A DNA stretch of 64,000 bases from Nitrosopumilaceae archaeon (GTDB lineage Archaea; Thermoproteota; Nitrososphaeria; Nitrososphaerales; Nitrosopumilaceae). The stretch spans positions 32,001 to 96,000 of the forward strand of contig CBDBMG010000001.1 in the NCBI GenBank assembly GCA_965207375.1, read 5' to 3'. This document shows, in pieces, positions 1 through 64,000 of the stretch (position 1 is its first letter; every line of letters starts with the position of its first letter). A model generated the notes under the pieces. The model ran no database searches, had not been told where the DNA came from, and worked only from the letters and a program-made list of their open reading frames with translations. The position numbers were made by a program, and so were the translations under genes.

Positions 1-804
1 GCTTAGCTCCCCTCTCTAGATCTGGCTATGGCTGGGTGGGATAACCTATACCACTCTACTTCATGAATTTTTGATCATATAGCCCTTTCTGTCTCATTCA
101 CAAACTAGCTATGGGGAAATACATTATGTAGTGAATGATGGAGGTTATAGAATATGGATCTAACTAGATATAAAATCTGTAAAGTCTGGGGGGTTGAAAC
201 CCCCAGGGTACCTGACCATGGCACTGAGGGATACTAGTTTCCCAGTGAATAAGTCTTGTGATTAGCAGTGCAGCCTCTATTAAAATATCCTTCTTTTCTT
301 TCCACAGTTAAGGGGTTTATCACAAACACTACACTATATCCCACGGCTATAAACCTGTAAGAAGGCTTATAATTATGTAGCTTGTTTGACAGGGATGCAG
401 AAAAAATCATGTCACGATACTCTTAATCAGTATGCACTTCACACATGCAGTCTGCTATACACCAGACTACATATGAAGACAGGCCATACTGGAACAAAAT
501 TGAACAAAAAATTTATTACATTATATATGTGATCTGTTAGACTACACCCACTGAGAATAACCTTCAAAGCATAGTGCATGAATGCCTTCCCTTTACAATA
601 CTCTCTGTGGTGCTTAGCCCTATTGAAGCACATTTAAATACTGGGCTTCAGTTTATGGCAATATAAATTTTGTCCTACAATGTCTGCAGTGAATGGAAAA
701 GAATAACAGTAAACTTGAAAAACATACTATGCACCATGTTCATTAATGTCTTGCATGATAAGTAAAATAGACTGTACATGAGCTTGTGCATGATATTTTT
801 ATAG

Positions 805-880
805 GCACTGGTGATATGGGGTCAGCAGACATTTGCACCAATCACTTCAACCTTTCCCCCTCCTCCAACCATGAATGCTG
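805..880 (+). CDS. Multi-Ig gene, internal exon (end of signal peptide plus Pro-rich linker, ALVIWGQQTFAPITSTFPPPPTMNA); the first exon is probably upstream of the window
   Basis: ttttatag acceptor at 803-804, gtatag donor at 881; the phase-1 end joins in frame (G|TG) to the exon at 2845. Confidence 0.6.
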
Positions 881-963
881 GTATAGTCAAAATATTATTA
901 TTTCATTATTTAGTTATAAAAATTGTATTTATCAACATAGGAACACACTCTGGCAATGAATAA

Positions 964-2043
964 TCATTAAATATGGTAGTACTTAATAGTAGGGATTGGT
1001 AGGAAGTTGTACGGCTTCGGGAAAATTTTACGCTTCAAAAATCAACCTTGCAATAGGCTTTACCTGAAAAAAACGGCTGGAATGCATTGGTAAGGCTGTA
1101 ATGATGGTTAAACGAAACAACAAGTCGAATATTTCGACCTACAGCCAACTTTGAAAATTTCGAAATTCACCTGTATTTCGTCTGCCTGCCTGCCTGCCTG
1201 CCTGCCAGCCAGCCTGCCGTAAGACCGGGTTGCGTCAAGTGTAGGGCTCCAGAAATTTCACACAATAAAGGTAATGGCGGCGAATTTACGAAAATCGTAT
1301 TCCGAAGACGATTTACCCACTGCGCCATGGCAATTCCCTTTATCCTTCATTCCTTTCCTTGTTCTTTATGTATTCTTTAGCAAGGTGCGAATCTCACCGA
1401 AGGTGATGATAGCCTGTGACGGCTTCTGCTTATTGCGTCAGTGGCTTGCACGTGATATAATTAGTTACAGTAGCATGATGTTTTCGCGTGTACTCGCGTG
1501 TACTTTATTACACCGTGAACTTCAAGATTATAGCCTTGGACAAATAGCTTTTGCTGTTTTTCGAGCGTTATTTGCTATCACACAGCTGCTTTGCCATGTA
1601 AGCGCGTTGTTAACAAGCGCCTGTAAACAAGCATAATTATTATGTAAGCGCCTGTAACATTTTGTGCGCCTGCTAAAAGATTATTGAATGCTTAGCATGT
1701 ATAAAAAGTAAACAAACTAGAATGATAAAAATTAAAAATTTAAAAAGTAAGTAGGGATTGAATTTTGGATTTAATAGTGCTACAAAAAGTAAGGAAACAA
1801 GGAATAAGATTTTGGGACGAGAGAACATTCTGGCATGAGATAATTTATAAAAGTTTAATCCCTACTTTGGCAAACCTACTGAAGTGAGCCAAAAGTAGGG
1901 ATTAAACTTTTATAAATTATCTCATGCCAGAATGTTCTCTCGTCCCAAAATCTTATTCCTTGTTTCCTTACTTTTTGTAGCACTATTGAATCCAAAATTC
2001 AATCCCTACTTACTTTTTAAATTTTTAATTTTTATCATTCTAG
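964..2043 (+). mobile_element. Helitron-like non-autonomous element, family A, with a long 3' terminal palindrome
   Basis: A|TC start, CTAG|T end; ~157-bp inverted arms 1714-1870 and 1889-2046 with an 18-nt loop; internal (GCCT)n; relatives at 47151-48944 and 29514-42240. Confidence 0.75.
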
Positions 2044-2844
2044 TTTATATAAGACTAATACAAAAATGTCCATCAAAAGTATGTAGTTATAGATAGAATT
2101 TAAAAAATCTTGTGCCAGTATTGTTCCATATATCCTACTGCATTTTCCTTGGAATTTTAGGCATGGGGGTTAGGCATGGGAGAGACAAGGTATTTCACTT
2201 GTGTGTAGATGGTAGGTTTTCCAAAATTCAGTCACATTTACTTTTTTGTTCTTTCACCCACATATTTTCCAAGCATATATGTAGCTACTCTCATGCCTAT
2301 CTAGTCATTTTTATCATTGCCTCTTCTTTATTTTTCTACTTTGCCACTTCATAACTCAGACCCACAAGCCAATTAAAAGTATTTCTACAATTATTCTGGT
2401 AATTCAATGTATCCCTAACAGATATATCAGACTGTTTAACCAAAGTCTCATTTCAAGCTTAGTGAAATACTTGTAATTATTTTGTTTGTCTCTTGTGTGT
2501 AGATGGTAGGTTTTCCAAATCCGGTCACAAATATTTACTGATTGAAAAGGACCAAAACGGCTATTTTTAGAAGTAGAATATTGGAAGTCACCAACGACAG
2601 GTTATGTATCCTTACTAGTGAGTTAGCATCTACATTGTGTAATGCATAAAGCTATAGCTATGTAGCATAAGACATAATAGCTGCTTATGATTAACATATA
2701 TCATATGCTTATGTAGCTTCTTTAACTCTCAGACACCTTTAATTACATTATTTTCATCTTTTCAGTTGTTTCACATAGTTACCATCCCTATTTCCTTAGT
2801 GTATATATACATAGTAATTTATGCATGTTGCCTTTATTATATAG

Positions 2845-3177
2845 TGGTAGATGGATCCTTGGTTGTGTTTGTTGGAGAACCTGTTGTAGTTGGAGAGGAT
2901 GTACGAGTGACTATTGACTGTAGTCCACTGATAGATGAAGCAATAGCTGGTGGAATTCCAAATCCCACTGTAACATGGTTTAGAGATGGAAATGAACTTA
3001 CAAATGCAACTGTAACAAATGTTGAAATATCTGCTGATATGAGACTTTGTATAATTACTGATACCTTACTGGCTGTTGGTGATCAACTTGGAAATAAAGG
3101 CAATTACTCCTGTCAAGTTTGTGAGGATCCCATAGATCATAATTGCAGAAATAGAACCACTTGCAGTGTAGTTTGTG
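2845..3177 (+). CDS. Multi-Ig gene exon, Ig-like domain 1
   Basis: VTIDC...PTVTWFRDG...GNYSC Ig signature; atag acceptor, gtaagt donor, phase 1-1. Confidence 0.9.
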
Positions 3178-3236
3178 GTAAGTAAGATTTTTGTTGTTTT
3201 CCTTGTTATAATGAATTGGGACCTATATTTCTTTAG

Positions 3237-3545
3237 GCTACCCTCATATAGTGCCAGCAACTGGACCACCAACTGTGAATCCATTTTTTATATCACTGAC
3301 ATGTGGACAAGACGTTACTGTTGGAAGTTTAGCAGGAGTAGTTTCTCTTTATATTGGCTGTCAGGCATTCAATGGATCAGAACCTTTGGTTACAGAAATT
3401 TACAAGGATGGTGAACTCATCGGAGGTACAGGTTTTACATTTACAATGCTACCTCCCAGTGATGATGATTTTGGTACATATACTTTTGCACTGTCAACTG
3501 AAAAGTGTGGTACAACTACAGCAGTGTCTAGAATAATTCGTCAAG
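3237..3545 (+). CDS. Multi-Ig gene exon, atypical Ig-like domain 2
   Basis: IGC...EIYKDG...DDFGTYTF motif; follows a 59-nt gt-ag intron (3178-3236); phase 1-1. Confidence 0.85.
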
Positions 3546-5880
3546 GTTAGATCTTGATATTTACTTTTTATAAAATGGTAGTTACAGGGTAACTATATAC
3601 CATGGTTAATTACAAGTGTTACTATACAGCTATAAGCTATTATAATATATACACAACTAATGATAGGGAAATATGATGAAAAGTCCAAAGTGTTAACTTG
3701 CTACTCCCCTTCATATTTAAGCTGTTAATGACACTTCAATTACTCTACATGGTTTCTTGTCAGCACTTGCTTATAATTAACACTTAAAAGTAGCAGTGAT
3801 ACAGTGGTGGCTGAAGGGTGGTTGAGAGGCTCCCGACTTTATAAAATTCATGGGCAGAGCCCCTTCAAAACTAATGAATTGTGATGTAGTACAACATTTA
3901 CTACCCTAATAGAACAGTCGATAAGAACACATCAAGAATCCTATTTGCTTCCACTGCATCTGTGATATGCTTAACAATAATAGCCTGGCTGAAAAAGTGT
4001 GAGGCCAATCAGAAGGAGCATTATCAAATGGTTATAGGTAACCAAAAACTTTGATATCAAGTAGCTATGGCCAAGAAAGTAAAATTAATCCTAAACAAAA
4101 ACAGCCTGGCTGTAAAAAAAGTGCAAGGCGGCATTGTATCAAGTGACAACCAACCAAAGACTTTGATATCAAGTACAGCCAAGAAGGTAAAACTTTTTGT
4201 TAAAAATCCTTTCACTTGAATGATATAGCTACAATAGTTTGTAGGACATTTTCACAACTATGCACTTGACCACCTTTATAAATAATGGATGGTACAAAAA
4301 GGTGGCCAAGTGACAAAACCAATGATAGTTGCGAAAATGTCCTGTAAACTAGTATATTTACCCTGTAAAGCAATGAAGAGTCATAAAAGAGCCTGTGGGG
4401 TCACTGAAGGGCATTATTAATGTGGCATGGGGTGCCAAGCAGCTCCCTATGTCCACCTCAGCTTGTGCTATGGTCTGGGTCCACTATGATCAACTACTAA
4501 ACATATCATGCAGCTTGGCTGCCTCTGTCTACTGGCAGTTATAACCAACCCACCATCACCCTCTCCACCCCCTTCCCACCTGTTCTCCCCTTATATGCAA
4601 CGTTCATGATATTCCGGAAGCCTCTCAAAAATCAATGATTTCAACTAGCTGCCAACTTTGTTCATATAATGCTACGTAGGTATGTATAAAACTAGTCTGC
4701 TTTGTTGCAAATCTAGAGTGATTATATACAATTAAGCATACAGTGTCTTGAATAATTAAAATTGGTATTTGTGACAATATAGCCAGTTTTCAGGCACAAA
4801 CAGTACAAGATTAACTGTGATGCATAGCCACACTGAACTCACCATATCATGAAGCAGCTACAGTAAAACTCAACTAAACTGCTACTGTTCTGGGCTTTGT
4901 ATTGTTAATTTACTGGATTGTAAGTCAGTGTGAAAATAGTCTGCATTAGCTATACATCACTGATCCTTTAAATAGCTCTCCTGTGTGTTAGCACATTACA
5001 GTATAACCGATTTTCCAACATACAAACTATATTCTGTATAAGCAACAATGCAGTCAAATGATTGGTGTGCTATAGTTAGCATTTATCCTAAGGTGATCAT
5101 GAGAGTGGCTGATAGCCATTAATGTGATATACATGGATAGTCACTTTACTGAATTTTTTGAAAGTTTGTTCATATATAGAATAGTTGCATAAATGGCTAA
5201 TTAATTACTTCCGTGTAGCAAAATTGCATGCTTTGTTATATGAGTATTTCATCAGTAGAAGTTTTGTTACAATGCCTCTAAACATTGCTATGTTAGCAGG
5301 AGGCAAGGAGGAAGGTACGTATAGTAGAAACATGTAGCTAGAGTGGATAGATTTCATTTTCACAGTCAGCGAATTATTGCTAAGTATTAGCAGGTTTTGT
5401 GTTGGCAGCAAAATCCTTTTCCCTTGAATAGAGTGAGTGACATTAAGAGAATGCTAAGATGATGGTATTGGGCAGTAGCTACATACTTAACATTTCATTG
5501 GCAAAGCTATGTATGTTACAGCTTTGTTTAGAGAACGTGACCTTTGATGATTTAAGTAGAGCACTTGTTCTTGTTGGATACAGTAGAACCACTCTGAATT
5601 TAAGTGTCTTTTGCCATAGTATTTCCCAACCACCTTCCTGTTATTTTTAAAAAATCAGTACCGAATTTATGTCAAAAGAATAATTATAGCTAACAGACAG
5701 CTGAACTACAGCAAAAATTGAAATCATGCCACTCTTTTTATTTGCCACACGCAAGTTGTTTTACATCATGTTTGTGACGTGTTTGCAACCACTCTGTACA
5801 AGAAGCAATTTGACGATTTGTCTGTCTGACTTATTTAATTACTCTTGTTTTGTTTTTAATTAATTAATTAATTTTATTAG

Positions 5881-6195
5881 GTGTTCCACCAGACATTAAT
5901 GAGGGGCCATTTATACCACAGCCACCTACTGTTATGCCTGGAGACATGACAGTTACAATAGGAACTCCTACATATATAGTTGATGGATTTGAAGTTACCC
6001 TTGTCTGTAACATTGCTAGTGGGACACGCCCAATTACCATTATGTGGATTCGTAATGGAGCATCTTACCCAGCTGGAGGAAATCAATCTATTATTACAGT
6101 ACCTGATACTGATTATAATGATGGCGATGTCTTCACTTGTAGAGCTGATAATATTATAGGGTTTGACATGGAGAGTACTACTATAAATGTGTTTG
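5881..6195 (+). CDS. Multi-Ig gene exon, Ig-like domain 3
   Basis: VTLVC...ITIMWIRNG...DGDVFTCRADNIIG; ttattag acceptor, gtaagt donor, phase 1-1. Confidence 0.9.
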
Positions 6196-6765
6196 GTAAG
6201 TGAAATTTCCATATTTTCATTCATACGTAGTAACATACAATTAATATACAAGTCAGTCTCATTGCATAATTTCATTTCAATGATATAAGAAGTGAAATAT
6301 TGACAACTTTACTGAAATCTGTGTTATCAAGTGGTAATGAGTTACACAGCCAAGTAGCTAATTAATTCATGCATAGTCATAAAGCATGCCACCACCACAA
6401 TGAGTATTACAAGCATGTAATAAAACACCAAACTGAATTGTTACTAAACCTTTTAGCTAAATACTGGGCTCCATAAAACCACTTACCAGTAATCTTCACT
6501 ATGTCTTCCAACCTAGGATGTTAATCCTTTTCTAGCTTCTACTTATATGGATTCTATAGGACATTCTAAGTCTAGACCTGTCACTGGTTTTTACAAAAGT
6601 TTCTTGACATAAATAGTATCATGCACTTATGATATAGTTTGGTCATTCTCTAAATCAATTTTGTGGGTTCAGACTGAACCATCGCTATAATATTATATGG
6701 CTCATGTATCCTTGACTAATTAAGGTGTGAGTTTTATATTTTACATTAGCTAATAGCATTGAACT

Positions 6766-7665
6766 CAGGGGCGGCTCCAGGATTTTTAAAGGGGGGTTTC
6801 GAGGCAATGGTTATATATAAAATATATTGCAATTATTCACATTATTATTTTAAATGAAGTGCATTGTAACCTACTGAAAGCTATAGATGCATGAATCTAC
6901 TCGCTGCTGTTCCTGCAGCTCAGCAATTGTATAGCTAGCGATATTTATGTATGCATGGTTAGTTATTTATACTAAAACCCTGTGTACTACATGATTCTTC
7001 TTTCCTGTTATCAAAAATCTTTCAGTGCCCCTCTGCAGAGAATTTATCACGTGAGCACTCACGTGAGCAAAAATTCAAATCACTGAGACTGAGTAGTGTA
7101 TTATCTTTGAAAAAGCTTGTTAATATTCATTATTTCATCCACCATAGTACCTTTAGTTTGAACCTGAGTTTGAGTTATTCTGCCCTATCATCATGTTGAT
7201 CAGTTCAAAACGGGTCACTGGCGAGCCGCATGTTTAAATTCCTGGGAGAAAAGGCGCACAACCTCCTCATGAGATCCCTCTTCAGTACATCATTCACCGC
7301 ATCGAATCAAATGCACGTTAATTAATCTCCTCATCTGTCATATTACGGTAGCCAGTGCTTGCATGGAAATAATTATCGAAATATTTTAGCGGCGCTTGTA
7401 TCGGGTATCCATCACAGTAGCTAGCTGATTCCAGGTCAGCAATTTAACTAATCTTTTAGTAATAAAGAATGCTCTATGAGCTAGTACATTGTTTTTATGT
7501 GAATCTCCAGGCATAATCAAGCCGGTTCTGGTGCTTTAAAGTACAACAAATTAATAATTATTTTAGCACCTATTAGAATAATTATTTGAAGCGCTTGTTT
7601 TAGAATAAGCACAATTTGGAAGGAGGGGTCTCCAGACCCCAAAGACCCCCTTGGATCCGCCCCTG
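6766..7665. mobile_element. hAT-like non-autonomous element, probable 5-bp TSD
   Basis: CAGGGGCGG..CCGCCCCTG; flanks gaact/gaatt. Confidence 0.8.
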
Positions 7666-8738
7666 GAATTGCATAGCATATGTGAGAGCAACACTGATTG
7701 TCAGCCTTGTTTGAAATTTATAATTATGTTTTAATGTATAGAAGCCATTCATATCATTTTCATAAGTGAGTATACTAATGTAACACATAAAAATTCCTCC
7801 AAACTGTTTTTATTCAACCAATAAAGTTATGATACCTTGAACTTATCAGACAAAGAAATTAAATTAAAGACGATAGTATCATTACAATTGGAATTGCCAT
7901 ACAATGCTCTATCTAATTCCCACTCAAGTCACATTAATCACCTAAACTAAAGTATGCATGCAAGTACCACACTTAGTGCTTTTTATACATGCAGCTATCT
8001 AGCTAACAGTAGTCAAACATCATACCACTGTTACTGTTCATTACATAATTTTTGAGACCTATTACAATCAGGTGATACCTGTCTTTATCAGGTGGTCATA
8101 ATATAAGGGTTATTGATGAGGTGGGTCATTGTACACATATCCGGCTTAATTTTTTTCTCATTGAGTAGCTAGCTATAATTAATAGTCTGGTTTTTCTGGG
8201 CAGTGATGTTGCATTTCACTATCTCAGTAAAGTAATTCTTACTCTTTTAACAAGCAACCTAAGAAAGTAAGTAAGTCCTCAGACCCCGCCCTTAGTTTAA
8301 ACATCCTTTGAATTTTGTTCCATATGTGTAGAGCTTGTCTTTGCTCTTCGTACTTTAAGGTCACAGAGTTACCAAATAAAATATGATTAAGGTGCTTGAT
8401 TTATAAGCCTTCTATGACTGTTTTAAGTTACAGAAGATACTTCACATTTGTATTAAAAGAATAATATAAACTACCCAATAAGTTAACCACTTAGCTATAA
8501 GAGTTGACAGCTATAAGTGATGAAACTATAAGAACTATTTATCAAAAATCAGACTTTAAGGTATATTCAAAATGTTCAGGGAATGTAAACTAGTCCTTTT
8601 GAACATTTTTATAGCTTAACTTTTGATGCATTATCACTTTGTTTGTATACAGAAGTCATTATTACTTTATTAGACCCCCAAATTATTCTGAATTGAGAGA
8701 ATGGAAATACTACAAGCAAAATTGGTATAGATTACTTG

Positions 8739-9769
8739 TAGTTTTGTTTTAGTTAATCAAAACTAAAACTAAAAATAATTTTAGTAAAGCAGTTATATTT
8801 TAGTTAACTAAAACTAAAATTAATTGTGAGTTAGTACTAAAACTAATACTAAAGCTAAAATTAATTGTGAGTCAGTACTAAAACTAAAACTAAGTTAGAA
8901 TGTAAATTTTTACTAAAACTAAAACTAAAAGCATAACTAAAACTAAGGGTAATAGTACGTCTTCAAATGGCATATTTGGTGCAATATAACGCTGTTTAAA
9001 CCTGTTTTAAGCTAGGGATGCGCCTAATATGCTCAAAAATTTACCTATTATTCCTTCCAGAACTTCTCAAAATCTTTCCCTATTATTCTTTAAAATACCA
9101 CCTATTATTCCCAAATTATTCCCAAATTATTCTGCTCTGACAGTAAGAAAATAATAACTACAGCTAACTAACTATTGATTACACAGCTAGCTATAGAATT
9201 AAAGACCTTGCATAGAAAGTACCTTATAACATTGAGAAAGTCCACAAAGTGATTGCCGAGTTGGAGACGAAATATTTTCAATATGCGCTATAATCAATTG
9301 CGTGGGCGGACGATCGTTTAATAAATCTTATGCTCACTGAGGACCTATTATTCTAGAATAATTCTCGTATGAAATGGTACCTATTATTCCTCAAATTATT
9401 CCGGCATATTAGGCGCAAACCTGTTTTAAGCCTATTTTTAATCAATACTAAAACTAAAAATAATTTTAGTAAGACCTTTTTATTTTAGTTAGCTAACTAA
9501 AACTAAAACTAAAACTAAAATTAATCAGAAATATTACTAAAACTAAAACTAAAAGTATTTAGAAATATAACTAAAACTAAAACTACAACTAAAAATACTT
9601 CAGAAATCTAAACAACTAAAAATACTTCAGAAATCTAACTAAAACTAAAACTAAAACTAAAAATAATTCAGTAATCTTACTAAAACTAAAACTAAAACTA
9701 AAATTATTGAGCTAAGTTACTAAAACTAAAACTAAAACTAAATTACAAGCCCTTACTAAAACAACACTA
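8739..9769. mobile_element. hAT-like MITE with (AAACTA)n subterminal arrays
   Basis: TAGTTTTGTTTTAG..CTAAAACAACACTA; 8-bp TSD attacttg. Confidence 0.8.
9013..9423. mobile_element. hAT-like MITE nested in 8739-9769
   Basis: TAGGGATGCGCCTAATATGC..GCATATTAGGCGCAAACCTG; 8-bp TSD ttttaagc. Confidence 0.85.
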
Positions 9770-9982
9770 ATTACTTGACAGTATTTTTGATGAATAGTGT
9801 GCCTGTACGTACACGCCAACTAGCTGCATGTATCGGAATGCATCAAAAACCCTTAAAGTGACGAGGTAATATGACTAACATGCAGCCCATGTATTTCTGT
9901 AAAACACACAATCATTACGTAACAGTTGGATTAATAACTACCCGTTCCAGGTTTTGTTTAGCAAGAGTTTATAAACTCCTAT

Positions 9983-10578
9983 TATGACTGCTGTCACTAT
10001 GGCTACTGTCACTATGACTACTGTGATTATCACTATTGTTACTATGACTACTGTGACTATATGACTACTATGACTATGATTACTGTGACTATGACTACTG
10101 TTACAATGACTACTGTGACTATCACTATTGTTACTATGACTACTGTGACTATGACTACTATGACTATGACTACTGTTACAATGACTACTGTTACTATGAC
10201 TACTGTGACTATCACTATTGTTACTATGACTACTATGACTATGACTACTATGACTACTGTTACTATGACTACTATGACTATGACTACTATGACTACTGTT
10301 ACTATGACTACTATGACTACTGTTACTATGACTACTGTTACTATGACTATTGTGACTGTGACTACTGTCACTATGATTACTGTGACTGTGACTATTGTCA
10401 CTATGACTACTGTTATTATGATAACTGTGACTGTGACTATTGTGACTGTGACTACTGTTACTATGACTATTGTGACTGTGAGTACTGTCACTATAACTAT
10501 TGTGACTGTGACTACTGTTACTATGACTACTTTGACTGTGACTACTGTCATTATGACTACTGTCACTATGACTATTGT
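9983..10578. repeat. Compound trinucleotide-period simple repeat (ATG/ACT/GTG/GTT/ATT)
   Basis: Direct reading; intronic, ending ~19 nt before the acceptor at 10597. Confidence 0.95.
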
Positions 10579-10597
10579 GAATTTGTGTTGTTTGCAG

Positions 10598-10936
10598 AGC
10601 CACCACAAATTCTACCTATTCCTTTCCCAACTCCTCCACCTGGTGAAATGACAGTCAGTATTGGTCAACCTATGAATACTACTATTACACCTGGCACAGA
10701 TGTTACTATTTACTGTCCATCCAGTGGTATTGATACTCCTAGTATTGAATGGTTTAGAAATGGTGTAATGGTTGTGGCTGGTGGTCGGTTTACAATCTCT
10801 ACAACAACATTACCTGGAGCAGTCATTACTAGTGTTTTAAGAATTGATGATTTTCAGGCATCAGATGCTGGTACTTATACCTGTACTTCTACCAATATAG
10901 TGGGTTCAGATGATGGAGGTACTACGTTGCTAGGAG
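10598..10936 (+). CDS. Multi-Ig gene exon, I-set Ig domain 4
   Basis: VTIYC...PSIEWFRNG...LRI...DAGTYTCTSTNIVG; tttgcag acceptor, gttagt donor, phase 1-1. Confidence 0.92.
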
Positions 10937-11322
10937 GTTAGTTGTTACAGGCCACATATTTTATTTCATTATTATGTCAAATTTGTTGTAACACCTTCAC
11001 ACAATTACATCAAAGGATACAGGTGTGGATATCAGCACACTTGGCTGTGGCATAACCAGGACATCAAAGTATATAAGTGTGGCATAACCTGATGTCACCT
11101 ATTTGAAGTGTTCAACATCTTTAACTTGGTCTTTATATAGTCACACCAATGCAATATCAATTGTGGTTTTTAGTTTTTTAAGCTGTTTGCTCAATACAGT
11201 TTTGTTTTTAGTCTAAAAATGTTTCTAAAAACTATCTGTTATCTATTTCAAGTTTATAAGCCGAAGTATAACTAAGCGCCATTTGAGGTGAGTTGCTCAC
11301 GTGACAAAAATAATCTATTTAC

Positions 11323-11706
11323 TGTGGGTCTCTATTTTATCATTGTCATGACGTTCTTGCATGATAGTGGCAGTGATTGTGGGTTTACCACAACTTTTTA
11401 TAAAGCTGCAAGACTTATAATGGGCTTAATATAATGGTGAGTATTGTAACTAAAGTAGATTAATATACATACAGTCATGACTGTATGTATATTAATCTAC
11501 TTTAGTTTTGTAACTAAAGTAGATTAATCTACTTTAGTTTTGTAACTAAAGTAGATTAATATACATACAGTCATGACTGTATGTATATTAATCTACTTTA
11601 GTTACAATACTCACCATTATAATTATAAAGCCCATTATAAATAAACCCACAATCACTGCCACTACCATGCAAGAACGTCATGACAATGATAAAATAGAGA
11701 CCCACA
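11323..11706. repeat. Nested (multi-order) palindrome
   Basis: Outer inverted arms enclose perfect palindromes 11448-11507, 11512-11539 and 11544-11603, separated by ttgt. Confidence 0.9.
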
Positions 11707-11867
11707 TGTACAATGAGTACTCATTACTATATAAAGAGGCTGAGAGTTTAGCATCAAGGCCATCCAATTGGTAATGATGTGTGATATTGAGTTTTTATAG
11801 ACTATACAATATCAATTATAATAATTCCTTTACAGGTTCAATATCGATACAATAATAAATATCTGCT

Positions 11868-12747
11868 CAGGGGCGTGCCGAGGGGGGTTTCCAGGGGTTT
11901 CAGGAAACCCCTATGGATTTCACCAAGTACTAGAAAATTATTTAATAAGTAGACTTCAGTTTATGATTCAATACAAATCATCATTATAAATATAGCAACA
12001 TTTACTATTATAACTTACAGCTTGTAGGCCTTCATCTAACTGAGGCACACATAAGCCTTCCCTTCAATGTTATAAGGTGAGCTCTAATTAGAATCGCGCA
12101 CGTGCAGGTTGTACTATTTGAGATGAAAACGCAGGCAGACTTTATTTGGCTGTAACTTTATCAGGGATAAATACAGGTAATTACTTTAATACTACCTAGT
12201 GGTATAGAAACTATATAATAGTAATTATTTTCATAGTCTAAGGTTAATTATACTATACCTCTACATACAACTGTGGCAGTATTAATATACTTGGAATTTC
12301 CTTACGTACTACGCGCTAGGTGTCTTTCTAGGGGTTTCTTTCAATATTTCTTATAAGCATCTTGTAGTTGTAAATAAACTGGATTGTTAAGAATTTGCAT
12401 TACTAGCTGTAATCCCTGCATATACGTACTTCCAAATGTCCAATGATAACCCTAAATCATAATATATTTTCAGTAAAATTGATAGCCCTTTGCAAGCCCT
12501 TTAGTTTAACTCCTTAGATATGTTTAGTCATAGCCATAGCTGTTTACTGTACTTCATATACCTATAGCTAAAATAAATGCTACTTAAAAAGAAACAACTG
12601 TGTAAATTTTACTGTTAAAATTTACTACAAGATCAAAATGCAATTATATAAAGTTCGTCAGCGGCTGGGGGCTGCGCCCCCAGACCCCCGCGTCTTGGAT
12701 CTACAACCAGTGGAAACCCCTTTCAAAAAATCCTGGGTACGCCCCTG
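11868..12747. mobile_element. hAT-like non-autonomous element, 6-bp TSD
   Basis: CAGGGGCGT..ACGCCCCTG; TSD tctgct. Confidence 0.85.
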
Positions 12748-12799
12748 TCTGCTATATGTACCAAGTACCCACTGCCAAGTAAATGATTAGTTGCTCTAA

Positions 12800-12878
12800 G
12801 AGTTTGCTACTGCAGGTTTTTATAAATGCTTGCTAAATAATTTAGCAAGCATTTATAAAAACCTGCAGTAGCAAACTC
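12800..12878. repeat. Perfect 79-bp palindrome
   Basis: 39-bp arms with a 1-nt centre. Confidence 0.9.
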
Positions 12879-13372
12879 ATCGAAGGTATGATATTTGAGC
12901 AACTTTACATGCAAAAATCTTTAAACGATAAATTGTTTATGTAAGGTAAAAAATCAATAATGACATTGATACGGTATCATCGATTATTGCAATATGGATA
13001 AAATATATTGCACATCATTACCAATTGGTGTCCTCTATAGGAACCATTTTTTTAATTGTGACATCACAGGTCGGCAAGATGCCCTCCAGAAAAGCAGACC
13101 GATTCATATTGGACAATAGAGACCGAGGGGTCCTTCGTTCTTTGAAATGTCATTGATCAACTCTAAAATTTATTTGAAATGTTTTGAAATTCTGAAATTC
13201 GAAATCTTATTAAACCAGGCGCGCGCCGGCCTGCCGAGCCTGGTTTCTTAAAATCACTTCAGTGCGGATGTCTGTGTGTGTCCGCCCCCCGGGCTATTAA
13301 AAACTATTCACGTGAAATAAAGTCTGAATAACCTATCAAACAAGTCCTACTGCCTTTCACTCTGTACGGCAC

Positions 13373-14716
13373 TAGTCTCGCGTAGCCAGACCCTTGTAAT
13401 AGAATAAGGGTCTGATGACTCTGGTATACGGCACCTGTGCAAATGGATGCAATTATTCATATAAATAACGTAACTTTGCGCGAGACATTATTAAACATGG
13501 CTTCTATTTACTGTGGTAGTACGGCCGATGATGTTCCTTTGTTCTGCGTAGATGTAGAACGCGTAAAACATCTTGTTCTAGGAGAAACACTAGTCACCAC
13601 AGGCAGATTTTGAGTCGGTAATGATAGACGAAATTGAACTACTCTACTCTCTTGTCTGGCTTTAGGCAAGAAATCTAGCCACTTTATAACCAGCGCGCTC
13701 CACATCTTCATCTGCCGCTGCCATTATTACATGGAGTGTGACATAATTTACGCGGTTTTCGTCATAATAATTCAATTTAAACAAATACTGCGATTTGATT
13801 GGTACTGCCACTGGGAAGTGATAAAACCTGGACTGGACTCTGGACTGGATTCTGGACTGGATTCCGTGCTGTAAATGTGATGTTTGCTTGATTTCTGATT
13901 TCTAGCCAGTAATTTCTGGCAGAGTGTACGAGATTTCAGTTAGTGTCCGACCCCTCGTTGCACCCGTAATATAGCTAGGCATGCTGCGTTGGGAGAATCT
14001 TTCTGCATGTGTAATGAAGCCTTCAGAGTCGAGATGATGAGTGCCTCATGACGGCATCCGATTGACAAGCGCTTGGTTTCTTGTGAGTACTGAAGTTGCA
14101 AAAGATGGGACCTAGAGGGGTGGCTATAGAGCACCTCAACTTTTTAGCTTTCCACCTGGTATATATAGGGCCTAGGTAATGACATAGCTACTATTTATAA
14201 CATAAAAATCAAAATAGACTTTTTGTTAAGGTCCATGCATGCAGAGCAAACTCGAGGGGAGGGGCTGCTTGCAGTAATTGGGTGGTCTATTCTATAGATG
14301 CTCTGTCCCTCTACTTTTAACTCTATAGCCCCACCCCTCCAGTCTCCACCTTCTGCAACTTACGCACAAAACTAACTACGCCAGACTTTCCGGGCAAGCG
14401 TACGTATGCTTGTAGCTACGTATGTCAATCAGATTGTGAGGCACTCATCATCTCCAAAGGCCTCCTTGCCCCTAATCTATGAGGTATGTTCAACCAACAT
14501 ACCTAGCTATAGCTAGACCTATTAGGTACAAAAATCATATTTACAACACGGAGTCCAGAATCCAGTCCAGAATCCAGTCCAGAGTCCAGTCCAGGTTTTA
14601 TCACTTCCCACTGCCACTATAGTGGCAGTAAACACAAGTAGTACTAGCTAGAGTCGCCAGACCCTTGTATCAGCGCGCGGCGCGATCTATTACAAGGGTC
14701 TGGCTACGCGAGACTA
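13373..14716. mobile_element. TAG..CTA TIR element with 9-bp TSD (AcademH-like, non-autonomous)
   Basis: TAGTCTCGCGTAGCCAGACCCTTGTAATAG perfect TIR; TSD gtacggcac; the intact HINE sequence provides the empty site. Confidence 0.8.
13813..14609. mobile_element. MULE-like TIR element nested in the AcademH-like element
   Basis: GGGAAGTGATAAAACCTGGACTGG.. long TIR; 9-bp TSD actgccact. Confidence 0.82.
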
Positions 14717-15704
14717 GTACGGCACTTGCTATCGATACTGTTGATGGACGGGGCCTTAGTTACGAAGCGCGTCGTGTGTTACTGCCAAAGAAGAGCAAGG
14801 TAACGCTGTATTTGCCGTTCATTACACGGTAAAAGCCGTTTAACCAGTTGTACATTACTAACAAGACGGAACTCTTCAGTTTTAAAAGTGGGCGTGTCGT
14901 GCGGGTTGCGAAGCTTATAAAAGAAGACTGGCCTATAGTGCTACAGTAAGAATTTCAGCATAAAACAACTTTATACTACTTTCAAAAAGTTTTATCACTA
15001 AAGTACTGGAGTACAAAGCGGGTTTAAACAGAAGAATTAAATTCGCATGCGTTGCTATGTGTTCCTTAGTGATGAGTCTCTGCTCACGTGACTTATTGGT
15101 GACGTCATTAAGAAACTATTATAATACATTGAATAACAGTAGATTAACAGTGGTTTAACTTGCACACAGTACCTGGTTTTTAGATGGTAATACGTCAACT
15201 TGTTTTTGATTATGTTTGGATATTGGAAGTCATTGTGTTTGGGAAATTTAAAATTCAACCTAAATAGTAGCAAATTTTAAATGTTGTTGACAAATTTGAG
15301 GAGTGAAGGACCCCGGTAGAGACACTGTGCATGGGGTTGAGTTTCTCAAAGTTGGGGGCTCTTCCCCTCCAGCTCCCCAGTCCCCATTCCGCTGCCACCA
15401 ATAATAAGAGTTAAAGAAAGTTTAAATACATAGTTTCTAAGATCAAAATTTATCCATTAAATTCCAAAAAGAGTTATAGCCATACAGCCCAATAATTTTA
15501 ATGGCTCGTGTAATCATCTTTAGCTAACTACATGGCTACCTATCAATTAATTGCACTACTATATTAAAAAGACACAGCTACTAACTGCATAAGTAGCTAT
15601 ACAGCTAGCTATTATGAAATTGTCAGTGAAATATTTATAGTGTATAACTATAACTACGTAGGTAATGTAAATGTTGTTAGTAACAGAAATTTTAATTGAT
15701 ATAG

Positions 15705-16032
15705 CAACAGCTCCACCAGTTATTGTTGAGGGACAATGCATACCACAACCAGAAGTTATTCCTAATAATGATGTAACAGTGATGATAGGATCTCCTGCAT
15801 ACATTGCTGATGGATATGATCTCACTATTACTTGTAATATTATTAATGGAATACCTCCAATAAATATTAGTTGGTATCGTAATGGAGTAGTTGATTCATC
15901 CAGAGGAAGCACATCAACTATCACAATATCAAGTGTGGACATTAATAAAGATAATGGTGTAGTCTATAGCTACCTGTAGAGCTGAAAATGATAACGGATA
16001 TGATGAGCAGCTCACTAGTGTTAATGTGTTTG
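15705..16032 (+). pseudogene. Multi-Ig gene exon, Ig domain 5, frameshifted by a 4-nt GCTA insertion (15969-15972)
   Basis: Paralogous to exon 5881-6195; removing gcta restores VYTCRAENDNGYDEQLTSVNVF G|gtaag; length 328 = 324+4; alternative in-frame acceptor at 15710. Confidence 0.85.
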
Positions 16033-16224
16033 GTAAGTTAACAAATGTATATGGAGAGAGGAGTTGTATTGTTGTATGTCAAAATTAATAATCATATTAG
16101 AAGATGAGAGGTGATAGTAGCTACTGTCACTGCTGAAATCACCACTCATGTCACAACGATACATGGTGAATAATCAACAAAACTGAAGTTTGTGCAGAGG
16201 CACTGTGCCTTGTTATATACAGTA

Positions 16225-17120
16225 CAGTCCAACTACAACTCCACATTATCATGCGTTATTACACGTGTTCACACGTGGCTACACGGAAAGAGCTGTCATG
16301 TCCCACGGCCATGTCTAACATTGTCACACATGTCCATGCATGGAAATTAACGGTTACACGGCTATAAGAGCTGCCGTGGCTGTGTGTCCTACTCAACTTC
16401 ATGTGGAGGACATTCATAGCTGTTAATATTGAAATATAATTGGTATGCCTCATCATGGTTCTTTAGTTCCAGCAACATTGCAACGGCCACAACTATGTCG
16501 TGGAGGACAGTTCGGAACGAAGCACTTCATTTTGTTTGTAATATTACTACCAGATTAACTAAGCAAGTAAGGAGGCCTTCAAATCATCAGTTTTCTTGTA
16601 CCTCAGTCGAGACAAAACTTTGACACGTGAGCCAAACAGTTTTCACCTCGTGTTTTTTTCTTGATGATCAGGTGAAGGCCAAGGTGTTAGAAATCAAATA
16701 TCTCCTCGAAACTTTTGTTTAAGTAAGTTAGCTATGTTTTATGTATTGTAGTAGTTAGGTGGCGATGGAAAGGTTTCCCAGTATAGCTAGCGCACCAAGT
16801 ATTTTATTTCAAATTTCAATTGATAACAGTTTGCAAAAGCAGCCTGTAAGGAAATAATGTGTCTTAACATCAATAAGTTATATGAAGTTCTTAGTTTATA
16901 ACCTTAATCTATGTAGCTAATATGCGGAAGATATCCGTTGATTCACACGCTGGGAATACTAGCCCACTCATGAAACAGACCCATGTAGAAATCACGCATG
17001 TTTTGTAAGTCGTCTAAATAATTATGTAGATTCACGTGTGATTATTTTTCTCTTCCACGCTGAAACACGCGGGGTATCACGTGTCAGATATCACGCATAT
17101 GTTAAGTTGTAGTTGGGCTG
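16225..17120. mobile_element. TA-flanked TIR element with CACGTG/ACACG-rich subtermini
   Basis: CAGTCCAACTACAACT..AGTTGTAGTTGGGCTG, TA on both sides. Confidence 0.7.
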
Positions 17121-17567
17121 TACATAGCTAGCTAAATCATGAAAGGTTTCCATATTTTGCAGACTGCATAGCTATGTATTGTAGCTAGACTGGCTACACA
17201 GCATTTATTTCACTATTATCGTTTATTAATAGGCAACTGTTTTTGATACAGCTATAGCTGCAATACCTGTAGGTACGTACCTTAGTTGCTATACTGAGGT
17301 AGCTACGTATGTGCATGGTGGTTAAAATAGTATATGTTTTCATGATCACTACGCTATGACCAAAGGTACGTAGATGCATGCAGTGTTGGTGAATACTATG
17401 GATGGCATATAGCTAGTACGTAGCTATAATGCAAACATCAACATCAATATTGTAATCACATTAGCTGATGGTATAAAATATGCATGCACATACTACAATT
17501 AGCCATAGCTTATAGCTAGCTTGCTATGTAACATCCTGTCAACTAGTTATGTTTGTTATTGTTCTAG

Positions 17568-17622
17568 CTCCATTATGTTCTCATGGAATTTGTAGATCTA
17601 GAAGAAATATCTTGTGCATAAT
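17568..17622 (+). CDS. Multi-Ig gene, small Cys-rich exon (APLCSHGICRSRRNILCI)
   Basis: ttctag acceptor, gtaagt donor; phase 1 in and phase 2 out, matching both neighbours. Confidence 0.65.
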
Positions 17623-17965
17623 GTAAGTTGCTCTATAGTTAGCTACGTACATATGTAGATAATAATGAGGGGCCCCGACTCTTGTACGAGATTTCAAATC
17701 TTGATTTTGAGCAAGATTTCAAGATTTCTGCAAAGATGTCTGCAAGATTTAAATTGTATTTACTATTTTTCTATGTATTTACTTATAATTTTGAATTAGC
17801 TATGACAGAAAGTAAGCTCATGCACTTGTGTAGCTATATCTAGAAACATTCGGTTTTAGCTATAAGATTCAGATTTCAAGATTTCTAAAAGCCTATATGA
17901 GATTTCAGTGGAGTTGGTGTATGTATGTATGTATGTATATGTATAGCTATGTATGTACCCCATAG

Positions 17966-18143
17966 CCCTGATTCTATGTGCTTGTGTAAACCTCAACTGG
18001 GATATTGCTCTGCTGCATATTACTCTACTGAAACACGACCACTCCCAAAAGCATGTAAAAGATGCAGAATTCCTACTGACTTGGATTGTATAAAGATGTG
18101 GTCTCAATGTGTTAAGAAACAAGATGAAGATGCTCATGGCCGA
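17966..18143 (+). CDS. Multi-Ig gene, Cys-rich C-terminal exon (IPDSMCLCKPQLGYC...KACKRC...DCIKMWSQC...HGR)
   Basis: catag acceptor (phase 2), gtaagt donor (phase 0); a 57-nt intron to the attag acceptor at 18200 is followed directly by TGA at 18201-18203. Confidence 0.7.
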
Positions 18144-21100
18144 GTAAGTCCTATAATTAACTGTATAATAATATTATGTTATTGTTCAATATCACATTAG
18201 TGACCTGTCACCAGCTAGCTAGTATACATTCAAGAATAGCCACAGCTATCTTAGTTTGCCAAATCAGAATGTAAAATAGATCAGAGATTCGGCTTGTATG
18301 TTAGCTAAGGTGGCTAGGCTTAAAGATGATTATGTGTCTAAGTATGAAATTAATCAAGTCATATTGATAATATTTTGATAGTCAGCATTGCAAGATGTGG
18401 CTACAAGAATAAAATTGCATATCATAGGAATTGTTTAATTTTTAACTATAGAAACATACAGCTAGCTATATGCACATGTATAACTACGTATTCAGTTGAA
18501 ATACTTGTAGTCACTGACATTGCAGTATAATGTGACTCACCTACCTAATTCATAAAGAGCTAGCTAGCTACATAAGAAAATACTCACAAAGATTTGTACC
18601 TATAAAATTAGCAGATAGCTAGCTATCTGAATTAGGCATTGTTACCTTACAAGCTAAGTATACATGTTGAGGGATATTAGCTACTTGCAATAGAAAAGCC
18701 TACAGTATTAATTCCTTCCTAGTTTGTTGACACTTAAAATTATAGTTTCTTGTCAGGTATAACTAAACATTGTAGCTATAGTTACTTACAAGAAGCATTA
18801 ATGTCCTAAACAAAACCAGCTGGTTGTAAAAAAATGTGAGGATATAGCTAAAGGTGACCAAGTGACAAAGCAAATCAATAAAAGCATTTTTAATTGGTTG
18901 CTTATAGCTATAACCATATAGCTACAATGCCGCTTATGATTGGTCTAACTTCTTTTACAGCCAGGCCGTTTTTGTTTAGGTTATATACATTATATAGGTT
19001 ATACATACATGCATACATTATTACTGTCTGTTGTCACTTGTAGCCTACACGACGTATGAGGACTACTACTAACTTCAAAATCTACATGCATCCTTGCTGA
19101 CAAGTGAAGTCACAACAAAAAACTGGATTGAATAAATATTGTGTTCAAATACTTAGACTTACTTTTGTATATTTCCCAATTTAGTTAGTTATATAACCTG
19201 ATGCTGTGGTTTAGTGTGTAGCTATAGCTAGCAACAATGATATAGCTACATAGTCAATCATAAAAATGAGTTGTTTAACTCTAGAGATAGCCTTGCACAA
19301 TAGCATGATGGTAATACTCACATGACGTGAATGTATTTTTAGTGCATTAATCTGTCATAACTATACTCTCTGTACAGCCACATGTGCATGCATGGTCTGG
19401 TAAATTTACTAGCAGATGTACCTGCCCTATTGTGCAAGGTGTATTTGAATGCATGCTCCTATGCATAGTGGTGGTTAGATCATAACAGTCAACTACTCCA
19501 CAATGGATTCCCTACAGTCTACTGAGTCTACTTAGTTTCCTGTGCTTGTTGTCCTATGGCTACATTGGTAGTCTCTGCCTAATCTCCAACACCTATACCA
19601 AAATCACCCCAATCTTAAAAAGGTGATAAACACCTAATTTCTCATTATTGACCAATCAGTCTAACTCCAAGGTCCATTTAAAACAATGCGCTGGTGATGT
19701 TTAGTAGGAAACTTGAGAGATCTAGAAACAAAACAATGAGTGATATAGCTAATAGTGGTCATCCAGAGTTTGACCCAATCATCTATAGCTATTGTATGTA
19801 ATACCATGCATGTTTTTCAGGTCTGTAGAGGAGTGGTTTTGAAAGCCACCAAAACCTTCAACATAATATATTTTTTATGTGTGCATGCTGCAGCACTATA
19901 AGGCATTTTTCTCTCTATAATGTTGCCAATTCTTGAGTCTGCTTCACCAGCTCGGCTGCAATACAACAAAAAGGCAAGTACTTTCAAAATGCTGTATATA
20001 CGTGTAGCTATATAGCTAGCTACGTGTGTGCCCAAGTAGCTAGAGTCCATGCAAAGTGACTACATACACATGTTCATGTAGCTAGCCACTCAACTTGACT
20101 GTATAGCTAGCTATATAGTGTCTAACCAGAAATTGCTTTGAAGTTGGGTGAATCACAGAAAAGCCTATCACTCACCAATTCCTACTGTCAGCAAGGTGAC
20201 TTCCCTTTGACAACCTTACGGTCATCTCTTACCCAATGTAGGTATGGATTATTCACCACCTATAAAATATCACTAAACTAAGCCATGATTTAAGTTGTTG
20301 ATGCATCCGCTTGATAAACCTGCTGTTCAACTTTGTTCTACAAAATTTTATGCCGCTACAGCAGCGTGTTTTGGGATCTTCACATGGCAATGATATCCTT
20401 GATTGACTTACTGTCCGACGTGTCCGTTGTTCAATCTGTGTTAGTTATGGAGATATGTAGGCTTCCACAGTGTTGTAATTTGTATTATGCTTCTCCCACC
20501 CTCTACATTCCAAAATTTATCACTTACTTTTTAACAATAATTTTGATACAATCTATTCCACGAAGTGTAATGATATTGACTCTTGCAATTGGTGGATAGA
20601 ATGGAGGAATCTCTTCCTAACTGCTGCAACTAATCCTTTGGAGTGAAGCTTTAAACAGCTGCCAGGAGCACTAGATAAAAGGCTGCAGGAGATTTTCAGT
20701 CAGAAATTGTATCAACTGGAAATGTTTCAGTTATTGCAGTAACATCAAATATGATCAATGCTTTAATGTCAACAAAGATTACACTTTAAATACACTTTAT
20801 GGACTAGAATTGAAGGGATAGTGTTCATAGTAGGATCAACGACGGGTTGATACTGTAGAACCATCTAGAACACTTTAATGGAGTGTCAATGGTTGATCAT
20901 ATAAATAGTGTGAATTCCAATATCACGTGATCTTTACTGCCTAAATCGCCAAAACAAATCAGTATCGTATAGCGGGAAATTTTCGGATGCGGCTTAAATT
21001 TTCGAAAAAGAGATTTCGATAAATATTTTCGAAAATCCTCCAAACAATGCATGATAACGTCTATGGCTATATTAGCTACCTAGCTATTTCGAAAAATATT

Positions 21101-21472
21101 TTCGAAAGTGCTTGACCATTTTGGAAAATTAAACCATTCCAAAATTTCCCGCTAATTTAATTTACAGATCTGTACAATAAATCAAACTGTATAATGGAGA
21201 AACAAAAAATGGATACATATCTGATGGTCTACCAGTGTCATGCACTGATAGCCAAAAGCTAGCTATATATACGGTATATTCCCCGCTAGCAAGTACAATA
21301 AGTACAATATCACCTCAGGGTCAGATCTGACCATCTATTGTCGTTTCGGTATGAGATGCGTAACTATCGTTGCGTGAGATCACGTGACCGTGACTCGCGT
21401 GATATTTGCAAGGTGAATCTTTGTCGGATCGATCTTGGTGGTGGCATGTTTATTTCAGTTTAATGTGCGAGA

Positions 21473-21560
21473 ATGAAATTATTTGTACAATTTGTGCTTT
21501 TGATGTTACTGTCATGTAATGACCCATGCTGCAGCGAGAGAACCTTCATTCCAGGATGCG
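21473..21560 (+). CDS. IgGFc-binding/Calx-beta gene copy 1, exon 1 (signal peptide MKLFVQFVLLMLLSCNDPCCSERTFIPGC)
   Basis: ATG plus hydrophobic core; gtaagt donor in phase 1, in frame with the exon at 24273; paralogous exon at 46187. Confidence 0.8.
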
Positions 21561-24272
21561 GTAAGTTCTGCTTTCATTGTATGCATGTAGCTCGTAAATT
21601 TCAGTATGTATACGTTTTACTTATTTTTGATTGATTTTCAAATGTCTTTTCACCTCTCATCCCATCAAAATACATGCATGAGAAACCAAGTAGCTATCAA
21701 GTTTGGACTAACTCATAACTGATGATACCTTTCTTGGCATTTTATGTACTGGTCTTAACTGTTAAATAAGTATCAGGCCAGCAGCTCTTTCTGCATGGTG
21801 ATATAGCTAGCAAAAACTGTACATGTGGTTGAGGTGGGTGAGGTGATATACAAAAATGAGTTGGCAAAATTAATTTTGGTGATCTAGTGCAACTAGTTTC
21901 AGGTGACTATTTGCACATTTTAAGAGCTGCCTTTTCTAACAGCTATCAGAATCAGACACAAATCATTAATGACACCTCTCATAATGAAGACTATTGGACA
22001 CCTTATCACTAAGGTAAACATTTTAGGGCATAATCCCCTAATCAAACAAAAATTTGCAAAATTTAATTGTGACTTGCTATCATTTCAGTTGAAAGTCAGA
22101 TATGTAACCTCAGTAGTCACACCAGATAGCTAGCTAGCTTTAAACAGTCAGAGTTAGAAATTTTTCTGCATCGGTAATCCAAAATTTTCATAACTGTACA
22201 AAATTTCTTCAAGTAGGAGATTTTGCATTTGAACGAGGTAGCTAGCTAGCTATATACTTTACAAGGGCACAATGTTTAATAGTTATTTCACAAAGGGAGT
22301 TTCTTGCCAAGTTTGCAGAAACTTTGTCCCTATATAGCTAGCTACAATATAAAGACTTGGCCATATTTGTTAAAAATCTAACCTCATAATCTGATTTAAA
22401 ATGTATGATAAATTTGTCTGACCAAATTAGATTTTGATTGGCCAAATGCTTTTCAGAAAATGGCCAATAGCTAACTACGTATATGCAAATCCAAAGCTAT
22501 CCTTGCTGTCCATTTTGTTTGACTGATAATCAATAATTGAATACTGGTAATGACCTATAGTAAGGAATGAAGCCAGCTAGCAGTCATTAGAGGGAAGTCT
22601 TTATGGTTTTTAAGGGAAACCTTACAAGCTCATTAGAGTTACATTAGCCAATGATTTGTGGCTGCAATGATTTCATATGGCACTAAATATTATGTGGCTT
22701 CATAAAGGTCATAGCTCCTTGTAAGGTACCACAAGTAGCAATCCCCATAAACATTGCAAAATATGCTTTATTCCTTATATAGTAAAACATATTATTCATA
22801 GCAGAGATAGGTAGCTTACCTCTCTCATAAATCTGTTGTACAAATTACACCACCATAGTCTTGTGACTGCATTCTGAGTTTATGATTTGCACAAGTCTTA
22901 GGTTTATGTAAGTGAGCTGTAGATCACCATTTATATAAAGATTCATAGCTACAATAGGGTGAGTCACATGACGTCTTAGGTTGTTGTGTATGTTACCATG
23001 CTACAAGATTGCTACAAGATTGCTACGTACAATTTAGTATGGGTAGAGGTAGCTATATAGCTAGTAGTAATACTGATATTTCATATACACGTAGCGCTAC
23101 ACATTTGTTCACAAAATTTTGTTCAAATTGACCCAAAATTGAGGAGTTATAAGTAATTTTGCATAAAATTCCGCTTGCACATGCCTCCCACAAAAATGTT
23201 GTTGCAATTTATCTGAATTTTTCAAGGCTTAAAGCTTCTATTGAAAGTAGACTGTTTTGTTAATCACAATGATCTGTGCTTTTCATCTACTCATATAGCT
23301 CAGAAAATAAGCATTATATCGATATCCACCAGTTATACCTCACTTCACAAAAATTTTATCCAGTCATTTCCAAGGTATGCACCTCAAAAATTGCCAATAA
23401 ATAACACACTGGTAGTTGCTGGCTCATGCCTCTATGGCTTCTAAATCATCGACACATGTATATTGATTATCATGATATAATATTGACATTCTTGACACGA
23501 CCACAGTAAAATTATTTTGATATCATAATTCCTGTAATACATTAACTAGCAAAGCAAGGAGAATATGATGTAGCTGTGCATCAGGTTGTGGCAAAGTTTT
23601 TAGATATAGACCATAGCCTTCACTAAGTCCTGGACTGCATGGACTCAAAGATATCTTAAATTGGAACAACGTTGTATTTTGAACAAGATGGCCAAATTTT
23701 GTATCAAAATCTCATGAGCTCACAGCCCATAAACTTGTAAATTATTGATGTACACTTACAGGGAGTTAGCAGCAGGTATGACAAGGTTTATATTTTGATG
23801 AATTGGTAAATTTATCATTAACTAGTGAGTACAGACAATAGAACATAATATATATTGAATGTTTTGTTAATCTAAATTTTAGCCTTAAAAGGTCATGTTA
23901 TATTTTGTGTTAATCTTTGCTGCAAGACCCTTTTGCACTGTATAGTGTTTGGCAAGTCGCCTAAATCATTATCAGAGATGAATATTCTATGTTAAAATCT
24001 AAAATTGACACACCCACTCTGCATAGTGTGCTGCTATGGTTGTATACCACTAGTACTGCTCATAATGTCCTAGCTATGTATGTAGTGTTAACTGTTTTAA
24101 TAGTTCCAATGAATTATGGGTACATAATTGCTTGAAGGGACTGTACAACGGAATTTGTTCAGGAATTCATTTTAGTCTGTTAAAATAACCATTATCATGC
24201 TTGCTTGCTATAGCTACATATTGTTATAGCATCACAATACATTCTATATTATTGTTGTGTTGTATTCTGTAG

Positions 24273-25703
24273 ATCAAACTAATGAAGGAAATGAATTCTT
24301 TGTGGGATTTTTTAGAAATCGATTTGGCAGAACTGATGAGCCTGAGGAGATACCTCCAGTTCTTTGGATCACAACTAAAGAGTCTATGCCAGTCAACTTT
24401 ACAGTGTTCACTTTTTTTGGACTTCTTACTAGTGGTGTAGCAACTCCTGGAGAAATAACATATGTTGACATACCTCTTGGATTTGTTGTGTTTGATTCAT
24501 CTGTAGATAGTGAAACTGATACACGGTTTAAAGGAATTCATATTAAAGCAGAAGATGACAGGAGAATTGTTGTGTTTGGTCAAAATGAAGAAGTAGCATC
24601 CAATGATGCTTATCTAGCCTTACCAATTATTTCACTGCCAGCAGGAAGGTCTTATGAGTACATTGCAGCATCAATATTTGGAGATTCAGGTACTGTTGCA
24701 CGAGCTTCTGATAGTGTGGCTCTAATTATTGGAACTGAGAATGATACTGAGATAATCCTTGAACCGCGTGTTCTCATCAGGCATCCCTTTGCTCCAGCAG
24801 CATTTGGTGGACGGTTTATTCCTGGACTTCCTGTTCAGTTTCGTACTGTAACTATTCAGAGGTTTCAGTCATTTTATCTTCAGATTCGTGGTGGAGATAT
24901 ATCTGGTACTCGTATAATAGCAAATAAGCCAATATCTGTTTTCTCTGGACATGAGTGTGCTAATGTTCCATTAGCTAGTGAACCTTGTGACATACTGATT
25001 GAACAACTTCAACCAATAGATACATGGGGAACTGAAGCAGTTACAGTTCCACTGAGTAAAAGGAGTGGTGATGTACTAAAAGTGTTTGCTTCACAAGACT
25101 CTACTACAGTTAATGTTACATATACAAACATCAGTAGTGGCATGGTTACCAGTGATAGTTTCACACTTAATCGTAATGGATTTAGAGAGTTGGGGGGTAC
25201 TTCAACAGTGGCCACAGGGGCTATTGCTGACTTTGCCTTGATACAATCTAATAATCCAATTGCAGTATTTCAATTTAGCAGAAGCTTTACAACTGATAAT
25301 AATACAATATCTGATCCATTTATGTTGTCAGTACCATCTTGTGAACAATATCGTAACAGTTATGCTGTAGTTCCAGCTCCATTTGATCCTTCAATTGAAG
25401 GCACTGCAGCTTCAGGACGAGTTGCATATGTTAATTATACTAACATTGCAGTACCAGCTGATTATTTTAATGCTAGTTTAATAACAATTAATGATAATCC
25501 AATTAATGTCTCAGAGTTTAGGCCAATCAGGAGAGCAGATAACAGCATATGGGGCTATGGTGCACAGTTAGTACTTGATGAAGGAGCTCAAGTGATAAGC
25601 CATTCAGATCCAAATGCAGCTCTATCAGTAACCATATATGGATTCAGTAACCAGATGTCATGGGGTTGTACTGGAGGAACAGGTCTTGCTCCTGTTGCTC
25701 TTT
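24273..25703 (+). CDS. IgGFc-binding-domain (FCGBP N-terminal-like) exon, copy 1, intact
   Basis: 477 open codons with DQTNEGNEFFVGF, GIHIKA...SNDAYLALP, DISGTRIIANKPISVFSGHECANVP, CDILIEQLQPIDTWG and SDPFM motifs; tgtag acceptor, gtaagt donor. Confidence 0.92.
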
Positions 25704-26076
25704 GTAAGTTATGAGCATCTGTTATTGTATGTAAATGTCAGTGTATCTGCTATATATTTACATGATCTCAGAACCTTTTTGTTCTCAAGGATACAAGGTT
25801 GTGGTCATTTAATGTTTACAGATGATGGCAGATGGCATTTCTTTTTGAGAATAGAACAATAGCCATTGAATTATTGTACTCAACATTGACCACAGCACAG
25901 ATGAGCTGTTACAGCAGCTGTTGGCTCTTTGCTATTATTCATTACCTATTGTCATAGTTACAGTGTGTGTATATTTGTACTTGTAAATTACCACTAATAA
26001 CACTTTCTCACTTATGATGTACAGCTAGTAGCTACCATGGTTACCAAATGATATTGAGTCATGTCATTATCTGTAG

Positions 26077-26133
26077 CTGTGGTCTCATTTGAGACAAATG
26101 GAGGATCAGGAGTTATCTTAATAGTATCAGAGA
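26077..26133 (+). pseudogene. Truncated Calx-beta exon of copy 1
   Basis: SVVSFETNGGSGVILIVSE matches 53188 onward, then is replaced by a hairpin-family-B fragment (~26134-26425); the rest of the Calx-beta sequence is absent before alignment to copy 2 resumes (~26440 vs ~53745). Confidence 0.8.
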
Positions 26134-29100
26134 GTGCAAGGCCAATCAGAAACAGTGTAGCAACCAAAAGCTTTGATATCAGTAAGGTTGACATTTTATT
26201 AAAAATATACAATATTTTCACAGCTATGGTTGGCTTTGTCACTTGGCCACCTTTTTATACTATCATCGAGACCAAGTGACAAACTCAATCATAGTCGTGA
26301 ATATGCCTTGTAGCTAAACTATTGTATATCATCATAAAATGTTTTAACTTCTTGGCCTTTGGTCACTTATAACCATTGCTGCTTCTGATTGGTCTCACAC
26401 TTTTTTTACAGCCAGACTGTTTTTATATATTACATATAATATATCTGACTGTCTGTAAAAACCAGCCATGTTTGCATCAAAACTGAAATCCATTTTTATT
26501 ACACAAGATCATAGCTACACTCAAGAACAACTATCAATACACACAGTATTTCTACTGGCCAATGTGAACAAGTGTTTTCTGGAGGGCATTTTGCCAACCT
26601 TGTGATGCCACGATAAAGAGAATGGTGCCTATCATAGAGCCAGTGTACCAATTAGGTGGCCATGACCTGAAACTGTTCCCATTGCCTTGCCCTTGTGGTG
26701 TGGTGTAGGCTCCTTGTGGCTACGTTTCCTACTTGAAACAGTTCCTTACAGTTTTTTGATCCACCTCCCACCCCTCTCTCCTATCCCACTCACTCACTCC
26801 TCGATGATGGCTAGATCTCAAAAGCCCTGAAATCCAGCCATCAGGTTAACTCTATGAATAATTGCTGCTAATATAAGATGGCTGGCTATAGGCAATTGCT
26901 TGTTTTAATTAATTGAAATGTTATTTCTCAAAATATTACCTAGGCTGGTTTTCACTCAGATGGTCACATATATTTGAGTAATTACAGTATTGTCATCATA
27001 GTTACTGTTATGCACTGTACATATAAACCACTAGGAATCTACTGGTTTGTATATATACATAGCTATGCAGCAGCTCACCACTATAATAATTATGCCAGTT
27101 TTGTGCTAGTATATAGTCTGTCTTAGCAGCATGAATTTTTATAGCTACAATGAGCCAAAGATACATTGATTTTAGTGAGTGGTTGCATTATCGCTAAAAT
27201 TTACTGATGCTAATTATAAACAATTTGATTGATAATCTCTAATAAAGCAGTCACCAATGATCGGTGATTGCACTATTACAGAGTATCAATGTGCAATCAG
27301 TATTCACTAAATGTGCAATCACTAACTTTAGTGTATATATTGTTAACATTACTCGGCTTATGGTACATAAGTAGTTTTACAGACCATTATTATTATACAG
27401 TATATAGCTACAGCTCAAAGACAACTTGATGCATGCAGGCAGAGCATACATGGTTAGCTCGAGTGTCACCCACACCCACATGTGCATGTAAGGGACATGT
27501 GCATGCCAAAAGTAATGCAGATTCTCTCCACCTAACTCAGTTCTTCATTCTGGCTTGTTTATTCTTACACTAGTTCACGCATATACATAGATTTAATGCT
27601 GTAACATACCAACCAAATTTATACTTGTTTGTCACCATATCAATTGGTTGTATTGCCATGCCTTGCTTGGAAAGAACAAGGATAGCTGGTTTTCTTAAGT
27701 AAATTAGGCACCATTCATTTCATCCCACCAATTGAAAACTCATTTCAAAATATTATATTCTTTGTTAGTATCCTGCGCATTTATAAAGTATTCGTTACGC
27801 GCATGGAGGGACCAAGCCAGATACTTACCGATGCCTTCAGCTCACCACCTACGTGTGGGTATCAAGTTGCCTTTGAGTTGTACCACTCCTACACTACATA
27901 AAATAGTAGGAGCTAGACTGCATACAGTATACAGTAGCTACATAGCTATATTACATAATAATGGAATATTTATTATACAGTATATTGAATCATGTTCAGT
28001 ATGAACTCATACCTTACCCAAATTGAATAATTGAAATGGCTCCCATCACTACATGCAATACTGTAGTTAGTTACTACTGTTGAAATATTGATTAATGGAA
28101 AATAGCCACATTGTTTTGCTTTTGTCATTGTACTGGTACCAATTGGCATAATACCCTACTATTGTAGTACAAATTTTCCTAACCATTCTCAGTAGTTACA
28201 TTTCATATATTATGTAATCAACTAGCTGGTATGTGATGTTTTTAGTTGTTACTTGACATGACACATTACAATGGTATGCTCGTTAGGATTATTTACATAC
28301 AAAACATCAATTAAAGAAAATAAATATTATATCACTCACCCACATAAGGTAGATCGTAATGCAATGTGCAAAATAATTTTTGAAACATGGCCTGAGACAC
28401 TGTCAGGACATAAAGTTTGGACGGACATAAGTGCAGTGGAGTTGTCTGAACATTGTGTTAAATCAACAGTCTTCCAGTAGTCTTTGCTCAAACGTTTATT
28501 CCGTACAAATGTAAAAATGCCCTGACAAATAGTGTTTTTCTCCAGAAAATGTCCACTGTCAGGCTGTTATTCCACACTCTGTAATGTAACTTATAGCATT
28601 TTGTATATGTACCTAAACCATTTACTGTATTTAGAGAAAAATTTGCTGTTGGAAATTTTCACGTGGAAACAGTTCGTGGTAAAATATTTTCATCTTCTGA
28701 GATAGTTGACGAAAATTTTTAACAACGAATGTTTTCCTAGTTGAAATTTTGTCACTTTGCTTGCTATATATATTCAGCCTTGGCTCTTGCACTCAGTCTT
28801 GTCTAGCCATACGATGCATTTCACACGAACATGTACGTACACATAGATTAGGGATTATAAATGCTTGCAGACTTGAAGGTATTTGCATAAGAAGCTCGAT
28901 CTCAGTTTCCTTCCCAGCTAGATATGGAGAGTGACAACATTTACATGCCCAAATATGGATTTTATCAACACCTTCCAATTTAACCTTCCAATGATGCCAT
29001 TGTAGTTCTACTTAATGAACAAGTGTCAGAATCTGAAGTATTTTGCCCACATGTGGGCAAAAAGTGAACAAGTTTGCCTAGCTTATTTAAAAATGGGGAA

Positions 29101-29641
29101 TTAATAGGGATCAAATAAGTTAACTAGGCTCTTACAGATCATGAAAGTATGGAAACAGGTTGGGGATTGAGAATCATACAATAGGCAGTTTTTATAACCA
29201 GAGCTAGTGTGTCTGGTTTAGATGAAAGAAAAATGTATGCGTTTGTCTTATCACTGGGTATTTTTCTGCATATGTAAATCCCTTTTGTTGCATGAGTGTG
29301 AATAAGCTCTAAAGTACTTACTTGACAGTTCTAGATGTAAATGTAATAGCTAATGCTGTAGCTGATATATCGGTTATCAGAATATCGGTTTATTTGATTA
29401 TCAGTCCACCTCTAATTTTAACAGCAGTAATTAACTATTACTTAAAGTAGTGATGGGAGGTAGTAGTTATTCATATGGGTAAGGTATGAGTTCATACTGA
29501 ATATGATTCAATACAAAAATTTTAAAATTTAAATGCTGAGTGTGGATCGAAGGGATCCACTAGTACAGTGCTACAAAATGTAAGGAAACAAGGAATAAGA
29601 TTCTGGCATGAGTGAACACTAAAGATTCTGGTAAGAGATAA

Positions 29642-31274
29642 TGCTAAACAAAAACAGCCTGGCTGTAAAAAAAGTGTGAGGCCAATCAGAAGCCACTATG
29701 GCTATAAGCGACCAAAATCTCTGATATCAAGTAAGGCCAAGAAGTTGAACATTTTATTAAGAATCCTTTTACTTGAATGACATACAATAGTTTACAGGGC
29801 ATTTTCACAACTATGATTGGCTTTGTCACTTGGCCACCTTATAAAAGATGATAGTACAAAAAGGTGGCCAAGTGACAAAGCCAATCATAGTTGTGAAAAT
29901 GCCCTGTAAACTATTGTATGTCATTCAAGTAAAAGGATTCTTAATAAAATGTTCAATTTCTTGGCCTTACTTGATATCAGAGATTTTGGTCGCTTATAGC
30001 CATTGTGGCTTCTGATTGGCCTCGCACTTTTTTTACAGCCAGGCTGTTTTTGTTTAGCATATCACTGCTTTTTGTAAATAGATTACAATTATAAACAAGT
30101 CCTGACAAGAAACCTTATATGAAGTATGCAGAGTAATAAAAATTTAAAGGGGAGAGGAGCTGGAAGTTAATACTTTAGGTGTTTCCCCGGCTTGTATTTC
30201 CCCCAAGTAGCTAATGAACATATAAAGTACGTATTACTATAATTGTTAGCTATGTATATAGGTGGAGAACAGTGAAGAACCTCAATGAAGGCACATCATT
30301 GCCATCATGTCCTGTACTGTTGATTGATCTACAGGAGAAGATATATTATAATGCTATAAATAAATTTTGTGCATGCTAACAGGACAGTGGTCTCCTATTT
30401 ATAATGTATGGCCACTGTTCACCTCGTGTTGTTTGGTATAATTATCTTGCATGGCACATAAGCATGAATGATCATTAAAGGCTAATTTTGACAAACTGAA
30501 GTGTCACAATTTCTTTAAACTTATCCTGAAGATTCATATATCAATATAGTTTGTGTATCTGAAATTTTATTCAAATGATTTAGAGGGGGTCCTAGTTATG
30601 GAAACTATCAACATGCAGTGTAAAAGTATCTCTCAAATACAGTTAGGTATTTGCTTTATGCTGAAAGTTGTTTGTCTGATAGAGCATACATAGGAGAAGT
30701 GTTGATACAAATTTGGTTGAAATCCATGCAGAAATGAGTGAGTTATTAGACAAATAAGTGTGAGTGTTTCAAATAGAAATTCCGGAATTCACGCGCAAGC
30801 GCACAAAAAGTGTGCGATGAAAATGAAAGAAGAAAGAAAGAAAAAAAACGACGGGCGCCTAAAATATTTTTGATTACAGGAAGGAGTTTATAAGGCGTGT
30901 ACGGAAAACTCGTGTCATGGATATCAAACGACTTCAGGTCAACGATTCTTCATACATTGAAGGTACTATTTGTTTAGTAAACGAGTAAGTAGGTGCCAAG
31001 GGGATGGTTTTTCGAGCGTGGGCGCACGAACGGGTGCCATAAAACTCGCAATGGCTGGTACTTAGGATTGGTGGCGCCGATTTCCTCCATTGTCGGGTTA
31101 CTAATTCTATATGGTTAGAACGTTCTGAGTCCTGAATAACTAGGCGATAGCTGTCGTGGCGGCTTAGTTACAGAGTTTTCAAATTTCAGAGCGGTGCTAC
31201 GTGTAAATAACTCACTCATTCGTCGCGTACGGCTGCTTCTTCTTGGCCTCGCGACTCACTATCGTGAGTCTTGA
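29642..31274 (-). mobile_element. Helitron-like element, family B, with a 200-bp-arm terminal palindrome
   Basis: 5' TCAAGACTCACGATAGTGAGTC; arms 29641-29840 and 29861-30060 with a 20-nt loop; inserted in gagataa|tttataaaag with no TSD. Confidence 0.75.
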
Positions 31275-32543
31275 TTTATAAAAGTTTAATCCTACTTTTG
31301 GTGAATGTACTAATGACTAAAATGAGCCAAAAGTAGGGATTAAACTTTTATAAATTATCTCTTGCCAGAATCTTCAGTGTTCACTCGTGCCACAATCTTA
31401 TTCCTTGTTTCCTTACTTTTGTAGCACTGTACTAGTGGATCCCTTCGATCCCTACTCACCATTTAAATTTTTAATTTTTTATTATTCTAGTTTGTTAGCT
31501 GTTTATAGGGCATTATAATAATCATTCAGGTGCCTATATAGCAGGTACACAAAATTCTACAGGCGCTTACATAATCATGGATTCTTTACAGATGCTTGTT
31601 AACAACCTGCTTGTGTGGCAAAGCAGCTGTGAAAGCAAATCACGTCCTTTAAACAGCGAATCTATTTGTCCAGTGGTTAGTCGATGTTTAGTTTATAATC
31701 AAAACATCGATAAGCGGCTGGCGCGTAAATTGGTCTGGCACGCGAGACTAAGACTAGTCTGCGTTTCAGTTGAATTAGTTTAGTTATAATTTATGGAGTA
31801 TAGTCGTTCAAATTGTTTAGTGTACAGTTGTGTCAAGTAGTGCAACAGTGGATGTGGCGTAAGTTGATGCTGTGCTTTTTCGTGTAATGGGATGGCAACC
31901 ACGTGTGTGTGTGTGTGCGCATGCGTAATACTTAGCCTAGAATGTTTCTTCTAGAAAGCCTCTTCTGTAAGCCATAACACAAAATTCTCTCTGAGGACAC
32001 ATGCAACATTCCATGAAGCGATTTGTAACTATAAAACGACAGGCGCGCATTATTGTACCTGTTTACACCTTGTATGGAATGTTGTGGTTACGCTGAAATA
32101 GGTTTACGCATTCCAATTGATAGAGAAGAAAGTAATAAAAGGAAGGATAAAAGAATCACCATGGCGTAGTAGGAAAATTGTCTTCGGAACAACAGATTCG
32201 TAAATTCGACGCAGTAACCTGTTGTTTTGTGTAATTTTTGGAGCCCTACACCTAGCGCAACCCGGTCTTACAGCAGGCTGGCTGGCAGGCTGGCAGGCAG
32301 ATGAAATCCAGGTGATTTTCAAAATTTTTAAATTCATTATAGATCAAAATAATCAACATTTTGCTTTGTTAAACAAATATAAAGCATTATTATAGCTGTG
32401 CTAGTGCATTTAAGTCGGTCGCGCCTGGTTTCTTAAAAGGGTAGCGTTAGGTACAGGCCGAATGCCGCAATTACTAACTTTAATTATTTTGATAGGCGCT
32501 TGTGATAGACTTTGAGCAACAACGGTTGTAGCCCCATTGTAGC

Positions 32544-32638
32544 TAGTCTGGCGTAGCCAGCCCCCATGTGTGAGCATCAGCGAGCGCCCCATCAAATAAA
32601 TTAGCGAGCGCATAAAAGGGTCTGGCAACGCCAGACTA
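32544..32638. mobile_element. 95-bp mini AcademH-like element
   Basis: TAGTCTGGCG..CGCCAGACTA; 9-bp TSD cattgtagc. Confidence 0.8.
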
Positions 32639-33055
32639 CATTGTAGCCTGGACATGATAGCTGATTACTGAGCTGCTAGCTAGCTGACAAGTTTTAACGA
32701 CGGCAGGCCGGGCGAATTTGTTGGGCCCACTTTGGCTTGCGGCTTGGATTAATTCGTTTGGATACTAATGAAAACGATTCAATGAAAACAGCTGGAAGTG
32801 TGCGGTGTTTTCCCCACATGATGTTGCCATTTCTACCTTGAAGATTACGGAGTGCTTGTCTATAACGTTGCAGCTTTTGTCTCTTCCAGTCGCTTTATAC
32901 CAGCGTGTTTGAGATGATGGCTATTAAAGCAGACGTTTAACTGCACAACTTTTCAAAAGTCCATGCCTCACGTGAGTCGCTCAACATGCTACCATAGATA
33001 AACTGTTCAGTTTTATATACGACCAATTTAAGGGTTTATATATCTTGGCCATTGC

Positions 33056-33981
33056 CAGGGGCGTAGGGAGGGGGGTTTCCTTGGGTTCAGGAAACCCCCT
33101 TCAAGTTCAGTACATAACACAACTTGGTGAAATTACACCAGTGATATTACAAATGATATAAATGACCAAACCTTTGAGGCTCAATATATATAGTCTTGGT
33201 ACGTATATAATTACTTACTTGCTTTAAACTTTCTATCAACCTTCTGTATCAGAATGGAACATCGCCATTTACGGGGTGTGCATTATTTAGAATTTACATG
33301 TGTATTTAATTATGAAGCGCCAGATGACTCTAGATGGGTTTAGTTTTGTGAAAACTAAGCAAAGGTATGAAATTCATATATATACATATTGAATTCTATT
33401 GTGTTTCTTTGTATGCATGTTGTTCCATGGGTTAATTGTTTTAAAGCACGATATTGAACTTACTAACTGAGTACCTAGCTAAGCAATTTCAGTCAGCTAG
33501 CTACAAAAGATCCTTTTTAGTACAGGCTTATTAAAAAGTAATCATAAGCCTGTAAAGGAATACTTTTGTAGCTGGCAGGCTGGAATTGCAGAATTGCGAT
33601 ATGATGGTACTGCCAGTAACTTCATATGAAGCAGAGCGTTCTTTCAGTACTTTGCGTAGACTGAAGACTTATCTCCACACTACAATGAGCCAAAAAAGAT
33701 TAAATGGCTTAGCTTTACTAAATGTATATAAGTCTACCACATACATACCATCTACAATGAAAATTAGAACTGAATTTTAGAAGCATAGGTGTTTAATGGA
33801 ATCCAAATCTTTGTAGGTAGCTAGCTAATTAACTATATCATTAATACATTCACTGTAATCATGCAGGAGCTAGATACACACAAACATTATTTTACATCTG
33901 ATTATATTTGATAATTCGTCAGCGTCTGGGATCTATACTCCCAGTGGAAACCCCCTTTATAAAATCCTGGCTACGCCCCTG
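33056..33981 (+). mobile_element. hAT deletion derivative with a dimerisation-domain remnant (~33601-33780)
   Basis: CAGGGGCGTAG...CTACGCCCCTG TIRs; 6-bp TSD cattgc; LPVTSYEAERSFSTLRRLKTYLHTTMSQKRLNGLALLNV motif. Confidence 0.9.
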
Positions 33982-35463
33982 CATTGCAGTAATATGACTT
34001 CACCAACAAAGGTTGTAATTATGTAACACTATAACACTTATTTTTGTAGGTACTGTTCAGTCTTGTGTTCAGTATGATGTTCCGGGATAAAACTGTTCAT
34101 CATTGTATGATTGTACTGGCACATTGAAATAAAGATGTAAACAATGTGCAACCAGTTTGAAAGTATCACTACGGAAGTCAAGGAACCAGATTCCCAAGAA
34201 GCAAGAACAAAATTGAGTATAGAAACAAGGGAACATGGACAAGAGCATAGCCAGATCCAAGCGCGAAGTGTAACGATCACAGATGTTCTTGTGCAATTGG
34301 AATGCAATTATGTTTATTATTATAGTTCAATTGTCATAAATTTAGCAAATACTGTGATCTGATTGGTGATTTTATAATACTGCTATCTAATTGGTGCTGT
34401 GACTATAGTTGCAATGACACCCGTGATTGTCACCAGACCCTACATGAGACTAGACAAGATTAATCTTAATGTTGATACTGTGCATGTGCATGTGGAATCA
34501 TAGTGAACTGTTTAACTATTGTTATATTGTGTGTTACCATTCCAGGTACTATAATACGTACTTAGATCCATCTTATACCCCACAAATATTGCCTGTATTT
34601 CAGTAAAATCTGTAATTCATAAAATCAGACACAATATAAAGAATTACAAATATTGTATAGCACAAAATTTTTTATGGGAAATGAAGTCTTACCCCTATGT
34701 ATAGTTGCATAGTTCTTATACAAACTTGATGGGCGGAACATTGACAAATTGACAGAAAATTTCCCTATTGAAATTTTTCACTTATCATGCTGGTCCTGAA
34801 TATCCTTGTATCATCCACCACTCATCTTCTTGTGACAGTATATCATCAGGTAAAGTTGCACATGTTGAAGCCTTGAAGTTCAAGTTCAACTTCATGATGC
34901 ATAAGACTTTGGCCATAATAGTTAAACTGTTCTTTTACAGCAAAAATCTTCACAGCTATGTATCCAACCCTAGTTTTGTTGAATGGCTTGACAGGACCTG
35001 AAAAACCCAAGTGTTGATATTAAATGTTACACATACCCAACACTGCATGATTTGCTGGTGGACCGTCATTACACATGTACGGACACGCACACAAAAGCTA
35101 GCCAACAGTAAAAGGTTGTTGCTATAATAGTGGTTAGGCAATGGTAAGACGTTGAAATACTCACGTGAGGCATGGATTTTTGAAAGTTGTGCAGTCACTG
35201 CAGTGAAACATGCTTTAATAATCATCATCTCAAACACGCTGATATAAAGCGATCGGAAAACAATACGTTATAGTCAAAGGCTCCGTAATCATCAAGGAAC
35301 AAATGGGAAGGTGAGTTGATTAACAAATCAATCAATCGATCAAATCAAGAATTACAAACGCCTGTAGAAATAAATTAAGTAAGTTTTACGGTAGAAACCG
35401 ATTTCCGGTTGCGGCATTGGGCCTGTACCTAACGCTACCCTTCTTAAAATCACTTCGGTGCGG

Positions 35464-35617
<154 letters not shown>

Positions 35618-36241
35618 GCCCCCGAGGCCATGAATAACTAGTGGCATGATATGGACCCTGTGTGATTGGTTAAACAAGTTCTGCTGCCTTTTCACTTCTT
35701 TATACGGCACTTGCTATCGATAGTGTTGATGGGCGGGGCCTTAGTAACGAAGCGCGTCGTGAGTTACTGCCAAAGAAGAGCAAGATAACGCTGTATTTGC
35801 CGTTCATTACACGGTAAAAGCTGTTTAACCAGTCGTACATTACTAACAAGACGGAGCGCTTTAGTTTTATAAGTGGGCGTGCCGTGCGGGTTGCGGAGCT
35901 TATAAAAGAAGACTGGCCTACACAGTTACAGTAAGAATTTCGGCATAAAATAACTTTATACTACTTTCAAAAAGTTCTATCACTAAAGTACTGGAGTACA
36001 AAGCGGGTTTAAACAGAAGAATTAAATTCGCATGCGTTGCTATGTGTTCCTTAGTGATGAGTCTATGCTCACGTGACTTGCTGATGACGTTATTAAGGAC
36101 TATTACAATACATTAAATAAATGTTTTAGCTTACACACAACGTCTGGTTTTTAGATGGTAATACGTCAACTTGTTCACATTGCAGACCCTACCTCACGTG
36201 ACCTCTGCTTCTGATAATTTCGCTCGATCCTTACATTGAAC

Positions 36242-36936
36242 ATGTTGCGAATTGACCTTGTGCTAATAGTAGCAATATTTACTACTATTGTACAATGTCA
36301 GATAATGACGTTACTCAACTCTACTTCATCCTACCTTATGTACGAAGGATTAGTAATTGAGCCGGAGGGCGCCGTCACGTTAACTCTCAGAACCTACCAG
36401 TTAAATGCTACTGTGTTGTATATACAAGGAGTCGATGAGACATTCGTTTATCTACATCTAGTGAATGGTAGAATGAGTCTTGCAGTAAATGATGGCAACG
36501 GCACGAAAACGAGATCTTTGCCTAACCCGTACAATACTAAGAGTGCAGATGAAATTTACCACTGGAATGATAAAACTTATGGGTAACAGCGGCACGGAGA
36601 GTGTAAATATTAGCAGACAAGTGGAGATCATGTCACCCATCTTTATTGGAGGTATACCAGATACGCCTCCATTTTCAATTACCAATGACCTAGTGATGAA
36701 TAATGCCCACTTAGTGGGTTGTGTGAGACGTGTACAGCTGAGCAATGGAACTACAGATACAGATAGTGCAGATGCTACAGAACGTAGTAGGGATATAGAG
36801 GATGACTGTACTCTAGCATGTCGAATGTTAGACTGTAGCCCAGAAGTGGATAGTGAAGGCCAATGTATAGAGTATTATACTCATGGAATATGTAACTGCA
36901 GAGTAGTGTTTGATAGTGAGGGGTCTTGGTGTAATG
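36242..36936 (+). pseudogene. Neurexin-like gene exon 1: signal peptide, LamG and EGF-like domain, with a +1 frameshift near 36530-36545
   Basis: MLRIDLVLIVAIFTTIVQC signal; LTLRT...VLYI...LHLVNGRM in one frame continues as IFIGGIP...LVGCVRRV and a 6-Cys EGF-like unit in the next frame; gtaagt donor. Confidence 0.8.
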
Positions 36937-36983
36937 GTAAGTTGAGAATTATGTTGCAATGTACTGTGATATTCTGTTATTAG

Positions 36984-38093
36984 AGACGGTAGCTATTACA
37001 GCATTTGATGGGTTGAGTTATAAATGTTACACTCTACCTCAGTATGATAGTCCATTTGTTGAAGATGAAAGTATTACACTATTTGCAAGAACTCCGCCAC
37101 CTAGTGGTACCTTGATGACTGGATGGAGAGGAGACTATCATTTCTCTTTATATATTAAAGAGCATATACTTCATTATGAAGCATGGCAAGGTAATAAAAG
37201 CATCGTTAACGTCACCTCTACTCAAGATATTGGGGTTGGAACATTTGAAGTTTATCGAACTGTTGATATTATCGAGTTCAACATAATTGATGAGACAAAT
37301 TTTAGAACACCATTTGCCACAGGAAATATTACTTTACGAGAATTTGATTATGTTCGATTCCTTGATATTTGTGTAGGTGGTGCTACCTTAAAGAGTCCCC
37401 TTTATTCTGGTCCTTTACAAGAAGTATATTATAATCTTTACCATCTGTCAAGTAATGGTTTTAATGAGAGAGATGTTTCAAGAGTTGATAGAGTAAATTT
37501 TGTTGATTCTAATGCTCGGATTATGTTACCAGGCAACCTAGGAGATGGATTAACTACTCACATTGAATTACAATTTCGTACAGCACAACAAAATGCTATA
37601 TTGTTACATGCCGAGAGTGGAAACAATTTCTTCCGTGTTGCTATCAACAATTCTAAAGTGTATATAAGCTTGCTAGTTGATGATAGGGCTTACAGTAGCA
37701 GCTGTAACCTTGCCATTACTCCGACTAACTGGTACTCACTAAGTGTAGAGCCTATAGTTGGGTCAGACAGTAGTGATGGAGTTAGTATTACAGTAAGCAG
37801 TCCTCATGCTAGCACTCGGTGTGGAGTTACATCACTTATTGCAGTCTTCAGCTCTACATCTGTAGTAGTTGGGGGTGAGGCTGGAGGTGTAGATGGGTTG
37901 ATGGGATGTGTGGAGTTGATGTTGAACATGGAACCACTAAGCTTGGGGGCTGTCCTTAGTGACATAATACGAACAAATGGTTGTCAAGCTTGTGACATAG
38001 CAACCCCTTGTCTAAATGGAGGGAAGTGTCAACCTCTTGATGATCATACCTTTAACTGTAGCTGTATAGATCCTTACCATGGTGATTATTGTG
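36984..38093 (+). CDS. Neurexin-like gene exon 2: LamG-LamG-EGF
   Basis: AFDGLSY..ITLFART, IELQFRTAQQNAILL, VVVGG...LMGCV, CDIATPCLNGGKC...FNCSCIDPYHGDYC; 47-nt upstream intron; gtaagc donor; no further LamG exons seen. Confidence 0.88.
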
Positions 38094-38192
38094 GTAAGCA
38101 TTATCTTCATACTAACATCTTGAGGCATATGTACAGTCCCCATGTAGTGTAGTATGTGGTGGTTGTGTTTCACGTGAATGAGTGATTACTAA

Positions 38193-38498
38193 GGGGGCAT
38201 CTCCAAACTGAATTTAGTACGCTTAACGTCATAATGACGTTTAGAGGGGGGTTTCAGACCGTGACGTTATTAATTTAAATACTTTATATGTATGTATATT
38301 GTATGTATGTATGTATATATTTTGTATGTATACTTTATATATTGTATGTATGTATGCCTTACTGGGTAAAATATTAAATAACATGATTTTGTGCCAATAC
38401 ATTGTTTTACTAGCATGACATTAAGGAGGGGGAGGGGGATCAAATAGTTAGTGTCACAATGACGTTAAGTGTACTAAATTCAGTTTGGAGATGCCCCC
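38193..38498. mobile_element. PIF/Harbinger-like MITE
   Basis: GGGGGCATCTCCAAACTGAATTTAGTAC TIR; TAA TSD. Confidence 0.85.
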
Positions 38499-38880
38499 TA
38501 ACATTGTGGTCATACTGTCCCCCACATGACTTCTTGTGTTACAATCATGTCAATCAATAATATGAGCAATAGACATGATGGGAGGGCTTTATTGCATTAT
38601 ATGATGGAATCCTTCTAAAATAAATAAGTATCATTACTAGTTAGTTGCTCGCTATATTTGTCCAGAACTTCTACTAAACTGACAAGACTCTGAAAAGTAA
38701 TCCTTTGCGCCAAAATCTGAAGACTGTTCTGGTACCTGTATGTGAGCTGTCCATTAGCACCCGGCATTGATTGCAGACCTGCGTATGTTGGCTCCCGCAG
38801 TCCATTAATAATGCCCCAGTGCTTAAAATCATACCTGGCGCATAAATAATTAATTGATATGTCTAAATGGCAATGTTGGG

Positions 38881-40682
38881 TCAAGATTCTTTCGATTTCT
38901 TCTGTCTTTGGGCATCCTAGTACTAGGTAAGTTATTGCAGCTACGCGTATGAGTCACGAGGCCAAGAAGAAGCAGGCCATACGCGACGAACAAGTGAGTT
39001 ATTTACACATAGCACTGCTGTGAAATTTGCGAGGGGTCCGACACAATTTCAAATCTTGTTGATGGTTTGCCTTGATTTCAAATCACAAATCATGAAAACC
39101 TTCCGTAATTATTGTAAATTCTTGTCAATATTAGCTCAATAGATTTACATTATCAAAATATATTTCAAAATACAAAGTAAATACTTTGAAATGTAAAATA
39201 TATACAAATCAAATCACCCCCAAATCAATTAAGGATTTCAAATCTTGTCAATCAAATTCAGACCCCTCGGAAATTTGTTAACGTTCTAAATAAGCCGCCA
39301 TTAAAGTTATCGTTTAGGTATTAAGGGCTCAGTATGTTCTAGCTATATAGAATCAGTAACCCGACAATGGAGGAACTGAATCGGCGCCACTACGAGTTTT
39401 ATGGCGCCCATTCGTGCGCCCACGCTTGAAAAACCATCCTTTTGGCGTCCATTCACCCGTTTACTAGACAAATAGTACCTTTAGTGTGTGAAGAATTGTT
39501 GACGTGAAGTTCATCAACATTGGTCACGTCTAACTTCTACAACAGCCATACAAAGTCCTTCCTGTCATCAAAAAATTTTTTACACGGCTTGTGTGACCCG
39601 GCATGAATCCCAGAATTTATATTTGAAACACTCATTTAGTACATACACTTGTTTGTCTAATAACTCACTCATTTCTGCAGGATTTCGACCAAATTTGTAT
39701 CAACACTTCTCCTATATGTAGCTATGCTCTACCAGACAATTAACTTTCAGCATAAAGCAAATTTAATACCTCAATGTATTTGAGAGATAATTTTACACTG
39801 CATGTTGGTAGGTTCCAAAACTCGGACCCCATCTAAATCATTTGAATGAAATTTCAGATACACGAACTATATTGAAATATCAGTCTTCAGGATAAGTTTA
39901 AAGAATTATGGCACTTCTGTTTGTCAAAATTAGGCTTTAACCATTTCATTCATGTTTATGTGTCATGATAATTATACCAAACAATAATAGGTGAACAATG
40001 GCCACACATTATAAATAGGAGACCACTGTCACTGTTAGTGTATACAAAATTTTGTTTAAGACATTATAATATTGTCTTCTCCTGTAGATTGATCAACAGT
40101 AGAGGATGGCAATTATGATGTCGCACGTGCTACACATGACTGAGCCTTCATTGAAGTTGTCAACTGTTTTCCAGCTACATATAGCTAACAATTGCATTAA
40201 TAACACATACTTTATATGTTCATTAGCTACTTGGGGGAAATACAAGGGAAACATCCAAAGTATTAACTTGCTCCTCCCCGTTAAAATTTAATTACTCTGC
40301 ATGCATATTTTATATAAGGTTTCTTGTCAAGACTTGTTTATAATATATAATCTGTTTTGAATACTTACAAAAAGCAGTGATATGTACAAAAACAGCCTGG
40401 CTGTAAAAGAGTGTGAGGCCAATCAGAAGCCACAATGGTTATAAGCGACCAAAAACTCTGATATCAAGTAGCTAAGGCCAAGAATTTGCATTAAGAATCC
40501 TTTTACTTGAATGACGTACAATAATTTACAGGGCATTTTCACAACTATGATTGGCTTTGTCACTTGGCCACCTTTTTGTACCATCATCTTTTATATAGCT
40601 GTACGTAGCTATAAAGTGGCCATGCAAGTGACAAAGCCAATCGTAGTTGTGAAATTGTCCTGTAAACTATTGTATGTCATTA
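38881..40682 (+). mobile_element. Family B element, degraded, right hairpin arm truncated
   Basis: Reverse-complement match to 29642-31274 along its length; further hairpin fragments at ~3980-4360, ~18805-18980 and ~26134-26425. Confidence 0.75.
39030..39269. mobile_element. CGAGGGGTC-family MITE, 8-bp TSD
   Basis: CGAGGGGTC..GACCCCTCG; TSD gaaatttg; absent from the other family B copy. Confidence 0.8.
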
Positions 40683-41286
40683 ATCCCCAATAATTGTCAT
40701 TCTATGTCACGGTTTCTAGTTATAAGGTAGAAGGTGCCACGCTATCTGAGAAATAATAGGGGGCATAGTGCCCGGAATAGCCAACTCTCACGTGATATGA
40801 ATAGCTTATCTTTATGAAGAATCTGCAGCCTATTGCCAATCGTAAATGCTTTTTAATGATGCCCTATATTTTGTCCCTCTCACCTACACATTGTGGTACC
40901 GTACATTTTGCAGTCTTTATATACAAAGGGTTTAAGGCTTTGCTTACTAATAACTACTAGAGCTGAGGTTATGCTGGTGTTCAAATGTTATATTTTATAA
41001 TTCACATTTTAGCAGAATCCAATCAGTTGCCTTACCATTCAGTTCAGCCGTACTGCATGCCCGTTAGAATGTCTAATAGCTAGCTATATAGCTACAGTAG
41101 AAAATAGCCTCAATGCAGCAAAATATGTAAAAGCTTCAAATAGAATTTGTAGCATGGATTGCTCTATATAGCTTGAGTTTAGGGCTCAAATATTCTTGAT
41201 CCTACGTAACTGAATTAAGCAATCTCAGTTCCAATGTGATAAACAATGTACACTAATTTTAAGGAATTATAAGTTACAAGTTGTTT

Positions 41287-42140
41287 TTAAACCAACCAAA
41301 CAAGTCCTACTGCCTTTCAGTTTCTCTGTATGGCACTTGCTATCAATATTGTTGATGGGCGGGGCCTTAGTAACCAAGTTAGTAACGTAGCGCGTCGTGT
41401 GTTACTTTCAAAGAAGAGCGCCGTTTAACCAGTTGTACATTACTAACAAGACGGAGGGCTTTAGTTTTATAAGTGGGTGGTGCCGTGCGGGTTGCGGAGC
41501 CGCTTATAAAAGAAGACTGGCCTATAGTGTTACAGTAAGAATTTCGGCATAAAACTTTCAAAAAGTTTTATCACTAAAGTACTGGAGTACAAAGCGGGTT
41601 TAAACAGTAGAATTAAATTCGCATGCGTTGCTATGTATTCCTTAGTGATGAGTCTCAGTTTCTCTTTACGGCACTTGCTATCGATACTGTTGATGGGCGG
41701 GGCCTTAGTAACTGAGTTAGTAATGTAGCGCGTCGTGTGTTACTTCAAAGAAGAGCAAGGTAATGCTGTATTTGCTGTCCATTACACGGTAAAAACCGTT
41801 TAACCAGTTGTACATTACTAACAAGATGGAGGGCTTTAGTTTTATAAGTGGGCGTGCCGTGCAGGTTGCGGAGCTTATAAAAGAAGACTGGCCTATAGTG
41901 TTACAGTAAGAATTTCGGCATAAAACTTTCAAAAAGTTTTATCACTAAAGTACTGGAGTACAAAGCGGGTTTAAACAGTAGAATTAAATTCGCATGCGTT
42001 GCTATGTGTTCCTTAGTGATGAGTCTCTGCTCACGTGACTTACTGCTGAGGTCATTAAGGGCTATTACAATACATTAGATTAACAGTGGTTTAACTTACA
42101 CAAAGCGCCTGGTTTTTAGATGGTAATACGTCAACTTGTT
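41287..42140 (+). mobile_element. HINE copy 2 with an internal ~340-bp tandem duplication (41317-41654 / 41655-~42026)
   Basis: ttaaacca 5' remnant, repeated core, canonical 3' end. Confidence 0.8.
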
Positions 42141-42770
42141 TCAGCTAAAGCATATTGTAAGGTGGTTTCTAAACATGGGAAAAATCTGCATTCCGTACAT
42201 TCCTTATCGATCCCGTACTTAATTATATCATACTATTTTATGGAGTAATAATGGTGTGTAAAAGTACTTACACACCATTATTATAATTCCTACACTCCAT
42301 AAAATAGTATGAGCTAGTTTTATTATGTAATAATGGAATACATTATATTGAATCATATTCAGTATGAACTCATACCTTACCCATATGAATAACTACTACC
42401 TCCCATCACTACTTTAATTAATAATTAGTTACTGCTGTTAAGACCGATAATCAAATAAACTGATATTGTGATAACCGATATATCGGCTATGAAAATCACC
42501 GATACTGATACCGATAGAGTTAATCATTCTAACTCTAGATATTCAGTCACTATACAAGATCTAACGACATGCTAGTAACTGGAAACACTTGTTTTGCTGC
42601 TTTAATGTGGACTAAAATTTTAAACTGTTTGTTCAGTAATCTTATCATTGAATAAACATAACTGTGAACTTTGGAAAAAACATGTCCCCTTAAAATAATA
42701 GCTACTTTCATATTTAATAATGCAACACTACAACACTTGTATAGTTACAAGTTAGCTAATTATTATACTA

Positions 42771-43448
42771 TAGTTGGTTCGCGTTCACTGTGCGGTCGCC
42801 TTTTTTTTAATAACTTCCGGTAGAAACACGCTAGAATAAAAAAATTTATATTGTCGTGAAGCCCTTAAAATGCCGGAGAGGATGAAACAAGAAGTGCTTC
42901 AGCTGGAGCCAGCGCTTGGGAGTTATCGAGCTTTTAAGTTTTCCCATACATTTCCTATGGAGAAGCCGTTTAACTACAGTCCTTTAAAGTTACCGAACTG
43001 ACACATGTTTGTGACGTATTTGTGATAAAGTCGCGCCAATGTGTCGTCAGTAATAATACATTTTCGTCGCTAATGGTGAATTGTTCGCTTGAAGATACCT
43101 CTAAAGGTACAGTAAATATATTGAAACCATAGCGCTATACATAGAAAGACTTGCCAATTCATTTTAATTTTATCGTGCGCACTAAAACTTATTTAACCTC
43201 GCCATTCTTGGTTTATCGATATATGTTTCAGTAAAAACATACTTGTTATCACTCCAAAAGTGCTTTTCTTTCTTTAAAACAGTATAGCACGAGTCTTAGT
43301 GAAGACGCCATTTTTGTAAACGTGAGCCATTGTGCGCCCATATTTCGCATAATTAAATAATGACGTAGAAAACATATGTCTAAAACACTTTGATCTTAAA
43401 TGGCTTCATTTCAGCTAGCTCAACAGCAAAGTGAACGCGAACCAACTA
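42771..43448. mobile_element. TIR element (TAGTTGGTTCGCGTTCACT), superfamily unclear
   Basis: 19-bp perfect TIR; no clear TSD unless the terminal TA is itself the TSD. Confidence 0.7.
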
Positions 43449-43473
43449 CATAAATGTTTTGTTCATTTTGCAG

Positions 43474-43620
43474 GTGAAGAGGAGATTTGCTCAGTTACCA
43501 GTGTTAGTGGAAAAGTTAGCCATAACAAAACAAGAAAAAGGACAAAATTCAGGTTTTCATCTGATGGTAATCCAGGAGTCACATACCAATGCAAACTTGA
43601 TGATGGCAAGTTTAAAAATT
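43474..43620 (+). CDS. Exon encoding the N-terminal half of a basic bacterial-type Ig-like domain
   Basis: tttgcag acceptor, gtaagt donor, 147 nt, phase 1-1; TKFRFSSDGNPGVTYQCKLDDGKFKN. Confidence 0.8.
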
Positions 43621-44135
43621 GTAAGTTTTTAACTAATATAAATTCTTATAGAACTACCTGCAAATCAGTTCAGCCAGCCAAATGTGTAGAATCTGTGACA
43701 TTCAATTTGTACAATAGCTTTGTACAAATAATAGCTATATAACTAGCTAGCTAGATCGAGTGCTGTAATTTATTGCTATCAATGCTCTGTTACCACTATA
43801 AGTGTGTTCATCATTACTGATTTTATAGCTAATCACTTTAGCAAACACATGGACAGCAAAAATGTGGGGCAGAGCACCTCTAAAAATAAATACTCTAATA
43901 AAGCAGTCATTTATCCTAATAGAACAGTTAATAGTACAAAATTTATTGCCTGGTTCCACCACCTCTAGTTTATGACAATTAACTAGGGACCCACACCATA
44001 TACTACAGCTAAACTTTCTTTGCAAATTGTTTTTCGACAGGGATCGGTTCCTCATAAGGACCCCATTAAAATTGCTTATCATTCTACACATCCTATCCTA
44101 TATCATTTTGTAGAAATACCAATACATATGAATGA

Positions 44136-45057
44136 CAAGCACGTAGCCAGAAAATTCTGCTGGGGGGTTCTTTTGAAGAATATGTGGACCTTTTGCTACT
44201 GCAGCCAAGCCAAGTCCAAGAGCTTATATGGTGTGTGCATACTACATAGCCCACATTCATGAGGGCTTGTAAACATACAATATGTATAATATTTAAAAGT
44301 GCATTGTATTTACGTGTCCTAGGTAAACCTATAATATACTGCTGTTTATGCAGATTATTCTCTATTGCATGACTTATATATACATCATTATAATCAACAG
44401 ACAAAGGCACTATATTTGCCTGATCATGACTGGAAAATTCCAAACGCCCGCTGGACGAGCACGTGACACACTCCATAGTTTATACAACTCCTTCAGTCTT
44501 AGTAAGGCTTTCATCAAACTGGTTAGGCTATTCCCTTTTGAAGCACTGTTATATTCACAGCGACTAACTGCTTATTGGTACAGTTGTACTGCCCCGTTTC
44601 TTCGTGGTATTCATTGCTTGCTCCCCATAAAACTGACCAGACGAATTTTCCATCTATTTGAACTTGTATCCTTTGCCTCTTGTTTGAATATTTAATCGCA
44701 CGCCACCTGTAGTCCCACTCACAGTCACTGAATGCATGAACCGTCGCCATTTAATACTTTTGTTTTTGAATTTAAATCACGTGATTAATCACGTGATTAA
44801 TTTTTATAATTCGAAACCCATAATCAATTACAATGCATAAATCATGAGGCAGAGAGGCACGTTGGACTGCTGAAATATCTTGTTCAAGCCTAAAGAAAGT
44901 GAAAAGGTATATTATAATTATGGTGGGGTAGGGATTTTTTATCTTAAAAGTGGACCTTTTATTTTAAAAAGTGGACCTTTCATTACAAAATAGTGGACCT
45001 TTTATTTGTGAGGGCGGTTCGTCCGAACCTACCGAACCCCCCCTGGCTACGTGCCTG
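44136..45057. mobile_element. hAT-like non-autonomous element, 5-bp TSD
   Basis: CAAGCACGTAGCCAG..CTGGCTACGTGCCTG; TSD aatga. Confidence 0.8.
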
Positions 45058-45196
45058 AATGACCATTTAAAATACATGAATGTTTATGTAGCTACTTCAT
45101 ATATACATAGCTAGCTAACTCTGTAATATAACTATAATATAATGTAGCTAGTTATAATAGCTATATATAGCTAGTTACATAATATTATATATTTAG

Positions 45197-45327
45197 GTGA
45201 AAGTCCTAAGGTTTGGAGAAAACTGAAGAGAGGAAGACATACTATTGCTGTAAGAGCCTTTTGCATTGATGATGAAGGGAAAAGATTTTCTACTGTGAGA
45301 AGAAATTTCAAATTTCGAGTTCGTTAA
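45197..45327 (+). CDS. Terminal exon completing the bacterial-type Ig-like domain (CESPKVWRKLKRGRHTIAVRAFC...RVR*)
   Basis: atttag acceptor; T|GT rebuilds the Cys of the C.SP motif; TAA at 45325-45327. Confidence 0.8.
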
Positions 45328-46186
45328 TCAGTGTGACTTCATCCCTCTTCATGCTGGCATTTGATTATAGTAGTTTATATTTCTTTGTTAGGTTTCTGCA
45401 CTGAAATTAGATTTAGAATTAATTGCTACTCTTTATTGTGCATTTAACTTTTAACTTCGTAATTATGCCAACCATATGAAATCTGTATGCTAGCTTAAGT
45501 CGAAGACACTTACTTTCAGTTTGATTGTCAGCTTTAGTCAATAACTTTACATCTGGATCAGAGGTTAACACTAAGTCCACCATGCTACCTATGCATGAAT
45601 TTATAGCTACTTAAAACCCCTGAGTGCATCAACTCTGTTGCAAATAAGGACTTGTTATAGTTGAATCTCACACTTGCTATAGCAAACACACCGGCATGGA
45701 TGGTAGTTTGAGACTAAAGCAGCACGATTACATCAATTAAGGAGGCTCCTTTGTCCCCTTACTACCCAAATATTGGCTAGTTAATAAGTATAATTTTGGG
45801 CATAATATATAGCTAGACATTGAGGCGTAATAGGCAAATTTTCTGGCACATTGTAGCAAATGATAGTAAATTTATGAACCTGACTAACTAAATTATTACA
45901 ATTATTTTACTTGTAATCTAACAACAACAATAAACAATAGCTAAGTAGTGTGAATTCCAACACCAATATCGCGTGATCACTTCTGCTTAAAGGATCGCCA
46001 AAACAAAATATGTTTTTCCCACTAGCACAGATTTTTCTGACCATCCAAAACTCAGCTCTACACTGGATGTATCGCCGCTTTATGAGACATAATCGTTGTT
46101 GCGCAAGATCACGTGACCATGGCTCGTGTGATATTTGCGAGGTGAATCTTGGTGGTGGCATGCTTATTTCAGTTTAATGTACGAGA

Positions 46187-46333
46187 ATGAAATTATTTGT
46201 ACATTTTGTGCTTTTGATGTTACTGTCATCATAGATATTATAGACTCCGTACCCGTACGGAGTCTATAGCTAATATCTATGCTGTCATGTAATGACCCAT
46301 GCTGCAGCGAGAGAACCTTCATTCCAGGATGCG
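46187..46333 (+). pseudogene. IgGFc-binding/Calx-beta gene copy 2, exon 1, disrupted by a 59-nt insertion
   Basis: Near-identical to 21473-21560 apart from a 52-bp palindromic element plus 7-bp TSD. Confidence 0.85.
46230..46281. mobile_element. 52-bp palindromic P-like mini-MITE
   Basis: CATAGATAT..ATATCTATG; 7-bp TSD ctgtcat; empty site in the paralogous exon at ~21510. Confidence 0.8.
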
Positions 46334-47150
46334 GTACGTTGTTCTGCATTCATATGATAGTTAGATAGTGTACGCTATAAAGCCAGGCAAACTCGATTAC
46401 TTGTTTCTCAATTATCGCCCGCATGACTCCAAACACTACCGCCTTAAATTTTAGTATGTTTATAAATTCATTATTCAAAATGTCTTCACCCGGCTCTCAC
46501 TCCCATTGTAAAAATTAATGTTCATGAGAAAGCAAGTATCAAGTTTGGACTAACTCATAACTGATGATACCTTTCTTGGCATTTTATGCACTGGTCTTCA
46601 ACTGTTAAATAAGTTTCAGTCCAACCAGCTCATTCTGCATGGTAATAATTATAACAAAATAGCCTATGCACACGTGGTTGTGAAGGTATACAAAAATGGG
46701 TTGACAAAATTAATTTTATTAATCTAGTGCTACGAAGTGAAAACTATCAGGTGACTATTTGCAATAATTTTTACAGAACCAACCCCTTATTCATGAAACT
46801 ATTAAGAGCTGCCTTTTCTAATAGCCATGATCAGAATGACACAAAAATCATTACACCTCTCACAATGAAGACCACTGAATAACTTATCACCAAGAGTTAA
46901 TAATAAGATCACCAAGGTAAACAGTTTAGGACATAAGCCCTGTCTTTAGACGTCTCTGCATGTGCATTTTTATCAAAACCGCAAATTTTAATTGTGACTT
47001 GCTATCAAGATGGGAATCATTTTAACTGATAAGTAAGATAAGTAACTAGTCACCAGATAGCTTTCAATAGCATTTCATTTTTGTGCATCAGTAATCCAAA
47101 ATTTTCATAAGATGTACAAAATTTCAAAAACCTTAGATTTTGCAGGTATA

Positions 47151-48944
47151 CTAAAAAATTTAAATTTAAAAAGTGAGTAGGGATCAATCTTTCACTGCTA
47201 CAAAAAGTAAGGAAACAAAGAATAAGATTTTGGCACAAAAGAACACTAAAGATTCTGGCATGAAATAATTGATAAAAGTTAATCCCTACTTTTGGTCCAC
47301 GATTTCAATAGGTTAGTAGCTATGCATGATCAAGCCAAAAGTAGGGATTAAACTTTTATCAATTATCTCATGCCAGAATCTTTAGTGTTCTCTTGTGCCA
47401 AAATCTTATTCCTTGTTTCCTTACTTTTTGTAGCAGTGAAAGATCGATCCCTACTCACTTTTAAATTTTTATTTATTCTAGTACATTTGCTTTTTATAGC
47501 ATACTTGCATAAGTATATAGTTGACATAATAATATAATTTAAATCAACCTGTCCTTGCTTTCCAGGCACCTAAATCGTTACAGGCATCACAACTTAATTA
47601 TGTTTTACAGGCGCTTGTTAACAAGAGCGTTAACATGGTAAAGCAGCTGTATTATAGCTCATTACATTCAAAAAACATCAAAATCTATTTTGTAAAAATG
47701 CTACAATTGAAGTGGTCGTCTGCAGTGGCGTAACTAAACCCGGGCCTACCCGGGCCTGGGCCCGGGCATCAATTTTGGAATGTTTTTAGAAATTAGAAAT
47801 GAAAGTCTAAGTTTATATCCAGTGACTACTATCAAATTGTGTGCAAGTAGCTAATCATAACATGTTAATATATACCTTAATGCTTTTATCTCCATTTATC
47901 GAATGGCTAGCCATACCGGGTATGCCTGTGAATGAATAGCCGAAACAAGCGCCACTAAAAATAATTTGTCACGTGATAACTTAATATGGCCAAGCGCGTG
48001 TTTTGTAAGCAGTAACAAAGTGTGATTTTGAGGTGAAATGATTAAGTACTGGTGATTATCACGAGGAGCGTACACCATTTCTCTCTGATTATTTATGCCA
48101 TTCTGATGATTCAGTCAGTGAGTTCATGGACAAAATGGCGCGTGATCCTGAGCCTATCAAGTAAGGCTCAAACCCTACATGGACAAAGGCAAGGATAATA
48201 GAATAGGCAACCTGCAATGGTATACAATCCATAGTGAGTTTTAAATAGATTTAAAGGCCTCTGCACACTCGGAGATTCGCAAGTCAAAGATTTAATGATT
48301 ACAAGAAAGAAGCAGCATCTCGCCAGCAAAAGTATAATTAATGCACAGATATAACCGTGCACACGTAAATACCTTTAGCATATATTATAAACACTGAGCT
48401 GCAGGAACAGGAGCTAATAGCTGGCTTCATGCATTTCTACAGTGTTCAGTAGGTGACAATGCACTTTTTGTTTAAATTAAAGATAATGTGAATAATTATA
48501 TTTAACCATTATACTGACGGAATGAACAAGACCTTTGGCAAATGTACCCAGACAACAGACTGGAACTATGAACTTGTCTCACCATCACACTTAATCTGGC
48601 TATTATATAAAGTATGTCAGTATCTGGGCCCTGGCATCAGAAGTAGGCTGGTTACGCCACTGGTCGTCTGGCTTAAGTTGATGTTGTATACATGTTTTGT
48701 GTAATGGCGTGACAACCACATGTGTATGCGCATGTATAGTATACTTAAGTATTGTAGCCTAGAATTTGCTTCTAAGCAGTTGCACAATATTCCCTCTGCT
48801 AGCATTATTACAGCAGTACCAATGCATTTAAGTAGATTTTTTCAGCTAAAGCCTATTGTAAGGTGGGTTTTTAGAGGTACGAAAAAGCCAGATTCCATAC
48901 ATTCCTTATTGATCCCTACTATTAAGTACTACCATACTTAATGA
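47151..48944 (-). mobile_element. Family A long-hairpin Helitron-like element (contains a hAT insert)
   Basis: 5' TCATTAAG, 3' TTAG; the paralogous empty site (~22236-22262) shows insertion at A|T with no TSD; arms 47151-47295 and 47335-47481. Confidence 0.8.
47723..48662. mobile_element. hAT-like non-autonomous element, 8-bp TSD
   Basis: CAGTGGCGTAAC..GTTACGCCACTG; TSD gtcgtctg. Confidence 0.88.
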
Positions 48945-49179
48945 TACTTTGCAAGGGGCACAATGTTTAATGGTTATTTTTACAAAAGGTGCCAAGTTTG
49001 CAGATACTTATGTACTTAGTCAGGCTATAGTCTCCTATGCTAGTTATCGATGTGACGAGACAAAATTGCAGACAGAGGACAGACAGGTTTTAAGCTTTAT
49101 ATTATCATAATATTGATATCCTTGAGGGGAAGATCACATGATTAGCATAAAATATAGCATGGCCTTTTAATGTGATTAA

Positions 49180-50185
49180 AGGTAGTCTGCAATGGAAAAA
49201 TGACTTGGGCTTATATTTTAGCTTAGTGTTAGTAATGAAGATTGGCATGTGTGATTTGGTGATATTCCGCTTGGTTTAGCTACTACAGGGGTTTTAGGTT
49301 TCTTACATCACACGACATCACATCGGGAATAAGAACACGCACGTTTGTATGGAAATGTATGGAATTCGTATGCTTCTTGGATTATCAGCTAACAAAGAAG
49401 CTTATTGGAGCACCTTTGTATTTCTAGCAGTAATATACGCGTGTGAACATCATAACGTCTGTTGTAACAGAGCTTTATTCTTAAAACGAGAATTGTGAAA
49501 GGCGCGGACATGTACAAGTGGACCGGATTACTAGCAACCTATGACTAGTTTTGTCAAGTTTTGTTCACTGCATGTCTGTTGTTCCAATTGCTAGCTATGT
49601 ATTGTCGGATAGAATGGTGTGTTAGTCAGCCTCTGTCAGCTTTAGCATTTTGATTAGCACAACTATACGTGCTCTAAATGATTGGAATTTCATGTTGCAC
49701 AATGGTGGCAGTGGATCCAGTCTTCCTTATCATTGCAAGATTATTATCACACATGGTAAGGACATATACTAAGCAATTCATCTAGAAGTAGATTAGCTCT
49801 TCATTTTGAAAATTCCATATTTACCACCTCTCGCACCACCTTCATCGTTGTCATGTGACTGGCAATGCATTGATTCAGAGGACATGCTCTCTTTGTCACA
49901 AACTTGCTAGGAGAGAAGTATAATGATCAAAATCAGGCTTTCTTGTATCTCCCTATGCAAAACAAGATGAGTTTTAGTGCCTTCTGCCAATACAATGTGT
50001 GCAATAAAACTTTTTTATATGACGTCATGTATACTTGCGGAAGTGACATTTTGTAACATTGCAGCTTAATATCTCAATAATACACCATAATTTGATTATA
50101 AAAAATGTTGTTTTGTGCATTGCAAGATTAAATCAACATATCTAACCAATAAAAAGCACATGTGATTTTCCATTGCAGCCTACCT
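49180..50185. mobile_element. Kolobok-like non-autonomous element
   Basis: AGGTAG(T/G)CTGCAATGGAAAA TIR; TTAA TSD. Confidence 0.8.
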
Positions 50186-51298
50186 TTAAACGGCTAAAAT
50201 TTAGATTTTATGTGATTAACAAAACACTCAACATTCTATTGTCTGTACTCACTAGACTGTAGTTAATGAAATAAAAACCGTCATACAATCATACCTGCTC
50301 TTTGCCAAGTAGTGTAATTTACAAGTTTAAGACATGAAATTGTGATACAAAATTTGGCCAAAACACAGCATTATTCTAATCTGTGAGTCCAGTCCAGGAC
50401 TTAGTGAAGGCTGTGCTCTATATGTAAAACCTTTTGCTTACCTTTAGTCACGACCTGACGCATGCAGGGGTATACATAATAGTTGTAACACAGGCACTCG
50501 TACTCTCGCCCTCAGGCTTATCAGGCAAAGCACAAGTGTCTGTGTTGCAACTAATATGTTACACTTTCAGTAACGCTGTTGTATTTAGATATCGTGATGT
50601 ATTCACCTTGATTATGGGTCGTAATATTTGTTGCCAAAAACGTGAAGTTGTATTAATGTATTACCAAGCCTGGAATATTGCAAAAACCATCCCAATGCCC
50701 TGGGTGAGTGTAGAATAAAGGATGTAGCTATAGATTAGCTGAATTAAGTATCATACTGTATTTCATGATATACATTTGAATTACACAAACTGCTCATCTG
50801 GAATGGCCTTCTGGTTGTATATAGCAGCAAGGCAACAAATAAACATTACTAGGGATGTTGTTTTGCTTTTTATGCTATTGACTGACTTAAATAAATTACC
50901 AAAACAATAGTTTCATGTGCCTGACTCGGATGCACAAGACTACCAAACAACCTAACAACGTCAAAATTAAACCCACAATCAAAAACATTTGACTCTCATA
51001 TATAAAGGTTTGGTGAAATCTTTCAAACAGTATAGTCATTAGAATGCAAAAAGGAGTTGCATGCTTAACTTGGGTATAGCACATTAAGTCTACATACAAC
51101 TAACTATTCCATTCCACATGTCAACAAACTATGCAACATCACATTTGTAGCACTGCATGAGTACACAATTACTTGAAGGGACTGTACAACTAGGAATTTG
51201 TTCAGGAATTCATTTTAGTTTGTTTATTGATTACATATTATTATAGCATAATCGTATTTTATTTTACTCTCAATGTATTCTTGTGTTGTATTCTGTAG

Positions 51299-52720
51299 AT
51301 CAAACTAATGAAGGGAATGAATTTTTCGTTGGATTTTTCAGAAATTGATTCAGTAGAACTGACGAACCTGAGGTGATACCTCCAGTTCTCTGGATCACAA
51401 CTAAAGAGTCTATGCCAGTCAACTTTACAGTGTCCACTATTTTTGGACTTATTACTAGTGGTGTAGCAACTCCTGGAGAAATAACATATATTGATATACC
51501 TCTTGGATTTGTTGTGTTTGATTTATCTGCAGATAGTGAAGCTGATACACGGTTTAAAGGAATTTATATTGAAGCAGAAGATGACAGAAGGATTGCTGTG
51601 TTTGGTCAACATGAAGAAGCAGCATCCAATGATGCTTATCTAGCATTACCAATTATTTCACTGCCAACAGGAAGGTCTTATGAGTACATTGCAGCATCAA
51701 TATTTGGAGATACAGGTACTGTTTCACAAGCTAAAGATAGTGTGGCTCTAATTATTGGAACTGAGAATGATACTGAGATAATCCTTGAACCATCTGTTAT
51801 CATCAGGCATCCCTTTGCAACACAAAGTGGTAGACAGTTTATTCCTGGAGTTCCTGTTCAGTTTCGTACTGTAACTATTCAGAGATTTCAGACATTTTAT
51901 CTTCAGGTTCGTGGTGGAGATATATCTGGTACTCGTATAATAGCAAATAAGCCAATATCTGTTTTCTCTGGACATGAGTGTGCTAATGTTCCATTAGCTA
52001 GTGAACCTTGTGACACACTGATTGAACAACTTCAGCCAATAGATACATGGGGAGCTGAAGTAGTTACAGTTCCACTGAGAACAAGGAGTGGTGATGTACT
52101 AAAAGTGTTTGCTTCACAAGACTCTACTACAGTTAATGTTACATATACAGACATCAGTAGTGGCATGGTTACCAGTGATAGTTTCACACTTAATCGTAAT
52201 GGATTTAGAGAGTTGGGGGGTACTTCAATATTTGCCACAGGGGCTATTGCTGACTTTGCCTTGATACAGTCTAATAATCCAATTGCAGTGTTTCAATTTA
52301 GCAGAAGCTTTTCAGCTGATAATAATATAATATCTGATCCATTTATGTTGTCAGTACCATCTTGTGAACAATATCGTAACAGTTATGCTGTAGCTCCAGC
52401 TCCATTTGATCCTTCAGTTGAAGCACTGTTTCAGGACGAGCTGCATATGTTAACTATACTAACATAGCAGTACCAGCTGAGTACGTATTTTAATGCTAGT
52501 TTAACAGTTAATAATAATCCAATTAATGCATCAGAGTTTAGGCCAATCAGGAGAGCAGATAACAGCATATGGGGCTATGGGGCATAGCTAGAACTTGATG
52601 GAGTTACAATGATAAGCCATTCAGATCCAAATGCAGCTCTATCGGTAACATTGTATGGATTCAGTAACCAGATGTCATGGGGTTATACTGGAGGAACAGG
52701 TCTTGCTCCTGTTGCTCTTT
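51299..52720 (+). pseudogene. IgGFc-binding exon, copy 2, inactivated
   Basis: Highly similar to 24273-25703; CGA->TGA at 51346, net -4 nt near 52423-52431, +CGTA at 52484-52487, CAG->TAG at 52585. Confidence 0.92.
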
Positions 52721-52929
52721 GTAAGTTATGAACAACATGTTATTGTATGTAAATGTCACTTATGTCAGTGATCTGTAACATGATCTAATTTTTGTTAGAA
52801 CCTTTTTGTTCTCAAGGACACAAGGTTGTCGTCATTTCATGTTTACTGTTACAGCAGCTGTTGTCTCTTTGCTATTGTTCATTATAGTTACAGTGTGTGT
52901 ATATTTGTACTTGTAAATTACCACTAATA

Positions 52930-53123
52930 TCGTAAAGCCTAAATTTTTCGAGGGGAAAATTTTTGCTGATTTCGAGTTTTTTGACCAACCACGAAAACGA
53001 AATATTTGTTTTATGTTATAATTCAATACTGTACTTCTGCATTCCACAAAAAATTTATCTATGAAACTGTTAAATTCATGGTTCCATGAAAATTTTAACC
53101 CTCGAAAAATTTATGCTATATGG
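52930..53123. mobile_element. Tc2/pogo-like MITE
   Basis: Degenerate CCGTATAGC TIR; TA TSD confirmed by the empty site ccactaataacac at ~25991. Confidence 0.8.
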
Positions 53124-53187
53124 TAACACTTTCTCACTTATGATACAATGGTTACCAAATGATATTGAGTCATTTCATTATCTGTAG

Positions 53188-53337
53188 CTGTGGTCTCATT
53201 TGAGACAAATGGAGGATCAGCAGTTACCATAGTAATACCAGAGAGGGTAGGCTCATTGGTAGTAGTTTTAGTACTCAGTGAAGCAGTTGGTGAACCAGTC
53301 ACTGTTTATGTAATAGCAATAGACATAACTGCTAGAG
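53188..53337 (+). CDS. Calx-beta domain exon A (copy 2, open)
   Basis: VSFE...IPERVGSLVVVLVLS...VTVYV...DITAR; tgtag acceptor, gtttgt donor; followed by a 51-nt intron. Confidence 0.85.
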
Positions 53338-53388
53338 GTTTGTTAAACCTAGTCTATACATTAACAATTTTATTCAGTTCATTTATAG

Positions 53389-53613
53389 CTGGTAAAGATT
53401 TTGGACCATCTCAAAATTATACAGTAACCTTTCCTGCTGGATCAACAAGACAATCAGTAAACATTCCCATTATTAATGATACTGTTTTTGAGCTTGATGA
53501 AACCTTTCAATTAGAAATCATTGTTCCTGAAGCAGCTGTTAGAGCTGGTGTAATAGATGGCTGTGATCCATTTACTCCTAGACAAACTGTTAAAATCATT
53601 GATGATGATGATG
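53389..53613 (+). CDS. Calx-beta domain exon B (copy 2, open)
   Basis: AGKDF...VTFPAGSTRQSVNIPIINDTVFELDETFQLEI...TVKIIDDDD canonical Calx-beta motif; gtaagt donor. Confidence 0.9.
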
Positions 53614-54386
53614 GTAAGTTGCACATCAATATGATTTATCATTAGCATGTTAATTGTAGTGTAAATGATAAAACAATTAACACCATTGTGTAACAAATAA
53701 TGTAATATGATATCACTGAATGCATTGTGTGTATGTACATCATATATGTATATGTGACTGTCACTGCAAAATCCAGCCATGTTCGCACTAAAACTGAAAC
53801 AATTTTATTACACAAGCTTATAGCTACACACACTTAAGAACTATCCATGCACAGTGTCTCTGCTGGCCAATGTGAACTGGTATGCTTTTCTGGAGGAAAT
53901 TTTGCCAACCTTATGATGTCACGATAAAGAGAATGGTGCTTTTCATAGAGGACACCAATTGGGTGGCCATCACTTGGAACTGTTCCCATTGCCTTGTGTG
54001 GTGTGGTGTGGTGTGGTGTGGAGACCTTTCCTACTCTAAACAGTTGATCCACCTCCCACCCACCCACCCCTCAATGATGGCTGGATTTCAAAAGCCCTGA
54101 AATCCAGCCATCAGCTGTTCACAAGGTTAACTCCATGAATAATTGCTGCTAATATAAGACAGCCAGCTATAGAGAGCTCATTGTTTTAGTATTTTGAAAT
54201 GGTACTTATTTCTCGAAATATTACCAAGTGCAAACTAGGTTGTTTTTCACTCATATATTTGAGTAATTGCAGTATTGCCATCGTAGTTACTGTTATGTAC
54301 TGTACATACAAATATTGGGTTCGTATATATGTAGCAGCTCACCACTTATATTGTTAATGTGCCAGTTTTGTGCTAGTATATATATA

Positions 54387-54972
54387 CCGTATAGCGGGTT
54401 TTTAATGTGGACACAAAAAGTTGCAAAATAAAATTTAAACGACATTTAATCTTGTGAGCTAGCCTATTCACAATATTAAATTCCTCGAATGAATAAAGCG
54501 AAGAATAAAGCTTTCCTTTAAATCTTCGTCATATGCTCATATTATACTGAATTGCGAAAATATCTGTGAATAGACATCCTTTTTCACCGTATACTTCCTG
54601 TGCGATCGACGCCCATGTGCCACACCCACTTCAAAACACAAGGGGTTTGGCTTGCTACCATAGTTAAAGGCTTAAAATATCTTCAAGTTATGCATGGGAA
54701 TCGTAATTTTTGGCCTTTAGTCTGTATATGATTGCTGTATGGACATGCCCATTTTATTGATCGACTAGATCACGTCGTGCATAAAAGTATGGCTACGCCA
54801 GACTAGATGTATACAGAATTGCAGTAAAGAACTACAGCTACTCCAGTATACTGATTACTGAACGATTTGCTAGTTTTGTACATGCATGCAAGTAAAATAC
54901 AACGTAATTAAAACCTTGCAAATTAAGCCAATCGCAAGATTAAAATCCTCGCATGAAAAACCCGCTATACGG
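54387..54972. mobile_element. Tc2/pogo-like MITE
   Basis: CCGTATAGCGGGTTTTT..AAAAACCCGCTATACGG; TA TSD; empty site at ~27110; related fragment at 20965-21154. Confidence 0.85.
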
Positions 54973-55675
54973 TAGTCTGTCTTAGCAGTATGGATAGTTA
55001 TTATAACAATACACTAATTTAGCGATTTTAGCAAGTAGCTGTACTAAATTTACTATATAACGCTAATATAAACATTTTGATCAATACTCTCTAATAAAGC
55101 AGTCACTAATGATTGGTGACTGCACTATTAGAGAGTATTGATGTGCAATTGCTAAATTTAGTATTTGCTAAATGTGCAATCATAAATATCACTAACTTTA
55201 GTGTATCATTAATATTACTCGGCTTAAGGTACGTAAGTATACAGAGTGCATGTAAAAATAAAATAATTGTATGCATTTGCTAAGACATCTTTAGCAGTCT
55301 TGGTGGGTAAGTATGTTAAAGAAATTACAACAGCAAGGTTATTAATAAGCTGGTTGCTTAGTAACGATTACCTTAACTACTGATGATCTATAATCTATAA
55401 AGGCATAATGATGATCAGACAGGATGATGTTGAAGATTTCCAGTAGTACAAAGTTATATAACTATAAAATATTTATTAATTAATATGTTAACATACATAC
55501 ATACACACACACTACAATCAATATCAATTGTGCATGAAACAATATGATGTCATTGTTCCTAATGAAGTAGAGTCTAAAAATGGTGCTCAGATTTAGAGTT
55601 ATCAATGTCACATTGACTCAGCATCATCACAATACCTTATCCAAAGGCTGATGTGCGACTCATGTCATCGCTGCA

Positions 55676-55761
<86 letters not shown>

Positions 55762-55989
55762 ATACATATGTACATAGATGCATACATACACATAGGGACA
55801 TACAATGCACAAAGACAAAAGCAACAGATAAACTTTGCAGTTTGCACTTAACTAAAAACCTCACTATAGACAACATTACGGGTTTTGCAATCTTCCCTAA
55901 CTAAAAGTGTGAGAGAATCTGGGGAACCTACTCTAGAGAGCGCTACATAAAGCATTCCATGTGTGAAGCTTTCTTCAGTTAGATCTATT

Positions 55990-56778
55990 CCTACAGCTGC
56001 CCTATCATGCAGGTGTAGCTAAATGTATGCTGTGCTATAGGTGTCTATACCTATATAATTGACTATCCTTATGCTGTAGTTTCTGTAGTCTGTTTTGCTG
56101 ATCTATAGTCTGGTGCACCTACATACCTATAGCCCTATAGCTATATGCTTAGTGGTATAGGCATATAGCTATACCCATGCTAGGTATGTAGTCTCCTAGT
56201 CAGCCTTGCTACATATATAGTGTTAGCTATAGTTGATACAGTGGACTCCATACTTTCTTATAGCCTGTTTGGTCTCATGTAGCCACTCTAGTCTCTCATG
56301 CCTACCTAACAATGTTTACTTAGCTTAACACCCTGTGTGGCTTCATTTGACACCCTGTGTGTTTACACTATAAGGCTTCATTATTATTTAACACCTTGTA
56401 ATAGGTTGTACCAACAGCTACTTATCGTCATTTTCGTTTCTTCAATCACATAATCAGCGCTACGTAAATTTTTTGAAATCAAAAAATGCAGTGACTCAAT
56501 CCCCGACCACTGAACTAAGGTATCACAGTCGAGTGCATTACCAATCGTGCACTGGATTGTTGTGGTTAATGGCTGTATCGTTCGACACAGATGCTGGTGT
56601 TGAAAAACTATAGCCGTTAGAAACTTTTAGAAATATACTCGCAGATGCCGGAGCACATGGCTTTCATTTCAAGCAAGTCTGGCGTCGATCCATCCAGAGA
56701 CAGCAGAGTCAGCAGCCTGACGAGGAAAGAATGCAGACGGACGTACGGACAGACGGCTTTTCAGCTTTATATAGTAGA
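55990..56778 (-). mobile_element. Helitron of the same family as 60043-61159, 3'-truncated
   Basis: TCTACTATATAAAGCTGAAA 5' end and shared internal sequence; left boundary approximate. Confidence 0.65.
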
Positions 56779-57509
56779 TTGAATCATATTCGATATGAAC
56801 TCATACCTTACACCCATATTGAATAACACTATCTCCATAACTACATTTTACTTACAATAGTTAGTTACTGCTGTTGAAATTAGAGGTGGATCGATAATCA
56901 AATAAACCGATATTCTGATAACCGATATATCGGCTATGAAAATCACTGATACTGATACCGATAAAGTTAATCATCCTGCGTAACTCTAGATATTCCATCA
57001 TTATACAAGTTAGATTGATATTATCCACTATGTAGAATAATCCAAATTTGCTGTCCTTTCTACTTCAATTCACTACAATTATAGTATTGATTAATCAACA
57101 AAATTTTCACTGATATGCCAATATTAAAATAATGATTAGTGGCAAATATGTAGCCACATTGCTTTAATAACTTTACAAGTTCACTTCTGTCATTGTACTG
57201 ATACCAATTGGCATAATATCCTACTAGTGTATTACAAATCTTTCTCAGTAGTTACATTTCCCATATTATAGCTGCTGGTATCAGTGGTATGTGATGTTTT
57301 TAGTTGTACGTTGCTTGATGATATATAATATGACATATTGCAATAGCATAGTTGTAGGACTTGTAAAGAAGTAATATACCGCATAGTGGGTTAATGTCGA
57401 GGGGAGGATAAGCTAGGTATAGGTTATTGTTCAAATCCGAAGTTCTACATTGTTTTTATGGCGCGTTTTCTGGGCAAAAATTCATCTGTAAAATATCATC
57501 GAAGTTAAA

Positions 57510-57870
57510 CACATCGATCAGTAATTTTCGATTGAAATTTGACATCGATTGAAATTATCGATCGAATTTTCACATCGATCCAAATTATCGATCGAATTTT
57601 TACATTAATTAATCGAACCTCAGTGAAATGTGTCAAACGCATCGGTTATAATTTTCGATCGAAATTTATAAATCGATCGAATTTTTACAAATCGATCGAT
57701 CGAAGTTTTGAAATCAATTGATTGAAGTTACAAAACGATCGAAAACTGTTAGAAAAATTCGATCGATATTTGATCGCGATATTTTAAATTCTTATATTTA
57801 AAAGTCGATTATTTAAAATCGATATTCTGAATCACCAATTTGACGTATGTATTAATTATCGATATTATAA
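57510..57870. repeat. ATCGAT/ATCGAA-rich degenerate array, probably TE subterminal sequence
   Basis: Dense ATCG motifs in an otherwise CpG-poor region. Confidence 0.55.
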
Positions 57871-58249
57871 GTATCATTTACTGCCACAAATCAGTTTGTC
57901 CCTATATAGCTAGCTAGCTAGCTATACTCTTTGTAAGCTCAAGAATAGCCTTTAACAAAGAAATAATATTTGTCAGTTCTCGAAATACAAAGCAGCTAAA
58001 TCCTTAACAGACTATACAAACTATGGTCAACAGAGAAACCTATAGTGAGATCCAAAGTTAGGATGGCTAGCACAAATGAATTACGAAGAGTATACTTGAT
58101 TACTAAACTGCACTCTAATCTTCTATTGTAAACAAAAAGTTAAGCATTAATTAGCTATATATTCCATACTTACAGCATGGTGTATGGAATTAGCTACCTA
58201 TATACTGTATGGAATTACCATGCTCATAGCTACTTATGTACTATTAAAA

Positions 58250-58750
58250 TCTCTGTGGATATAGCCATTCTAAATGAGTTTCTGTGCAACACCGACTTCT
58301 CCAATCTGATAATGTTGAATATGTTTGGCAATTTACTGAATCCATCCTGTTAGTTGCAATTAAGAGATTTATCCTGTCATATAGCTAGCTAGCTACACTG
58401 AAACCAAATTCATATCTAAAATGATTTACACCACTGAAACCTGCGACATCAATTAAAATGTATTCATACACTGAGGATACGGAAACCTACCTACTGACCA
58501 TGTTAACAACCATCTTGAATCATATAAAAATCAGTTCACCCATGAGTGTTCACTAGTCAAAACCTCATTTGAGTCTAATCTGATATCAAATTTCATCTCG
58601 GGTGATCAAAGAAAAATATATCAGTATATAAGAAATATTACTAAATCAAACACAATACCGCCAACTATTTTTATAATGATTCTAATGCCTCTGATGATTT
58701 TGGTAAAGCTATACAGTTTAACCAGTTTATCTATTCAGTTTTTACCAGAA
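58250..58750 (+). mobile_element. LINE ORF2 fragment (pre-RT linker)
   Basis: KIYQYIRNITKSNTIPPTI...KAIQFNQFIYSVFT, resembling the CR1-type linker. Confidence 0.55.
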
Positions 58751-58907
58751 CGAGTATCCCCAGAAATAAAAGAAATAAAAGTCTTTATATCAAACCCTTG
58801 TTTTTTCCTTGTATGTATGTATGTATGTATGTATGTATGTATGTATGTCTTGGGGATGCCCCTATAGGCTTTTTTAGCCTTTTGCTTCCCCCTGTTTATT
58901 TTGATGA

Positions 58908-58940
<33 letters not shown>

Positions 58941-58969
58941 CCTTCATGTGGAGATTTTAGATTTCTGAT

Positions 58970-61380
58970 AAAGAAAATAATGTTGTTGAGGTCTAAGATG
59001 TACATAACAGGCAGGATATGAAGTTTTACGTATATGACGAGATTTGTAACTAGTTGCTAACATAATATAGTCATTTAAAATATATTTGGTTGGATACGTT
59101 TAATAAGCTGTATATGGTGTGGTTTCCATAAAATTGAGTGGTAGCTACATGAAGTGAGACCGAATTAATGAGATATAAAGCTGTTTTTTTGCAATTAACA
59201 GGAATGAGTGTTGTAGCAACTTATAAGCCTTAGAAGTAACACCTTGGTAGTGTGGTTCCCAGAAGAGGTTGAAGAAAGTATAACACCCAAGTCACTGCGC
59301 ATGGTTATCAACTTTTTTAATTACAGAAGTACCAATGGTGTTACCGTGTAAGTTGATGATACTATAGAATTGAAGCTTAACAGTACAGTTTTGGAGGAGT
59401 TAAACATGAGGTTCCAGTCTAGCTATAGCTACGTATGCTCCATTCTCTTAAAGATTCAATGTCACGTTGGAGCTGAAAGGAGTCAGATGGTTGGATGATG
59501 GTTTTGAAGCATTTGATATCATCAGCAAAGAGTAAAGTCACTGATAAAGCAACATAGTTAGGAATGTTGTTGACATATATGTATGAGGAACATTAATGGG
59601 TCCAGGATACTTCCCTGTGGGACTCTTGATAAGACAGGCAATAGACTAGAGTATATTTATTGTGTATTTTACACATTGTTGCCGATTTGATAAATATAGG
59701 ATTTGAACCATAACCATGCAAAGGTTTCCATGCAAAGATAACTAACAGTTCATTGTGAGAGACACTCTCAAATGCCTTTCGGATATCTAAATATATTACA
59801 TCAGTTTGGCACCTATAGTGCTTATAGCTTTATTTAGCAGAATAGGTAGTTGACCTATTTCTTAGAAATCCAAATTGGCAGGAAGAGATGAACTTGAAGA
59901 TGTGAAAGTATATTTTGCCATGAATTAATTGCTCAAGTACTTTGGATGCATTACACAGTAGAGATGAAGGGCGGTAGTTATTTGTCAAGGTTTTGTCACC
60001 AGATTTGTACACATGTACAGGGACCTATATATACATATATAACTAACAAGTGTACCTGCGCTATCGTGCAGGGTGTAGGCTGTGTAGCTAAATGCAATGC
60101 ATGACCCTACCTATGGTGTCTTTTGCCTATAGCCAGCTACTTATGGTCTGCCCTATTGTGCAGGTGCTGCTAAATGCATGCTGTGCATGGTGGTAACATA
60201 TGCTACCTAGTCTCCTATACCTACCTGTGGTCTCCATGCAATGATTTACCTAGTGTCCTGATCTCCTATGCTTATGCCTGGTCTCCTGGGCCTGCCTATG
60301 GTCTCCTATGCCTGCCTATGGTCTCCTATGCTTACCTATGTGGTTGCCTACCTGTGATCCCCTATGTCTATACCTTGCCTCCTAGGCCTGCCTGCCTACC
60401 TATGATCTCCTACACCTATGTACCTAGTCTCCTAAGCCTACTTATAGTCTCCTATGCCTACCTAGTCTCCTAAGCCTACCTATAACTCCTATGTGGCTCC
60501 TAAGCCTCCATAAGTCTTCTCTTATGCACCACATAGCAATGTTAACACCTTGAGGTTTCTTTGTTTAATTAACACCTTGTATAATACGTAGGCTGTACCA
60601 GCTTGTAAAAAGTTTATAAACTAATGCAGTGACTAAATCCCTGACCTGGTAACAGCTTGTAAAAAAAGTTTATAAACGAAAAGAACATGCAGTCACTAAA
60701 TCCCCAACCACCGAACTAAGGTGTCGAAGTCCAGTGGTTCACCAACTGTGCACTAGCTGGATTGCTGCGATTCATAACCGTCTGGAGTCTCCTCTTATGC
60801 ACCACATAACAATGTAGGCTGTACCAGCTTGTAAAAAAAGTTTATAAACTGGTAGTAACTAAATCCCCGACCACCGACCTAAGGTGTCAAAGTCCAATGC
60901 TTTACCAACTGTGCACTGGATTGCTGTGGTCAATGGCTGTCTGGATCGACACGGGTGTCTATCGGGCACTCGTGTCGAAAAACTAAAGCTCTTAGAAATT
61001 TTTTAAAATAAACTTGCATGGTCATGCCAGAAGACATACTATCACATTGAGCAAGTCTGATGTTGATCCATGCAGCCACGGCCGAGAAACTGACCAACAA
61101 AAAGTGTGGACGGACAGACAGATGGACAGACAGATGGCCTTTCAGGTTTATATAGTAGATTATATTGAATGAATACACAAATCAGTGGGTAGTGTATGCT
61201 TATTAAGACTTAGTGAAAATAAGAAGTGTAAGGGTTTGAACAAAGTTTCTGCACAGTATTTTAAAACCCTGGGCCCAACAGCTACCATCAATTCCAGTTG
61301 CTTTAGTAGGGTTCAATGCAGAGAGAGCATTAAATACTTAAGCTTCAGAAATGGAAATTGAAACTAAATGGTATCTGATA
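58970..61380 (-). mobile_element. Degenerate CR1/L2-type LINE ORF2 (reverse transcriptase), split by the Helitron
   Basis: YKSGDK...NYRP.SLL...KVLE, QFGF, DVIYLDIRKAF, VPQGSILDP, LLFADD motifs; KATGIDG upstream at ~61290; multiple frameshifts. Confidence 0.85.
60043..61159 (-). mobile_element. Canonical non-autonomous Helitron inserted into a LINE
   Basis: A|TCTACTATATAA start, (GTCT)-like repeat, CCTAT minisatellite, short 3' hairpin CCTGCACGATAGCGCAGG then TTAG|T; related 3' end at ~19409. Confidence 0.8.
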
Positions 61381-61429
61381 GAAGGATCTAAAGTAGCTAT
61401 CTGCTTCTATAGTTGTAGGGTGATCTTAC

Positions 61430-62760
61430 TAGAGCATGCGCAGTTAACCATAAATTACAGCACACCAGATCTATACTAATAACATCGCTACCAATTTCTA
61501 CTTCAATAGACTTCCACATATTTGGAATGCTCTGCCTGTCAATAATATTAATCTTGATGTAAAGGTGCATGATCAAACAAAAACTCCCATTTTACTTCTG
61601 GAAGAACTTTGAAAGCAACTTCAGCTCTGAAAATGCATGCAGTTAGCTACCCCTTCCTGTGCAGCTGCTCCAGGTGCAACCATGCAACATCCTATCATTA
61701 ATAATTTTAACAAGTAGCTAGCTAATCATAACTTTATCATATGAATGGCCACAGACATGGGTTGCCTGTGGACCATCGGTGCATTTAGCTATAGCTACCA
61801 TGTAGAATTAGCTAATTTGTACATGTATGCATATGCATTGTAAGGTTTTTATAAGTAAAATTTGATCTCATTTTGAAAAGTAACAACTTATTGTCTTAAC
61901 ATACATAGTATTCACCCAAAAATTCATCATATCACTATACAGCATCACATATATAGGCGGCAGAATAGGGAGTAGTACTAGGGGCACTTTCCCCCACAAA
62001 ATTATAATAGGAATTTAATGCATGCGCAAATGTGTCTTGCTACTTTATTGTGCCTCCACACTTTTGAGCAAATCGTTAAGCCACCTCTGATATGACGTAG
62101 CTATAGTGTGAAATCTCTGGAAAACTTCACATTATGATCTAGGCATAACTTTTTCTGCCAATAGTCATGGCATCCTCATTATGAGCATATTATTAGTAAA
62201 GCTCATGCATAGGGCACTTGGACTTCTTTGCCACAATTTTTCAAGTTTTCATACTCAAAAAGCTTTACTGTGATATTTATAGCTATATAGATCATGCTTA
62301 CTGTACACTGTTCCCCATTATGGAGACCTTACCTTGTTCAAGACATTATCCTGTTAGAGAGTATACAGAGTCGAACTAGCAAGTTTATTCTGAATGATTA
62401 TTCAACAGACTATAAATCTCGCTAAATCTGCTTCCTGGCTTTGATGTATATCTATGAGCTAATGGACATCCTATTTTTCATCAATATTACAAATTTTTGA
62501 GTTCAAACACTAGCTATAGTTAGCTATGTCATTTGGTACAAAGGTTTGCTATATAGGGTTTCCGACAACAATGTAACCCTTAATTCATATCTTTAAACTC
62601 CCCAGATTATGGAACTCTCTCCCTATTATTGATAATACTCTCTCATATGACATAGTTAATTAACTTATTTGATTTTTGGAACCATATGATCCTGTACAGC
62701 TCAGTACCCTTCATTTTTTATGTTTTGGTTGTAATTGTGCTAAACTACACCACATCTTCA
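61430..62760 (+). mobile_element. Two LINE ORF2 3'-end fragments
   Basis: NRLPHIWNALP; DIILLESIQSRTSKFILNDY; LPRLWNSLP; boundaries approximate. Confidence 0.6.
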
Positions 62761-62994
62761 ATTTTCCTAAATTGTAATCTGTCTTCATATTTTGTAGTAT
62801 AACTTAGCTAGCTACATAGCTAGCTATAGTTAAATAGTATTAGTTGCTAGTCTGCCTTCAATAGCTACACTGTTAAAAATGGGTAAAATGTCTGAAAACA
62901 ACTCCTTTTGGAGTTACCACAGCTCCTCATTTTTAGCAGTGTACAGCTATTGGCCTAGACATATAGTATATTATGGGTACACTCCGCATATGTA

Positions 62995-63770
62995 TTATTA
63001 TTATTATTATTATTATTCTAGAAGAAGGCAAATACATACACAGGTAGTTTAACAAATCAAAACTTATACTATATACTTATGTAAGAGGTTCTGAAAACTT
63101 GTGAATGAAGGGGAATCAGCAATTTGCAAGGGTAAATTATTCCACAGTTCGATTGTTTGGGGATAGAATGAATATTAATAAAATATGTCAGTTCTACAAA
63201 AAGTGGATTAATTCTTTGATTATTAAAGTCACGTAAATCATAGCAGGAAGGTTCCATTCTTGTTACTTGGGTAGATGGTAGTAGTACTATGTCATTAATA
63301 ATCTTATATAGCATCTGAACTCTTAGCTTTTTCCTTCTATCCTCTAGAGATTCCCATCCTAGTGTTTTAATCATATTACTTACACTAGCATGCAGTTTGC
63401 TGATAGTTTCTTGATACAAATCTTGCACTTCTACGTTGCAATCTTTCAAGCCTATAAATATCTTGAAGGAGCCATGTCGACCAGACTGAAGCGGCGTATT
63501 CAACTTGGGGGTGTATCATCGTACAGTAGGCTAATTCTCTGATCTTTTGTGGAGCCATCTTAAAGTTTCTTCTCAGAAAACCCAAGGTTTGGCTTGCTTT
63601 GGAGACAACTGCGGATATGTTTACTCTGCAGAGTAATTCCAAGATACTTAAGTTGACTTACAGCAGGCAGTGGGTGTCATGTAGTACATAATTGTGTGTT
63701 ATTCTGTACTTAGTAGCCAAGGATATAGTCATGACATAACATTTAGTTGGATTAAGAGTGACTAAGAAGT
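62995..63770 (-). mobile_element. CR1-type LINE 3' end with (AAT)n tail
   Basis: YLGI, KASQTLGFLRRN, VEYAASVW, LERLQRRSARFV, LGWESLEDRRK, IELWNNLP; (TAT)n at 62995-63017. Confidence 0.85.
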
Positions 63771-63834
63771 TGTGGTATGTGCATGGGAGCAGAGCCCATT
63801 ATCAATTGGTAGCTACATGTAACATACGTATAGC

Positions 63835-63875
<41 letters not shown>

Positions 63876-64000
63876 ATATCTGTTATCTATAGCTAATACT
63901 CAGCAGATAGTGTGATTGTATACAGCAGCTGCATGGCAGCTATAGTGTACTTATAGCTATACACTGAGGCTATGCAATGACATTATGTTATTATTATAAT

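What the first reader, a model, noticed from the sequence alone, without database searches (positions are those of the whole stretch)
15967..15972. Recurrent TA->TAGCTA / TACGTA 4-nt insertion signature across the window, including in exons
Seen: paired copies repeatedly differ by exactly GCTA or CGTA added at a TA. Examples: Ig exon 15967-72 (TAT ACC TGT -> frameshift); IgGFc exon 52482-87 (TACGTA); one arm of an otherwise perfect palindrome 46267-72; 9490-95 vs ~8803; 21691-96 vs ~46537; 26311-16 vs ~29906; 39719-24 vs the RC of ~30685; 40469-74 vs ~29731. Hits stack at one TA (59420-59435 gcta+ta+gcta+cgta inside LINE RT codons; 22127-39; 22239-52), generating (TAGC)n runs. The added GC/CG is not copied from the flanks, so simple slippage does not explain the first event. 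Established: Tc1/mariner-type elements duplicate TA and leave TA-(element end bases)-TA excision footprints (e.g. TACATGTA). Inference: a highly active TA-targeting cut-and-paste family leaves a 1-nt-per-end footprint that creates new TA targets, a self-amplifying mutational process that pseudogenises exons and seeds microsatellites.
Basis: partly seen in the sequence, partly recalled or inferred. Interest (0 to 1): 0.85.

Follow-up and report, generated by a model that had tools for sequence, protein, structure and literature searches.

The report
Four-base footprint insertions at TA sites
This animal DNA carries thousands of small scars where TA has become TAGCTA or TACGTA, most likely left when jumping genes cut themselves out, and some scars break gene exons and start short repeats.

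Summary
TAGCTA is the most over-represented hexamer: 180 in the window against 28.1±4.8 in shuffles, and 5297 against 1051 in the 2.14 Mb of animal contigs. TACGTA is 4.9-fold enriched. The bacterial contig of the same assembly lacks the signal.

Among unique non-tandem 4-nt indels between repeat copies, 105 of 605 duplicate a TA. Of these, 81 are TA→TAGCTA (49) or TA→TACGTA (32). Copy counts say insertion, not deletion (40 against 4 informative sites).

Best explanation (about 0.5): excision scars of TA-duplicating cut-and-paste transposons. Three findings support it:
- The genome holds recently active pogo-like and Tc1-like elements with TA duplications and 5'-C…G-3' ends, which predicts TACGTA.
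- The scars share the elements' target preference (A at −3).
- The two added bases are almost always self-complementary.

Two gaps remain. No element with G…C ends was found to explain the commoner TAGCTA. No site was found with an element in one copy and a scar in another.

Verdict: a real, unusually dense mutational signature and a new variant of a known kind. The mechanism is only half demonstrated.

The parts
15967..15972 (.). TAGCTA scar (TA + GC + TA) inside an Ig-domain exon; it shifts the frame
   Evidence: 2 paralogous places have TA
52482..52487 (.). TACGTA scar in a degraded IgGFc_binding gene copy
   Evidence: 4 paralogous places have TA
46267..46272 (.). TAGCTA scar next to one arm of a short palindrome
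9490..9495 (.). TAGCTA scar; the repeat copy near 8803 has TA
21691..21696 (.). TAGCTA scar; the copy near 46537 has TA
26311..26316 (.). TAGCTA scar; the copy near 29906 has TA
39719..39724 (.). TAGCTA scar; the inverted copy near 30685 has TA
40469..40474 (.). TAGCTA scar; the copy near 29731 has TA
59420..59435 (.). stack of scars TAGCTA-TAGCTA-CGTA, mixing GC and CG, which slippage cannot make
22127..22136 (.). stacked TAGCTAGCTA; the paralogue lacks 8 bases
22239..22252 (.). (TAGC)3 run
57907..57924 (.). (TAGC)4.5 microsatellite
62805..62826 (.). (TAGC)5.5 microsatellite
54385..54974 (.). 586-nt pogo-type MITE, 5'-CCGTATAGCGGG...CCCGCTATACGG-3', flanked by TA on both sides; a resident TA-duplicating element of the kind proposed as source of TACGTA scars

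Best explanation
The TA->TAGCTA and TA->TACGTA changes are excision scars of cut-and-paste transposons of the IS630-Tc1-mariner/pogo kind.

Proposed mechanism:
- Such an element integrates at a TA and duplicates it.
- When it later cuts itself out, the two TA copies stay, with two bases of the element ends between them.
- These two bases are either one base from each inverted end, or a 2-nt self-complementary 3' overhang (CG or GC) that re-anneals and is ligated.
- Because the ends are inverted repeats, the two bases are always self-complementary, which gives the palindromes TA-CG-TA and TA-GC-TA.
- Each scar adds a new TA, so scars can stack, and runs of two or more units can then grow by slippage into (TAGC)n.

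Shown:
- the insertion class, its polarity, its strict length and its palindromy
- its target preference
- the presence and recent activity of TA-duplicating elements with C...G ends

Inferred:
- that excision of such elements made the scars
- that an unseen family with G...C ends made the TAGCTA class
For: (1) The class is specific.
- Of 605 unique non-tandem 4-nt indels between copies with identical 12-nt flanks, 105 duplicate a TA: 49 TAGCTA, 32 TACGTA, 6 TAATTA, 4 TATATA, 5 TATGTA, 5 TACATA and 4 others.
- TA-duplicating indels of other lengths are rare: 8 of 236 (3 nt), 6 of 211 (5 nt), 20 of 542 (6 nt), 1 of 288 (7 nt), 16 of 566 (8 nt).
- In 91 of the 105 the middle dinucleotide is self-complementary. 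TAGGTA occurs once and TACCTA never, so the two ends contribute complementary bases.

(2) Polarity. Among 103 unique sites, the long form is the minority in 40 and the majority in 4; 59 are ties.

(3) Near-identical duplicate blocks. In 194,651 aligned columns there are 2035 mismatches and 448 gaps. The gap-length spectrum has a bump at 4 (42, against 29 at 3 and 17 at 5). Seventeen of the 42 rows are this class, at 14-15 distinct sites.

(4) Resident elements.
- 47 TA-flanked TIR elements have ends C[C/G]GTA...TAC[C/G]G.
- 6 of 50 have paralogous empty sites that read exactly TA.
- Larger copies encode DDE_1 + HTH_Tnp_Tc5 (pogo type, with an open 568-aa frame and perfect 20-nt TIRs) or DDE_3 (Tc1 type).
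- An 890-nt CGGTAC element and a 217-nt CCGTATAG element are each present in one copy and absent (clean TA) in the other, in blocks 99.7-99.8% identical.
- Ends C...G or CG...CG predict TACGTA.

(5) Same target preference. A at -3 / T at +3 is 0.35 at all TA sites, 0.53 at element insertions and 0.58 at scars outside arrays. For TAGCTA it is 0.64 (z 4.6). For TACGTA it is 0.52, and 59 of 62 are A or T.

(6) The bacterial contig of the same assembly has TAGCTA at 0.11/kb, against 2.3-2.7/kb on the animal contigs.

(7) Uneven mix. C4-C4 duplicate pairs give 9 TACGTA rows and 0 TAGCTA rows. C2-C2 pairs give 4 TAGCTA rows and 1 TACGTA row. This fits episodic or local sources.

(8) Literature passages read.
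- Tc1/mariner elements duplicate TA, and excision leaves the overhang bases as a footprint (PMC7827188).
- A pogo-superfamily element leaves footprints of 0-4 bp (PMC9976928).
Against: - No TA-duplicating element with G...C (or GC...GC) ends was found in 2.14 Mb, although TAGCTA is the commoner class: 49 vs 32 recent events and 5297 vs 2362 hexamers.
- The apparent G-starting ends were either internal points of longer palindromic elements or elements ending TAG...CTA with 7-9 bp duplications.
- No copy pair shows an element against a scar. All three TA-type element polymorphisms are element against clean TA, and the 6 empty paralogous sites are clean TA.
- Scars are not denser within 500 bp of the elements: TAGCTA 2.06 vs 2.47/kb and TACGTA 1.36 vs 1.10/kb.
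- The pogo-type ends start CC, whose 2-nt overhangs could not re-anneal, so for them a one-base-per-end remnant must be assumed.
- Known relatives leave 3-nt-overhang footprints (SB, mariner; passage), and the matching 5-nt class is absent here.
Confidence: 0.5

Rival explanations
1. A process that needs no resident element at the site: a TA-specific staggered break (for instance by a free or domesticated transposase, or another nuclease) repaired by fill-in of the 2-nt overhangs plus a fixed two-base addition.
For: - No G...C donor element and no element-versus-scar pair were found.
- Scars are strictly uniform in length.
- Scars are not enriched near elements.
- Transposase-like ORFs without recognisable TIRs exist: L008 and the two pogo-like copies on C3.
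Against: - No known repair route adds a fixed, always self-complementary GC or CG. Independent additions at the two ends would give TAGGTA and TACCTA, which occur 1 and 0 times among 105 events.
- The uneven GC/CG mix between duplicate blocks fits distinct sources better than one repair bias.
Confidence: 0.2
2. Elements of another kind that insert between T and A without a duplication and leave two bases per end (T-AG|CT-A, T-AC|GT-A).
For: At sequence level this cannot be told from TA + GC + TA. Elements ending TAG...CTA are common here.
Against: - Those TAG...CTA elements carry 7-9 bp duplications, so their excision would not give a clean 4-nt gain.
- The verified TA-type elements duplicate TA.
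Confidence: 0.1
3. Ordinary slippage of (TAGC)n and (TACG)n microsatellites alone.
For: (TAGC)n runs exist. Some 4-nt and 8-nt differences lie inside runs (at 9185).
Against: The 81 events counted have only the TA in common with their flanks (microhomology exactly 2), so the GC or CG is not copied from next door. Mixed stacks such as TAGCTACGTA occur (6 in the window).
Confidence: 0.05
4. Sequencing or assembly artefact.
For: - An insertion in a conserved Ig exon looks suspicious.
- Contigs of two other studies span 15967 with exactly 4 letters missing somewhere in 262 and 329 bases (records 19 and 29). The position was not shown.
Against: - The bacterial contig of the same assembly is depleted in TAGCTA.
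- Contigs of public runs match stretches holding three TAGCTA without any difference (records 6 and 14; these may be the source sample).
- One satellite carries the scar in 29 units against 135 with TA, which means inheritance by copying.
- The target preference matches real element insertions.
Confidence: 0.05
5. The long form is ancestral and TA is a 4-nt deletion by microhomology between the two TAs.
For: TA..TA microhomology would favour such deletions.
Against: The long form is the minority in 40 and the majority in 4 of 44 informative sites. Deletion cannot explain a five-fold excess of the hexamers.
Confidence: 0.03

Closest known systems
Canonical excision footprints of Sleeping Beauty / mariner (Tc1/mariner superfamily)
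   Same: - TA target, duplicated on integration.
- After excision both TAs remain, with bases of the element ends between them (passages of PMC7827188).
- Preference for A at -3 and T at +3 of the target. That this is typical of Sleeping Beauty is recalled, not from a call.
   Different: - There the first nick lies 3 nt inside the element, giving 3-nt overhangs and a 5-nt gain. Here the gain is 4 nt (2 bases + TA), and the 5-nt class is nearly absent (6 of 211).
- Here the scars are dense enough to make TAGCTA the top hexamer of the genome.
pogo superfamily elements (e.g. Passer)
   Same: - DDE_1 transposase with a Tc5-type DNA-binding domain.
- TA duplication.
- Short footprints of 0-4 bp reported for Passer (passage of PMC9976928).
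- The resident CCGTATAG elements are of this type.
   Different: No excision data exist for the elements here. Their CC...GG ends would need a one-base-per-end remnant to give TACGTA, and they cannot give TAGCTA.
Tc1/Tc3 of Caenorhabditis (2-nt staggered excision; recalled, not from a call)
   Same: A 2-nt 3' overhang of element bases on each flank. With CG...CG ends, as in the CGGTAC/CGGTAT elements here, the overhangs would pair and give exactly TACGTA.
   Different: Tc1 ends are CA...TG, whose overhangs do not pair and give mixed footprints. A uniform palindromic scar is not reported to my knowledge.

Membership tests
Tc1/mariner/pogo excision footprint | Target TA present twice, flanking a few extra bases, where the unhit copy has one TA | tested here: met
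81 unique TAGCTA/TACGTA events against TA in paralogous copies.
Tc1/mariner/pogo excision footprint | Extra bases equal the terminal bases of an element family present in the genome (TACGTA class) | tested here: met
   47 TA-flanked elements with ends C[C/G]GTA...TAC[C/G]G. TA duplication verified at 6 empty sites and 2 polymorphic sites.
Tc1/mariner/pogo excision footprint | Extra bases equal the terminal bases of an element family present in the genome (TAGCTA class) | tested here: not met
   No TA-duplicating family with G...C ends was found in 2.14 Mb. Only 2.14 Mb of the host was available.
Tc1/mariner/pogo excision footprint | Same site seen with the element in one copy or allele and the scar in another | tested here: inconclusive
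   None was found. The 3 TA-type element polymorphisms and the 6 empty sites all read clean TA. The sample is small.
Tc1/mariner/pogo excision footprint | Scar sites share the integration-site preference of the elements | tested here: met
   A at -3: 0.35 background, 0.53 elements, 0.58 scars. TAGCTA z 4.6, TACGTA z 2.7.
Sleeping Beauty / mariner type footprint (3-nt overhang) | 5-nt gain of the form TA-C(A/T)G-TA | tested here: not met
   Only 6 of 211 unique 5-nt indels duplicate TA, and one of them is TACTGTA.
Microsatellite slippage | Inserted unit is a copy of the adjacent unit | tested here: not met
   The events counted have microhomology of 2 (the TA only). Tandem cases were set aside.
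pogo superfamily element (resident CCGTATAG family) | DDE_1 catalytic domain with Tc5-type HTH, terminal inverted repeats, TA duplication | tested here: met
   - DDE_1 at E 1.6e-13 in the 568-aa frame of L011.
- DDE_1 in L012, with a sub-threshold HTH_Tnp_Tc5 match (E 0.0079, 16.6 bits vs cut-off 22.2).
- Perfect 20-nt TIRs.
- Clean TA at empty sites.

The most novel reading that the evidence does not exclude
The commoner scar, TAGCTA, is not made by any ordinary resident element. It would come from a so far undescribed source. One option is a TA-duplicating family with GC ends whose excision is so clean and frequent that its 2-bp scar has become the dominant 4-nt mutation and the top hexamer of the genome. 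The other is a transposase-derived nuclease that hits bare TA sites. In either case a self-feeding mutational process writes new TA targets, frameshifts exons and seeds (TAGC)n repeats. Its rate per TA site is of the order of 7% of the per-base substitution rate. That figure is my rough arithmetic, with the TA density.
Probability: 0.25. Interest if true: 0.8.

Novelty: new variant of a known kind. Interest (0 to 1): 0.62.

Why it matters
If excision scars can reach about 3.7% of all TA sites (7659 of 208,972) and make up 17 of 42 4-nt indel rows between recent duplicates, several things follow:
- DNA transposons shape this genome far more through what they leave behind than through their copies.
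- They would create a recognisable mutational signature, knock out exons such as the Ig exon at 15967, and give birth to tetranucleotide microsatellites.
- The signature could be used to date and map past transposon activity.
- The missing G...C source is a concrete, testable puzzle.
- Gene callers on such genomes will meet many 4-nt frameshifts of this one type.

Tried and rejected
- **2-nt 'GC between two TAs'.** A class of 33 of 44 GC insertions looked like a second route. It collapsed to 5 distinct contexts, mostly one satellite on C4, and was dropped.
- **Bacterial IS630-type elements.** C1 has 20 DDE_3 matches. These elements were considered as a source. Their ends are GT...AC with TA flanks, which does not fit GC or CG. 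Rejected.
- **Apparent G-starting TA-flanked ends.** GGGATTG and GTTTACAGGG turned out to be internal points of longer palindromic elements with constant flanks.
- **Elements ending TAG...CTA.** The GGCCTGA, GTCTCGC and GGGTCCGC elements end TAG...CTA and carry 7-9 bp duplications, so they are not TA-type.
- **Transposase ORFs without TIRs.** The Tc1-like ORF in L008 and two pogo-like ORFs on C3 have no recognisable TIRs.
- **Templated copying from nearby TAGCTA.** It would give TACATA, TATGTA and TAATTA in proportion to their frequency, and it does not.
- **Hairpin (P-nucleotide) models.** They would add TA, not GC. This is reasoning only.
- **Scars filled elsewhere.** The search for scars whose flanks are filled by an element elsewhere gave 542 hits, essentially all in tandem arrays. 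Not usable.
- **The search for related loci** in genome contigs found no relative, so no second assembly could be compared.
- **Read laying** showed only part of its indel table (208 rows hidden). The state of 15967 in other runs is therefore only suggested by two contigs with 4 gap letters.
- **Expression.** No RNA holder was listed, so nothing can be said about expression.
- **Host taxon.** Not settled. The atlas look-alikes (commonest phylum Mollusca) are a lead only.
- **Literature.**
  - TAGCTA + TACGTA gave 4 unrelated papers.
  - Two footprint searches gave only transposon-tool papers.
  - I found no report of this signature in these three searches.
  - Supplements were not seen.

Full report
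**What the window is.**
- The window is G000:C2:32001-96000 of a four-contig assembly.
- Contig C1 (2.16 Mb) is a bacterial genome: 99.95% complete by marker genes, with 20 DDE_3 transposase matches.
- C2-C4 (2.14 Mb) are animal DNA. They are 37% G+C, with CpG at about half its expectation.
- Their exons encode Ig, IgGFc_binding, Calx-beta, laminin-G and EGF domains.
- The host taxon was not settled.

- Positions 15967-15972 read TAGCTA.
- TAGCTA occurs 180 times in the window against 28.10 ± 4.81 in 100 dinucleotide-preserving shuffles (largest 40).
- TACGTA occurs 31 times against 11.30 ± 3.87 (largest 26).
- TAGCTA is the most over-represented hexamer of the window and of the whole assembly (5533 against about 1112 under a second-order model).
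- On C2-C4 alone, TAGCTA is 5297 against 1051 (5.0-fold) and TACGTA is 2362 against 482 (4.9-fold). No other TA-NN-TA word exceeds 1.9-fold.
- The bacterial contig has TAGCTA at 0.11 per kb, against 2.3-2.7 per kb on C2-C4. The signal therefore belongs to the animal DNA, not to the sequencing run as a whole.

**It is a specific class of insertion.**
- I indexed every place where two 12-nt flanks are adjacent somewhere in the assembly and separated by 1-12 bases elsewhere.
- I set aside tandem duplications and counted each flank context once. On C2-C4 this leaves 605 non-tandem 4-nt indels.
- Of these, 105 share exactly a TA with the flank, that is, they duplicate a TA. They break down as TAGCTA 49, TACGTA 32, TAATTA 6, TATGTA 5, TACATA 5, TATATA 4 and four singletons.
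- TA-duplicating indels of other lengths are rare: 8 of 236 at 3 nt, 6 of 211 at 5 nt, 20 of 542 at 6 nt, 1 of 288 at 7 nt and 16 of 566 at 8 nt. Several of the 6- and 8-nt cases are a scar plus a TA, or two scars.
- The process therefore adds TA plus two bases. In 91 of 105 cases the two bases are self-complementary.
- The mixed forms expected from independent additions at the two ends are almost absent: TAGGTA 1, TACCTA 0.
- The ten TATGTA/TACATA cases could be TACGTA after CpG deamination. That is an inference.
- Inside the window, 14 of the 46 4-nt gaps between repeat copies fall in the AGCT rotation class.

**Polarity.**
- For 103 unique sites I counted copies with the long and the short form.
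- The long form is the minority at 40 sites and the majority at 4. It ties at 59, mostly one copy against one.
- Together with the five-fold excess of the hexamers, this says insertion, not deletion.

**Near-identical duplicates.**
- The contigs contain long blocks 94-99.8% identical. Examples are C3:198-256 kb against the start of C4 in reverse, and a 46-kb inverted duplication within C4.
- In 194,651 aligned columns there are 2035 mismatches and 448 gaps.
- The gap-length spectrum has a bump at 4 (42, against 29 at 3 and 17 at 5).
- Of the 42 rows, 17 are TA→TAGCTA (7 rows) or TA→TACGTA (10 rows, one ambiguous with a GTAC duplication). They lie at 14-15 distinct sites.
- With about 9.75% of positions being TA sites (208,972 of about 2.14 million), my rough arithmetic gives a rate per TA site of about 7% of the per-base substitution rate.
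- The mix is uneven. C4-C4 pairs give 9 TACGTA rows and no TAGCTA row. C2-C2 pairs give 4 TAGCTA rows and 1 TACGTA row.

**Consequences in genes.**
- At 15967 one frame ends '...DNGVVYSYL*' and another continues 'SIATCRAENDNGYDEQLTSVNVFG'. The four bases split an Ig-type motif.
- Two other places in the assembly carry the short form.
- Contigs of two other studies span this place with exactly four letters missing. The table that would show where was cut.
- At 52482 the TACGTA lies in a copy of an IgGFc_binding gene whose frame already ends at 52467. Four paralogues have TA.
- The 'LINE RT' at 59420 rests on a sub-threshold RVT_1 match nearby.

**Transposons of the right kind are present and recently active.**
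- TA-flanked elements with terminal inverted repeats beginning C[C/G]GTA are numerous: 47 after removing satellites.
- They include ~200-nt MITEs (CCGTATAG...), a 795-nt MITE (CGGTACAGCTC...) and larger copies.
- One 586-nt copy lies in the window at 54387-54972, with TA on each side.
- Six of 50 have paralogous empty sites that read exactly TA.
- The 3.2-kb copy L011 has perfect 20-nt repeats and an open 568-aa frame with a DDE_1 domain.
- L012 has a DDE_1 domain and a sub-threshold HTH_Tnp_Tc5 match (E 0.0079, 16.6 bits against a cut-off of 22.2). These are pogo-type.
- L015 (CGGTAT ends) has DDE_3, that is, Tc1-type.
- The best-matching protein cluster is 98% identical to the L011 protein over 90% of its length and holds 13 member sequences. 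In all, 626 relatives were scored.
- In blocks 99.7-99.8% identical, an 890-nt CGGTAC element and a 217-nt CCGTATAG element are each present in one copy and cleanly absent (single TA) in the other.

**How the scars would arise.**
- Tc1/mariner elements integrate at TA and duplicate it. On excision the first nick lies inside the element, so a few element bases stay on each flank as 3' overhangs and end up in the footprint (passages read in PMC7827188).
- A pogo-superfamily element leaves 0-4 bp (passage in PMC9976928).
- With ends CG...CG and a 2-nt stagger (as I recall for Tc1/Tc3), the overhangs are self-complementary, and ligation gives exactly TA-CG-TA.
- With ends CC...GG, one base per end would have to remain.
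- Either route explains the strict length and the palindromy.

**The scars also share the elements' target preference.**
- A at −3 (T at +3) is 0.35 at all TA sites, 0.53 at the 47 element insertions and 0.58 at the 59 scars outside arrays.
- For TAGCTA it is 0.64 (z 4.6).
- For TACGTA it is 0.52 (z 2.7), and 59 of 62 positions are A or T.

**What does not fit.**
- TAGCTA, the commoner scar, needs ends G...C or GC...GC. I found no such TA-duplicating family in 2.14 Mb.
- Words preceded by TA more often than expected were either the scars themselves or the C[C/G]GTA ends.
- G-starting candidates were internal points of longer palindromes, or elements ending TAG...CTA with 7-9 bp duplications.
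- No pair of copies shows an element against a scar.
- Scars are not denser near elements: TAGCTA 2.06 against 2.47 per kb and TACGTA 1.36 against 1.10 per kb. Element ends abut scars in 5 of 94 cases against a 3.7% baseline.
- The sample is about 2 Mb of a genome of unknown size, so a low-copy source could easily be missing. Still, this is a real gap.

**Rivals.**
- Slippage alone is excluded for the events counted, because the GC or CG is not present next door. Mixed stacks such as TAGCTACGTA occur 6 times in the window. Slippage remains a likely second step for (TAGC)n runs.
- Deletion of an ancestral long form is contradicted by the copy counts.
- An artefact is unlikely. The bacterial contig is clean. 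One satellite carries the scar in 29 units against 135 with TA. Public-run contigs match TAGCTA-bearing stretches without difference, though these may be the source sample.
- An element-independent TA-specific break with a fixed two-base addition cannot be excluded. It would be the more novel reading.

**Verdict.**
- The transposon-scar reading is the best available: about 0.5 for the whole, and higher for TACGTA than for TAGCTA.
- It differs from the known Sleeping Beauty/mariner footprints in length and uniformity.
- In three literature searches I found no report of such a genome-wide signature.
- I rate it a new variant of a known kind.

Noticed in passing
whole assembly G000 (C1 vs C2-C4): The assembly is filed among prokaryote genomes. 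It is one 2.16-Mb bacterial contig plus three animal contigs (2.14 Mb). The window is animal DNA. Marker-gene contamination reads 0.06% because animal DNA carries no bacterial markers.
   Followed up: partly
C1, e.g. L002-L006, L009: The bacterium carries many near-identical IS630-type insertion sequences (371-aa DDE_3 ORF) with ends GTAATTT...GATTAC flanked by TA.
   Followed up: partly
G000:C3:198507-255794 vs C4:54047-1; C4:135242-181332 vs C4:929942-862667: There is a 57-kb block 99.7-99.8% identical in reverse between C3 and the start of C4 (haplotigs or an overlap). Within C4 there is a 46-kb inverted duplication at 95-98.8% identity.
   Followed up: partly
G000:C4:499734-509094: This is a satellite array. 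One TA position is TAGCTA in 29 units, TA in 135 and TATA in 1, so a scar has been propagated by array amplification.
   Followed up: partly
window 24230-25714 and 51349-52467: These are very large single exons of an IgGFc_binding family. The protein search listed 416 relatives at E<=0.001, many 75-100% identical and on long contigs, which indicates a huge multigene family in this or related hosts.
   Followed up: no
L011:2568-3167 (-) and L012:1775-2638 (-): The two pogo-type elements carry a second ORF each. One has a near-threshold HIRAN domain hit, the other a Ulp1-type C48 peptidase domain.
   Followed up: no
L008 518-1023; L016 2558-4439; C4:184680, C4:736212: Foldback elements end TAG...CTA (TAGTCTCGC..., TAGGGTCCGC..., TAGGCCTGAG...) and carry 7-9 bp target duplications. 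One of them interrupts a Tc1-like transposase ORF.
   Followed up: partly
window 17918-17957, 38287-38356, 58810-58848: (TGTA)n/(TATG)n arrays are present, and TATGTA and TACATA are 1.8-fold enriched genome-wide. They could be CpG-decayed (TACG)n and TACGTA scars. This is speculative.
   Followed up: no
window 46241-46266: This is a short palindrome, TAGACTCCGTAC-CC-GTACGGAGTCTA. Its core CCGTAC/GTACGG resembles the ends of the TA-type elements.
   Followed up: no
window 40621, 23639, 40298: There is a minor second class of 4-nt differences of the TGCA/CATG rotation class: 7 of 46 4-nt gaps in the window, and 7 TGCATG events genome-wide.
   Followed up: no

What the first reader, a model, noticed from the sequence alone, without database searches (positions are those of the whole stretch)
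32418..42140. 9.7-kb HINE-cargo-HINE composite carrying a neurexin-like gene fragment, inserted into another element
Seen: the family A element stops at ~32417 (gcatttaagtcg) and resumes at ~42140 (ttcagctaaagc); in the 48820-48850 copy these motifs are adjacent, separated by a T-run. The intervening block begins with a HINE 5' part, ends with a HINE 3' end, and between the two HINEs holds ~5 kb including the upstream region and two exons (intron retained) of a LamG/EGF gene whose ATG lies ~66 bp after the first HINE end. Established: Helentrons insert in T-runs and rolling-circle elements capture host DNA by terminator bypass. Inference: DNA-level gene-fragment transposition into an intron of the IgGFc/Calx-beta gene, by composite rolling-circle transposition or by HINE-HINE recombination with a circle.
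Basis: partly seen in the sequence, partly recalled or inferred. Interest (0 to 1): 0.8.

Follow-up and report, generated by a model that had tools for sequence, protein, structure and literature searches.

The report
Gene piece carried between two rolling-circle transposons
A 9.7-kb block bounded by two different rolling-circle-type transposon relics, carrying the first two exons of a laminin-G/EGF gene, sits inside an older repeat in what is probably sponge host DNA; it looks like a fresh example of the known way such transposons drag gene pieces to new places.

Summary
A repeat ("family A") that runs unbroken across a T-run in at least 25 other copies is split in the window at 32419/32420 and 42140/42141 by 9,721 bases.

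The block starts with a HINE-like element, HINE1 (32420-36175). HINE1 lacks the left arm of its 5' palindrome and carries a nested 3-kb hAT element. The block ends at the canonical 3' terminus of a second, 5'-truncated HINE-like element of another subfamily, HINE2 (41290-42140).

Between them lie 60 unique bases and then a LamG-EGF-LamG-EGF gene start: ATG 36242, a retained 47-nt intron, and a splice donor at 38094. A MITE and a 1.7-kb repeat follow.

The HINE-like family inserts in T-runs without target duplication. [quoted passage not shown]

No donor locus was identified. Reads and three other assemblies show a second version of the gene whose upstream sequence differs from position 36236 leftwards. 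Whether it is a paralogue or an allele is open.

The window's copy has an 11-nt frameshifting deletion that one other assembly lacks. No autonomous partner with matching ends was found.

This is a new member of a known kind, of moderate interest.

The parts
31950..32419 (+). Left part of family A repeat copy 2 (SINE-like, about 50 copies per 2.1 Mb). It ends ...GCATTTAAGTCGG plus one T of its T-run.
32420..32438 (+). HINE1 5' piece. This is the right arm of the palindromic 5' subterminal repeat (CGCGCCTGGTTTCTTAAAA). The left arm AAACCAGGCG... is absent.
32439..35440 (.). Nested hAT-like element. It has 41-nt inverted ends (90% complementary) plus further subterminal inverted blocks, and an 8-9-bp target duplication (T)TCTTAAAA at 32430-32438 and 35441-35449. 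A remnant hAT dimerisation ORF lies at 33556-33780. The element is low copy.
   Evidence: (PF05699, E 4.1e-9)
35441..36175 (+). Rest of HINE1: TCACTTCGGTGCGGA, a perfect (TG)75.5 at 35465-35615, then a 560-bp 3' block of subfamily 1. The 3' subterminal repeat is mutated (ACGTCTGG where most copies read GCGCCTGG). The terminus ...CAACTTGTT lies at 36175.
36176..36235 (+). Sixty unique bases between the HINE1 terminus and the point (36236) from which the other version of the gene shares sequence.
36242..36936 (+). LamG/EGF gene exon 1: ATG, signal-peptide-like start, LamG, EGF-like end. An 11-nt deletion at about 36540/36541 shifts the frame.
   Evidence: read contigs identical
36937..36983 (+). 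Retained 47-nt intron (GTAAGT...TTATTAG).
   Evidence: exon ends shared by homologues
36984..38093 (+). Exon 2: a conserved N-terminal part, LamG and EGF. The frame is open. It ends at a G|GTAAGC splice donor, phase 1.
38192..38499 (.). MITE with 47-nt inverted ends (94% complementary) around a TATG-type microsatellite, in the intron after exon 2.
38950..40681 (-). Repeat of about 30 copies, inverted relative to its relative at 29648-31195 (77% identity). It is absent from a minor read contig that joins 38938 to a 41007-like sequence.
   Evidence: (X1 record 4)
40682..41289 (+). Unique tail of the cargo.
41290..42140 (+). HINE2, of the main subfamily. It is 5'-truncated (no palindrome, no microsatellite) and has an internal tandem duplication (41317-41656 against 41655-42027, 85%). 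Its 3' subterminal repeat GCGCCTGG is intact and the canonical terminus lies at 42140.
42141..42240 (+). Right part of family A copy 2 (T+CAGCTAAAGCATATTGTAAGG...).

Best explanation
A composite made of two unrelated copies of a HINE-like, non-autonomous rolling-circle element, plus the host DNA between them, moved as DNA into the T-run of an old family A repeat.

Inferred course. At a donor locus HINE1 lay just upstream of the start codon of a LamG/EGF gene, and a 5'-truncated HINE2 lay about 5 kb downstream in the intron after exon 2. A Rep/helicase supplied in trans started at the HINE1 5' end and failed to stop at the HINE1 3' end, whose subterminal repeat is mutated. It stopped at the intact 3' end of HINE2. 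The 9.7-kb strand was then inserted between Ts.

At or after insertion, about 4 Ts and the left arm of the 5' palindrome were lost. The hAT, MITE and 1.7-kb repeat are nested insertions of unknown order.

The cargo holds an ATG, a signal-peptide-like start, two exons and a splice donor. No further LamG/EGF exon was detected in the laid assembly. In this individual the cargo carries an 11-nt frameshift.

Shown: the insertion, its boundaries, the family's T-run and no-duplication habit, and the two subfamilies. Inferred: the one-step read-through, the donor arrangement and the later deletion.
For: (1) Empty sites. 14 of 17 hits of the joined flanks span the joint. The closest family A copies read GG-TTTTTT-CGG where the window has GG-T[9,721 bases]T-CAG. 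25 of the 70 listed family A hits are unbroken there.

(2) The right boundary is the exact family terminus; 29 of 41 ends read CAACTTGTT. The left boundary lies within the 5' subterminal repeat of a coherent subfamily-1 element.

(3) HINE1 and HINE2 differ in the diagnostic segment: GATTGGTTAAAC in one, TGAATAACCAACCAAAC in the other. They are therefore two elements and not one element that was later split.

(4) The family behaves like a rolling-circle element. 10 of 10 full copies have 2-6 Ts before AAACCAGG. Clean paralogous empty sites for 2 of 10 copies show precise insertion in or after a T-run with no duplication. The 5' end is palindromic and its half recurs about 24 nt from the 3' end.

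(5) The intron is retained and there is no poly-A tail, so the copy was made at the DNA level.

(6) Laminin_G and EGF matches occur nowhere else in the 4.3-Mb assembly. The flanking exons are Ig, IgGFc_binding and Calx-beta.

(7) The other version of the gene diverges exactly at a TT six bases before the ATG. Its upstream peptide is encoded nowhere in the 2.14 Mb.

(8) The HINE1 3' subterminal repeat reads ACGTCTGG. The read-through model makes such ends prone to bypass (PMC4778049, passages read).

(9) Three Rep/helicase loci lie in the host contigs, one with open frames.
Against: - No donor locus with HINE1-gene-HINE2 was seen, and no second copy of the composite.
- The left junction is not a canonical 5' end. 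The window's copy is the only one of 16 without the left arm.
- The shared sequence with the other version starts at 36236 and not at the HINE1 end, so 60 bases remain unexplained.
- Read contigs look like mosaics of the two versions, and their depth ratios differ between samples: about 2.3-3.3 to 1 in X1/X2 and about 1 to 2 in X4/X5. That pattern fits alleles or gene conversion as well as paralogues.
- The same lineage has an intact 647-codon reading frame in another assembly (P0046+P0042). This is not expected of a long-dead fragment.
- No autonomous element with these ends was found within about 10 kb of the Rep loci.
- No Exo_endo_phos domain was found in the assembly.
- No 3' hairpin is predicted; z-scores are +0.5 to +2.7.
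- The left junction was not checked with reads. The read contigs reach only 25 bases into the HINEs at 36175 and 42140.
Confidence: 0.5

Rival explanations
1. Insertion at the DNA level without a rolling-circle step. Ectopic recombination, gene conversion or break repair between a resident HINE in family A and HINE copies flanking the LamG gene elsewhere copied the segment in. This includes integration of a circle by HINE-HINE crossover.
For: The left junction is non-canonical: half a palindrome and about 4 Ts are missing. About 60 similar HINE 3' blocks per 2.1 Mb offer homology. Mosaic read contigs suggest sequence exchange between versions.
Against: The right boundary coincides to the base with the family's terminus next to the remaining T. 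The two ends belong to different subfamilies, so a single resident element is not recovered when the middle is removed.
Confidence: 0.2
2. Two rolling-circle steps. HINE1 first inserted in the T-run. Later a separate element with a de novo 5' start at 36176 and the HINE2 3' end landed exactly at HINE1's terminus.
For: Same-orientation HINE 3' ends cluster elsewhere: 10 pairs lie within 12 kb of each other, among them a run of same-strand ends at C4:331-348 kb. A full HINE followed by a 5'-truncated one lies at C4:478163-476559. Helitrons are reported to insert next to each other's ends (PMC4778049, passages read).
Against: No T lies between the HINE1 terminus and 36176. The second element would lack any known 5' end. 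This route needs one more event than read-through.
Confidence: 0.1
3. The LamG/EGF gene is native here, or the arrangement is an assembly or rearrangement artefact. On this reading the two family A parts are the ends of a larger rearrangement, or a mis-join at repeats, and the second version is simply the other allele.
For: The lineage keeps an open frame in another assembly. The versions look recombinant, and depth ratios vary between samples. Exon 2 and its boundaries are conserved in 24 homologues at 39-78% identity. The left junction was not checked by reads.
Against: Both family A parts match the same subfamily and abut precisely at the T-run of 14 empty sites. Contigs from two samples reproduce 36151-36394, and one reproduces 42116-42306, without a difference. 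No further LamG/EGF exon lies in the 432-kb contig. The other version's upstream is absent from the contig.
Confidence: 0.15

Closest known systems
Helitron 3'-end bypass ('read-through') capture, as shown with Helraiser and seen in HelibatN3 (PMC4778049; passages read)
   Same: The cargo lies downstream of a complete element end and stops at an alternative terminator. Like HelibatN3, the cargo holds a gene start and a splice donor and sits in the same orientation as the surrounding exons.
   Different: The ends here are not 5'-TC/CTRR-3', and the target is a T-run, not A^T. The alternative terminator is a true 3' end of another element. No amplification was seen (one copy in the 2.14 Mb of host contigs), and no transposition was demonstrated.
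Helentron/HINE (DINE-1-like) elements and their rare gene-fragment captures (Thomas et al. 2014, PMC4067079; passages read)
   Same: Shared features are T-rich/TT insertion without duplication, strings of T at the boundaries, a palindromic 5' subterminal repeat with a partner near the 3' end, and an internal microsatellite. That paper proposes end bypass or composite transposition for DINE-1-flanked duplications.
   Different: The 3' repeat lies about 24 nt from the end (38-60 in the mite families). No 3' palindrome was predicted. No endonuclease-bearing partner with the same ends was found. The host is probably a sponge; my searches of the held library found no paper on Helitron gene capture in sponges.
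One-ended/composite mobilisation by bacterial IS91/ISCR elements (recalled, not looked up here)
   Same: A missed terminator leads to co-mobilisation of adjacent DNA.
   Different: Those are prokaryotic elements with other ends. This is a comparison of mechanism only.

Membership tests
HINE / Helentron-associated non-autonomous element | Inserts in T-rich sequence or a TT dinucleotide without target-site duplication | tested here: met
   10 of 10 full copies are preceded by 2-6 Ts. Clean paralogous empty sites exist for 2 of 10 copies; a third lies in a satellite and is ambiguous.
HINE / Helentron-associated non-autonomous element | Subterminal inverted repeats: one at the 5' end (itself palindromic in the mite HINEs) and a partner upstream of the 3' terminus | tested here: met
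   The 5' end reads AAACCAGGCGCGC...GCGCCTGGTTT in 13 of 15 other copies. GCGCCTGGTTT lies about 24 nt from the 3' end. The spacing is shorter than the 38-60 bp quoted in PMC4067079.
HINE / Helentron-associated non-autonomous element | Short palindrome or stem-loop near the 3' terminus | tested here: not met
   The last 80 nt of three copies fold no better than shuffles (z +0.49, +1.48, +2.66). Only trivial 3-4-bp palindromes are visible.
HINE / Helentron-associated non-autonomous element | Autonomous Rep/helicase/endonuclease partner sharing the termini | tested here: inconclusive
   Three Helitron_like_N/PIF1 loci are present. None has HINE termini within the 22-30-kb spans scanned around them. 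PF03372 has no match in the assembly. Only 2.14 Mb of the host was available.
Canonical Helitron | 5'-TC...CTRR-3' ends, a 16-20-nt 3' hairpin, insertion between A and T | tested here: not met
   The ends are AAACCAGG.../...CAACTTGTT and the target is a T-run.
Transposon-captured gene fragment (transduplicate) | A parental gene elsewhere that shares the captured segment up to the element's boundaries | tested here: inconclusive
   No copy lies in the 2.14 Mb. A second version exists in reads and in two assemblies, but sharing starts at 36236 and its locus is unknown.
Processed retrocopy | Loss of introns, a poly-A tail, a target-site duplication | tested here: not met
   The 47-nt intron is retained, and the exon 2 donor with 3.2 kb of intron is present.
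hAT transposon (the nested element) | Terminal inverted repeats, 8-bp target duplication, hAT dimerisation domain | tested here: met
   The inverted ends are 41 nt and 90% complementary. TCTTAAAA is duplicated. PF05699 matches at E 4.1e-9.
Neurexin | Repeated LamG-EGF-LamG cassettes with a transmembrane segment and a cytoplasmic tail | not testable with these tools
   Only LamG/EGF modules are present. The nearest feature clusters are crumbs, neurexin and generic LamG alike. No full-length relative was found.

The most novel reading that the evidence does not exclude
The captured module is not junk but a new first part of a gene. The composite delivered an ATG, a signal peptide, LamG-EGF-LamG-EGF and a phase-1 splice donor, in the sense orientation, upstream of the second tandem copy of an IgGFc-binding/Calx-beta adhesion gene. 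That would create, or have created, a chimeric secreted protein in a sponge by rolling-circle exon shuffling, one still polymorphic (11-nt deletion, repeat presence/absence, two upstream types).

Points in favour: the open 647-codon frame in another assembly; the excess of changes on this lineage in exon 2 (18 against 7); and mostly amino-acid-changing differences between versions (19 against 7 among those listed). These fit a fast-evolving expressed gene as well as relaxed constraint.
Probability: 0.12. Interest if true: 0.7.

Novelty: new member of a known kind. Interest (0 to 1): 0.4.

Why it matters
Gene capture by canonical Helitrons is well documented. For the Helentron/HINE side it rests on a few fragments and on the suggestion that DINE-1-flanked duplications arose by end bypass or composite transposition (PMC4067079).

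This locus has precise empty sites, two distinguishable flanking elements and a cargo with a retained intron. That makes it a clean structural candidate for such an event, in a phylum where my searches of the held library found no such report. If a donor locus is found, the composite model becomes directly checkable.

It is still a single old copy with a damaged left end. It does not change what is known about the mechanism.

Tried and rejected
- Orthologous or donor DNA could not be fetched. The search for related loci found nothing in genome contigs or in metagenome contigs, either with the alignment or with P0010.
- A search for longer proteins gave none. The profile search gave only single-exon pieces as close relatives, and generic LamG/EGF proteins beyond them. 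The full gene architecture therefore stays unknown.
- No RNA holder was listed for the stretch, so nothing can be said on expression.
- Reads were laid on 35620-44000 only. The left junction and any contig skipping the whole block could not be seen.
- In one search, one X2 contig leaves the window sequence at 41240. The listed tables are truncated (thousands of rows are not shown). I did not use parts without cover as evidence.
- I first read AAACCA at 41289 as a retained 5' terminus of HINE2. I rejected this because the main subfamily has TAACCAACCAAAC internally.
- I considered that the D-type upstream might be a HINE end. I rejected this because its 14 residues do not fit any frame of the terminus, by inspection.
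- A second composite was sought among 10 same-strand pairs of 3' ends. C3:480-485 kb is two complete elements. C4:478163-476559 is a full element plus a truncated one, but no empty site was found for it.
- ARAGORN found no tRNA-like part in family A.
- Earlier notes of this scan held nothing on HINEs.
- Supplements of the two papers were not opened; they hold the empty-site figures of those studies.

Full report
**Setting**

The window is C2:32001-96000 of a four-contig assembly. C1 is 2.16 Mb. C2-C4 total 2.14 Mb at 37% G+C and hold every repeat hit of the region: 4,224 hits in C2-C4 and none in C1. C2-C4 carry Ig, IgGFc_binding and Calx-beta exons, short introns and transposons.

I did not test that. 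I take C2-C4 to be host, probably sponge, DNA. Only this 2.14 Mb of the host could be searched.

**The observation: family A is split**

I used the natural unbroken copy (window 800-1500, reverse strand) as a probe. It gave 148 hits, and 25 of the 70 listed run unbroken across the T-run.

In the alignment, the consensus reads ...GCATTCCAGCTGG-TTTTTT-CGGGTAAAGCC.... The window copy reads ...GCATTTAAGTCGG-T up to 32419 and T-CAGCTAAAGCATATTG... from 42141.

The standard empty-site test joins 60 flanking bases from each side. It gave 17 hits, of which 14 span the joint. The closest subfamily reads GTTGG-TTTTTT-CGGCTAAAGCATATTGTAAGG. So 32420-42140 (9,721 bases) is an insertion into one old family A copy, which is itself about 85% identical to its nearest relatives.

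**The flanking elements**

A repeat of about 60 copies per 2.1 Mb has the following canonical form:
- a run of Ts;
- AAACCAGGCGCGC(...)GCGCGCCTGGTTT, a palindrome;
- CTTAAAATCACTTCTGTGCGGA;
- (TG)n;
- TCCGCCCC..., followed by a block of about 560 bp;
- ...GCGCCTGGTTTTTAGATGGTAATACGTCAACTTGTT at the 3' end.

The 5'-terminal AAACCAGGCGC is the reverse complement of GCGCCTGGTTT, which lies about 24 nt from the 3' end. All 10 full copies paired are preceded by 2-6 Ts.

Two of those 10 have clean paralogous empty sites:
- The window copy at 13211-15204 sits in CTTATT^TTTG (three empty sites).
- C2:124841-125504 sits after CTTTTTT (its empty site is window 49967-50066).

Neither shows a target duplication. 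A third case lies in a satellite and is ambiguous.

These are the traits given for HINEs in PMC4067079 (passages read): T-rich/TT targets, Ts at the boundaries, subterminal repeats that may be palindromic, and microsatellites. Two traits are missing:
- The last 80 nt of three copies fold no better than shuffles.
- No autonomous partner with these ends was found.

On the second point, three Rep/helicase loci exist. One, at C3:311.5-319.2 kb, has open Rep, PIF1 and UCH frames. None has HINE termini within the spans scanned. No Exo_endo_phos domain occurs in the assembly. I therefore call the family HINE-like: it works like a Helentron/Helitron2-type rolling-circle element, but membership is not proven.

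**Anatomy of the block**

*HINE1 (32420-36175).* 32420-32438 is the right arm of the 5' palindrome plus CTTAAAA. The left arm is present in all 15 other copies (13 as AAACCAGG, 2 as a variant) and is missing only here.

At 32439-35440 sits a hAT-like element:
- 41-nt inverted ends, 90% complementary;
- further inverted blocks, 32824-32995 against 35141-35309;
- a duplicated (T)TCTTAAAA;
- a Dimer_Tnp_hAT remnant.

Removing the hAT restores the canonical HINE sequence. Then follow a perfect (TG)75.5 and a 3' block whose diagnostic segment (GAGGCCATGAATAACTAGTGG...GATTGGTTAAAC) marks a minor subfamily. Its 3' subterminal repeat reads ACGTCTGG, where most copies read GCGCCTGG or a close variant with CCTGG kept.

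*HINE2 (41290-42140).* It begins inside the main-subfamily sequence (T)AACCAACCAAAC and lacks the palindrome and the microsatellite. It has a 340-bp internal tandem duplication and ends at an intact subterminal repeat and terminus. The two ends of the block therefore belong to two different elements.

*The cargo (36176-41289).* Sixty bases occur nowhere else in the 2.14 Mb. The gene follows:
- Exon 1 is 36242-36936: MLRIDLVLIVAIFTTIVQC..., Laminin_G, and an EGF-like end.
- A 47-nt GT...AG intron follows.
- Exon 2 is 36984-38093: Laminin_G_2 and EGF, with an open frame.
- A G|GTAAGC donor follows.

Behind the donor lie a MITE (38192-38499), a ~30-copy repeat (38950-40681) and 608 unique bases. 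Laminin_G_2 and EGF match nowhere else in the assembly. The neighbouring same-strand exons are Ig, IgGFc_binding (24230-25711 and 51349-52464) and Calx-beta. The block lies between the two arms of a tandem duplication, 21.4-28.2 kb against 46.1-57.3 kb.

**The gene elsewhere**

Exon 2 has 24 homologues at 39-78% identity in other assemblies. All are single open frames with the same ends. Its 90% cluster, and that of exon 1, each hold four members from four contigs:

| Contig | Lineage | Exon 1 | Exon 2 |
|---|---|---|---|
| 432,772 (own) | W | broken, P0045 | P0001 |
| 221,373 | W | intact, P0046, 250 aa | P0042, 396 of 397 residues identical to P0001 |
| 799,999 | D | P0026, 264 aa | P0041, about 90% identical to W |
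| 2,874,353 | D | P0044, 264 aa | P0043, about 90% identical to W |

Aligning these shows that the window lacks 11 nt between ACTAA and GAGTG (about 36540/36541). This removes ...N-R-W-L... and shifts the frame.

The D proteins start MEGVVAAHNGKDLN before MLRIDL, where the window reads FRSILTLN. The two versions thus part exactly at 36236, at a TT six bases before the ATG. That peptide is encoded nowhere in the 2.14 Mb.

**Reads**

Twelve runs from four studies hold part of the block, and none is on record as RNA. I laid Logan contigs of four runs on 35620-44000.

In X1 and X2, contigs identical to the window cover:
- 36151-36394 (both runs);
- 36449-38045 (X1), and 36365-36790 and 37097-38217 (X2), without any gap, so the 11-nt deletion is real there;
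- 40627-41295 (X1);
- 42116-42306 (X2).

They reach only 25 bases into the HINEs, so they support the joints at 36175 and 42140 only weakly.

Depths in X1 were as follows:

| Contig class | Depth in X1 |
|---|---|
| Window-specific contigs | 184-221 |
| Shared exon contig | 276 |
| Minor contig, 92% identical over 36236-36394, then leaving leftwards | 90 |
| Minor contig matching 38518-38938 (1 difference), then reaching a 41007-41154-like sequence after 502 unaligned bases (the window has 2,068 there), so probably lacking the 1.7-kb repeat | 80 |

X2 has a minor contig (depth 63 of 271) with four differences at 36791-36849.

X4 and X5 come from another study. Their contigs carry 11 extra bases within 36236-37005, which would restore the frame. 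One starts at 36162, so it holds the HINE1 end and the 60 bases. The other leaves at 36236.

Of the 26 listed coding differences, 19 change the residue. Sixteen of those 19 give the state of both D proteins and one more gives that of one of them; the other two do not.

So a second version is present in all four samples. Its parts combine differently in different contigs, and the depth ratio varies from about 2.3-3.3 to 1 in X1/X2 to about 1 to 2 in X4/X5. This fits paralogues with gene conversion, recombining alleles, or contigs that switch between versions. I cannot tell which.

Against outgroups, exon 2 has 18 changes on the W branch and 7 on the D branch, with 9 ambiguous. Exon 1 has 3 and 5, with 5 ambiguous.

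**Mechanism**

The exact 3' terminus at the right joint, the 5' end region at the left joint, the T-run target and the two distinct flanking elements are best met by one strand. That strand would have been started at HINE1 and ended at HINE2, which is 3'-end bypass or composite transposition. This was shown experimentally for Helraiser and proposed for HINEs (PMC4778049 and PMC4067079, passages read).

The mutated subterminal repeat of HINE1 would favour bypass, but the mutation may be later. The missing left arm and about 4 missing Ts need an extra deletion of 14 bases or more. Loss of one palindrome arm is plausible, but it is inferred.

The 60 bases could be an earlier short read-through tail of HINE1. 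In that case the other version would be the empty site of HINE1's insertion at the gene's own locus. This is inference only.

The rivals are recombination between HINE copies, two adjacent insertions, and a native gene with rearrangement or mis-assembly. They keep about half of the probability, because no donor was found and the left joint was not checked with reads.

**Verdict**

The structure is real and well explained as a transposon-borne gene fragment inserted into another repeat. This is a new example of a known process, from an unusual host. It has an unresolved donor and an open question whether the module is dead or part of an expressed chimeric gene.

Noticed in passing
G000 contigs C2, C3, C4 (window = C2:32001-96000): Half of this 'prokaryote' assembly (2.14 of 4.30 Mb) is eukaryotic host DNA with Ig, IgGFc-binding, Calx-beta and LamG exons and transposons. 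The marker-gene figures nevertheless read 99.95% complete and 0.06% contaminated.
   Followed up: partly
window 21369-28249 and 46098-57307: Tandem segmental duplication (up to 90% identity over 1.7 kb). Each arm carries an IgGFc_binding exon. The second exon (51349-52464) matches only profile positions 1-228 of 297, so it may be truncated. The composite lies between the two arms.
   Followed up: no
window 36540/36541: An 11-nt deletion flanked by CTAA/CTAA-like microhomology breaks exon 1 in this assembly and in runs X1 and X2. Another assembly of the same lineage (P0046) and contigs of runs X4 and X5 do not have it, so it is a segregating frameshift.
   Followed up: yes
window 35465-35615: A perfect (TG)75.5 microsatellite (100% matches) lies inside HINE1. 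Other copies of the family carry much shorter or interrupted TG runs at the same place.
   Followed up: no
L019 (C3:306000-325000), ORFs 6057-13221: A Helitron-like element has three consecutive open frames: Rep (Helitron_like_N plus DUF6570, 1214 aa), PIF1 helicase (632 aa) and a UCH ubiquitin hydrolase (546 aa). A 96% identical partial copy lies at C2:183520-189340, and a ~180-nt-arm palindrome follows its 3' side.
   Followed up: partly
C4:331727-348177: Five same-strand HINE-like 3' ends lie within 17 kb and no 5' marker was found between them. This is a cluster of the kind expected from tandem rolling-circle insertions or serial read-through.
   Followed up: no
window 29648-31195 and 38950-40681: Two copies of one ~30-copy repeat lie in inverted orientation (77% identity over 1.5 kb), one outside the composite and one inside it. 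They could mediate an inversion of the 7.8 kb between them.
   Followed up: no
family A copies, e.g. window 963-1500 (reverse strand): Family A carries a GGCT/GGCA-type microsatellite and a stretch (TGGCGCAGTGGGTAAA) that resembles a polymerase III A box, by recall. ARAGORN finds no tRNA-like gene, so its class (SINE?) is open.
   Followed up: partly
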